From Eledone cirrhosa (lineage: Eukaryota), in contig OZ024741.1 of the NCBI GenBank assembly GCA_964016885.1, positions 201,872,001 to 201,936,000 of the forward strand: 64,000 nucleotides of DNA, given 5' to 3'. Below, piece after piece: positions 1 through 64,000 of the stretch. How positions within the stretch are numbered: the stretch's first letter is position 1; every line of letters starts with the position of its first letter. A program made the translations under genes and the position numbers. The notes under the pieces are model-generated. The model made no database searches. It was not told the origin of the DNA and saw nothing but the letters and a program-made list of their open reading frames with translations.

Positions 1-1268
1 AGTGGAGAGCCGACCAGGAGGTGTAACTGCCCTGGTAGATCTACGTGCCCCCTCAACAACAGATGCTGAGAACGTAACGTGATTTACCAGTGCAAGGTGA
101 GGATGGACACCTCCAACAAAGCTTATATAGGATTAACCGCTTGTGACTTTAAGACCCGGCTCTACCAACACCAACATACGTTCAGAAACCCGGTCCGGCG
201 ACATGCCACTACACTTTCGGGCTACATCTGGGACCTCCAAGATAATAAAATAACATACAATCTTACTTGGAGCTTACTGTCCAGGGCTAACTCATACACG
301 GGAGGACGCCATCCGTGTAACTTATGCTCATAGGAAACATTACAAATGCTGTTTACGAAGGACCAACTCCTAAACAAAAAAGACGAACTGGTAACTGCAT
401 GCAAACACCGATTGCATAGGACTTACCTCACCCTCAAACCCCCTAACGACCCGGGTGAGTAGACAATGGCTGAAACATCCCACTTGCCGAATAAGATAGG
501 GGAAACCCCAGCTTACATAGGTAGATGTTCCTCTTTTCTTTTCCTCTCTGTTTTCTTCTTCCCTTTGCCTCCTCCTATCAGAGATTTTGTATTACTTTTT
601 GCTACCCAATTCTATAATTTCAAAAATTCTTACTTAGTATCTCCTATTCTCAACTTATTAACCAATTCTATAGAAGTGGCCGAAAAAGCAACACCAACTA
701 AATATAGCAGCTGTTTTAGACTTCACAGTTTTTGTTTTTTATCACTTCTTACTATCCAATTTTATATTTTTATATATCTTTCGTTTATTTTTTTATTGTC
801 TCCAAATCTCAATTGATTTACCTATTCTATAACGTCCCTCCTCTATTTTCTCCAGAACCCTTTTCGCCTACTTCCTCTGACCTACTTTCATACACAATCC
901 TTAGGTTTGACTGTATAGATTTCACTTTCAACACTTGACCGGCTCCACCCACTCCCTCATTACTCTACAGGCAAGTTCAGCCACCCCCACCACCCACCCA
1001 CTGCCATGATAGACTTAACTGTGTTTACAAGAAATCTTGACCAATCCTCTTGACAACTACAATCTTCCCATATAAGGAAGTACCCCTTGAAAAGTTTGGC
1101 TATTTATATACCAGACTAAAAATTCTAATTTAGTTCAGAAATAGCCGTCGAAACGGCTTGAGCTGTGCCGTCGGGGTCATACATTTTCCTATTACCCACT
1201 CTACAACCCTAAGTATTGAGTACTCTGGTACGTTATGTCCATCTGGTTCCTTACCACAACTCCTTCGT
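1..1268 (+). mobile_element. 3' part of a Penelope-like retroelement (dead GIY-YIG endonuclease plus 3' pLTR region)
   Basis: ORF 79-333 IYQC..AYIGLTACDFKTRLYQH..ATTLSGYIW..CNLC is a PLE GIY-YIG domain with in-frame stops; identical segment at 58098+ is preceded by PLE RT. Confidence 0.9.
1082..1177 (+). ncRNA. Degenerate type I hammerhead ribozyme in PLE 3' region
   Basis: Stem I ACCCC/GGGGT, stem II GGCTATTT/AAATAGCC, GAAA, stem III CGGC/GCCG, GUC triplet; core reads TTGAAAA instead of CTGANGA. Confidence 0.7.
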
Positions 1269-1269
1269 T

Positions 1270-1301
<32 letters not shown>

Positions 1302-1531
1302 ACACTTACATATACACATATAGTTACACATATATATACACATATATATACATATATATACACATATATATACACACATATATATACACATATATATACA
1401 CACACATATAGTCATACATATACACACACATACAGTCACACATACACACATAGACACATAATCACACATATAGTCATACAATAACAGTAATAACAGCAAC
1501 AATAATATCAGCAACAGTAACAACAACAACA
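1269..1531. repeat. (TA)n / (TACA)-rich and (AAC)n simple repeats
   Basis: Direct reading. Confidence 0.9.
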
Positions 1532-1553
1532 ATTGTAATAATTCTGAAAATAT

Positions 1554-4500
1554 TTATCTCTCATAATGAATAAAACCAAAATGTTGATTTGTTGCAATAT
1601 GTCCAAAAATTTTGATATTTTTTTCAGAAAGTAGGAGACCATTAACACGGTAGACTTCAATATCTTTATCACTGAGGATTAATTGTAAGTTACTGTCTAC
1701 AGATACTTGGTAAATATTGTTAGTGTCATCTCCTGATGATATTTTGCTTCTTGTTGTTGATATATAAATATTTTCACCATGTGTTGTGAGATAAGATATG
1801 TTATATATATCATATATTGGTGGTGGTATTTCTAATCTCCTGACCAACTGTTGTTTTCTGTACCAATTGATATAACGGTACCATCTCCCCATTATTGCCT
1901 CTAATGTGACAACAACAATGTGTTCATTTGATGTGACACCAATTGCTGAGACTGCCTCCATCTCCATCTTCTCCATCTCATTTTCTCTAAAACACACTTC
2001 AACACTGTATTTCACTCTTCCACTATACATATAAACTATATCTACACAAGGTACTCCAGGGTTATATTTAAAAATATCACTATCATCACCATCACCATAT
2101 AACTCACAGTTATATTCAAACATATTTCTAACACCACTATAACTACACACAAGTTTGTTGTCATTCTTTTTACAAATCATGTTGTAGTACTTTTTAAGTT
2201 GGATAGTTTTAATGTAAGAAATATTTTTTCTGTAAATCACAAGTTTATGACAGTAAAGGAGAATAAAACAATTATCTGACCATCTGCAAATGTCTATTGG
2301 TGTTTCTGGTAATATTTTCCCATGGATTATTTCACCTTCTGTTGTTGTTACTGTGAGAATATTTCTCAACATGAACACTGCTACATTGTCATGTAACATA
2401 ATTAGTTTACTGTAGTAGATGATGTCCCTCCTATATTCCTTAGAATATTCAGTCTCATCAACCTTACATCTCTCAGTATATTTAGATATATCAGGATATG
2501 TAGGATAGGAAAGAGGAAACAATGTTATTCTATGGGGCAGAAACGTCACTGATATTTCATCATTTCCTAACATACACTTTGCCTTGTAATTACCACGTCT
2601 CACCAGTAAAGTGTTAATCATTTCACCTGATGGAGTAATATATCTTGCTTGATTATCAGTTATAATGGCAGGGAGCAGCAGATGAGAATTCACATTTAAT
2701 GTCTCATGTTTCAGAACATTCAATTTGTTGCCATCAACCTGTATGATATGATATTCTGTCAAGTTGATATGTTGACAGAAGTAAATATTTTCTTTTATCC
2801 TCGATATAACACCATAAGGTAAAGAACTGGACCAAACTTCATATTCTGTCAAATCTTCCTTCTTTAGTTGCATTATTTGATATTCATTAGGAAGTGTAAC
2901 CATAATAAATCCTCCTTCTTCTGTAAAACAGACTCCACCAACTAAAGTTTCAACATTTCTGTGACATAACAGTTCCCCATCTCTCTGAAATATTTTAACA
3001 TTACCATAATTGGTTATTTCACACACAACTGTTTGTCCATCATCAGAGATGTCCATATCTTTTATTTTAACAGAGCTTTGGTCTGTTTTTACACGACAAA
3101 CAGGGAACATTTCCCTATTAAGTTCATATAAACCTTCAACATACAAACACTTTGTATTCCAGTCATATCCAATGAACCTTGGACCTTTAGTGTTAATACT
3201 GGTGAAACATATGTCACCCCTATAAGGGGTTTTATTTAAAAATACATCCCTGTATTTACCAGTCTGTGACAAACAAACAATCTGTTTATTATTGTCACCA
3301 AAGTCGTTATATAATCCCCACTGTCCATAAATGTACAAATAATTGTCATTTGTTGTTATACAGGTGTTTGGTGGTATGTCCTCATAATATTGTCTGTGTG
3401 AATGTAAATAATCAGTTTTACAGCTGAAGAAAGTGATATATCTACCATTGTAAAATATAATCTCATTCTTAACATTAACTACAATATCAGAGGTGAGATT
3501 ATTATCATACATATGAAATTGTACGTCTTTGATGAACTTAGGTATGTTTATTTCTTTCTTTACTACCACAGTGGAATGTATTTCATCAATATCAATGACA
3601 AACAATCTATGTCTACCCATATATCTATCTCTATCTCTATCTACACAACTACACACTAGTTGATTGTCTAACAAAGAAGCTATACCATAATAGCTATGGT
3701 CTGTCTTATAAGTTACCAAATACAATGGAAACTCCACTTCTAAAGTTAACAGCTTGTCTGTATCAGTGGTAATGACCAGTGTGTTTGACCCCCAACGACA
3801 TATATGTTTAGGGAGATTGTCATTTAATTTGATAAAGTCAACAAGTTGACCATCAAATGTTAATATTTTGATGTTGTTATTATTCCTGTCATATAATGCA
3901 ATCAGGTTATTTTCAGTAATAACAACCAAACACTTCTCCTCACTATAATAACCTTCCAAACAAGGCGGTGAAAATATCTTAGCTTTATCAGAAACTGTCA
4001 GATCCTGCAGATATAATGTAGAAGAAAACATTTCACTGACACAGATGTTTCTAGAAAATACATCTACCATGTCAATAAACATGTTAGACTGTTTCTTTGT
4101 CACCAGATATACCATCACAGAGTTATGCTTATTTATAGCCAACACACCATCTTTGTCTATCAGATAATGACAAGTTTTATCAATACATCCACCATATAGA
4201 TCAGAAAGTGGTAAAATAAGGCTGAAATCCCTTGAAATACCTCGTTGACCCTTTTTTGATATAGTTTTGTACATAAATATATTTTTCTTAGCCACCATAA
4301 ATATATTTAATGTATCATTGTCTATTGCTAATGACTTTATTTGACATGGGATAGGGACCCTAGAAATTACTTCACCCAGGTTATGTTTTTGAACAGATAC
4401 AATGTCTATATAGTTTGGTTTGTTGTCACAATAACCAACAATTCTACCTTCACCAAACTTCCGTATCTGTACATAAGGGTGGTTTAATGATATAATTCTA

Positions 4501-6581
4501 ACTGTTTTTGATAGGTTTCCAATAAGCCTTAATTCTTTCTCTAGGGGTAATGTGACAGCCAATTGACTAGAACCCCATCTACATATATCTGTAGCTACAG
4601 ATGGCAGATATAATGTAGATAGCACTTTTATTTCTTCTCCTTCTTTCTTAGAAATGTATAATAAGCAAGAATTATTTATGTCAGACACCACCAACTGTCC
4701 GTTGGGTAGATAACATATTTCAGCAATCGCAATTTTATTATCATCCTTTTCTTTGTGTCGTATCGTTGGATTTCTGATATAAGGATTTAACTTTTTTAAA
4801 TGACAAATGGATGATTCACAGTTATAAACAAGAATACTCCCTAGTTTATAGTCAAATAAATATATAGTTCCTTCACAAATACCATTACGAAAGCGAGAAG
4901 CTACCGGAAGTTTTAATTTCCATTTATATTCTCCATAAATATCATAACATGCCATAATAGAGAGTGTAGGGAAGATAACATACAAGTAAAAACTGTCTGC
5001 GTAGATATGATAGGGACGGCTGTTAAAATCAAAATATGTTTCAAAAAGTTCTTCTTCGCCGAAACTAGAATGAAATATTAATTTACGATACTTCTTATCT
5101 AAAATAACAAAATAAATTGTAGTTGTAGCTATACTGACATCACCATGTTCTAATGATTTTAGTTTTTCATATTCTACCTTGTTTTCCTCAATCTTTAATT
5201 TATGGAGCTCATTCATTCCACAAGTGGTCAAAGCCATAAACCTATCTAATACCACATGACATATTTGAATGTAATTCTTTTTTAAAGAAAAGAGTTTACC
5301 TTTTTTTAGTTCAGGACATGTAATATATTGTATATTTTGTATATTTCTAGTTTTATTGAATAGAACCAGAAATTTGCTGGAGTCTATTCTGCAAAATCTA
5401 GATGGTTGGGAATTAAATGTTAATTCCTCACCTTTACAAAATTCTGTCCCTCTGTAAGTGTATAATGTCCCACTGTAAGTGTATAATGGGTTTAGATTCC
5501 TATATACAACTAATACAGAAGATTGTGACATAGGCAGAATCTTATCTATGTTGTTGAGATATTCTATATAAATTTGATCATTCAGACAGGGTGTTGGAAT
5601 CTTTTGAAAATAAGACATCTTTGGCCAAAATTTTTTTGTCTTAAAACTATGTATCTGACCAGAAACGTCAGATACTAACATGCTATTTCTGTCAAACCAA
5701 GCATATCGAACATTTATCCCAATATCTTTTTGAGACACACCACCTATTGAGGAGACCTTATAAATAACATGTCCTTGAAAGACATAAAAATAATTCCGGA
5801 ACACAGTGATGCCAGCAGGAATGTCTATAGAATGGAGGTGAAATTGAAATAATTTATGACCATTCAGATCATAACAAATGATAAAAGTAAAATTATAAAA
5901 TATTACTAAAACACGATCTTCTGGTCCTATAGCTATATCTCTAGGATTATGTTTCACCTCAAATTGCTTAATATATGTATTATCAACCCAATTTACCATA
6001 TAGATTGTTTTTTCTAATAGTTTAATACCTATGAAATTACTACCCTTAAAATATGAAATTTTATGAAAACCATATTCAAGAGTTTTTATTTCAACACTAG
6101 AGGGCGAGAAGAATAAAATTTGGTTTCGAAATGGTAATGTGGCAATTACCGTATTTTGCTTAAACCTATCAATATCAGTGACCACTGATGAAAAGTGTAC
6201 CATACAACAAGGACCAGTTGGTGGTGTATATTTTAATGTCAATATTCGAGGGATATAGGACATGGTACCATTGTTTATAGGAATAATAAATGTTACCGGC
6301 AAAGCGATATCATCTACAAGGTCTACATTATTATCTATTTTAGGGTTTCCATTTTGTAAAGTAGGAACATGTATATTCTGCTTTTGTAGATCAATTTCTT
6401 TTTCTAATTCTACATTACTAAAAATGTCCACTCCCATACTAGGAATATTAACTGAACATTGACACATTTTCACTATCGTAGATTCAATACTACTAACTTC
6501 AATTTCAGTCACTGGAAGTAACTTTTCATCCCCTCCATGTACTGTTTCTATTTCTACTATACTTATCTTGGTATCCTCCAT
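1554..6581 (-). CDS. Intronless 1675-aa protein of about six tandem NHL/TolB-like beta-propeller units
   Basis: 5-kb open frame in about 30% GC DNA. Recurring motif PSRFCRI (aa ~393), ATDICRWG (~663), PKHICRWG (~924), VGGVCFT (~1214), PIDICRW (~1428). IAEICYLPNGQLVVSDINN resembles the propeller of mollusc TRIM/B-box proteins. Confidence 0.88.
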   Translation of the reverse strand: MEDTKISIVEIETVHGGDEKLLPVTEIEVSSIESTIVKMCQCSVNIPSMGVDIFSNVELEKEIDLQKQNIHVPTLQNGNPKIDNNVDLVDDIALPVTFIIPINNGTMSYIPRILTLKYTPPTGPCCMVHFSSVVTDIDRFKQNTVIATLPFRNQILFFSPSSVEIKTLEYGFHKISYFKGSNFIGIKLLEKTIYMVNWVDNTYIKQFEVKHNPRDIAIGPEDRVLVIFYNFTFIICYDLNGHKLFQFHLHSIDIPAGITVFRNYFYVFQGHVIYKVSSIGGVSQKDIGINVRYAWFDRNSMLVSDVSGQIHSFKTKKFWPKMSYFQKIPTPCLNDQIYIEYLNNIDKILPMSQSSVLVVYRNLNPLYTYSGTLYTYRGTEFCKGEELTFNSQPSRFCRIDSSKFLVLFNKTRNIQNIQYITCPELKKGKLFSLKKNYIQICHVVLDRFMALTTCGMNELHKLKIEENKVEYEKLKSLEHGDVSIATTTIYFVILDKKYRKLIFHSSFGEEELFETYFDFNSRPYHIYADSFYLYVIFPTLSIMACYDIYGEYKWKLKLPVASRFRNGICEGTIYLFDYKLGSILVYNCESSICHLKKLNPYIRNPTIRHKEKDDNKIAIAEICYLPNGQLVVSDINNSCLLYISKKEGEEIKVLSTLYLPSVATDICRWGSSQLAVTLPLEKELRLIGNLSKTVRIISLNHPYVQIRKFGEGRIVGYCDNKPNYIDIVSVQKHNLGEVISRVPIPCQIKSLAIDNDTLNIFMVAKKNIFMYKTISKKGQRGISRDFSLILPLSDLYGGCIDKTCHYLIDKDGVLAINKHNSVMVYLVTKKQSNMFIDMVDVFSRNICVSEMFSSTLYLQDLTVSDKAKIFSPPCLEGYYSEEKCLVVITENNLIALYDRNNNNIKILTFDGQLVDFIKLNDNLPKHICRWGSNTLVITTDTDKLLTLEVEFPLYLVTYKTDHSYYGIASLLDNQLVCSCVDRDRDRYMGRHRLFVIDIDEIHSTVVVKKEINIPKFIKDVQFHMYDNNLTSDIVVNVKNEIIFYNGRYITFFSCKTDYLHSHRQYYEDIPPNTCITTNDNYLYIYGQWGLYNDFGDNNKQIVCLSQTGKYRDVFLNKTPYRGDICFTSINTKGPRFIGYDWNTKCLYVEGLYELNREMFPVCRVKTDQSSVKIKDMDISDDGQTVVCEITNYGNVKIFQRDGELLCHRNVETLVGGVCFTEEGGFIMVTLPNEYQIMQLKKEDLTEYEVWSSSLPYGVISRIKENIYFCQHINLTEYHIIQVDGNKLNVLKHETLNVNSHLLLPAIITDNQARYITPSGEMINTLLVRRGNYKAKCMLGNDEISVTFLPHRITLFPLSYPTYPDISKYTERCKVDETEYSKEYRRDIIYYSKLIMLHDNVAVFMLRNILTVTTTEGEIIHGKILPETPIDICRWSDNCFILLYCHKLVIYRKNISYIKTIQLKKYYNMICKKNDNKLVCSYSGVRNMFEYNCELYGDGDDSDIFKYNPGVPCVDIVYMYSGRVKYSVEVCFRENEMEKMEMEAVSAIGVTSNEHIVVVTLEAIMGRWYRYINWYRKQQLVRRLEIPPPIYDIYNISYLTTHGENIYISTTRSKISSGDDTNNIYQVSVDSNLQLILSDKDIEVYRVNGLLLSEKNIKIFGHIATNQHFGFIHYER

Positions 6582-6624
6582 TGTTTATATCTAGTTACTA
6601 CAACTGCTTATATATCATATAATA

Positions 6625-6665
6625 TAATGAAAATTATTGTCTACAGCGCTCAGGTCCACTACAAT
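6625..6665 (-). mobile_element. CR1/L2-type LINE 3' tail remnant just upstream of the large ORF
   Basis: AAATTATTGTCTACAGCGCTCAGGTCCACTACAA matches the LINE tails at ~33375-33410 and (reverse) ~51428-51465. Confidence 0.6.
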
Positions 6666-6889
6666 ATATGTATGTGTGTGTGTGTGTTTTGGTGTGTAAT
6701 GAGTGACGTGTATGTTGGTAACTAATGAGCTTCAATTCCAATTTTCAAGATTTCAAGTTTTCCAGATCAGTTTACCAATTTCCTACCAAATCTAAAATGA
6801 AATAAAGGGAAAAGAAACATTGATTAGTTTTGTGAAAATATTAGTTTTTCAAGAGAATATCTTTTGTATGTATGTATGTATGGTCCAAT

Positions 6890-6929
<40 letters not shown>

Positions 6930-6930
<1 letters not shown>

Positions 6931-8416
6931 CTTGGGGAGGGTCATATTTGTGTAATATTGCCAGAATTAATAACAGAACACACTCACTGTATGGTTGGTT
7001 TTCGCTTCTCGCTTCTGTGTCTTTTATATCGGTAATCTATCTTACTCGGTCCTCAATGTTGCCATTGACTGACCGACGGTCAAAAATAATACAGATACAA
7101 TATAGACACAAACACATATATATAGTTTATCATAAATCTTTCGTTGCACATCTGCAACATCGTCAGTGGTGTTATATTTTCCTCCTGTTGTATTGTATGT
7201 CTACGCCATTTTTATTCAGTCTGTCTATATATTTATTTATTTAATTGCTTGTTTGTTTATTTTATTTTGTCTTCTTTGCGCATGCGTTTGCGTGTGTGTA
7301 TAGTGTTTTGTTTGCTGTGTGATGGGTGACTAGTGTGTGTTTATGTGCTTGTTGTTATTGTGCTTGTGTATGTATTTATTTATTTATTTATTTATTTATT
7401 TTATTTTATTTACTTATTTATACTTCTCTTAGGTCAGTGTTGTTTGTTTGGGTGTTGTTGTTATTCCATTCATTCTTTTTGTTTAGCCTTGGTCTTCTAA
7501 TTTCTATCTCACTGGCCTCTCTGATTTGCCTATCTGCTGCGTCATTTCTATGTTTAGATATTATTCTAATTTCTATGTTGTCTATGTTACCGTCATGTTG
7601 TTGTCTAGCATGTTCGTATAGTACTGACCCGTTTTTTCGTCCTTTTAGTTCCCCCCAATGTTGGTCTATTCTTTCACCTATGCTACGAGCTGTCTCACCT
7701 ATGTATGTTGTTGTCATGTTTCTGCAAGTACCCTCTGTACATCTTATGCTATAGACTACGTTTCTAGTTTTACAGTTTATTCAGGGGTTCACCTTACATA
7801 TGATACATTTCCTATTGGTACAGTGGGTTTTCTTAAAAGGGTAGGTTTTGCTGATCAGGGATTTTATGGTGGTTCCTGGCTTTTCTACCACCTTTATTTT
7901 TAAGTGGGTCTTTCTCAGGGCCTTTCTACACTGGTTAGCTAATTTCCCTCCAGGGGTAGCGTCCACAAACATGAGACTCTGGTATCTCTGGTGGCTTTCC
8001 CTATCTTATGTCTAGCCCTATCTAAGCTATTCCATGATTTGCTCCTGTATAATGGGCAAATTCCTTTCATGTCCAGTTCTATGAGGGTCTTATACTTTTC
8101 CATGGCTCCTTCGTATACTCTGACTCTGTCTCTTTGGTTGTAGCCAGAGAACTGCATGCGGTTGATGAAGTGTTGGATGTGTCTTTCCATTTCTGTTGGG
8201 TCGCACATGCGGGACACATTCTTCATCACTCGTACCAAATCAGCGATCAGAATATTAAACTTAGCACTACTGAGTTTTTGAGTGTCAGGTATTTGGTGGC
8301 CATGGGTTTAGCATAGTGTGGTGGAGAATTTGGGCTCTCTCGTCTATAGTGTTAATCCAGAGTTCTGTGTCTAATACAGGTAGTCTATTGTTAGGGTGTT
8401 TGGAAGGGAAGTCGAT
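6930..8416 (-). mobile_element. 5'-truncated Penelope-like element (RT thumb plus GIY-YIG, frameshifted)
   Basis: ORFs 7939-8238, 7781-7972, 7418-7717: YIGETARSIGERIDQH..RQIREASEI..LNKKNEW. Confidence 0.85.
7128..7171 (-). ncRNA. Minimal type I hammerhead ribozyme
   Basis: Minus strand CACCA-CTGACGA-T-GTTGCA(GATG)TGCAAC-GAA-AGATTT-A-TGATA, located 3' of the PLE ORF; stems I and III imperfect. Confidence 0.65.
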
Positions 8417-8488
8417 ATATATATATATATATATGTATTATAAATATTATATATATATATAATATACATATATATATATATATATATA

Positions 8489-9038
8489 TCGAGACCTTTG
8501 GCGGTACTCAGTAACAGAGAAGACCCGCCTTACCTAAATACAAAGTAAAACCTACTAGTCGGTAGGCATCTCTAACAAAATACACCCCCGTCCCACCCCA
8601 ACCGCACCGCCCCCTTCAATGCAAAGTTATGTTGGTGCCACAACATCCAGGCCGAAACAAATGAGATCGTGTAGGTGTCACGACAAAAAAAACACAGTCC
8701 ACGCTGTAATGTGGCCGTGTAGGCAACACGGTAAAAACCTCTCAGTCCCACACTGTAAATGTGGTTGGTGTTAGGAAGGGCATCCAGCTGTAGAAAACAC
8801 GCCAGACAGTCCACGCTGTAATGTGGGCGTGTAGGCAACACGGTAAAAACCACCCAGCCCCACACTGTAAATGTGGTTGGTGTTAGGAAGGGCATCCAGC
8901 TGTAGAAAACCCGCCAGATAGTCCTATGCGAGCAAGACAACCTCTTGCCTCAAGTGGGAAAACCCCCGTCCAAACACATGCAAGCGTGGAACAGGGACGT
9001 GGAACAGGGACGTTAAACGATGATGATGATGATGATGA

Positions 9039-9041
<3 letters not shown>
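8489..9041 (+). mobile_element. RTE LINE 3' end with internal ~110-bp duplication and (GAT)n tail
   Basis: Near-identical to 13270-13712. Confidence 0.85.
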
Positions 9042-9079
<38 letters not shown>

Positions 9080-9082
9080 TAA

Positions 9083-9130
<48 letters not shown>

Positions 9131-9206
9131 TTATAACTATATATATATATTATAAATATTATAAATATATATATATATTATAAATATTATAAATATATAT
9201 ATATAT

Positions 9207-9238
<32 letters not shown>

Positions 9239-9271
9239 AAGAACTGACTAACTGCCTGATGAGGTCATAGC

Positions 9272-9550
9272 CACACACACACACACACTGCAAAGTGGTT
9301 GTGGAGGTGCCACGGCAAAAAAAGCACCCAGCCCACACTGTAAAGTGGATGTGTAGGTGCCACGGAAAAAAGCACCCCCCTCTCACTGTAAATGAGGTTG
9401 GTATTAAGAAGGGCATCCAGCTGTAGGAATCAAGCTAAAATCAGTCCCTGTATGAGCAAGACAAAGTCAGCCGACTGGACACTGCTCACAACAGGACAAT
9501 CCGTCTAACCCATGCTAGCGTGGAAGAACGAACGTAAAATGATGATGATA
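9272..9550 (+). mobile_element. RTE-tail-related SINE/LINE fragment
   Basis: Shared CACTGTAAA..GGTTGG..AAGGGCATCCAGCTGTAG motif and (GAT)n tail. Confidence 0.7.
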
Positions 9551-9558
9551 TATATATA

Positions 9559-9597
<39 letters not shown>

Positions 9598-9607
9598 TAA
9601 TATTATA

Positions 9608-9638
<31 letters not shown>

Positions 9639-10187
9639 CGATTGGTAGCTGCTACACTGCAGCTACAACTTCGTATTAAGAGAGGGGCTAAGACATGGGA
9701 GGAATTTGAGGAATAAGTGGGAATTGGACTTCTGATCATCAAACAAAATATTCTGGCAGACCATCTGCTGATTTTGTAATAAAGAGTCCTTCTCCACACC
9801 TGCTCCGCAGAGAGGAGAGTCCTTGATTGGTCAGTAACGAATAAAAGTTACTGTCCTCCTCCTACAGATCAACTCAATAAATAAGTTAACTGGGAGGAAA
9901 CATAGTGATAATCACTGAGGATGTCACAGAAATGTGTGACGAAAGAACTTTAAGAAATTACATTTATATTTATAGTTTTAATTTGGCCAATCAATGATAA
10001 ACATTGATTGCCAGGTAATTATTTATAAAAATAAAAAAAGAAGTACTGAAACTGAACTGAAAACCAAACCAAACAATGAATGCGTTTTATTATTTTTTGG
10101 CAATATTTGGACATCACCCTCACTAAATATAACAATATCTGTTTCAACACACGATTTCATATAAAAAACCTTGCAAAACAATATATA

Positions 10188-12163
10188 AGAGAGAAGCTAG
10201 ACGTCAGGTGTACTTAGCATGCAGGGAAGCAGAGAGTAGGAGGTTTGCCAATGTTCTACGATGGGAAGATCAGAGACGTGTGGTGTTCCACATTGCAAGG
10301 CAATGTGTCAGTGCAAATCAGGATGTTGTTGGCGATAAGTGTGTCCGGAATGATCAAAAGAAGGAGGCCTGTAAATGTCATTATGAGAGACTGATGAATG
10401 TAGAGAACGAATGGGACAGAGAGGAATTACCCCCAGTAGACCCGACAGAGGGACCAGCTATTGAGATTGATGAATATAGGGTACAAGAGGAAATTAAGGA
10501 AATGAAGAATGGTAAGGCTGCTGGACCGTCGGGGATAATTGCTGAGATGCTGAAGGCATCAGGAGAAGTAGGCACTAAACTAGTTGTACGCATCATTAAT
10601 CAAGTTATATATGGTGGTGTCATACCCAAAGACTGGTGCAGCAGTATTCTCATAAATTGCTACAAAGGTAAAGTGGATGCTCTAGAGAGGAGCAATTATA
10701 GGGGCATAAAGCTGATGGATCAGGTTATGAAAGTGGCAGAGAGAATATTAGTGCAACTGATTAGAGAAAGGGTCAATTTAGATGAGATGCAGTTGGTTTT
10801 GTGCCTCGGAAAAGTACAACAGATGCCCTCTTCTTAGTGAGGCAACTACAAGAGAGGTTCTTAGAGAAGAATAAGCCACTATACTTAGCTTTTGTTGACC
10901 TAGAGAAGGCCTTTGATAGGGTACCCCTATCTGTCATCTGGTGGTCCCTATGGAAACTAGGTGTAGAGGAATGGCTTATGAGGACAGTGCAAGCTATTTA
11001 CAGGGGTACTGTCAGTAAAGTGAGAATAGGAATGGAGTTTAGTGAGGAATTTCAGATACAAGTAGGTGTACATCAAGGTTCGGTCCTAAGCCCACTCTTG
11101 TTCATTATTGTCCTCCAAGCCACAACAGAGGAGTTTAAGACTGGATTCCCGTGGGAACTTCTCTATGCTGATGATCTGGTTCTTATAGCAGAATCGGTAG
11201 AGGAACTAGAGAATAAATTCTGGCTATGGAAACAGCAGTTCGAATCAAGAGTCCTGAGAGTGAACATAGCTAAAACAAAAGTGTTGATAAGTAGAAGAGA
11301 GGACAATACTCTGATTCCATCAGGGAAACGGCCATGTTCGATATGTAGGAAAGGAACTGGCATACATTCCATAAAATGCATGCAATGCAGATCATGGGTA
11401 CACAAGAGATGTAGTGGGATAGCAGGAAAACTAACAGGTAGGGAAAACTACTTATGCAGTAGATCTACAGGGAAAGTTGGCAGTAGTAATCGCTGTGATA
11501 GACTCATTTTTCCAATGCAGGTGGGTTCTATAGAAGTGGTTGATAGCTTCTGGTACCTAGATGAACAGATTAGAATGGGAGGGGGATGGGAGTGTTCCGA
11601 AGCCATAGTATCTAGAATAAGGACGGGTTGGAAGAAGTTTAGGGAGCTGCTGCCTCTGTTACAAAGAAGGGTTTCTCCCTGCATACGAAATGACAGTTAT
11701 ATGATGCCTGTGTGAGATGCACGATGCTGTATGGTAGTGAGACATGGGCAGCAACTGCAGAAGATATGCGATGGCTGGAGAGAAATGAAGCAAGTATGCG
11801 CCATTGGATGTGCAATGTCAATGTGCGTGAATGACCAAGCATAGACGAGTTGAGAAAGAAACTGGGTATAAGAGGGATAAGTTGTGGTGTGCAGGAGAGA
11901 AGACTGAGATGGTATGAACATGTGATGCGCATGGAGGATGACCGCTGGGTAAAGAAGTGCCAGGAAGTCCCAGTGGAGGGAAGACTCAGTAGAGGTAGAC
12001 CACGAAAAACATGGGTGGAGGTGGTGAGAGCAGATCTCAGATCGCTGAAACTCACCGAGGAGATGACGAAGGACCGTGACAAGTGGAGAGATGATGTGCT
12101 GAATAAGACCCGCCCAACCCTTGCAAGCAGGGGAAAGCGGGCGTAAAATGATGATGATGATGA
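10188..12163 (+). mobile_element. 5'-truncated RTE-clade LINE (RT with Cys-rich PHD-like insert), disrupted
   Basis: KAAGPSGI, NYRGIKL, AFVDLEKAFDRV, GVHQGSVLSPLLF, LLYADDL, RLRWYEHVMR, RGRPRKTW; (GAT)n tail. Confidence 0.95.
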
Positions 12164-12264
12164 TATATATATATATGTATATATATATGTATATATATAT
12201 ATTATTCAAAATGTTAACAAATGAAAAATATTCGCATAATCAAAATATATACTTTATTATATAT

Positions 12265-13711
12265 TGTTCATCAGGGCTCTGTTCTTAGCCCCCTACTATT
12301 TATTATTGCCCTCCAGGCTATAACAGTGGAGTTCAAGACCGGCTGTCCATGGGAACTCCTATACGCAGACGATCTAACGCTCATAGCTGAATCAATGGCC
12401 GAGCTAGAGAAGAAATTCCAAACATGGAAGCACGGCCTAGAATCAAAAGGCCTTAAAATTAACCTGGCTAAGACTAAAGTTCTAGCTTGTAAGAAAGAAA
12501 ATAAGGCGGCGGTCCCCTCCGGGAAGTGGCCATGCGCAGAGTGTAGGAAAGGCGTAGGTAGAAATTCAATTTTGTGTCCCAAATGCAAAGTTTGTGTGCA
12601 TAAAAGATGTAGTGGGATCACAGGTAAGCTAACTAAGAACATAGATTTTACATGTGGCCGGTGTTCTGGGGCAATAAGTAGCAGCAAGTGCCCACAAAAT
12701 ACTAGCTCTTTCAACTGCGCAGAGGGTTCTATAGAAATAGTGGACAGCTTCCGTTACCTGGGTGACAAAATAAGCAGTGGGGGAGGGTGCTCTGAAAGTA
12801 CAGTAGCTAGAGTCAGAACTGGGTAGAAAAAGTTCAGAGAGCTTATACCACTATTAGCCGCTAAAGGGTTCTCCCTAAAAATGAAAGGCAGGCTGTACGA
12901 GGCCTGCATACAAACAGCAATGTTGCATGGCAGTGAGACCTGGGCATTGTGTGCAGAGGATATACGCAGACTAGAGAGAAACGAAGCTTGCATGCTCCGC
13001 TGGATGTGTAATAGTAATATACGTGAACGACAAAGCATAAACGAACTAAGGAAAAAATTAGAAATAAGAGGGATCAGATGTTGTTTACTCGAGAGAAGGC
13101 TACGTTGGTATGGTCACGTGATGCGCATGAAGGACGATAGCTGTATAACAAAGTGCAGGGCAATAAAGATAGACGGTAGCCACGGAATAGGCAGACCCAG
13201 AAAAACCTGGGACGAGCTGATAAACTCCGACCTCACACACTTACACCTCACCAAGACAATGTCACTGGACCGAGACCTTTGGCGGTACTCAGTAATAGAG
13301 AAGACCCGCCTTACCTAAACACAAAGTAAAACCTACTAGTCAGTAGGCATCTCTAACAAAATACACCCCCGTCCCACCACCCCCACCCCATCCACACCGC
13401 CCCCTTCTATGTAAAGTTATGTTGGTGCCACACCATCCAGGCCGAAACAAATGAGATCGTGTAGGTGTCACGACAAAAAAACACACAGTCCACGCTGTAA
13501 TGTGGCCGTGTAAGCAACACGGTAAAAACCTCCCAGACCCACACTGTAAATGTGGTTGGTGTTAGGAAGGGCATCCAACTGTAGAAAACCTGCCAGACAG
13601 TCCTATGCGAGCAAGACAATCACTCTTGCCTCAAGTGGGAAAACCCCCGTCCAAACCCATGCAAGCGTGGAACACGGACGTTAAACGTTGATGATGATGA
13701 TGATGATGATG
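12265..13711 (+). mobile_element. 5'-truncated RTE LINE inserted into the fold-back arm
   Basis: HQGSVLSPLLF, LLYADDL, RLRWYGHVMR, GRPRKTW; 3' UTR; (GAT)n tail; one stop at 12824. Confidence 0.95.
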
Positions 13712-13914
13712 ATTTCAAAGGTACTGTGCTGTTTTTTTCAGTACGTCCTCATCAGACAAAATATATGATTTGATATATGCTACGGTCTTGATTATTCAAT
13801 TCCCGTATTGGCAGTTTATTATTCAATTCCCGTACTTGATTATTCAATTCCCGTACTGCCAATACGGGAATTGAATAATCAAGACCGTAGCGGTATGTCA
13901 TATATCAAATCATA

Positions 13915-13981
13915 TAGTTTGTCTGATGAGGACGTACTGAAAAAAACAGCACAGTACCTTTGAAATATATATAATAGAGTA
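13915..13981 (+). ncRNA. Type I hammerhead ribozyme (fold-back right arm)
   Basis: TAGTTTGT-CTGATGA-GGACGTACTG..CAGTACCTTT-GAA-ATATATAT-A-ATAGAGTA. Confidence 0.75.
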
Positions 13982-14191
13982 TATATTTTGATTATGTGAA
14001 TATTTTTTACTTGTTAACATTTTGAATAATATTAAAAACTCCAGGAAAACCTAGTGTTGAGTGCTTCTAATCTATTGTAAAACTGTATTCGTTGAGTAAT
14101 CAACAAACCATATTAATCTTTGGTCATATGTATATATATATATATATTACTTCAAAATATTAATAAATATAGACATTCATGTGATCAAATA

Positions 14192-14257
14192 TATTTTATT
14201 ATATATATTTCAGAGGTACTGAGCTGTTTCATCAGTACGTCCTCATCAGATAAAATA
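14192..14257 (-). ncRNA. Type I hammerhead ribozyme with intact core
   Basis: TATTTTAT-CTGATGA-GGACGTACTGA(TGAAACAGC)TCAGTACCTCT-GAA-ATATATAT-A-ATAAAATA; perfect 8-bp stem I, palindromic stem III, AUA triplet. Confidence 0.85.
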
Positions 14258-14374
14258 AATTTATGTCTGACGTACCTCAACTGTGCTGATGGTTCAATTC
14301 CAGTTTTGGAATATATATTTTGTGTATATATATATACACACACACATATATATGTGTGCTACACACAAATACTT

Positions 14375-14645
14375 GGGGAGCAAGCATGCCTGCATGCTTG
14401 GTCCCCAGGTATTCGTGTGTGGCTTTCAGGTGGGGTTTGGAGAATGCAGATGGTGTACTTCTGGTTCAACCAGGCCTCAGTCAGGACAGGATTGATGCAG
14501 AGCTAGGAATTCAATTTTGTCTTAGCTCACATTGATAACCTCGGACTTGATCTCCAATCCTAGGTACCTTAGGGCAGGGATGACCCACTGGAGGTCCTCA
14601 GCAACAGATTCTATCAAGCCTGCTAGAGTCGCATCATCCATGTTT
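14375..14645 (-). mobile_element. CRE-like non-LTR RT fragment
   Basis: MDDATLAGLIESVAEDLQWVIPALRYLGLEI resembles the YxDD region of CRE-clade RT. Confidence 0.6.
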
Positions 14646-15045
14646 CTATTTCGGAGGAAGTGTGATGTGTAACATCCCGTCAAATGCCAGATTACTATAG
14701 TGAAGGCCAACAGAAAGAAAGCAAAGTGATCTGAAGAAAGTGAAGAAGCTCGACAGATCCCCTCTAGTTGCTAACTTGAGGCAGACAACCCCTTGGTACG
14801 ACCACAGGAATTGGTAGCAGAAAGACATTTGGATGAAAAAGCACACTAAGCTAATATATGAATTTCATACATTAAGATGGAAGGAATTGGACACACCCAA
14901 TAAAATTTAATCCTTTTATATATAAACCGGCCGTAACCGGCCAGAATTCTCTCATCTCTTTCTGTTTAAACCAGCTGTAACCAGCCCTGCATACTGATGT
15001 TAAGGTATTGTTCACAAAATAAATAACATGAAAATCTCATAGATT

Positions 15046-15972
15046 CGATATTATGTGAGATAAAGCCTTTACTGTGAAAATACAATAGTATATATAGAGT
15101 AATGTAAATGTTATGTAAGATATTATGTGAGGTAAAGCCTTTACTGTGAAAATACAATAGTATATATAGAGTAATGTAAATGTAATGTGAGATATTATGT
15201 GAGGTAAAGTCTTTACTGTGAAAATACAATAGTATATATAGAGTAATGTAAATGTTATGTGAGATATTATGTGAGGTAAAGCCTTTACTGTGAAAATACA
15301 ATAGTATATATAGAGTAATGTAAATGTTATGTAAGATATTATGTGAGGTAAAGCCTTTACTGTGAAAATACAATAGTATATATAGAGTAATGTAAATGTT
15401 ATGTGAGATATTATGTGAGGTAAAGCCTTTACTGTGAAAATACAATAGTATATATAGAGTAAAGTAAATGTTACGTGAGATATTATGTGAGATAAAGCCT
15501 TTACTGTGAAAATACAATAGTATATATAGAGTAATGTAAATGTTATGTAAGATATTATGTGAGGTAAAGCCTTTACTGTGAAAATACAATAGTATATATA
15601 GAGTAATGTAAATGTTATGTGAGATATTATGTGAGATAAAGCCTTTACTGTGAAAATACAATAGTATATATAGAGTAATGTAAATGTTATGTGAGATATT
15701 ATATGAGGTAAAGCCTTTACTGTGAAAATACAATAGTATATATAGAGTAATGTAAATGTTATGTGAGATATTATATGAGGTAAAGCCTTTACTGTGAAAA
15801 TACAATAGTATATATAGAGCAATGTAAATGTTATGTGAGATATTATGTGTGGTAAAGCCTTTACTGTGAAAATACAATAGTATATATAGAGTAATGTAAA
15901 TGTTATGTGAGATATTAAATGAGGTAAAGCCTTTACTGTGAAAATACAATAGTATATATAGAGCAATGTAAA
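15046..15972. repeat. 72-bp minisatellite, about 13 copies
   Basis: Unit AAAGCCTTTACTGTGAAAATACAATAGTATATATAGAGTAATGTAAATGTTATGTGAGATATTATGTGAGGT; 24-aa periodicity in the overlapping ORFs. Confidence 0.95.
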
Positions 15973-16326
15973 TACTAAAGGGTTAATATAAATGTGTTAG
16001 TATTTTTGATTAATTAAAAGTTTTATAAGAATATTTACCTCAATCAAGGAAATGTTTTTTCTCAGTTCTTAGAAATGGCTTGTTGATTCACAGAAAACCG
16101 CAGCTTTTAAAACTTCAGTTCATACAGGCAGAGAAATGAAAGCTTTCGTCAAGTGTCTCCTTTATATAATAAACCAGGCCAGATATTTGATAAACTTTCT
16201 GGGTTAATCATTGGCTAAACCATTAATTAAGCCATATATATATATATATGGGTGTGTGTATATATATATGTATATATATATATGTATATATATATATGTA
16301 TATATATATATGTATATATATATATG

Positions 16327-16378
<52 letters not shown>

Positions 16379-16637
16379 CATAGAATAATGTACAAATGTC
16401 AAGAACTAGAAAAGCGTATGAGTCATGATCCACACAGACACACATCTCCTTCTGTCTTCTCCTCCTCCTCCCCCTGTCTTCTATACACACCCACCACATA
16501 TTACATTGACAACGCAGGTTTGATATAATACTACCCTTGGTTATTATTGACCTATCACTGATTCGCAGAAAAATCACCCTGAGAATGGGGGGGCGGGGTT
16601 TCTGAGAATCTGTCTTTTATCTAAGTTCATAGGTCAG

Positions 16638-16673
<36 letters not shown>

Positions 16674-16755
16674 GTATATATATATAATATAATGTATATA
16701 AATATAATGTATATATATATATACATTATATATATTATATATATAATATATACAT

Positions 16756-16844
<89 letters not shown>

Positions 16845-16845
<1 letters not shown>

Positions 16846-19800
16846 CATGAAACGAAGTTCTGTTTAAATCATTTATCTGCTTACAATTGTTTCTTCCAAA
16901 CCGAGGTTTGAAGTCTTCGGAGCAATTATTCAGTGATTTTTAACATACTTGACCTCCTTTTCAACACAAGAGACATATAGAAACATATGTATATATTGAC
17001 CCACAGTGGGTTGACATCCATTATAATAATATAGCATGGTAATTTACATACAAAGATTACAGTCATATTAAAGGACAAAATTAAAGTTAAAATTAAAATT
17101 AAAATAAAACATTGGCAGTCTACTAAGATAAAGCAAAAGGAAAGTTTGGAGTAGCCAGTGTATGCAACAGTCACACGTGTGGCATGCACGCGTGTCCTAT
17201 TTATACAAGATTATAGTGCGGCAGATTGTTACAAGTAAAACAAGCAGTCAAAGCAGGCAATTAAGAGCATCATGGGGGCTGAACTGGTTAAGCATTATTC
17301 ACACACACCTGTACGATATAGAAGCCCGTGTGTGGAGAAACACCAAAAATATCAAAAATATTACAAATGAGAAGCAAAACAGCACCACTGTCCTCGTACA
17401 CACCACCACTCTCACAATCCAGGAAACGCAATTTATAGACTACATGTCCATCTCACAATCCACGATGATTCAACATTGGGTGCCTGGTGAACCATGCTAG
17501 AACATCACAGCTTGTCGTTCTTTAATTCGATTCCATAGAGTAGGTTGTTTTTGTTGTGAGAGGTGACATCGTATTATATTCCGGAAGTGTGTGTGTGATT
17601 AAGGAGAGTTAATGCGTAAGGGGAGGTAACTAGCTGATTCCTATAGCTAAATTTATTATCCTAAAGTACATTAATGGTGTTTCAAATGAGTTCTCATCAT
17701 ATAAGGTTATAATCAATTACTAAATTTAAGTATCTTATCTATAAATTACAGTGTAGTCTATCAAGAAGTACTAAAGGTGTTCATATTAGGATGATTACCT
17801 TCTATCATAGAGTGCCCCCACCGAACATTCCACGTGAAGAGTCAGATCTCCAAATCAATGATCTTTGTAAGTGTAGTCCACCCGCAGGACCTGGCAGGGT
17901 CTTATTAGAATCACTTCTATATATGACTCCTGGTAAGTTCTGGGTCATTGTGTGACTGATTGCATGGCAAAGTTAAATATCACTAGGGTAGTCCAGAGAT
18001 CAATTCTCACTTACAAAGACACTGATCTGACCATCAAGTCATACATGTATTTATAACTCATACATCACCTGTACATAATTCATTGCACTCAGCATATCGA
18101 TTATATAGCTCTTTTATGTTAATAAATTAATTACTTAATCTTCCATTTATCCAATGATGGCACTACATACGCAGGACAATGTTAGCACAACCAATTCCGT
18201 GCTTAAAGTTTACATTGGTGTAATGCAGTCTAAGCAATTGAAGCCCAATATACCAAAAGTAGAAGTACATGGGGATATATCCAAGGTGAAAGGTACTAGG
18301 AGGATGTCACTATTTGCGTTAAAGTGGATTAATGGGTGTGGAGATGAGGTGTAAGGTGTGCCCCTGATGATTGCTGCTAGAGGTGGTGTCGGGTTCAAGT
18401 CTGACATTGTTATATATTGGGTTTAAAGTTTTGGAAGGAGTGTCGGAAGCGGTGTTGGCAAGACGCGAACACTTCTGATTTTTTATTAAGGAGGTTATGG
18501 TTTGAAAAGATGATAGTATGGGTCTGTAGTAGACAGAGGGTACAAAATTTATTAGGTGGTTTGTACGATGACCCGTTACCTATCACTTCCCATTTAAGTG
18601 TATATGGTTTATTTTTAGTTTTTAGATAGTGTATGTAGCTAGATAGTGAAGTGGAGTTGGCTAGACTGTGTTTTTTGAAAGAGTGGAGGTGCGAATTGTA
18701 TCTGGTTTTGAAGCAGTTTGAAGTAGAGCCTATATAGGTTTCAGAAGAGTTGCTAGTTGTGACTGTGCATGAGTATATGATATCCTTGGTTAAGCATTTT
18801 TTATCTAAAGGGCAGGTTCTATTTGATCTACAGTTACAATTATTCTGGGTGTTAGTCTGCCGGTTATTATGTTGTGTAGAAGTCTGGATGGTAGCTATAG
18901 GGTTATGGTTATGTGGGTTGACGTTCCCAGCGTTATTGTTTACACTAGTGTTATTACTATTATTTCTATTGATATTAGGGTTAGTTGCTATAATGTTATT
19001 TTGAAGGTTTATCGTCTGTTGTGATTTAGTTTGCTGGAAGTAAGAATTAATTTTTCTTTTATTGCTACTAGCTATGTGGTATGCTATGTTAGGCGTAGTA
19101 GAGTAGGAGATTTTAATAGTGTTTTTTGTTTAAAAGGCTATGGTACTTATGGCCGGATGGGAAGTTTTTATCTAGTAGTGAGAAGAAAGCCCTAGGTAGG
19201 TTGGTAGAGACGTTTAGATTGAAAGGAGGGTTGAAAAATGTATTATTTCTTCTTCTATTTTTGTTTTTTATGTCTGGTGAGTTGTTTCCTTTTATGGTTC
19301 TATTGTAATTTCTGTGGTGTGGGTTACTTTTGTTTGCATCTTCCGTATTAGTGTGTGTGTGGTTGCTATTCCAATTACTAAATTTCCTCATGGACATGTT
19401 GTGCGAAATAATGTTGTAGCTATGTGTTTTTGTAGGTAGGAACTCGATCTCTATATTATGGCCTGATCTAGCTAATGCCTGATTATAATATTGCCAGTTT
19501 TTGCTAAATATGTTTACGTCATAGGATAGATTAGAGATTCTATTAGATACTCCCTTAGAGATAGAGTTTAATATAGATCTAGGGTGGTTAGACTTGGTAT
19601 CTACGTAAATGAGTTTTTCATTAGGTTTGTGGAAAGGTGCATATATCTTTGAGTCTAGGTAGAGGGTGGCGTCTAGGAAGTTAACATTTCTAGTGTTTTT
19701 GTCCATGGTAATACTAAGGTTATAGTTTTTGAATGTCTTGTGCAATAGTTTTCTAGTTCTTTCTATATTGAATTTTTTATAATCTATAAGTAGAAGTGCA

Positions 19801-20565
19801 TCATCGCGGTACAAACCACCGTTGAGGTATGGAAGGTCCTTATGGATTTCGTTAAGTAAATATAGGCCGACTAAATCAGTGACCTGCGCCGAGTCACTAG
19901 ATCCCATGGTTATGTCGAAGTTGTTTTGCGTATCCTTGTGGGTCCATAATTGGTCTTCAAAGGTGATTACTGTTTTACGGGCCGCAAGTATGACATTAAT
20001 CTGGGGTCTAGTCAGGTCACTATTGTCCATGGCCATGATAAGTGCCTTATTTAATAGGATAGGGGAAATAGAGGTGTAGTATGAATTGATATCAAATTGA
20101 ATAAATTTTTTATCCTTGCTATCCTTGATATTTTTGCTTCTCATTTGTAATATTTTTGATATTTTTGGTGTTTCTCCATACACGGGCTTCTATATCGTAC
20201 AGGTGTGTGTGAATAAGGCTTAACCAGTTCAGCCCCCCATGATGCTCTTAATTGCCTGCTTTGACTGCTTGTTTTACTTGTAACAATCTGCCGCACTATA
20301 ATCTTGTATAAATAGGACACGTGTGCATGACACACGTGTGACTGTTGCATACACTGGCTACTCCAAACTTTCCTTTTGCTTTATCTTAGTAGACTACCAA
20401 TGTTTTATTTTAATTTTAATTTTAACTTTAATTTTGTCCTTTAATATGACTGTAATCTTTGTATGTAAATTACCATGCTATATTATTATAATGGATGTCA
20501 ACCCACTGTGGGTCAATATATACATATGTTTCTATATGTCTCTTGTGTTGAAAAGGAGGTCAAGT
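16845..20565 (-). mobile_element. Penelope-like element with 5' inverted segment
   Basis: ORF 19113-20183 FDITMGSSDSAQVTDLVG, GGLYRDDAL, VNFLDATL, SNHP; GIY-YIG relic ~18620-18850; 16947-17379 is inverted at 20132-20565. Confidence 0.92.
16878..16924 (-). ncRNA. Minimal type I hammerhead (core variant) at PLE 3' end
   Basis: TGCT-CCGAAGA-C-TTCAAACC(TC)GGTTTGGA-A-GAA-ACAATTGT-A-AGCA; U4C change in core. Confidence 0.7.
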
Positions 20566-21241
20566 CTCTCATTTCCTGTCTCTAACATCTCAGTTGTCCT
20601 CTCTTGAGACATTAGCCTCTCAGTTGTCCTCTCTTGAGACATAAGTCTCTCACTTCCTGTCTCTAACATATCTGTTGTCCTCTCTTGAGACATAAGTCTC
20701 TCACTTCCTGTCTCTAACATCTCAGTTGTCCTCTCTTGAGACATAAGTCTCTCACTTCCTGTCTCTAACATCTCAGTTGTCCTCTCTTGAGACAAGTCTC
20801 TCACTTCCTGTCTCTAACATCTCAGTTGTCCTCTCTTGAGACAAGTCTCTCACTTCCTGTCTCTAACATCTCAGTTGTCCTCTCTTGAGACAAGTCTCTC
20901 ACTTCCTGTCTCTAATATCTCAGTTGTCCTCTCTTAAGACATAAGTCTCTCACTTCCTGTCTCTAACATCTCTGTTGTCCTCTCTTGAGACATAAGTCTC
21001 TCACTTCCTGTCTCTAACATCTCAGTTGTCCTCTCTTAAGACATAAGTCTCTCACTTCCTGTCTCTAACATCTCTGTTGTCCTCTCTTAAGACATAAGTC
21101 TCTCACTTCCTGTCTCTAACATCTCAGTTGTCCTCTCTTGAGACATAAGTCTCTCACTTCCTGTCTCTAACATCTCAGTTGTCCTCTCTTGAGACATAAG
21201 TCTCTCACTTCCTGTCTCTAACATCTCAGTTGTCCTCTCTT
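20562..21241. repeat. 51-bp (some 49-bp) minisatellite, about 13 copies
   Basis: Unit AAGTCTCTCACTTCCTGTCTCTAACATCTCAGTTGTCCTCTCTTGAGACAT. Confidence 0.95.
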
Positions 21242-23339
21242 ATCCTTCACACATTTTTGCTGTCTACAGTATATTTTTATATTTCAACTTCTATCTTTAA
21301 AGTAGTGTTTTCCTATATTTAGAATCCACTCCCCTCCATCATTCAACTAGATATTAGCAACAAAGACTTTCAGTTATTCTAGTTCCTAGTTTCTTTTCCT
21401 CAATCTTCTCAGTTCAACTTCCCTATCTGTTACTCTTCAAACTCTTTGAACTGTCATCAGTTATTTGTTCATCTCTCAGCTTGCATCAAGGACATTTATT
21501 TCACATTTGATGATTTATAATTTTTGGTGGTTTCAACAAGCATTCCATTGCAATGCTGCAGAAGTCAATTTTTTTTTTACTATTCTGAACTCTCTGCAAT
21601 AGTTAGTACCATCACTTAATGTTTGCTTAACCAACATACACACGCACATTACACTTCTGATCTCTTTCTCATGTCTAAATTCTTTTTCGTAATCTATGAC
21701 TGTTTCTACCTCTGTAATGTCCTCTGATTCACTGCACAACACTCCACCTCCATAATCCAATGGCACTTTAAAATCAGCTTACTGATTGGATCTCCACCAG
21801 TTTTATGCTATCCCTGGCAGCAAATGTGTATCACTTTGGACTCATCCAAAGCAGCTAATCCATAACTCCTATGTAGTTTACATACAGCTATGTTACATCA
21901 GTACATGCAATGAACACAACCAACCTTCATTAACTGTGTAGTCTTCACTTATCACTACAACACCTACAAAATTGCCATCAAGAAAGCAAGAGATACTTTT
22001 AGCCATTGCACAAACTATAGGCTCATTTGCCTCCCAAATTGACATGGCTTTTTCTAATCTATATTCTATCATCTGCTAGGCCTCACAATCCCTGATGATC
22101 CAACATACTTAACATAGCTAAAACTGTTTCCAAAAGACTAGTCTTCTCGTCAGGGCCAAAAGTTACTTCAGTTGAAATCACTTATGGTGTACTGCTTCCA
22201 TTCCTAAGACAGTACTACTAACATCCAAATGATTAACAGACTTACCAACACAGTATAACCTCTAGCCTACAGGTGTGCTGTTTCTTCTTTCGCCTATTTT
22301 GATGCTCCTACAAAGGCTGTTGCTCCAGCTAGTTGTATATCACCTTAAACTAGACCCATGTCTCTCCTCTTATCACTCTTTCTTTCCTGTCCTCAGACAC
22401 AGCCCTCTATAAATGTTCAAGCTGAACATCAGCCGTATCGATCTTACCTGTCTAGAAGGGCCTGTATGAGTGGGGGGAGTGCTTCCTTTATTCCTGATTA
22501 AGCTATAAAAAAAGCCCAATATTAATATCAGACTTTTGTTACTGAACCTGATTAGTCTTTATAAGCAAAACTTGTCATTATCCCAACCGTCCATTATATA
22601 TATGTATGAAATTGATATCTATACTGTGTAGGCTTTGTAAAATATTCATACCTATATTATGTGAATTGCAAGCCAGAAAAATTCTTTCTCGGATAGAGAA
22701 TGAATTTTGCAGTGTTTAGGGCCCTATATTAGGGAATCCTTTAAACATTTGTTAATTCATATTCTAAATTACTGATTTCAGTCATGGATTTGTCTTTTTT
22801 GTGTAATATGGCATGAAAAGAAAACAAATTTTTGTACAAATTTAATGGAAAGTATGTTGCATTAATGTTTGTTTTCCTGCTTTAAGTGACATTTTATCAA
22901 TTCAGTATTGATAATCACTAGTTTAACATGTTTTGATTTATTTAGATTAGATTGGTTAACTTCATAATCTAAACTATTATAAAGTAAGCAGTGCAGGACT
23001 GCATCCGGAATAAATTTTTTTATCCCGTTTGTAAAATAAGTTGGATTACTTTGAATAAATAATGTGTGAATATTACATAATTTATGCACTAAATTTCGTA
23101 TTTATAAATAATTTGGAATTGACTTCTTTTCAAATTTATAAATTTCTACACTTCCGGTATATCGTCGCCACCACCACCACTTGAACTACCATATATATAG
23201 AAAGAGAGAGATAGTGATTATGATTTTCTACATGCTGACGCGTATGATTGTGCACATACATACATCTATATGTATGAGTATATAACTATAATCACGCAAA
23301 CACAAACTTATAAAAATACACGCACACGGACATACATTC

Positions 23340-24000
23340 AGATAAATACACACACAGTCACACATATACATTTACACAAACACACACATACAGTCATGAT
23401 AGCGTTCGGTGAATTGGAAACGGGAGGGTAAAACAAGTATAATGTTTTATTTATTTATTAACAACAGTTTAACTCTTTTTTTTAAAACTCATTTGTATAA
23501 AAATGTAATATAATGCTTACAGAACGAAAACACAAACAAATATAATATATACAAAGGAAAGGGAAAATAGCTCTTCCAGCGCATCTCCCTTACCATCCTC
23601 CGGAGAAACGTCTTCGCCATCCTGTCCGCCGAGGTTGTGGGGATGCCAGCACGTGGACCCCATTTGCTCATACAGATTAATAGGTAAAGTTGTAAACTAT
23701 TATGATAATGTAGTTAGCTAACAGAACACGGTAGCAAAATAGTCACTAACTGTGACGTCCCATTCACACAAATACACATACTTTCACACATATATATTTA
23801 CACAAACACACACATACAGTCATGATAGCGTTCGGGGAATTGGAAACGGGAGGGTAAAAGTACAACTTTTTATTTATTTATTAACAGTTTAACTCTTTTT
23901 TTTTTTTTAAAACTCATTTGTATAAAAATTTTATATAATGATTACAGAATGAAAACACTAACAAATATAATATATACAAAGGAAAAAAAGAAAGAGAAAA
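23340..24000. repeat. Local direct duplication of ~210 bp (23345-23560 vs 23770-23985)
   Basis: CAGTCATGATAGCGTTCGG..GGAAACGGGAGGGTAAAA..CTCATTTGTATAAAA occurs twice. Confidence 0.8.
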
Positions 24001-24059
24001 ATACACAATCACGTAATACACACATCTTAGACCTCATAGAACAATATGCGGGCGAAAGA

Positions 24060-24575
24060 ATGGAAAAACAAGACGCTACCAGAGCAAAAGATAGCAATGT
24101 AGCGAGAAGCACTGGGAAACCTCTCCAATAATTTTTGAGGCGAGCCCACACGCTTGCAGCGTTACCTGAGGTAATGGCAAGGCTGAGGTGCAGGAACAAC
24201 CAAATGTCCTCACGAGCATCACCAGTTACCTCTGTTTGGCGAGCCCCAAGTGAAGATAAGAACCTCGCTGTTAGTAGCCCGACTCCCCCAAACATCTCGA
24301 ACGCCACAGGCTGGATAATGTAGTTAGCTGACAGATCACGGTATTTTAGGATTTTGTTCCGTTCAGCTGTGGATGCTGTAGCTCTCGCCCTTACCGCTGC
24401 ATCCAGAATGTGGGTAGAAGCAAAAGAGTCACTAACTGTGACGTCCCAGATAAGGCACCTGCCTCTTGACCTGGAGCACAGAGTAAGACCGTCAAGTCTT
24501 TTCCCATCAATTCTGGACAACCCAGACGGTTCCAAAATTGAGGGGATGTTTGCCCGGGCCAAAGCTCTTGAGTGG
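24060..24575 (-). mobile_element. Restriction-like endonuclease end of a CRE/R2-type non-LTR retrotransposon
   Basis: EPSGLSRIDGKRLDGLTL..GRCLIWDVTVSD..KILKY..PVAFEMFG..LSLAITSGNAASV; related fragment at 32880-33080. Confidence 0.85.
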
Positions 24576-24774
24576 AAATAGGACAGTGTGTGTATGTGTA
24601 CGCGCGAGTTTGTCGGTGTTCTTAAATTAGAGACGTGTGTGTGTGTGTGTGCCACTGTTTTTAAGTTAGAGACATATATGTGTGTATCCCTTTTCTTCCT
24701 TTTACACACACATTCATTCACACAAACGCACATACACATTGTGTGATGGACGGGTGGACAGAAGTCCCTCAAAT

Positions 24775-25370
24775 TTATATACATGTGAATGGAGTTCTAC
24801 TGAAGCAGTTAGAGAAGTTCAAGTATCTTGGGGCCGTGTTCATGAGTGATGAAATGCAGGAGGCTGAATTAAGTGCAAGAATTGCAAAAGCTGATGCAGT
24901 AATGTCTCAGATTCAGCAATCAGAAGAAGGGAGTAGGTGTAAAAGCCAAACTCGCTGTCTTCCTGGTATTCCTGCCAACTCTTACTGAGGATCATGAATC
25001 TTGAGTAATGACCAAAAGAATACAATTGCAAATAAAAGCGGCAGAAATGGGATTCCTCCGAAGGGTCTTTGGAGTAACGTTACTCGATAAAGTGTGTAGC
25101 TCAGAGACTAGAGAGTCACTCCTGGTAGAGCCGCTACTTCTCCAAATTGAGAGAACACAACTCCGATATTATGAGCATGTGGTTGGAATGTCTCAGTAAA
25201 GAATCGCTGGACACATTTTACAGACAAAACCAACTGTCAAGAGTCCCTGAGCAAGATAGTTGGATAACATCCATGAGCTTGGCTGGTCACGCTTTGGGAT
25301 CCAGCTGCATCAGTTTGAGAAAGATTCTGCCCCCACAACCCTCTCAGAAATAAGTGGGCAAAGAAGATAT
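24775..25370 (+). mobile_element. RTE LINE 3' fragment (second family)
   Basis: LKQLEKFKYLG, AAEMGFLRRV, QLRYYEHV. Confidence 0.8.
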
Positions 25371-26199
25371 TGTCAATTTACTTTTCACTTTACATATATA
25401 TATATTTGCGTATAATACCAATATGCACACTACATATGCTCGCAGAAAACCGCCTGTGGGTGGTTTTTCTGCTAGTTTCTTTAATCATTGTACAAACACC
25501 TATTATCTGGAATCACATATCATCTGTATATTAAAGAACATGCACACATACTTTAGTTCTTAGAAATATTCACAATCATCATGGGTAAAAAACATGTCAG
25601 TTGCATCAATAGTTCTTAATGTTTCTGTGATAGCTTTTCTGCTTTGAATTTGCATGTTATTTTTTTTTTATACCTAATTTTTATTTCTCTAATAAATTTA
25701 ACATTATTTCCTATTTTTTCATCATTCACAATTTTGCTGTTGTGTTCTATTTTAAATAAATTTCAAAAGCTTATAATTGACTACAGTTGATTTTTGTGAT
25801 AAATTTATATCTTCTAACAACTTCTACAACCACCAGATTCAAATTTATTAACTATTATTATAATCTCTTTTGTTTGATATCTAACTGGGTAAAAATTAGA
25901 CCACACTGACTGGTCAGTAATTCAATTTACTTCAATGCTCTAATTTGTCATAACATTATATGTGATTACTGCATCTCTGTTGGTTTTAAAATACAAATAA
26001 GTATTTAGATCTATTATATTTCAACTCACTTCTGGGATACATTATTTGTATATATGAACGAGCCTGTAACTCCTGGTCGAATTGTAAGGGTCCTGTAGTG
26101 ACTTTAAACCTGGCAGAACCCATCCTTTAACCAGGTCTGAACAGCCAATTTTTTCAGAGGAAGAGAAAGAGTGAGGGAGATGGAGAAAGTAAAGGAAGA

Positions 26200-26330
26200 A
26201 TTGACTCCACTATCAACTCCAAAAAGATGAAAAGCAAAGTTGACCTTGGTGGGATCCAAACTCAGAGCCAGAACGAATACAGCAAAGCATTCTATCCAAT
26301 GTTCTAATGATTCTGCCAATTCGCTGCCTT
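26200..26330 (-). mobile_element. Degenerate tRNA-derived Meta-type SINE
   Basis: Reverse of AAGGTCAACTTTGCTTTTCATC core and TGGCAGAATC head. Confidence 0.55.
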
Positions 26331-26879
26331 GGGATGCATTATAAAAATATAGAATAAACTGGGATTTAAACCAAGCAGAAATTAGTTTCAAGAATCACTC
26401 TATATACTGACATCAAGAAATAAATGTACTTAACTTGTACATAATAACACATTATATATCAACAAATAGACTGCTGTGGAATCACACAAGGGAAATTATC
26501 AATAAGTTGAAAGATGTTTATGGAGGATCTGAAAAATAAACAGAATTAATGGTTTGAAATTTGAAAGGCAGAAGCTTTCTTTAGATTGACAAAGTTGTTA
26601 CAGCATTGGACAAATGTTTAGCAGCATTTCATTGGGCTCTTTACGTTCTGAGTTCAAATCTTGCTGGGGTCAACTTTGCCTTTCAACCTCCCAAGCTGTA
26701 TAAAAAGGTGCAGAGCAATCAAAGTTGATGGAAACTATGAAAGACCTGGGATGAGGTGATAAAAGCTGACCTTGCTCAACTGAACCTCTCAAAGTCAATG
26801 ACACAGGATCGAGATCTTTGGCATTACACAGTACTGCAGAAGACACGGCTTCCCATGCGCACAGAATCAAACATATATC

Positions 26880-27199
26880 TAGTAGGCACCTCTTAACCAC
26901 TATCCTCCCTCCCCCTTCCATACACCCCATTCACATCTGCTCACACCACCCTTCTCCCATGCCTTTACACTCCTGTCCTAATCCACTCTGTAAAGTGGTC
27001 GTGTAGGTGCCACAACAAAAAGAACCCAGCACACACTGTAAATGTGGTTGGCGTTAGGAAGGGCATTCAGCCATAGAAGCCAAACCAGAAACAGTTCTGT
27101 ATGAGCAAGACAGTTTCCTAACCCGACTTGTCCAAAATAGGATAACCCATCTAATCCATGCTAGTGTGAAAAATAGACATTAAGCAATGATGATGATGA
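26880..27199 (+). mobile_element. RTE 3' UTR-type repeat
   Basis: Same tail motif and (GAT)n as 13320-13712. Confidence 0.7.
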
Positions 27200-27214
27200 C
27201 ATTATATATATATA

Positions 27215-28503
27215 CAGGGTGCGGACAATATTTGTTCGCAAGATTACTGTCTAGGAAAAATTAACACAGTAGTTTTATTTTTTAAGATATATTTATCAAA
27301 CTTGGGTCAGTTTGTCTTTATGACTTGTTCTTTCGATCTCACTCGATAAACTCGCCATTGGCTTTGATGACGGCCTCAAGGCGGCCTCGGAACCGGCTAC
27401 AGGCCTTCGTCACTGTCCCTCGACTTAGACCCCTAAAGGCACTTGTGATCCTGGCCTTCAGATCGTCTTTCGTATTGCAGCTAGATCTGTTGGTGTCTCG
27501 TTCCACTGCGCCCCACACAAAGAAGTCGAGAGGGTTGCAGTCAGGCGAGCTGAGAGGCCAGATGTCAGGTGAAGTGTGGTCGACGAAGTTCTCTTACAGC
27601 CAGGCTTGGGTCTTTTGGCTGGTATGGCAGGGCGCTGAGTCTTGCTGCCACACGTACGGCCTACGTGCAGCTACCTGGTCGATCCAGGGCTTTACTACCT
27701 CACTCAGAACGCGGATGTAACCATCGGTGTTTAGCTTGAAGCCCTCAGGGAAGAAGTGAGGTTGTATGACGACACCTAAGACCAATGTTGTCGCTGGAAA
27801 CTTTGTCTGCATGACTCTGGGCACGTCTTTGGATGAGTCAGCGAACCACCTGTTGTTCTGGGAGTTGATCTTCTGGTCTTGGCAGTAGTTTTTCTCGTAG
27901 GAGAAAAACCACAGCATGTCTGGCTCCAGTGGGTGTTTCAACTTGTTGATCAGCTTCTTTGCGTGCTTCAGTCGCTTTTCTTGCATCGCCTTTGATAGAA
28001 ATTGTCCTTTCCTCATCTTGTATGAAACATAGCGAATGTCTTCATGTACCACCAGCCTAATGAGCTTTTCATCCACGCCTTTCTCCCTTGCAATGGCATG
28101 CATCGACTTGCTAGGTTCATTGTTGATGATATCCTGAACTTCAGCGACGAACTCGGGCGTTCTGAAGGTGTCAGATCGTCGATCATGTGTTTTCCTCTCT
28201 GATGTTGCTTCGTAGTCGAATCCTGAATCTTCCAATTCCTTTCTGACCTTTTCCACCATTCTCCTGCTGACGCTGAGAAAGTCTGAAATTTCCTTATTTA
28301 TCCTCCCGGCGCGGATTCCAAGAAGAACTCCGTGTCTCTTCCACAAATTTGGAGGTTCAAAATTATTCATAATCAATTATTCTGAAAATAAATAATGGAA
28401 ATATAGTCAGTGTTTTTATGAAGACAAGAGTGACAACGGAAGTAAAAAAAATTTGCATAAAATTAGCAGTTGAAAATTGCGAACAAATATCGTCCACACC
28501 CTG
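27215..28503 (-). mobile_element. Full-length Tc1/mariner DD37D (maT-type) DNA transposon
   Basis: TIRs CAGGGTGCGGACAATATTTGTTCGCAA / TTGCGAACAAATATCGTCCACACCCTG, flanked by TA. Confidence 0.95.
27339..28370 (-). pseudogene. DD37D transposase, inactivated
   Basis: QQDSAPCH then 37 residues to SPDCNPLD; in-frame TAA at 27594; first catalytic D replaced (FSYEK instead of FSDEK). Confidence 0.9.
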
Positions 28504-28918
28504 TATATATATATATATATATACATACACGAGGGTGGGCTGAAAAGTTCATAGGCTGACTCTTAGAATTCTGTGATGCGAATGAGCTAACCATTTGCAA
28601 CACAAATTTCAGGAATTCAGCCAACCACCTGATTTCATGTACATGTATAGTTTACATGTACTGTCAGGGTGGTAGTTCCATAGCTGTGTTCTGTGGTTTA
28701 CATTTTCTGTCAGGATGGTAGCACTGTAGTTGTATTGTAGGGTTTACATGCCTTGTTAGGATGGCAGTACAGCAGTTTTGTTGTTGTATGATTTACATGT
28801 TGTTTCAGTGTGGTAGTGCTGCAGCAGTGTTGTTGTATACATTACCTGTTCTGCCAGGGTGGTAGTGCTATAGCATTGTTGTATGGATTACATGTTGTGT
28901 CTTGCTTGTAGTGTTGTA

Positions 28919-29640
28919 TGAAAGTGACCGAAAGAGTTATAGCACAGCTAATTAGGGAAAGAGTCAAATTAGTTTGGTTTTGTGCCTGGGAAAAGTACTA
29001 CTGATGCCCTCTTTCTCGTGAGGCAACTACTAGGGAAGTTTCTAACCAAGAATAAGACACAATATTCAGCCTTTGTTGATCTAGAAAAGGCCTTTGACAA
29101 AGTAACTCAATCTATTATGTAGTGATCCTTAAGGAAATTAGGTGTAGAAGAATGAGTTGTGAGAGCTGTGTAAGCCATTTACAAAGGAGCTGGCAGTAAA
29201 AAGTAGGAAGTGGTTTTAATGAGGAATTCAAAGTGCATCAAGGATCAGTTCTTAGCCCACTGTTGTTCATCATAGTTCTACAGAGGAGTTCAAGACTAAC
29301 TGTCCATGGGAACTTCTCTATGCAGATGATCTGATCTTTATAGCTGAATCCATAAAATAACTAGAGAATAAGTTCTGACTACGGAAACTGAATTTGGAAT
29401 AAAAAGGTCTGAGAGTAAACTAACCAAAATTAAACTGCCGGTAAGTAAGAAAGAATATAGGACCCTGATTCCTTCAGGGAAGTGGCCCTGCTCAATATAT
29501 AGAAAAAGAGTAGGCATAAACTTCATATGATGTACACAATGTAAATCTTATGTGCACAAGAAATGTAGTGAGATAATAGGTAGACTATAGGAAGGGAAGA
29601 CTTTGTATGTAAAATATACACAAGGGTAATCGAGAGGAAG
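28919..29640 (+). mobile_element. Degraded RTE LINE RT fragment (family of 10188-12163)
   Basis: Nucleotide similarity to 10730-11460. Confidence 0.8.
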
Positions 29641-29694
29641 AATATCACTTGTATGAATACTTCATATGATTGGAAAAGGTTTTTATCACTGATA

Positions 29695-30690
29695 TTCTTC
29701 CTCTCGATCAGAATCAACCATCTCCAACTGATCCAGCTGGATCCCCAAGCATAACCAGCCAAGCTCATAGATGTTATCAACCCATCTTGCTCAGGGTCTA
29801 CCCCTGGATCTCCTGCTGGTTGGGTTTGCCCATAAAATCTGTCCAATAATTCTTTCCAGAGACATTCTAACCACATGCCCATAGTATCAGAGCTGTGATC
29901 TTTCAATTTGGAGAAGTAGTGGCTTTATCTGGAGTGATTCTCTGATCTATGAGCTACACACTTTATTGAGTGATGTTACTCCAAAGATCCTTCAGAGCAA
30001 CCCCATTCTGGCTGCTTGTATTTGTGACTGTATTTTTTCAGTCATTACCCAAGATTCATGACCATAGGTAAGGGTTGGTGCAAATACTAAATTGAAGATA
30101 GCAAGTTTGGCTTTACACCTACCTCTCTTCTGATTACCGAATACTGAAGCTGGCCTTCCATCACTGGTGAATATGGCCCTGAAATACTTGAATTTCTCTA
30201 CCTGCTTCAGTGGAACTCCATTCACATGTAGAGTGCACTACAAAGGCTTCCCTGAGAGGACAAACGTCTCAGTTTTCACAGTAGGTCTTTGAGAAATCAT
30301 GGAAGTACTGCTAAGAGGTGTATTCTTGCTTTGTAGATCTCGAAAAGGCATTTGACTGTGTTCCACAGGACCTGCAGTGGAAGGTATCGATGGTCAGTTT
30401 GGTGCCCTGATGTCTCTATACATATACCCAAGTATTTATGATCAGATAAACGGTGCTAAATGAAAAGCATTCAATGTGGGAGTTGGACTCCTCCAAGGGT
30501 GCACCTGTCATCTCTCCTGTTCATTATTTACATGAACAGGATTGACATGTGCAGCCAGGCTGGAAGTGGTATTATGACTGGCAGGTGTAGAATAAGTCGG
30601 CTGGAATTTGCAGACAACATGGTATTACTTAATTTGACTTGGACTTGATAGGTTTGATGCTGAGTACAGCATAGCTGGAATGAAAATCAG
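29695..30690. mobile_element. RTE fragments in opposite orientations (29695-30280 minus, 30285-30690 plus)
   Basis: LKQVEKFKY, PTLTYGHESW on minus; VDLEKAFD, LSSLLFIIYM, LEFADNMV on plus. Confidence 0.75.
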
Positions 30691-30819
30691 AAAATTAGTA
30701 ATAATTTCTAAATCCTTCCAAATTCTTGATTGCCTAAGATTTTCAATTCATTTAAAAATCAGTGTCTTTCATTAGAAATACAAGCAGAAAAACCACCTTT
30801 CGGGTGGTTTTCTGCTCGC

Positions 30820-31581
30820 ATGTTTAGTCTGTATATTGATATTATACGCAGGCATATATACATGTAGATATGATACATCAAATAAAATCGTAATTGACAA
30901 TATATAATACATAGAAATTGAACGAAGACTGTGTTACACTGTCTTATTTAATCAGTAACGTAATCCATGATACATTAAAAAAAGACGATATTATATATTA
31001 GGAGAAAATTAGTGACAGAAATATATGAATATTTATTTAAACAATCGTTAACCGGAAGTGGTGAGATTTGAAAATTTTAAAGAAGTGAATCTTTAAATAA
31101 GTAATAAAATATATTTATTAAACAGCCACGAAATTTAGTAGATAAATTATGTAATATTCATTCATTATTTATTCAAAGTAATCCAACTTATTTTACTAAG
31201 GGGATAAACAATTATAAACAGTACGCAGTCCCGCGCTTCTTACTTTATTATAGTTTAGATTGTAACAAAAGTGTTAAATATTATTATTAGTGTTACATAT
31301 TCAATGGGAATTTATGTTGTGTCATCACAGATTAAGTGCCATATCTTTGATTGTTGATAATTTACAGTTCTTTTGCCTATTTTTATTAAAAATTTTAAAT
31401 CAATATTGTAAAGTACATCAAAAGCAACACTATTACCAATGTACTATTTAAAAAAGGGGGTTGTTCGCAAAAGTTCTTTGTTAGATATAAAGACAGATTT
31501 TTTTATGGTAGTAAATGGAAAGGGTGTGTCAAATTTGTAAAAGTTTAGCTGCACGGAAATCCTGAATTCCACTATTTGACC
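30820..31581. repeat. ~770-bp non-coding segment directly repeated at 40450-41225
   Basis: Long near-identical match; diverged inverted copy 22960-23160; partial copy 41226-41457. Confidence 0.9.
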
Positions 31582-32524
31582 TAGATTAAGGAATATAGTG
31601 AATTGTTTAAACAAGCTATCTTTTACAGAATAAACTTTATGTAAACAGCAATCTATTTTTAAAAGACATACTACCTACAACACTTATTTAATGCAAGAAA
31701 GTGAAACCACACACTGAAAGAAAGTTACGTGATACATATTCATTTGATACTACACAAATATTTGCTGGAGAAAATTTGTTAAAGTTCATCAATAATGATA
31801 TTTCTGACCATACAAAAAACAAGGCTAATGGTTTCTAAGAATTTCTGAAACAAGCAACATCAGAAGTTGTGGTATAATTGATAGTAGATGAGGCAACTGA
31901 TACAGTAAATATGGTATCATCATCATCATCATCATTGGCCCCATCGTTTTTAGCTCCACTCTTCCATGGGTTGGACAGGATATTACAGTGGGATGTTCTT
32001 CCTGATGCTACCACTTTTAGTTTCCTTTTACGGCATACAGAGGAGGAGGAGGAGGAGAAGAAGCAGAAGAAGATATTAATTTTGACAAAAGAGGGGTCAA
32101 TATATATTGGTACATTATCAAATATTTTTTTTAAAAATAAGTTGCTCTGAAGTGGTAGACCAATGGCCATATGTTGAAACACCAATGTGATCTCCACTGT
32201 CCTTATCAAGTGGAATACTAACCATTTCACTGACTAGAGATATTCTTACAAGCCTTGTTAATGATTCCATCTCAACTAGACTTGTCGCAAAAGACACCAT
32301 GAAGAGTAGCTTTATAACAATGCTTGCTACATTTTTGTTTTCTGATTTGATCTTCGTTGGGTCTTCCTAACCTAAAAATACTTTAAGTATTCCATATAAT
32401 GTAGTGTATTAATTTAACAGTTTTCTGCATCCTCACTTTAAATACATTATTGTCTCCCACTCTCCTCTTTACACTTGTTTATTCAAAATATACGAGTCTT
32501 TTTAATTTACTGTATATCAGAATA

Positions 32525-32785
32525 TCCAGTCTACACTAAAGTGGTTGTGTAGGTGTCACGACAAAAAAGCACCAAGTCCACGCTGTAAAATGGTCGTGTA
32601 GGAGACACAGTAAAAGGCTCCCAGTCCACACTGTAAATGTGGTTGGTGTTAGGAAGGGCATCCAGCCATAGAAAACCTGTCAGATACAGTCCTATACGAG
32701 TGAGACACGGTCACCCGATTAATCTTGCCTCAAGTGGGACAATTCCCGTGCTAGCGTGGAAGGTAGACGTTAAACGATGATGATG
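32525..32785 (+). mobile_element. RTE 3' UTR-type repeat
   Basis: Tail motif; close relative at 55606-55850 (minus). Confidence 0.75.
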
Positions 32786-33364
32786 TGTGTATATATCACA
32801 TACAGTAGTTTTATTCAGAATTGTATAAATAATATTAGAAATAAAAAAGAAAAGGAAAAGGAAAAAAAAGATAACAATATCGAGAGGAGCAGTGGGAAAC
32901 CTCTCTAATTATTTTCGAGGCAATCCAGCACATTTGAAGCGTAACCTTGGGTGAAGGTGGGTCTGATGTGCTGGAACAGCCAAGCGCCTTTACAAACATC
33001 ACCAATCACCTCAATTAGGTGAACCACCAGTGATGACAAGAACCTCGAAGTTAGCAGCCCAACTCCCACAAACGCCTCGAAGTAATTTATTTTGTATATT
33101 TCATGTATAAAAGCTTTTCGTTGTGAGAAATGTACAAGTCTTGAAATGAATTAACCCTTTAGCATTTACATTACTCTATATATACTATTGTATTTTTATG
33201 GTAAAGGCTTTATCTTAGATAATTATTTCACAATTATCTTAGCAACGATTCTGGTTGAATATATATCTTTACTTCACTTCAGCAAAAAGGAAAAATATAT
33301 GATTACTTCAAATCATAAATATAAACTTTAATTATAGTGTTCAATAAGGCTTCTGTGTTGTAAT

Positions 33365-33870
33365 GATAATAAGGAAATTATTGTGTACAGTGCTCAGGTG
33401 CACTACAACTCATCAAAGGTGCATGTATAGTACATAGAATATGTACTATACATGCAGGAAAGTGAACAGTGTATAAGTCATGATACACTCAGGTGTAGTG
33501 TTGGCGAATTTCGGGAAGCATGGAGGTTTTGAAGGATGCAATGTTTCGACAGTTAACAAGTGATGCAGGTAGTTTGTTCTTTGCTTCAGGAAATCTGAAT
33601 ATGAAAAAATGTTTCTGAAAGTCATGGGAGCTGAGCTGTTTTCTGACTTTGTAGGCATGCCCACAGGTGTTAGACACATGGAATTCAAAACGGTGCTCAG
33701 GGTTGTTGGGTTAATAATTTTGTGGGTATTTACCAAGTCAGTTGCCAGATGTCAGAGCTTCAATATATCCATGCCCAAGGAAGCAAGGCATTCAGATTAT
33801 GGTAGATGCCTTTTGGAGGGTATTCACTTGGCTGCACGTCTCTGAACAGTTTCCAGGAGGTCGATATTCT
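33365..33870 (-). mobile_element. CR1/L2-type LINE 3' fragment
   Basis: NIDLLETVQRRAAK, NTCGHAYKVRKQLS, (ATT)n tail; paralog at 50835-51487. Confidence 0.8.
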
Positions 33871-34589
33871 AACTTATATTAATAGTCTTTCTAACCACCA
33901 CTCCTCTATTATTAAATCTATTGTAAAGGCTATTTCCCATAGTATCTCTAGACTCTCTGCATATGAAGACATTTAACGAAATAGCTTGCCAGATCTTCTT
34001 TTCATCGTGCCAACGTTGATGATGCCAACTCTGAAGTTATGGAGTTCAATGGAAGAGTGAGAAGTAAAAGATGAAAACTTGGTAGGGGGAGCTACCTAGT
34101 TGTAGGAGGGGGGAATTGGTGTTGGTTATCCATATCTGAAATAGAGGAAAGCGATTGCGTGTTCGTCCAGAGGTGGTTGGTGTGTTCATATTCGTCAATT
34201 AGTAATGCTCCAGCTTAGTAATCCATATGCCACATAGAAACAAACATCAGACCGAAAACAACTGTCCTAGAATAGGGATTGAGTTAGCAGATTACTAGTT
34301 TGTGTTGCAAATATTTGATTGGTTGATGTAGCAGTGGTGGTGGGAGGGAGGGGAAGGGGGTATGGTGAAAGAGCATGCCAAAACAGCATGGGGAAAGAGA
34401 AAACAAAATTTTTCTAGATCAGGAGTGAGGTAAGGAGGATAAATATATGGCGAAGGGACAATTTTGTTTTAGAAAAGAAAGAAAAATATGTGTCGGATGG
34501 GAGACAGAGATCTGTGTAAAAAATGTAAGGATTAAGCATGGTTGGATTGGAGAAGGAAACAAAGAGATTACATTATTTGACAGAAAACG

Positions 34590-34712
34590 CAATAATAATT
34601 GTTTCTACTTTTGGCACAAGGCCAGCAATTACACAGTACATTACTGGTACTTTATTTTATCGACCCCGTAAGGATGAAAGGCAAAGTTAACCTCGGCGGG
34701 ATTTGAACCCAG
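34590..34712 (-). mobile_element. Meta-type SINE fragment
   Basis: Reverse of GTTCAAATCCCGCCGAGGTTAACTTTGCCTTTCATCCTTACGGGGTCGATAAAATAAAGTACCAG. Confidence 0.8.
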
Positions 34713-35647
34713 AATAGCAATAATAATAATAATGAACCATATCCGAGAGAAGTTGGGAGTGAAATGAAAGGGTCTAAATGAAAGAGCATGGTAAAACAGC
34801 ATGGGGGAAAGAGGAAAACAAAATTCTTTCTAGATCAGAAGCGAAGTGCGAAGGAAAAATATTAATAATATTAATAATATAATGATATTATTATAATATT
34901 ATCATTATTCACTCTGGAATACATCTTCAGAAAAACAATATTAGATTTGGAGAATGCATATCGCAAAATACCAGATAAAACAGGCAATGATCAGCTAATA
35001 AGAGATATGAAGGGGAAAAGAGTCTCTTTTAAAAAGCCAAATATGAAAGATAGATTCATAAGTCAGGCAGCAAAAAGCATTAATGTTAAGCATTATGCAA
35101 TTTGATTTAATCAACAAAAAGTATAATGTATAAGACATAAGTCCTCATGCTGTAATTTAGTTTTATGTATACATATAGTGTACTTAAAAGCACATTCATT
35201 TGAAATTTTTTCCCCACAAAATACGGTTGTTAAGCACCGTTTATGGCAGTGTAAAATTAATAATGGTAGTATACGAAAGGACATTTGAATTTTCAACATT
35301 CGGTGTTCAATTATAATTTGGGCCAAAATATGTTTACATATTATAAGTTAAATGGTGACCTTTAATATCATTGTACTGGGTTACTAAAACTTATCTATGA
35401 ATTTAAGTGTAAAAAACATGTGTAAATTTACATATAGTTAAAGGGAATTTAAGTGGACTTAATTTTAATATTAATGCCATAAGACTCTGGTATTTAATGT
35501 TATAGAAGGATGTTGCTTGTAAAGAATATGAGTAGGTGGTAATAACAATGTATAATTCTTTAACAAGAAGCATGGTTGATGTATATATATATATATATTG
35601 TAAAGGAGCTTTTCATGCTTAAATACTCCTGCGTGGAAAGTCACCAA

Positions 35648-37907
35648 TTTTAAGAGTTCAGATATGTTATAGTTAATAGCGCCACGTGAAGCATAATAAC
35701 GATGTCAACGGCAGAAATAAGAGATAAAATGTATGTTTATTTTATTGTAGCACAAAGTAATGTTTGTTAAATTGTATGGTTGAAGTTAAACATAAAATGT
35801 TTACAAAAGGAATGTGGCATTGTGCCAGGCCCAAGGCAGGCCGGCAGGCCAAAGTGCAAATCTCACCGTTACATTGTTTGTGTTGGCCCTTCGGCGTTCA
35901 AGCAGCAAGAGAATAAGTGATCTTTACATTAACATGGTCAGGATGCAAGAGAGCAATTTCTCGAATCGACGCAGGAATTTTTCCTGCAGGGCGCATAGAA
36001 ATACATTCTGCTCCGCTGGCGGTCATTGGCTGGGCTGAGCCAAATAATGCACGGAGAATGTATGTGAGCCCGCTGAATGTAGGTCACTACAAAACCCCCT
36101 TCCTGTCGTCAGACGATAAATATTATTGAATCAGCAGGAAAAAATGCTGAAAGAGCACATCAATGAAAAAAATTGAACAAAAGAATGCATGCAAGAAGAA
36201 AAATGAGGTGCTAAGGGCCGTGTTTCGCCGCTGTGTCAAATGACTAGCTGTTTTGTAGCTTATATGTGACCACCAGGGGTCTAACAGAAAACGGATAAAG
36301 TCTGACATAGGCGAAGTTGCTGTTCTTGCCTTAAATGTTAATGGTAAGTGTTATACCGGTAGCTGTGGATGAAGCTGTTATGGTAGTTTACCAGTAGGTG
36401 TTGTCAATGATGGTGCTGTTCGTTCTTTACCAGAGCTGTATGGCTGTTATGGTAAATGTAGCAAAGCTGGCAAGAAGATGATGAGTAGGTGAAAAAATGT
36501 CGGTCTCCCAGATGAATTGCCGGAAGTGCTAGGCAGCCAGGAAAAAATGGCTGGTTGCTTTGAAAAGAAAAAAGGCAAGTTGAATCTGTAGGTGGGTAGT
36601 AGTTGAATCTGTAGGTGGGTAGTAAATTCCATAATTCTGGCGAATCCATAGGAGAAATGGAGGAAATGCTGACAGGTCCAGTTCCATTTGTTGTTTTCCC
36701 AGTGAGTCGGGTAAAGTAACAAGATGGAGGTTGTTATGCTATAGGACGAGGAGTGTGCAACGAGATGCGAACTGTTTGAATCCAGCTGCAATTAACATTC
36801 TCGTGTTGCGGTGCAGGTGAATTAAGCTGCATGTGTCGATAGCATGTTTTGGTGTCTCCACAAAGTGAGAAGGGATCTCGCAGAATATTACAATGCTTGA
36901 AGATCATTTACTAAGGCAACAACATGTTGGTGTGCGTGTCAAAGAAATATGTGTGCATATGCAGGCATGTAATACAGCAAGGAAAATGAATGAATAAAAA
37001 ACATGAGCAAGCAAAGGAGCACAAAACGTAAATGCATTTTACAAAGATAAGTGTGAATGTAACAAACTGATAATTCAAAGTCAATATAAGGGAGCAGAGA
37101 AAATTAATGCTCAATGGTAAGTTCAAAGTTTTTCAAAGTCAAATAGTTCATACATCACCAGTGTACAGACTTTCTGACACTAGTTCTATCTGAAAACTGA
37201 AAAAGAAGTTTGTTAATGCCACTAGGGGTTAGATGTATATTGTTTTTGAGAGTTTTTGTGGCCATTTTACCGTCCTGCCACCTCGTGTGACATAAGGTTG
37301 TGTTAACAAATTTTTTTGAAATACAGCTAATTAATTTTTTTTTTATATATACATACATTCCTATTATTTTTTTTTAATCGGGGTCACCAATTTTAACAGG
37401 ATTGTTTTAAGAGTAGATGTATTACCACGAAGAATTGAGGTTAGGCTCTAAGTCTCAGGTTCTGTTGCTGCTGTGATAATACCTCTGGAAAGAATCCTTC
37501 CATATCATATTTAAAGGCATTGCTGTGGTAACAGCATCACAAGACTTACGATGTTTTTATGTTATTTATTAACAAAAGTTGAGCTGGGTAGCGCAGAGTA
37601 GAGCTGACATGCCAAGAGAAATAAAACAAACGAATTAAGATGTTTAGAAGGCAAAGTCTACTGGCTGAAGTTTTGCCAGGCCGTGGTTATGTTGTTGTGT
37701 TACATATTGGCAAGTGATTTGACAAAGAAAAGCAGTTGTTTACCTTTTCGCTGTCGGGCTGCAAGAGAGCGATTTCTCGAATTGACGCGGGAATTTTTCC
37801 TGCAGGGCGCGTAGAAATACATTCTCCTCCGCTGGCGGTCATTGGCTGGGCTGAGCCAAATAATGCACGGAGAATGTATGTGAGCCCGCGGAATGTTGGT
37901 CACTACA
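35648..37907 (-). mobile_element. Internally deleted Gypsy-like LTR retrotransposon
   Basis: LTRs begin TGTAGTGACC at 37907 and 36091; PBS TGGTGACCCCGA at 37378-37389 (tRNA-Trp type); PPT AGGAAGGGGG before the second LTR; SGNSSGR gag-end-like and RFLLDP protease-like relics. Confidence 0.8.
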
Positions 37908-38224
37908 ATTCCTATCATAATTTTTAATTTACATTAATTGTTTATTAAGTAGGATAATATTTATAATAGTAAAAAGAATAGGAATTCCTGTGTGGGCATG
38001 TTGAAATTTTTTCGAATTTTCTATTCAATAAATCTAGATTAGACTTAGTTTTTAAGAGGCACTCAGAGAAACACTAAATACATTTAGGCTACCAGCCTCG
38101 CGGTTTTACAATGTGAACAGGAAAGGAACTAAGGAATTTCAAATTTTTTAAATCCCATAGCAAGTAAAGTTGTATTCCTCAGTTTTACATTTCTAAGAAT
38201 AAAATTGGAAGTAGTACCATGACT

Positions 38225-38620
38225 AGTAGCTATTCAACGTTGCATCAATGTAAGCTTTAGTACCATTAGGTGTAGGAACAATGCACTCATATACTATATC
38301 AGATACAAGGCAATTACCATTAAGGGAACAACATTGTGGTTGTCTGCAATTACAGTTATGGTTAGCAAGTGGGTTACCATGAGTATTATATATGGTATTA
38401 TGGTTATTCAAATGGTTTGGACTTCTACAAGAGTAAGGCTTCCACCTAGTTTCCAAAGCAGTTTTGGTAGAGCTAGCTATATTGTCTGATATTAAATTAC
38501 TCTTATTCAATTTTGTACAGTTGCTACAGGCTAAATAGTCAGCTGAATTAGGTGTTGTTGAATAGGAAAGTTTGACAGTATTTTTATTTAACAGGTTGTG
38601 GAATTTATGTGATTGGAGAA
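38225..38620 (-). mobile_element. Penelope-like linker/GIY-YIG fragment
   Basis: HKFHNLLNKNTVKLSYSTTPN..CNCR..CSLNGNCL..IVYEC..AYIDAT. Confidence 0.85.
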
Positions 38621-38664
38621 AAGTGTTATCAATTATAAGAACAACTCTTGGCAATACTCCCATG

Positions 38665-39900
38665 ATTTCTGGAAGACCTGCTGCAGCGTAAATATTTGGT
38701 AGGCTGTCCTACATCCGGGGTGAAAACCTCACTGTTTAAGCTAGCTTGGACTTAAAAATCTCCCCGCATTTCTTTACCAGCCACTTAGCATAGACTTTAC
38801 CAGGGTTGGGGAGGGGCAGGGGGATTAACTAGGAGATCCTTCTGTAATTGGAACAATCTATCTAGTCTCTTTTTTGAAAATTGGGATTATCACTCGTGAT
38901 TGCCGTTGCTTAGATGCTTTTCCAGATATCCAGGCCACCTGGCACATACGAGTCAGCCAGAGAATACCTTCTGTATTTAAGGCTTTTAACATCTCAGGAT
39001 GGATTTCATTCTCCTCAGTGGCCTTGACACATTTGAACTCTTGAACTGATCTTGTGACCTCAGCCTCCAAGGATTTAGTCATCCCAGATACACCTCATGT
39101 ACATCTGAAGATGCTGTTGTGATCAGGTTTAGGAGATCAGCAAAGTATTCTCTCTACCTTGCGAGGATGCACCTCTCTGAAGAGAGAACCCCGGTGCGTC
39201 AATGATAGCAGATGTGGATGATCTACCAGAACACTTTATTTTCTGGTCTGAAGTTAAATTCCAGCTTAATCCCAAAGTCCTCCCATGGATGCCTTCACTG
39301 TCTCTGTTGCAATGTTTTGTGCATGTTTGTACTGCAAATGTAAGAAGGAGGACTTCTTTCCGAGCCAAGCTTTGTAGGCCTTCTTCCTTGCTTGGAGTGC
39401 ATCCATTGCCACACCAAACCTCTTTTGCCCACAGCATTTAACAGTTGAAGCATAAACTGCTGAGCTGAACAATCTCCACTCCATTTCAACAGTTTGCTCA
39501 GGGAGTTCTCTGAATTTGGATGCAATAGTATCTGCATACCTGGTCCTGACTTGGAGTAATGTCACTCAATAGAGTGTAACTTGGAGATCAGAGAGTCACT
39601 CCAGATAGAGCTGCTAATTGTCCGAATTTAGAGATCACAGCTCTGATACTATGAGCATCTGGTTAAAATGTCCAATGAAAGAATCACTGGACAGATTTTA
39701 CGAGCAAAACCAGCCAGCAGGAGACCCAGGGGTAGACTCTGAAGAAGATGGTTGGATAACATCCTTGAGCGTGGCTGGTCTCACTTGGGGATCCAGCCAG
39801 ATCAGTTGGAGACGGTTGTTTCTGACAGGATCTGCTTGAAGGAGTGTTTGAGAACTTTGCTCCCATGACCCTCTCAGGAATAAGTGAGTGAAGAAGAAGA
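38665..39900. mobile_element. RTE fragments (38665-39570 minus, 39575-39900 plus)
   Basis: EIHPEMLKAL..WLTRMCQVAW..VIIPIFKK; 3' end matches 25120-25370. Confidence 0.75.
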
Positions 39901-40449
39901 TATTAAAGAACCATTTCAGGATATTTGAAGCTATATGCTTAGTATAAGGTGAATTAAACTATGTGGTGAGCCTTTTACGGTTAAACTACTACCTAAAGTT
40001 GAGGTGTAATTATCTAATGGCTGTAAGTTGTGTGAGGGAAAACAGAAATTCAATTCATTATTGTTGCTATGAGAATCGTTATTTAGGGATATCAATATTT
40101 AGGGATATCAAGGAACTTACTAGAGATATTATGAATTTGTGTTGAATTTGAAAGTTTATGCTGTATCATACCTTTCCTTCTCGCCTTACTTAAATACTTA
40201 TACTTATGGTTCACATCTCTATTGTTGTTGACGTATAAACGATCTTTCATACTTACACTAACCCTATTAGTCTTAATAGATGGAGTATTGACATGGTCAA
40301 TAGCTTTATTGTTTCAATCATCTAGGTTTGATTCTATATCAAGGCCATACTTATTCAATACTACTATTTCAATAACACAATCAAAATGTGTTCCCACACT
40401 TTTTTAGCACTAAACCAATATATATACTGCTAGTATATATAATGCTAGT

Positions 40450-41225
40450 ATGTGTAGTCCGTATATTGATATTATACGCAAGTATATATATATACATGTA
40501 GATATGATACATCAAAATAAAATCATAATTGACAATATATAATACATAGAAATTGAACGAAGACTGTGTTACACTGTCATATTTAATCAGTAACGTAATC
40601 CATGATACATTAAAAAAAGACGATATTATATATAAACTGCATTAGGAGAAAATTAGTGACAGAAATATATGAATATTTATTTAAACGATCGTTAACCGGA
40701 AGTGGTGACATTTGAAAATTTTAAAGAAGTGAATCTTTAAATAAGTAATAAAATATATTTAATAAACAGCCACGAAATTTAGTAGATAAATTATGTAATA
40801 TTCATTCATTATTTATTCAAAGTAATCCAACTTATTTTACTAAGGGGATAAAAAATTATAAACAGTACGCAGTCCCGCGCTTCTTACTTTATTATAGTTT
40901 AGATTGTAACAAAAGTGTTAAATATTATTATTAGTGTTACATATTCAATAGGAATTTATGTTGTGTCATCATAGATTAAGTGCCATATCTTTGATTGTTG
41001 ATAATTTACAGTTCTTTTGCCTATTTTTATTAAAAATTTTAAATCAATATTGTAAAGTACATCAAAAGCAACACTATCACCAATGTACTATTTAAAAAAG
41101 AGGGTTGTTCGCAAAAGTTCTTTGTTAGATATAAAGACAGATTTTTTTATGGTAGTAAATGGAAAGGGTGTGTCAAATTTGTAAAAGTTTAGCTGCACTA
41201 AAATCCTGAATTCCACTATTTGACC
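40450..41225. repeat. Second copy of the 30820-31581 segment
   Basis: Direct sequence match. Confidence 0.9.
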
Positions 41226-41268
41226 GCCACAAAATTTAGTAGATAAATTATGTAATATTCATTCATTA

Positions 41269-41372
41269 TCCCGCCGAGGTTGACTTTGCCTTTCATCCTT
41301 ACGGGGTCGATAAAATAAAGTACCAGTAATGCACTGGGTATTTGCTGGCCCTGTGCCTAAAGTAGAAACAAT
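41269..41372 (+). mobile_element. Meta-type SINE fragment inserted in a partial repeat copy
   Basis: CCCGCCGAGGTTGACTTTGCCTTTCATCCTTACGGGGTCGATAAA. Confidence 0.8.
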
Positions 41373-41451
41373 TATTTAAGTAATCCAACTTATTTTACTA
41401 TTAGGATAAAAAATTATAAACTGTATGCAGTCCCACGCTCCTTACTTTATT

Positions 41452-41600
<149 letters not shown>

Positions 41601-42899
41601 TTCCCCTTTTTTTATTTCTCCGTTATATTTTTTCCATTCATCCTTATTGAAATATGCGTTAGAAGAATAGTGTTATAATTATCTATGTGATGGGTGGACT
41701 GGCAGTATTGGTAAATTATCAGACAACATGCTTTGCACACATAGAAGTTACTGCTAGCTCTCACTGCGTGCACAACCATTTGTTGCCATCTGTTGGCGTG
41801 CTACAGTCTAGTCCAGAAACGTTTTGATACCACCTTGTATATATATCTACCAATTCACTAAATTGGCAGAGATGTTGCAGAGTAGGAGAAAATCATTTGT
41901 GGCATCTGTTCTGGCTTTTTACATTTCTACACTCTGATTTAAAATCCTGCCAACATCAACTTTGTTTTTCCTCCTTTTGTGGGGATGGGGCAGTAAAATA
42001 AGCAACAACCCAGAGCAGTGAGTTAGAAAATGTTTTAGAGCATTGGACAAAATGCTATGTTATATTTGCTCTGGTTCTTTGCATTTAGAGTTAAAATCCC
42101 ACTGTAGCCTATATGAGTTGTAAAATTTAATATGTCACCTAGTTTAACCCCATATTCGAGATTTTTATCTAAATAATATTGATTTATCATTTTGGCTTAA
42201 CTACTCAGATTTAATCATTGATTTAATTGACTAAATTGACATTTATTTGTTCGTAATTCATTGATCTTCAAATGATGGTAGTTAAAAACAAAACAGTAAC
42301 TAAATCCTTTGAACTACTTATTCTGACCATCTATAGTATATTCCAACATAGAGCTTCCACATTAACATTTGTAGTGAACAGCTGTATACTCATTAAACCT
42401 GGCCTATATTAAATTATATCACTTAGGATGTTATAAAAACCTTGCAAGATCATAAAGATCCAATTGGTATGTTCAATGTTCAAAAGCCTATGAAGTAGAA
42501 TAGACTAAACTGGTTTGGTTACCTGCAGTGCACAAGTGAGGTCAGAAGGTAAAAATAATGTTCAGTTTTCATGCCCTCTCATTGAACCAAAGAAATGCTG
42601 GAAGGGCACAATGCTAGTATCTCAATATCAAAGTTGGGTTGGTATGCAACTGAGAAATCAGAAGTAAGATGTGAACATTAGATCCATACATGAATGAGGA
42701 GGTAATATTAAATGAAAAATTGAAGTAGTAGCAACAGAATATGTATGTGGTAAAAGGAAGTATCCTAGTTGGATTGTTTATCGATATAGACGTGAGGGAA
42801 GGTCCCTCGTCTATTTACCATTTTTTGTAAGTGAGAATTATAACAAGTGAGTGTGTGTGTACGTAAACAAGACAATAACCACAACGAGAGTTATATTCA

Positions 42900-44585
42900 A
42901 CAAATGTAAATAATGGTGATGTTTACTTTGTTTATATGTATTTATTATATTACAAATGAAACATACCAAATATATACGTGATCCAGATGTGGTGAAGGGA
43001 AGTATTACAATTACAAAGGTATTGTGGTGTTTGCTGTTCCCGATGGCTGTTTATCGTTTCGTGGTACAGAGGCTGTTTTCTGTGGCATGTATACCGTCTG
43101 CTTTCCCCTGGCTGTCTGCTTTCCTCGGGTTTTCTCAACCAGGGGGAGACAACTAGGCCTGGTCCATTATCCGCCAGGGGGCGTAAAGGCGTCTTACTAC
43201 AGTACTCCCTGCCAGATTTTCAAATCATCTAAAATCGATGTTATTACTCACACGTTGAGTAAGATGGCGAACAATGCAACAAGGGGGAGCTATTTGCTCT
43301 ACCAATCGTTGAATCCAGAATAAGGATTTGAAAAATGTTTAAAAAAAAAAATCTGCATGCATAAAAAAAAAGCAAAGAAAAAGCAGAAACACAGAAGCAA
43401 AAAAAAATGGTGCAGCTAACACAGTCTAAATATAGACGGTGCTAAAAAATTTTTGGGGCCAGTGGACCCTACGACCTGAACGGGTCGTGGTCTTGTAACG
43501 TGGCGATGGTGGTGGTGTAGGGACAGGCGATGATGATGGTTCAGGAATAGGCGTTCGCTCAACAGGCAAATACGAAGGGGTTCGTGGATCAGGAACCACA
43601 GCGTCCGTGTCAAGGTGTGCCTGCTTAAGCCTGTCTATTGTAACTGTCTCCCTGGACCCTTTAATATCTAAAGTGAAATGCTTAGCCGAGCGCGCTAAGA
43701 CACGGTAAGGTCCAGTGTAAGGCTGTGTGAGCGGGGGCTTCACAGAATCTTTCCTTACAAAGACATGCGTCCACGAGGCAACATCCCTCGGGACAGCATT
43801 CTTGACAGTTTGTTTCCATTGGCGGCAAATCCTGGAAATAGGAGCGCAAACGGGACACGTAGGAAGCGTGATCTTGGGCATTAAGATCGATAGGGGCAAG
43901 CATTTGCTCGGGCAACGTCAGAGGGGCACCGTACAGTACTTCGGCCGGTGAAAATCCAAAGTCGACTTTCACCGTTGACCGAATCCCTAGTAGCACAATA
44001 GGGAGGTACTCGCTCCAATGCGCCGAGTCCATTGAGGCCATTAAGGAGGCCTTCAGTTGTCGGTGAAAACGCTCCACTATACCATTCGAAGCGGGATGGT
44101 ACGCCGTAGTTCTGATGCGTTTAGCACCAATTAATTTTGACAGTTCGAGGAAAAGGCTCGACTCGAACTGTCGTCCACGGTCGGTAGTTACTGTGGATGG
44201 AATTCCATAACGAGAGATCCATCCAGACACAAGAGCACGCGCTGTTGTCTCAGCGGTGATGTTTTTCAAGGGGATGGCTTCAGGCCATCTCGAAAAACGG
44301 TCAATTATGGTCAGCAGATAAGAATAACCATCGCTGACAGGCCAAGGTCCCACTATATCAATATGAATGTGCGAAAAACGCGCATCTGGGTTAGTAAAGG
44401 TACCCAGGGGAGCCTTGACGTGTCGATTGACCTTTGGTTTCTGGCAAGCGACGCAGAAACGGCACCAAGCTGCAATTTCACGCCTCATATTTGGCCAGAA
44501 AAATCTAGCTGATATGAGCTTTGCTGTGGCAGAAGATCCTGGATGCGAGAAACCATGTAATGCCAGAAACACGGTCCGACGATTA
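42900..44585 (-). mobile_element. Gypsy/Ty3 3' fragment: integrase, PPT and 3' LTR (left boundary uncertain)
   Basis: HHCC (HGFSHPG..CVAC), [38 protein letters not shown]; GGCAGGGAGTAC then TGTAGT near 43200. Confidence 0.9.
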
Positions 44586-45234
44586 TTCGTCTGTCCCCTC
44601 TCTATCTCTCTCTCTACATCCATTACACTCTCTCTCTCTCTTGCCTTTGGCCTAACTCCCTCCCTCTCCACATCTATGAACCTGCCCTCTGGGGCAATAA
44701 ATAATTCCGACCTTAACTATCAACGCATCTCTCCAAAAGTAACCAGTATAATAAAACCCCTACCATAACATTTTGATTAAGATATCTACAAACCACTCTC
44801 TTCTATTTCTCCTACCCCTGCATATCTTTCTCTCTCTCTCCCTCTCCCCTACTTTTCTCTCTTCCTTTTCTACTCTATCTTCTTCAACAACCCCACTTAA
44901 GGGTATTTACATTGTACATTTTAACCATTCTGCTCTGAGGATACAGTGGTCACAGCATTGGATATTTGAGTTCTGCAAATAGTTGTAAATTTGCACATAG
45001 CATAACTAGGCTGTAGTACCACCGTGGAAACATTTGTAAGCACACGGAATAAATTACCTTTTTATGATGTCTACCTGTTATTATTCATTCTTTATATACA
45101 CTCCGGAATACAGAAGGATCAGGAACTAAGTTTCTTCAACAATTCTTCCATAACTCGTAGAGTAACCTCTCACCGTACGTCAACCATATCCAGTGTAGTA
45201 ATTAACCATTACTACATCTAGGATAATCCTATAC

Positions 45235-45333
<99 letters not shown>

Positions 45334-45452
45334 TAGTTAAACCAGAATGAGTTTTACAGTAGATTGGAAGCACTTTACAAAAAATAATTTTCCAGAATTA
45401 TTAATATTAATATATAAATATTAATAAAAAAGATGTTCTTTTGATCAATTAC

Positions 45453-45505
45453 ATTTTATTATACATATTTCGGATGTACAACAGTACGTCTTCATCAGAC
45501 AAAAT
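45453..45505 (-). ncRNA. Type I hammerhead ribozyme (left arm)
   Basis: ATTTTGT-CTGATGA-AGACGTAC(TGTT)GTACATCC-GAA-ATATGTAT-A-ATAAAAT. Confidence 0.8.
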
Positions 45506-45848
45506 ACAATGATACATGACATACCCTGAGATGTTAAATGGTTAAGATTTAATCAAGGTAGTAATTAACCAAAGAGAAAATTTAACATTATACCCTAATA
45601 ATGAGAAAATGCGAAAACGTAATAAATTCAATAGAGAAAGTGCGAGTAAATTGTATCATACATCTTAATATCTCTATAACTGTTACATTAAGCAACGTTT
45701 TTCTTATTCGCACTTTCTCTATTGAATTTATTACGTTTTCGCATTTTCTCATTATTAGGGTATAAATGTTAAATTTTCTCTTTAGTTAATCACTACCTTG
45801 ATTAAATCTTAACCATTTAACATCTCAGGGTATGTCATGTATCATTAT

Positions 45849-45901
45849 ATTTTGTCTAATGAGGGCGTACTGTTGTACATCCGAAATATGTTTAATAAAA
45901 T
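45849..45901 (+). ncRNA. Type I hammerhead (right arm, G5A core mutation)
   Basis: ATTTTGT-CTAATGA-GGGCGTAC(TGTT)GTACATCC-GAA-ATATGTTT-A-ATAAAAT. Confidence 0.7.
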
Positions 45902-45959
45902 GTAATTGATCAAAAGAACATCTATTTTATTAATATTTATATATTAATATATATATATA

Positions 45960-46412
<453 letters not shown>

Positions 46413-46995
46413 CTAGAAATATCGGGTGCCAGGAGATGAAGGGGGCCCACCAACATAGAGAATGCTATCATTTAATTTTGATTTTGAAAGTAGGTTTATA
46501 ATTATTAATTTTCCTTATACTTTTGTAGCTGTCTCGGTGGCCTACTTGGGGAATCATAGACGGGGGTGATCCTGATCTTAAGTTTGATCGGGAGTAGGGT
46601 TCCCGGTAAACCTTTTCAGTCTTTTTTTCCTATGGGATGCAAAATAAAAACTGACCCCAAGACTAGGATCTCCACCGTTTCTAGTACCTACCACTAGGCT
46701 ACTGAGACAACTACGAAAATCTATTGAAAATTCATACTTTCAAAATTTTCAAAACAAAATGATGTGATGTTAACTAAATGCTTTGCTTAATTGTTTTATT
46801 TATTTAAAAAAAAAAAAACAATTAAGCAAAGCATTTATTTTATCCTTTCTCTTAGACTTCAGGTAATTTTTTAAAGCTAAGCATTGGCCCCTAAAATACT
46901 AGTGGGCTCTGCAATGCTACCATTGGGCAACCTGGTAACCTGGACAGTATATATATATATATATATATACATATATATGTATATATATATATATA

Positions 46996-47998
46996 TCATT
47001 ATCTATAAAAGGCAGATTGTTGTTGTTGTGTGTGTGTGCGTTCCATGTTTATAGATTTGCACAATTTCAAACCGATTCGACTCAAAGTCTGTAAGAATGT
47101 TGTAAATAGGTCAACGACTATTTATTTCATTCAAACTCACCCACAATTACGGAAATAATCGATAAAACTAAATACATGACGCTTTGCCCCTCTAATACAA
47201 TCTGATTTACTCTCTCTACTCCCCTTCAAATTCGATAAAACTACATACATGCTTACAAACTTCCTTTAGGAACGCCGAAGAGAGAGAGAAGGGAGTGAGA
47301 GGGAGAGAGAGAGAGAACGTTTGTTTTTGAATGTGGAATGGTTAAACATTTTTTACTTCAATGACAAAGAGAACTTATTACATTTCATACGAAACAACAA
47401 TTATTCAAAAGCAACAGATAAATGTATTCAACAACAACAAAAATAGCGATAAATCTTTTTTAAAACCACTCAACGAACGTGGAAGAAAGAAGTATCAGTT
47501 TATTTACTATACACAATAATATTCTCTATGAGGTCACTAAACCTGCTAGAAACAGCAGCTAACTCTCCCCCATATCACACTCCTCCCTACTGTCTTAAAT
47601 TTAGAAAACATATCCTCTATGAGGTCACTAAACCTGCTAGAAACAGCAGCTAACTCTCTCCCATATCACACCACTCCCTACTATCTTAAATTTAGAAAAC
47701 ACACATTAGACAACCATGCAGAACAACTCCATCGCAACTCTGTTGCTCGGCTGGCATGGTCTACGCGCGTGTTGCGCAAGTACTGTGAAACAATAAATTT
47801 CAACACTTCTTTGCACAGAGATAATATCCATAGGCGAAACTACAATTGTCACTGCTGGCGCAGCTCCTGCTTCGGCAGTCCAGGTCTGCAATTCATTTAC
47901 CCAGTGCCTGGCAGACAAAAAAGTGGTGCCATAAAATGGGTGGTGCAACCTAACTTTCGTAACTTACTGACCCCGAGCAACGCCGGGCTTTAATGCTA

Positions 47999-47999
<1 letters not shown>
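46996..47999 (+). mobile_element. Non-autonomous Helitron
   Basis: 5' A|TC start; 3' hairpin CCCG-AGCAACGC-CGGG then CTAG|T; inserted in (TA)n with no TSD. Confidence 0.85.
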
Positions 48000-48084
<85 letters not shown>

Positions 48085-48232
48085 GTTAGAACACGAAAAG
48101 TGTGAAACAACAGAATGTTCACTTTTCGTGTTCTAACATATATGCCTAGCTTCTTCATAAATTTTTCGGGGATAGCCGTGGTGGTGGTGATCGTATGTCA
48201 TTGGCTAATTTTCAACCAATCAGAGTAAGTGT

Positions 48233-48266
<34 letters not shown>

Positions 48267-49595
48267 TATTCCCCCTCTCTCTATATATATCTTACGCTTT
48301 CGCTTTACACTCCTCCCCTTCAATAACACATTTCCCCCTCTCTATATATCTCTTCCACTGTTACTTACGCCTGTTTCTCTCTATCTGTTCCGTCTCTATA
48401 TATATCTCTCTTACTCTTTGCACTCCTCCCCTTCAATACCATCTCTCCCCCTCTCTATATATTTGTTACTCTATCGCTGCACGCTCCTCTCCTTCAATAT
48501 ATCAATTACACACGCTTTACACTCCTTTATCCCCAGCGCCCCTATATATATACACCCCCCTCCCGCATCTATATTTTAATGTTCCGTTGCACCGTGAATA
48601 TATGTGCCTATATATATATACATATATATTGTATATACACATTCATGTATGTGTATACACACTCATGTATGTATATACACTGGTTTTATGTGTGTTATGT
48701 GTGTATTGTAAATTTGTACTGTTAAAACACGAAACTAACATTCGATTGACACTTTGATTACCTGTACAGGCAATAGTTATTAGAATGCTGTTGAAGTGTG
48801 TATATATTTTTGGGGGACATCCTGTATATACACACATTATATATAATACAATAAACAGATAAATACACACATATATATATATGAGCTTATTTAATTATAA
48901 ATATTGTGAATTTTTAACTCAGTTCAATTATATATATAAATGGCTTCTACAGGACTAGAACTGTTTCATTCGAAAGAAATCATCATAATATTGAGAGGAG
49001 GGACTAGATAAAATATTTCAAATCAAATGTGTATAAGCTATAAGTTAAAATGTATAAATAGAGACGATAGTGGAGGTATATCTGTTTAGTGGAACAGTAG
49101 ACGATAGAATTAAATACAGACGAGAATCTCCCTTTAATGAAACAGCAGACGATAGAATTAAGGCAATTTAAATTTTAAGCATTTGCATTTCATCGTTACG
49201 GGGTCGATAAAATAAAGTACCAGTAATACACTGTCACTATAAGTAGACGACTTTCAAATTGAATTGTTGGTTCCATTTCTTTAGTATTTTCAATTGTAGT
49301 TATCTACTTAAAAAGCGTTACACGGTTAGAGACATAATTGGTAAGTTATATCTTCCCTATTAAACCATTGCATTATTTCGCCTACAATAGAACAAAAATG
49401 AAATGTTCTTTAAAGAAACAGGAATATAACTTTATAAAAAAAAAAGTTGCATCCGCTTCTTTTATCATTGATAATTTTTTCGTTTTAATATTAATTGTTT
49501 TTTGTAGTTGTTTATATTAAAAATCTTACTGTAATATTTACTTAAACGAAGGCAGACATCTAAACTTATAGATTAATCTTGAGCGAAGGACTAGA

Positions 49596-49667
<72 letters not shown>

Positions 49668-49672
<5 letters not shown>

Positions 49673-49882
49673 GAAGAATGATAACATTTCAAGCAAAGAG
49701 TTTAATTAGGTAATGACTTACAAATTTGTTTCAGTATATATTTAATATAATATTAATATATTTTGTAATATTATTAACTAATTATTATAATTAGCGCTTC
49801 AGGCTTTGTCTATATACTGAAACAAATTTGTAAGTCATTACCTAATTAAACTCTTTGCTTGAAATTTTATCACTCTTCGTTT
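49668..49882. repeat. Inverted repeat with ~72-bp arms
   Basis: 49668-49740 vs 49811-49882. Confidence 0.85.
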
Positions 49883-50159
49883 TGAATTTCTCCTAAGTAT
49901 TTAATACTCTGTTGAGAAATACATTTTACATAAACAGTCTTTGTACCATTTATACGGTATTAATTACTTATATTTATATATATATATATATATAGCGTAT
50001 GATTAGAACTGTTTATTATTAATATTTTAATGGATTTAATGAAAAATTTTAGGTGTTCATATATATATTCTAAAAATGCGCGAAATCGTGAATCCGCGAT
50101 AGTTGAACCGCCAAGTAGCGAGGTATCACTGTATATATGTTTAAATATATAGTGTAGCT

Positions 50160-50624
50160 GTGATGTATCTCGCGAGTGAATCGAGACCTGTCACTGATTT
50201 TGGTGTCCCCACTGCCGATGTGAATGAGCAACGCTGCACTTGTGAATTGGGTCTTGATGTTGCAGGCAGTTCATATACTTACAATGATGCGGTCCCACAA
50301 GCTTGTTCACATTCCTGTGCTAATAATCTAGATGGGCGTATTAAATTGGATGTGAAAGCAGCTTACCGGATGCGGAATCGGGAGAAGTTGAGACAAAAAC
50401 AGGCCGATTATAGAGCTGTGAATTTTGCTAAATTAACACAAAAACAGGCCAAGTATAGATGTTCAAAACGGTATGAGTTGGCAAACAAGCAGGCCAAGTA
50501 TAGATCTGCAAATTCAGCTATTATATCTCAAAAGCAAGCCGAGCGTAGAGCTTCTAAACGTACCGAGTTGGCTAAAGAGCAGACCAAGTACAGATCTGCA
50601 AATATCTTATTGCACAAACAATAA
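50160..50624 (+). other. ORF relic with 15-aa basic repeats (KQAKYRxxN), possibly from a transposon such as a Helitron N-terminus
   Basis: RQKQADYR, TQKQAKYR, ANKQAKYR, SQKQAERR, AKEQTKYR at 15-aa spacing. Confidence 0.4.
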
Positions 50625-50834
50625 TTCTGCACAAATGTTGCTCCATTATTAGATCTAATGTTGCAACGATACAGTTAAATGTTGTCTGTGTATTTTAAAA
50701 AAGATTTGCTTATAATCTTTTCAAATTTCATTACGCCAATGATTCAAGCTCAAATTGACATTATCTAAAAAATTGTACAAACAGCGGTGGATTAGCAGTA
50801 GTGAACAGATAAATCAGTCAATTTATTAAGATTG

Positions 50835-51487
50835 ACTTGGCATCAATCAGCAAGACCTTCATTAGCTGCTCTCCAGCCATCTATTTAAAGCTGTATACAT
50901 CTATGGTACGAATACACTTGGAGTTCGCGTCATCAGTCTGGAACCCCTATCTTGCTCAGAACATTGACCTCCTGGAAACTGTTCAGAGACATGCAACCAA
51001 GCGCATACCCTCCATCAGACACCTACCATACCCTGAATATTTTGCTTCCCTCTGGCAATGGACTTGGTAAACACCCACAAAGTTATTAACCATCCGACCA
51101 ACAACAACCCCGAACACCTTTTTGATCTCCATGTGTCTAACACGTGGACATGCCTACAAAGTCAGAAAACAACACAGCTCCCATGACTTTAGGAAATATT
51201 TCTTCATGCTCAGAGTTGCTGAAGGATGGAACAAACTTCCTGCATCAGTTGTTAGCTGATGACACACTGCATCCTTTAAAACCATCATACATTCCGAAAT
51301 ACACCAAAACTACACCCGATGTCCCCCTTCCATACACATGCACATATGTGTATATCATGACTCATGCACTGTTCTTTTTTCATGACGTTTTTATATTACC
51401 CTATGTATTATATATGCACTTTTGATGAGTTGTAGTGCACCTCAGCATTGTACACAATATTTTCATTATTATTATCATTATTATTAT
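50835..51487 (+). mobile_element. CR1/L2-type LINE 3' fragment
   Basis: LYTSMVRIHLEFASSVWNPY..IDLLETVQRHATKRIP; (ATT)n tail. Confidence 0.88.
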
Positions 51488-52681
51488 TACACTCATTGAT
51501 CCATTTTGCACTAACTCTGCATCAAGCACCCTCACCTAAATATTAACCAATCAAGGATCCAATACAGCTATCTGTTGGATGAGTATTGTATAGTGCCAAA
51601 AACGAAACCAATCAGTTTAGCAGAAAGTTTCCAGACAAGAAACACGCATATTTTGCTATCCTCAAACACGTTTACACATGGCATGAAATATAACTAATCC
51701 GAGATGGCTAGATTTCATCTTCTAACTGGATATACGAAATCCATTATGTCTTGACAACAACATGAGGTAACATTATGTTATTCACAGACACACTTTGTAC
51801 ACTGTTCCATATCAGAATGTACTTCCTTCGTCACATTCACAAACAGTATTGAAAATATGTTCTTCGGCAAATAAAAATGTTTTGTTCATAATATTTCAAC
51901 TAGCGATTGCTCTACTCCACGCACGACCACCATAAATTAATGACCAGCTCAACACAAGTATTGGTAGAGCGTCAGACACCATGCTTTGCAGTATTGTTAT
52001 GGTCCTTTGCATTCTAAGTTCAAATCCTGCCGAGGTTAACTTCGACTTTCATACTTACTAATTCGATAAAATAAAGTACCAGTAATGGACTGCCGTAATG
52101 GATTTGTGCCGAAAAATAGAAACACTATTAATGTGCAATAAGAGCAAAATATAACGACATTGCTCAATTATTTTATCTAATGTTGTAATAACACAAGGAA
52201 ATGTTGTTTGTGTATTTTTTTTTAGATTTGCTCATAGGCTTTTACAATTTCGCTCAGCCAACAACTATTAAAAAGTGAGTTGCTTAAGATAACAATTTAA
52301 TCACAAATTGTTGCTATCTTTTAATACACTCCAACAAGTCATCAAATTATGTACAATAAAAACAAATCTTATTAATTTGCTCAGGGAATATAAAGAAAAT
52401 GTATATACACTGATAATTGCAATTGTATGTAAATATTTTGTTTTTGTATTGTTTATTTTATGTTTTCTATTATGTATAATATATTGATTTAATATTGATT
52501 GTTTTTTGTAGTTGTTTATATTAAAAGTCTGAAAATATTTTTATACATCTTACACTAATATTTATAAGATAATTTATAATAACAATTACATAATCTAATT
52601 ACATTACAACGATAATTTATTATTAATATATATCCTGTTTAACTAGAGTTATTACAAGCGTTGCCTTAAAAAAATATTAAA

Positions 52682-53608
52682 CTAGACATGAAAAATGCGC
52701 AAGCTCAAAAGTGCCACAGAATGTTATAATAAACCTTCAAAAGTGTGGGACTAGAGTTGTTGCTAAAAAATATTGTAATCATTATATATCGTACATTCTG
52801 TGGCATCCTTTATAAAAATAGCTTAAACCAACGAAGCCTTTATTTTTACGCTATTTCACTTAGTTAATTCTTAGAGTGTAACATATAAAAATAAATACAT
52901 CTATGTTTAATGTAATAACAGCTATAAATAATTACGTACAAAATAATCGTGTTGAAAATTAATATGATGCTTATATGAACGATCAAATCTATAATGATAA
53001 TTTCTTAAATATACTAATAGTAAAATAATTTAGTTATCTATTGTTACATTTTCATAGAACTATAATATTAACAATCGTATTGCATTATCAAATTTTTATC
53101 ACTACAAACTTTCATATTGGAATTACTTTAAGCCACTTATTATTACTTCGCTTTCGTACTTTTACAGCTGTAGATATTGCGCTGTATCTTATATCTAATA
53201 TCAATATCTCATGGTAATTTGCATGCAGTGTAAAATAGGTTTATTAATAACTTTAATATGAAATGTATTATACAGGGCTGCGGAGTCGGCCAAAAATTGA
53301 CTGGCTCCAACTCAGGATCCGATACTCCATTATTTCCTAAATTTCAGCTCCGCAGCTCTGTTATTATATTAATTAATTTATTTTATAGTTGTAAATCATA
53401 TTTTTATATGTTACACTCTAAGAATTAACTAAGTGAAATAGCGTAAAAATAAAGGCTTCGTTGGTTTAAGCTATTTTTATAAAGGATGCCACAGAATGTA
53501 CGATATATAATGATTACAATATTTTTTAGCAACAACGAGTCCCACACTTTTGAAGGTTTATTATAACATTCTGTGGCACTTTTGAGCTTGCGCATTTTTC
53601 ATGTCTAG
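52682..53608. repeat. Long inverted repeat with ~210-bp near-perfect arms (MITE/fold-back)
   Basis: 52682-52893 vs 53399-53608. Confidence 0.9.
53273..53360. mobile_element. Tiny hAT-like MITE
   Basis: TIR CAGGGCTGCGGAG / CTCCGCAGCTCTG; 8-bp TSD GTATTATA / TTATTATA (7 of 8 match). Confidence 0.65.
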
Positions 53609-53746
53609 TATATATATATAGTAATAATAATAAATTTGAAGACTAAAATCCAAATAGGGCTCGATAAGGTTTCAGAAGATCCCGTTAAGGGTGAAAGCAG
53701 CGATTTTTTGCTTAAACTTTAATCTGTTATTTTAATAAATATATAT

Positions 53747-53900
<154 letters not shown>

Positions 53901-54301
53901 AGAACAAAAGATGGTTATTTTATTATGCGCATTTCAAAAACAAATATCATCATGCAATAATATTTGTGTTTTCATCAGATAAAATAGGAAGACATGATAT
54001 GAAGGTTAAAAAACACTTGTGGATAGTGCAGTTTTAAATCAACATATCAGTTTTAAATCAACATATCTATTTATATATTATATTTTTTTTTTCTCTCTCC
54101 TTTTCTTTCTCTCCCCCCCCTCTCTCTCTCTCTCTGTTTTTTCTTTACCTCCGTTTCTTTTTTCTCTCCGTCTTTTTTCTAAATGTGCTTAACACTATAG
54201 CTAAATAATTATAAACACATCAATATCCAGACAGCTTCCTAATATAACGGTCGCTTATAATATGGTACGTCAAAATTATTTATAAAACTGTTTATATATT
54301 G

Positions 54302-54367
54302 TATTTTATCTGACGAAGGCATGCCATATTTTTAATATGGTATCCCTGAAATATGTATAATGAAATA
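54302..54367 (+). ncRNA. Type I hammerhead ribozyme with intact core and long stem II
   Basis: TATTTTAT-CTGACGA-AGGCATGCCATATT(TTT)AATATGGTATCCCT-GAA-ATATGTAT-A-ATGAAATA. Confidence 0.85.
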
Positions 54368-54511
54368 AATATGGTTTTATAAATATAGTTTCCATTTGTT
54401 TAATATCGTATATATATATATATATTCCCCACCACCACCCACTCTCCAGAGCGTGAAATTAATAAACATTCGTTGTACTGCCTCTCTGTTTTGTTCCTGT
54501 TCAAATTTTCC

Positions 54512-54561
<50 letters not shown>

Positions 54562-54798
54562 GAAACACACAGATACATGCGGACGCACACATATATACAT
54601 GAATGCATCCGCACCCAACTGTGAGTTAAGGGTGCCAACTTCACCGATGTTGCTCAATGAATGACTGGGACAGACCAATTCAGTTTGAACTAGACTGAGC
54701 CAGTATCAGAGTTAAAAATACATTATGAAGAGAGAAGAAACATTTAGATATAATTAGTAATAAAATGTATCATACCTAAACTGTTCCTAAATTCCTCC

Positions 54799-54829
<31 letters not shown>

Positions 54830-55210
54830 TATTAGTCAATGAGTAGTCTCCCTTAGAGTAAAAGGTCTTGGTAGTATCGTTAGAACGTCGGTCCCAAAAT
54901 GTTTTCTAACCATTTAATTACGTACCATTCTATTCCGAGTTCAAATCCCCCGCGAGGTGAACTTTGCATTTCCTCCTTCCTGGGGTTCAATATAATTGCT
55001 GGTATGGTGCCTATGTTATGTTACGTTCCACCACCCAATCGTTGTCTTGTTAATGTGACAACATACATCACATACGATTCTTTAATCCAATGGCCGATAA
55101 CTGATCAATATTTTAGTGAATTGTTGCACTTGTTAACTTATTTATGTCTAGTGATAGATCACATTATGTGTATATTGGCTATAAAATTGCATGGAGACTA
55201 TTATATATAT

Positions 55211-55393
55211 AGTGGATTGGCAGTATCGGTAGAGGATCGGACGCCATGCTTTCCAGCATAGTTACGTCCCTTTACGATCTGAGTTCAAATCCCGCCGAGG
55301 TTGACTTTGCCTTTCATCCTTACGGGGTCGATAGAATAAAGTACCAGTAATATACTGGGTAATTGCTGGCCTTGTGCCAAAAGTAGAAACAAT
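55211..55393 (+). mobile_element. Near full-length tRNA-derived Meta-type SINE
   Basis: A-box-like TGGCAGTATCGG, B-box GAGTTCAAATCC, Meta-like core; other copies near 41870-42110, 51960-52130 and 54865-54995. Confidence 0.8.
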
Positions 55394-55605
55394 TATATAT
55401 ATAAGGCTTCAAGAACATCGTTTTTGTCTGTTCTCTCGTCTTGGATTGCCTCGAGAACGTAACGTTATTAAGTAAGCTGTCTGATGAGATCATGGCACTG
55501 GTTAGGCAGAATCGCGTAGTCACTGTCATCACTGAAATATGTATCACAGCCTCATGAATAAAGGACTTTAACATCTGAAACTAATTTGCATTTTCTTATT
55601 CTATA

Positions 55606-55975
55606 TATCATCATCATCGTTTGACGTCTATCTTCCACGCTAGCATGGGTTAGACAGGAATTGTCCCACTTGAGGCAAGATTGATCGGGTGACTGTGTCT
55701 CGCTCGTATATCTGGCAGGTTTTCTTTCTAATCCTAACCACATTTACAGTGTGGACTGGGAGCCTTTTTACCGTGTTTCCTACACGGCCACTTTACAGCA
55801 AGCTTTTTTGTCGTGACACCTACACAACCTCTTTAGTTTGGACTGAATGTTCTGTGGTACCAATATAACTTTACAGAGAAAGGGTGATGTTGGTGGAGTG
55901 GGAGGATGGAGTAGGGGTAGTGAGTTGGATTGTATATTTGGTTAAGAGGTGCCTACTGACTTTAGGTTTAACTTT
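55606..55975 (-). mobile_element. RTE 3' UTR-type repeat
   Basis: Reverse complement of the 32525-32785 / 13320-13712 tail. Confidence 0.75.
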
Positions 55976-55980
55976 GTACG

Positions 55981-56011
<31 letters not shown>

Positions 56012-56110
56012 CCTGGGTTCAATCGGGGGTAACCACAGTAGGTAAAGTACTCAATATATAGTAGAGTAATTATTTTAAAAAAAGTTTTATAATGTATTTA
56101 AAGTATATAA

Positions 56111-56157
56111 AGTATTACCGGTTTCGATGTATTATTAAAATTCATCTTATCAAATGT
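56111..56157 (-). ncRNA. Degenerate hammerhead relic
   Basis: TTGATAA-GATG..CATC-GAA-ACCGGT-A; mutated core and weak stem I. Confidence 0.45.
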
Positions 56158-56509
56158 TGAGTATTGAAATAAAAAATTAAAAAGAATTAATAGGAGTTAA
56201 AAACTAAAAATTAAAGATTTAAAATTAAAATCAAATGTTGGAGTAAGTTTTTTTCCCATCTTTCTTGCTCAAAATTTGGCTAGAGAATAAGTTCTTGTTA
56301 ATAGAGAGAGGTGGTAGTGAAGATTGCAGAAACTATGTTTCTTCACAGAACAAAGTTGTTATTTTGGGGCAAAAGAAACATCCTGTAAATATGTGTGTGT
56401 ATATCTGATTGTGTTAATTGACTGGTCAAGAGTTCAAAAGGGGATAGGGAATTGTAAGCTAGAGGTAAATTCTATGGCAGCAGCAGTAGTGTAAGAGAAA
56501 TTCTCTCTC

Positions 56510-56591
<82 letters not shown>

Positions 56592-56636
56592 ATGTGTGTG
56601 TGTGTGTATTTCTATATATATATATATATATATTTG

Positions 56637-56669
<33 letters not shown>

Positions 56670-56694
56670 TTATCTATCTATTTATCTATCTATT

Positions 56695-56767
<73 letters not shown>

Positions 56768-56790
56768 GGGGTTACACAACAGTTAGTTCA

Positions 56791-56840
56791 CCATAACGAG
56801 AACAATTGTTTCACCTTAGCGGATCCTCAGCTCGTAATGG
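56791..56840 (-). ncRNA. Minimal type I hammerhead
   Basis: CCATTACGAG-CTGAGGA-TCC(GCTAA)GGT-GAA-ACAATTGT-T-CTCGTTATGG; 9 of 10 pairs in stem I. Confidence 0.75.
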
Positions 56841-57073
56841 GCATGGTTATACGGAACAGGAAGGACAACCGTACGAACGCGCATGCGCAGAAACCCGTCA
56901 CTTCACACAGGCAATACTAAAATGCGTGCGAGAGGTGTAAGGTAGATAACTGCGAAAGTCCGAAAAGTTTTTAGTTGATAAGAAAAAATATTGATGTTGT
57001 TACAATAATTCATTCAATCCGGAGCCTTGTAGTTATGCAATAGGTGTTTCGAGACGTGTGGACAACGTGTGAA

Positions 57074-57141
57074 AAATTCATTTCTCGTGTTTAGGCAATC
57101 ACTATTGCAATAGTGATTGCCTAAACACGAGAAATGAATTT
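57074..57141. repeat. Perfect 68-bp spacerless palindrome
   Basis: AAATTCATTTCTCGTGTTTAGGCAATCACTATTG|CAATAGTGATTGCCTAAACACGAGAAATGAATTT. Confidence 0.95.
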
Positions 57142-57167
57142 ATGTTGTGGTAGCGGTGTTGTGGTGA

Positions 57168-59365
57168 GAGTTACTATGCATCTATTACCTTACCGCTCCT
57201 TACGGCCGCTTTGGACTTTGCCAAAACACTCACACCCATCACCGACGAGGAGAGAAATATAATTCTCCATGCCAGGAAGGCAGTCCTACTTTTCGACAAC
57301 TCCAAGTGGATAAAGAGAGCTCTCGACCCCCCCCCCCCCCTTCGACGTCAGTATGGGCGCGACCGATTCGGCCGAGGTCACCGATCTTATAGGATTATTC
57401 CTACTATTTAAACTCATCAAAATGTTTCCTGCATTCAGTGGTGGATTGTACCGAGACGATGGGCTCCTTACCCTCAAAGGGTACAACCCCAGTAGTACAG
57501 ACCGAGTCCGTAAACAACTAATCAACTTCTTCCGGGACTGGGGATTTAAAATCACCCTACAAACGTCCCTAACCCGAGTCAATTTCCTGGACGTTACACT
57601 CATCCTTGAAAATGATCTGTACTACCCATACAGGAAACCAAACGACAACCTGCACTACATCCACCGCCGCTTTAACCATCCTAGAAGCATCACCAATAAC
57701 CTGGTTAAAAACATCTCCTTCCGCATATCTCATTTGTCCGCTAATGAGCAGATATTAGACGAACATGCGCTTCATTACAACCAGGCCCTCAAGCGAAGCG
57801 GCTTCCAGGAGGAAATATCCTTTTATCCAGCTTCACTTAGTGGAACCAGCAGGCGACGCCGCCGCTCACGCCACATAACGTGGTTCAACCCTCCCCACAA
57901 TGCCGAGGTGGCAACACCTATCGGGAAAATCTTCTTTAGGCTCCTCGAAACACATCCCATCACAACACCGCTACCACAACATAATCAACAAAAACACTAT
58001 CAAACACTCCTACAGCACCACACCCAACTTCACACAAAACAACGTGTCTTCAAACAACAAAAAACTCAACCCCTATGGAAGAAACAACCTAGAAATTAGT
58101 GGAGAGCCGACCAGGAGGTGTAACTGCCCTGGTAGATCTACGTGCCCCCTCAACAACAGATGCTGAGAACGTAACGTGATTTACCAGTGAAAGGTGAGGA
58201 TGGACACCTCCAACAAAGCTTATATAGGATTAACCGCTTGTGACTTTAAGACCCGGCTCTACCAACACCAACATACGTTCAGAAACCCGGTCCGGTGACA
58301 TGCCACTACACTTTCGGGCTACATCTGGGACCTCCAAGATAATAAAATAACATACAATCTTACTTGGAGCTTACTGTCCAGGGCTAACTCATACACGGGA
58401 GGACGCCATCCGTGTAACTTATGCTCATAGGAAACATTACAAATGCTGTTTACGAAGGACCAACTCCTAAACAAAAAAGACGAACTGGTAACTGCATGCA
58501 AACACCGATTGCATAGGACTTACCTCACCCTCAAACCCCCTAACGACCCGGGTGGGTAGACAATGGCTGAAACATCCCACTTGCCGAATAAGATAGGGGA
58601 AACCCCAGCTTACATAGGTAGATGTTCCTCTTTTCTTTTCCTCTCTGTTTTCTTCTTCCCTTTGTCTCCTCCTATCAGAGATTTTGTATTACTTTTTGCT
58701 ACCCAATTCTATAATTTCAAAAATTCTTACTTAGTATCTCCTATTCTCAACTTATTAACCAATTCTATAGAAGTGGCCGAAAAAGCAACACCAACTAAAT
58801 ATAGCAGCTGTTTTAGACTTCACAGTTTTTGTTTTTTATCACTTCTTACTATCCAATTTTATATTTTTATATATCTTTCGTTTATTTTTTTATTGTCTTC
58901 AAATCTCAATTGATTTACCTATTCTATAACGACCCTCCTCTATTTTCTCCAGAACCCTTTTTCGCCTACTTCCTCTGACCTACTTTCATACACAATCCTT
59001 AGGTTTGACTGTATAGATTTCACTTTCAACACTTGACCGGCTCCACCCACTCCCTCATTACTCTACAGGCAAGTTCAGCCACCCCCACCACCCACCCACC
59101 GCCATGATAGACTTAACTGTGTTTACAAGAAATCTTGACCAATCCTCTTGACAACTACAATCTTCCCATATAAGGAAGTACCCCTTGAAAAGTTAGCTAT
59201 TTATATACCAGACTAAAAATTCTAATTTAGTTCAGAAATAGCCGTCGAAACGGCTTGAGCTGTGCCGTCGGGGTCATACATTTTCCTATTACCCACTCTA
59301 CTACCCTAAGTATTGAGTACTCTGGTATGTTATGTCCATCTGGTTCCTTACCACAACTCCTTCGT
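57168..59365 (+). mobile_element. 5'-truncated Penelope-like element (RT plus GIY-YIG, disrupted) with 3' hammerhead relic at 59180-59274
   Basis: MGATDSAEVTDLIG, GGLYRDDGL, VNFLDVTL, WFNPP, CNC..CPL; extra TGA at 58188 relative to copy 1. Confidence 0.92.
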
Positions 59366-59654
59366 TATATATATATATATATACATATATACACTTACAT
59401 ATACACATACAGTCACACATATATATACACATATATATACATATATATACACATATATATACACACATATATACACACATATATATACACATATATATAC
59501 ACACACATATAGTCATACATATACACACACATATAGTCACACATACACACATAGACACATAGTCACACATATAGTCATACAATAACAGAAATAACAGCAA
59601 CAATAATATCAGCAACAGTAACAACAACAACAATTGTAATAATTCTGAAAATAT

Positions 59655-62600
59655 TTATCTCTCATAATGAATAAAACCAAAATGTTGATTTGTTGCAATA
59701 TGTCCAAAAATTTTGATATTTTTTTCAGAAAGTAGGAGACCATTAACACGGTAGACTTCAATATCTTTATCACTGAGGATTAATTGTAAGTTACTGTCTA
59801 CAGATACTTGGTAAATATTGTTAGTGTCATCTCCTGATGATATTTTGCTTCTTGTTGTTGATATATAAATATTTTCACCATGTGTTGTGAGATAAGATAT
59901 GTTATATATATCATATATTGGTGGTGGTATTTCTAATCTCCTGACCAACTGTTGTTTTCTGTACCAATTGATATAACGGTACCATCTCCCCATTATTGCC
60001 TCTAATGTGACAACAACAATGTGTTCATTTGATGTGACACCAATTGCTGAGACTGCCTCCATCTCCATCTTCTCCATCTCATTTTCTCTAAAACACACTT
60101 CAACACTGTATTTCACTCTTCCACTATACATATAAACTATATCTACACAAGGTACTCCAGGGTTATATTTAAAAATATCACTATCATCACCATCACCATA
60201 TAACTCAGTTATATTCAAACATATTTCTAACACCACTATAACTACACACAAGTTTGTTGTCATTCTTTTTACAAATCATGTTGTAGTACTTTTTAAGTTG
60301 GATAGTTTTAATGTAAGAAATATTTTTTCTGTAAATCACAAGTTTATGACAGTAAAGGAGAATAAAACAATTATCTGACCATCTGCAAATGTCTATTGGT
60401 GTTTCTGGTAATATTTTCCCATGGATTATTTCACCTTCTGTTGTTGTTACTGTGAGAATATTTCTCAACATGAACACTGCTACATTGTCATGTAACATAA
60501 TTAGTTTACTGTAGTAGATGATGTCCCTCCTATATTCCTTAGAATATTCAGTCTCATCAACCTTACATCTCTCAGTATATTTAGATATATCAGGATATGT
60601 AGGATAGGAAAGAGGAAACAATGTTATTCTATGGGGCAGAAACGTCACTGATATTTCATCATTTCCTAACATACACTTTGCCTTGTAATTACCACGTCTC
60701 ACCAGTAAAGTGTTAATCATTTCACCTGATGGAGTAATATATCTTGCTTGATTATCAGTTATAATGGCAGGGAGCAGCAGATGAGAATTCACATTTAATG
60801 TCTCATGTTTCAGAACATTCAATTTGTTGCCATCAACCTGTATGATATGATATTCTGTCAAGTTGATATGTTGACAGAAGTAAATATTTTCTTTTATCCT
60901 CGATATAACACCATAAGGTAAAGAACTGGACCAAACTTCATATTCTGTCAAATCTTCCTTCTTTAGTTGCATTATTTGATATTCATTAGGAAGTGTAACC
61001 ATAATAAATCCTCCTTCTTCTGTAAAACAGACTCCACCAACTAAAGTTTCAACATTTCTGTGACATAACAGTTCCCCATCTCTCTGAAATATTTTAACAT
61101 TACCATAATTGGTTATTTCACACACAACTGTTTGTCCATCATCAGAGATGTCCATATCTTTTATTTTAACAGAGCTTTGGTCTGTTTTTACACGACAAAC
61201 AGGGAACATTTCCCTATTAAGTTCATATAAACCTTCAACATACAAACACTTTGTATTCCAGTCATATCCAATGAACCTTGGACCTTTAGTGTTAATACTG
61301 GTGAAACATATGTCACCCCTATAAGGGGTTTTATTTAAAAATACATCCCTGTATTTACCAGTCTGTGACAAACAAACAATCTGTTTATTATTGTCACCAA
61401 AGTCGTTATATAATCCCCACTGTCCATAAATGTACAAATAATTGTCATTTGTTGTTATACAGGTGTTTGGTGGTATGTCCTCATAATATTGTCTGTGTGA
61501 ATGTAAATAATCAGTTTTACAGCTGAAGAAAGTGATATATCTACCATTGTAAAATATAATCTCATTCTTAACATTAACTACAATATCAGAGGTGAGATTA
61601 TTATCATACATATGAAATTGTACGTCTTTGATGAACTTAGGTATGTTTATTTCTTTCTTTACTACCACAGTGGAATGTATTTCATCAATATCAATGACAA
61701 ACAATCTATGTCTACCCATATATCTATCTCTATCTCTATCTACACAACTACACACTAGTTGATTGTCTAACAAAGAAGCTATACCATAATAGCTATGGTC
61801 TGTCTTATAAGTTACCAAATACAATGGAAACTCCACTTCTAAAGTTAACAGCTTGTCTGTATCAGTGGTAATGACCAGTGTGTTTGACCCCCAACGACAT
61901 ATATGTTTAGGGAGATTGTCATTTAATTTGATAAAGTCAACAAGTTGACCATCAAATGTTAATATTTTGATGTTGTTATTATTCCTGTCATATAATGCAA
62001 TCAGGTTATTTTCAGTAATAACAACCAAACACTTCTCCTCACTATAATAACCTTCCAAACAAGGCGGTGAAAATATCTTAGCTTTATCAGAAACTGTCAG
62101 ATCCTGCAGATATAATGTAGAAGAAAACATTTCACTGACACAGATGTTTCTAGAAAATACATCTACCATGTCAATAAACATGTTAGACTGTTTCTTTGTC
62201 ACCAGATATACCATCACAGAGTTATGCTTATTTATAGCCAACACACCATCTTTGTCTATCAGATAATGACAAGTTTTATCAATACATCCACCATATAGAT
62301 CAGAAAGTGGTAAAATAAGGCTGAAATCCCTTGAAATACCTCGTTGACCCTTTTTTGATATAGTTTTGTACATAAATATATTTTTCTTAGCCACCATAAA
62401 TATATTTAATGTATCATTGTCTATTGCTAATGACTTTATTTGACATGGGATAGGGACCCTAGAAATTACTTCACCCAGGTTATGTTTTTGAACAGATACA
62501 ATGTCTATATAGTTTGGTTTGTTGTCACAATAACCAACAATTCTACCTTCACCAAACTTCCGTATCTGTACATAAGGGTGGTTTAATGATATAATTCTAA

Positions 62601-64000
62601 CTGTTTTTGATAGGTTTCCAATAAGCCTTAATTCTTTCTCTAGGGGTAATGTGACAGCCAATTGACTAGAACCCCATCTACATATATCTGTAGCTACAGA
62701 TGGCAGATATAATGTAGATAGCACTTTTATTTCTTCTCCTTCTTTCTTAGAAATGTATAATAAGCAAGAATTATTTATGTCAGACACCACCAACTGTCCG
62801 TTGGGTAGATAACATATTTCAGCAATCGCAATTTTATTATCATCCTTTTCTTTGTGTCGTATCGTTGGATTTCTGATATAAGGATTTAACTTTTTTAAAT
62901 GACAAATGGATGATTCACAGTTATAAACAAGAATACTCCCTAGTTTATAGTCAAATAAATATATAGTTCCTTCACAAATACCATTACGAAAGCGAGAAGC
63001 TACCGGAAGTTTTAATTTCCATTTATATTCTCCATAAATATCATAACATGCCATAATAGAGAGTGTAGGGAAGATAACATACAAGTAAAAACTGTCTGCG
63101 TAGATATGATAGGGACGGCTGTTAAAATCAAAATATGTTTCAAAAAGTTCTTCTTCGCCGAAACTAGAATGAAATATTAATTTACGATACTTCTTATCTA
63201 AAATAACAAAATAAATTGTAGTTGTAGCTATACTGACATCACCATGTTCTAATGATTTTAGTTTTTCATATTCTACCTTGTTTTCCTCAATCTTTAATTT
63301 ATGGAGCTCATTCATTCCACAAGTGGTCAAAGCCATAAACCTATCTAATACCACATGACATATTTGAATGTAATTCTTTTTTAAAGAAAAGAGTTTACCT
63401 TTTTTTAGTTCAGGACATGTAATATATTGTATATTTTGTATATTTCTAGTTTTATTGAATAGAACCAGAAATTTGCTGGAGTCTATTCTGCAAAATCTAG
63501 ATGGTTGGGAATTAAATGTTAATTCCTCACCTTTACAAAATTCTGTCCCTCTGTAAGTGTATAATGTCCCACTGTAAGTGTATAATGGGTTTAGATTCCT
63601 ATATACAACTAATACAGAAGATTGTGACATAGGCAGAATCTTATCTATGTTGTTGAGATATTCTATATAAATTTGATCATTCAGACAGGGTGTTGGAATC
63701 TTTTGAAAATAAGACATCTTTGGCCAAAATTTTTTTGTCTTAAAACTATGTATCTGACCAGAAACGTCAGATACTAACATGCTATTTCTGTCAAACCAAG
63801 CATATCGAACATTTATCCCAATATCTTTTTGAGACACACCACCTATTGAGGAGACCTTATAAATAACATGTCCTTGAAAGACATAAAAATAATTCCGGAA
63901 CACAGTGATGCCAGCAGGAATGTCTATAGAATGGAGGTGAAATTGAAATAATTTATGACCATTCAGATCATAACAAATGATAAAAGTAAAATTATAAAAT
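59655..64000 (-). pseudogene. Second copy of the multi-propeller gene, frameshifted; 5' end beyond the window
   Basis: Protein track matches copy 1 except AACTCACAGT (2101) becomes AACTCAGT (~60202), giving EYN-stop. Confidence 0.85.

Follow-up and report, generated by a model that had tools for sequence, protein, structure and literature searches.

The gene and its genomic surroundings

The window analysed here is a stretch of 64,000 nucleotides from Eledone cirrhosa. Its minus strand carries, from 6581 down to 1554, a stop-free open reading frame (ORF) of 1,675 amino acids, which ends with a stop codon at 1554-1556 (Table 1). The initial annotation had described a single 5-kb ORF, and we confirmed that the frame is uninterrupted. 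No GT..AG joint was listed inside it. The protein contains the previously described motif P-x-D/H-I-C-R-W, or sequences like it, at P393 (PSRFCRI), A663 (ATDICRW), P924 (PKHICRW), about residue 1214 (VGGVCFT) and P1428 (PIDICRW). The exact tetrapeptide ICRW occurs three times, and none of 20,000 shuffled sequences contained it more than once. Neither a signal peptide nor a transmembrane helix had been noticed before, and hydropathy heuristics, used here in place of SignalP, agreed: the best 19-residue Kyte-Doolittle mean was 1.38 and the N-terminus was not hydrophobic.

The sole Pfam match of the ORF was an NHL match in unit 3 that fell under the cut-off (E = 0.027). RING, B-box, NACHT, NB-ARC and EGF/LA modules had no Pfam match in the ORF, and a NACHT/NB-ARC NTPase with an effector domain was not found by Pfam in the ORF or in the scanned relatives. 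A sequence search of the PDB with the ORF protein gave nothing significant (best E = 0.14). Four contig sets from one study, of unrecorded kind, cover the ORF and include variants of both paralog types; they may derive from the very animal whose genome was assembled, and we counted them neither for nor against transcription. Some relatives in O. sinensis have isoforms in RefSeq, which only hints at RNA support for those relatives.

Table 1. Positions in the window of the gene, the units of its protein and the tandem duplication
Feature	Position	Strand	Evidence
Single-exon ORF, 1,675 aa	1554..6581	-	Open reading frame
N-terminal aa 1-95, predicted disordered, without the 87-aa segment of older relatives	6297..6581	-	pLDDT <50 for aa 1-96
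Unit 1, aa ~96-315, predicted six-bladed propeller, most diverged	5637..6296	-	Strand pattern; 9.7 bits against cuttlefish TRIM propeller
Unit 2, aa ~336-590, predicted six-bladed propeller	4812..5576	-	Model; HHalign 71% to unit 4; 15.9 bits
Unit 3, aa ~603-862, predicted six-bladed, conserved	3996..4775	-	HHalign 91-95% to units 4 and 6; 33.8 bits
Unit 4, aa ~866-1152, predicted six-bladed NHL-like propeller, hypervariable top-face loops	3126..3986	-	Brat match; selection tests
Unit 5, aa ~1160-1348, short, four recognisable blades, low model confidence	2538..3104	-	Model; 25.6 bits
Unit 6, aa ~1351-1675, predicted six-bladed, hypervariable top-face loops	1557..2531	-	Structural matches; HHalign 95.6% to unit 4
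Second tandem copy, continuing to 64683	59655..64000	-	ORF identical apart from a 2-bp deletion near 60205, which disrupts the reading frame in unit 6
One 58.1-kb period of a four-unit tandem segmental duplication	1..58097		Sequence comparison

The gene is one of four tandem copies, the others differing from it by 1, 0 and 2 substitutions in the ORF (>99.9% identity). The tandem units are 53-58 kb long and 98-99.5% identical, carry unit-specific insertions, and span 264 kb without N runs. A pure assembly duplication is unlikely, given the lack of N runs, the divergence of the units and their specific insertions. The array may represent haplotypes placed in tandem. The neighbouring tandem copy, at locus L048, matched the window without a substitution over 7.4 kb of the gene and its upstream DNA but differed at 16 positions downstream of the gene (window 1-1553), a pattern suggestive of unequal crossing-over or gene conversion.

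Within 1..58097, the scanned long ORFs other than the gene were transposon relics or repeats. The relics comprise a reverse transcriptase with a PHD finger (12218-12826), a weak GIY-YIG match (18410-19129), a weak Tc3-type transposase (27594-28376) and an integrase (43682-44716). Tandem arrays lie at 15047-15973 (period 72 bp) and 20562-21241 (about 50 bp). The unit to the left of the window contains a Helitron (L056:1532-8269, plus strand) encoding a Rep/Pif1 helicase with a C-terminal UCH domain, in frames of 711 and 1,533 aa separated by one stop. The other three tandem units lack it, so it probably inserted recently.

A survey of copy number showed that the gene is multicopy. Besides the tandem array, we found a 97% copy on a small contig, about 14 young paralogs at ~88% nucleotide identity, one distant paralog and decayed fragments. 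The young paralogs share flanks, and retroposition was rejected as their source for this reason. The small contigs may hold alleles of chromosomal copies. In the distant paralog (L044:2541-7647, at 68.8 Mb of G000:C2), the frame is broken near aa 1290 in the assembly. The old decayed fragments, with several stops each, lie in G000 at 63.8 and 197 Mb of C1, 227 Mb of C2, 37.7 Mb of C3 and 23.9 Mb of C4.

Six units with predicted propeller folds

The protein had been described as about six concatenated TRIM-type propellers. We found six homologous units, of which five are predicted to be six-bladed and unit 5 shows four blades. HHalign comparison of the family profiles linked units 3, 4 and 6 to one another at 91-96% and unit 2 to unit 4 at 71%. 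Units 1 and 5 were weak, at 30% and 41%; the 21 reversed controls did not exceed 5.8%. Unit 1 starts at about residue 96, with its motif near residues 135-141, instead of at about residue 120 as first supposed. The 214-residue spacing between the last two motifs is short because unit 5 shows only four blades, in a region that the model predicts with low confidence.

Two overlapping AlphaFold2 models were used, covering aa 1-1165 (mean pLDDT 59.7, pTM 0.35) and aa 600-1675 (62.2, 0.45). Both consisted of four-strand blades throughout. Their confidence is modest, and the relative arrangement of the units is not reliably predicted. The blade counts (six in units 1, 2, 3, 4 and 6, four in unit 5) come partly from the sequence pattern where confidence is low; for example, the last blade of unit 3 was assigned from the pattern rather than from the model. 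Low confidence was also seen at aa 320-388 in the unit 2 region and at aa 1-96, where no helices were predicted.

Structural matches were obtained for units 4 and 6. In both models the ten best structural matches of unit 4 were TRIM-NHL domains, and it aligned with the NHL domain of Brat at Z 21.2 (rmsd 3.5, 246 residues aligned). A search independent of Foldseek also placed Brat and Mei-P26 at the top, with an unrelated six-bladed enzyme tying for third. Unit 6 aligned with solved propellers over the whole propeller (Z 16-17, rmsd 3-4, ~230-260 residues aligned). For units 1, 2, 3 and 5 the predicted folds are based on the pattern of strands and on sequence homology. Structure predictions and homology together support the tandem TRIM-type propellers that the initial annotation had proposed. 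Whole-model Foldseek matches to megalin/LRP2 and DDB1 (TM-scores 0.11-0.18) were rejected as reflecting architecture only.

In Brat, ligands bind the top face, which is built from the BC and DA loops (PMC4015489), and we defined the top face of each unit by the same loops. L031, L032, L033, L038 and other young paralogs carry an acidic/basic heptad-like repeat of 65-128 aa at the position of residue 1536 of the window protein. Inserted into one of the top-face loops of unit 6, this repeat differs in length among copies. The window copy does not have it, so the earlier statement that the protein has no coiled coil is limited to this copy. Unit 6 of Argonauta proteins contains another, different repeat insertion.

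Distribution of the family

Octopus and Argonauta were the only genera to yield full-length relatives, in line with the suggestion that the gene is lineage-restricted. Word-indexed searches recovered 48 relatives, each from Octopus, among 5,334 candidates, and 66 relatives (64 Octopus and 2 Argonauta) among 8,000, with ~35-58% identity over the best local alignment. A search for shorter homologs found none among 2,853 candidates. All relatives are annotated as uncharacterised or hypothetical, and the family has no name.

In a FastTree phylogeny of 41 proteins, the clade of the window gene formed an expansion apart from the Octopus clusters. The distant paralog L044 grouped with a gene present once in each of three Octopus species. 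Octopus has a second conserved gene of single-copy type, for which no close match was found in the E. cirrhosa genome under a stricter filter. At the level of the sequences compared, the family is one of lineage-specific expansions.

We found no literature on 12 LOC identifiers of the family, and no description of it in listings of the openly accessible topic literature. NHL, TRIM, propeller and B-box are absent from the main text of Albertin 2022 (PMC9068888), and family identifiers from the supplements of PMC9712504 (three of four files) and PMC9699675.

Origin from a TRIM propeller

We scanned 1.84 billion representative proteins by HMMER with a family profile of which units 1 and 2 were not part, and obtained 36 matches. 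Twenty-eight had E values of 1e-10 or better; the 23 of these with names were all from Octopus or Argonauta, while one had no name and four were not looked up. The best match outside the family and the WD40 proteins was a cuttlefish RING/B-box TRIM with one NHL propeller (P0102 = CAE1315789.1; E = 4.9e-7). All six unit profiles matched the propeller of P0102, at 9.7-55.7 bits, and reversed controls gave at most 1.6.

The absence of RING and B-box noted for the ORF was extended to six frames of the window and 40 loci, where pattern and phmmer searches were negative and P0102 was detected as a positive control, although very short upstream exons could be missed by these tests. Among 79 proteins, only P0049 contained a RING pattern; it is an ankyrin+RING protein and possibly a merged gene model. 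Because all six units match P0102 and no RING or B-box was found, the family likely stems from a TRIM gene whose propeller-coding part was duplicated internally several times and whose ligase end was lost. Internal duplication is still going on, as shown by the paralog L041 (G000:C27:17485000-17494999), which contains a 1,042-bp segment (aa ~153-507, units 1-2) four times, with broken frames.

Older relatives have an 87-aa helical-looking segment at the N-terminus, which is absent from the clade of the window gene. In the E. cirrhosa genome a profile of the segment matched only L044. The idea that it is a remnant of the TRIM coiled coil found no support, as it did not match the coiled coil of the cuttlefish TRIM. 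Its sole link to molluscan B-box/NHL proteins was an Atlas lead below 0.9. In four Octopus database models (P0017, P0033, P0049 and P0097) the family is joined to C2H2 zinc fingers, DUF4371 or ankyrin+RING; these may be merged gene models. The ankyrin-RING fusion, if real, would provide an effector.

Diversification of two predicted faces

The alignment used to analyse selection combined 12 young paralogs with the 97% copy and the window copy. It excluded the remaining three tandem copies, a rearranged copy, a copy truncated by a gap, the distant paralog and the fragments, and codons within 3 of any indel were dropped before omega was estimated. A comparison of dN/dS between paralogs had been recommended, and it was informative: omega was 18.1 on the top faces of units 4 and 6 (145 codons) against 1.02 in the rest of these units (286 codons). 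The variants on these faces were 93 nonsynonymous and 3 synonymous, compared with 132 and 41 elsewhere (binomial P = 4.5e-5). Columns with at least three residues numbered 22 of 144 on the top faces and 0 of 286 in the rest of the two units. Synonymous variation was not raised on the top faces (3 of 144 against 7 of 286). A site model flagged 21 sites, 17 of them on these faces, and 16 of 25 in-frame indel sites were located there as well. Unedited DSSP loop classes agreed (17 of 114 top positions, 0 of 77 bottom positions).

Recombination is present among the aligned paralogs. We used as a null a neutral simulation with frequent tree switching, which represents heavy recombination. Its 20 runs reached an omega of at most 2.1 and an LRT of at most 63, and the observed top-face values were 18.1 and 141. 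The whole-gene M2a test was discarded as evidence; its LRT of 302-312 was within the recombination null of 200-391 (8 runs).

Because the choice of units 4 and 6 and of the loop borders was made with the variation in E. cirrhosa already known, the real test came from other species, for which the classes were fixed in advance. Between Argonauta paralogs, 34-42 of ~222 top positions of units 4 and 6 differed, compared with 1-2 of 220 in units 2, 3 and 5. The corresponding values in O. vulgaris were 53-63 of ~228 and 5-8 of 222. The difference had P < 0.05 in 13 of 14 pairs, which share ancestry and are not independent; the exception was a near-identical pair. In the conserved single-copy gene the top-face bias was much weaker. 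Judged by these substitution patterns, the predicted propeller faces of units 4 and 6 are under diversifying selection in three lineages.

Many of the young copies appear broken. Ten of the 12 young paralogs have a frameshift or stop, one is fully open and one is open until an assembly gap; these lesions may be real or may be assembly errors. Outside the two faces, pN/pS of the young copies was 0.85, not significantly below 1 (P = 0.2). Purifying selection was visible only in deep comparisons (dN/dS 0.44).

Possible functions

The initial annotation had guessed at an immune or sensor role and at RNA binding. The first guess gained support from the diversifying selection on two faces; the second was weakened, as the variable faces are not net basic. 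The results fit a family for variable recognition in which genes are often gained and lost, with intracellular defence as the most likely setting. Because two predicted binding faces change far faster than the rest of the protein, we propose, with about an even chance of being right, that the six-propeller family is a cytosolic defence sensor or restriction factor that would bind foreign proteins on the faces of units 4 and 6. The protein would reside in the cytosol. A fast-evolving foreign protein would be met by the variable loops of units 4 and 6, in which aromatic and charged residues are frequent, and units 2, 3 and 5 would serve as a conserved scaffold or docking site. Since the protein has no ligase or NTPase of its own, the target might be trapped, or a separate effector recruited. 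Pathogens would be the likeliest driver, a proposition on which we would be evenly divided.

Somewhat more tentatively, incirrate octopods might possess their own class of variable intracellular receptors, built on a six-propeller TRIM-derived chassis with two antibody-like faces, independently re-expanded in each lineage and forming a main cytosolic non-self repertoire. Bivalves offer well-described examples of large variable receptor families. The octopod family would amount to tens of unannotated genes per genome, with variable sites indicating where ligands would bind, which makes it directly testable what octopods recognise inside cells (or, under the rival considered next, which germline conflict is involved). 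It would also be a case of a TRIM that lost its ligase end while its recognition domain was multiplied six-fold within one exon.

The same variable-recognition architecture might face an opponent in the genome or in reproduction, through control of transposon proteins in the germline, a drive/suppressor system or gamete recognition. We regard this as rather unlikely, though deserving serious attention. The amplification is very young, the four tandem ORFs being >99.9% identical; many copies are broken, the surroundings are rich in transposons, and the fly germline is described as the site of Mei-P26 action. However, diversification affects the same pair of faces in Argonauta, Octopus and E. 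cirrhosa and leaves the six-unit frame intact, which fits a persistent external opponent.

It is improbable that the proteins are multivalent RNA-binding regulators in the manner of Brat or TRIM71, each paralog being adapted to its own, possibly viral, RNAs. The nearest solved folds are RNA-binding TRIM-NHL domains, and by simple counts the top loops of unit 2 are net basic (14 K/R and 7 D/E) whereas those of units 4, 5 and 6 are net acidic. The top surface of RNA-binding NHL domains is electropositive (PMC4015489). In crude counts, the top loops of the window protein have 14 K/R against 20 D/E in unit 4 and 20 against 26 in unit 6, and both variable faces are rich in aromatic residues. The lack of a net basic charge on these faces makes RNA regulation less likely, and the rapid charge-switching substitutions would suit protein targets better.

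A mostly non-adaptive explanation, in which redundant segmental duplicates decay and mutable GC/GA-rich loops mimic selection, seems very improbable. It would account for the 10 broken copies among 12 young paralogs and for the scaffold pN/pS near 1; several loops are low-complexity repeats and recombination is present. But relaxation cannot reach an omega of 18 or a ratio of 93:3. Synonymous changes in the loops were not raised, codons next to indels had been removed, and the bottom loops are nearly invariant. The pattern was also seen again in two other lineages, so that decay is largely refuted for the family. Only a slight chance is left that the protein is secreted or lies at the cell surface, with a role in venom, mucus, sensing or adhesion, and resembles the multi-propeller ectodomains of LRPs: megalin/LRP2 came first in the whole-model Foldseek search, but with a TM-score of 0.16 and an rmsd of 37, which reflects several propellers in a row, while none of 79 proteins had a hydrophobic N-terminus in a simple test and the units likely derive from a TRIM.

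Comparison with known systems

The closest structural likeness of unit 4, as predicted, is to the six-bladed propellers of TRIM-NHL proteins (Brat, Mei-P26, TRIM2/3/71 and Thin), at Z 19-21, rmsd 3-4 and ~250 residues aligned. By sequence, all six units are homologous to the propeller of the molluscan RING/B-box/NHL-like TRIM CAE1315789.1. Unlike TRIM-NHL proteins, the octopod proteins have six units instead of one and no RING/B-box, their top faces are hypervariable and non-basic, and the genes are multicopy with high turnover.

TRIM5 and the fish finTRIMs are antiviral expansions with positively selected B30.2 loops. They resemble the octopod family in having a TRIM-derived C-terminal recognition domain, variable loops and lineage-specific duplication. 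However, they use the B30.2/SPRY fold and keep the RING/B-box/coiled-coil part that the octopod family does not have.

In Podospora, the HNWD genes (het-d and het-e) form a multigene family of non-self recognition with diversifying selection on the interaction surface of a beta-propeller (PMC4986451), as is seen on the predicted faces of the octopod proteins. HNWD proteins place near-identical WD40 repeats behind NACHT and effector domains, whereas the octopod units are deeply diverged and NHL-like, vary in two of six units, and lack a detected NTPase or effector domain. We regard this resemblance as analogy, not homology.

DDB1/SF3B3 and LRP2/LRP6 also have several propellers per chain, as seen by Foldseek. 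They differ from the octopod family in sequence (8-11% identity, at the low TM-scores given above) and belong to other propeller families, and the LRPs are extracellular.
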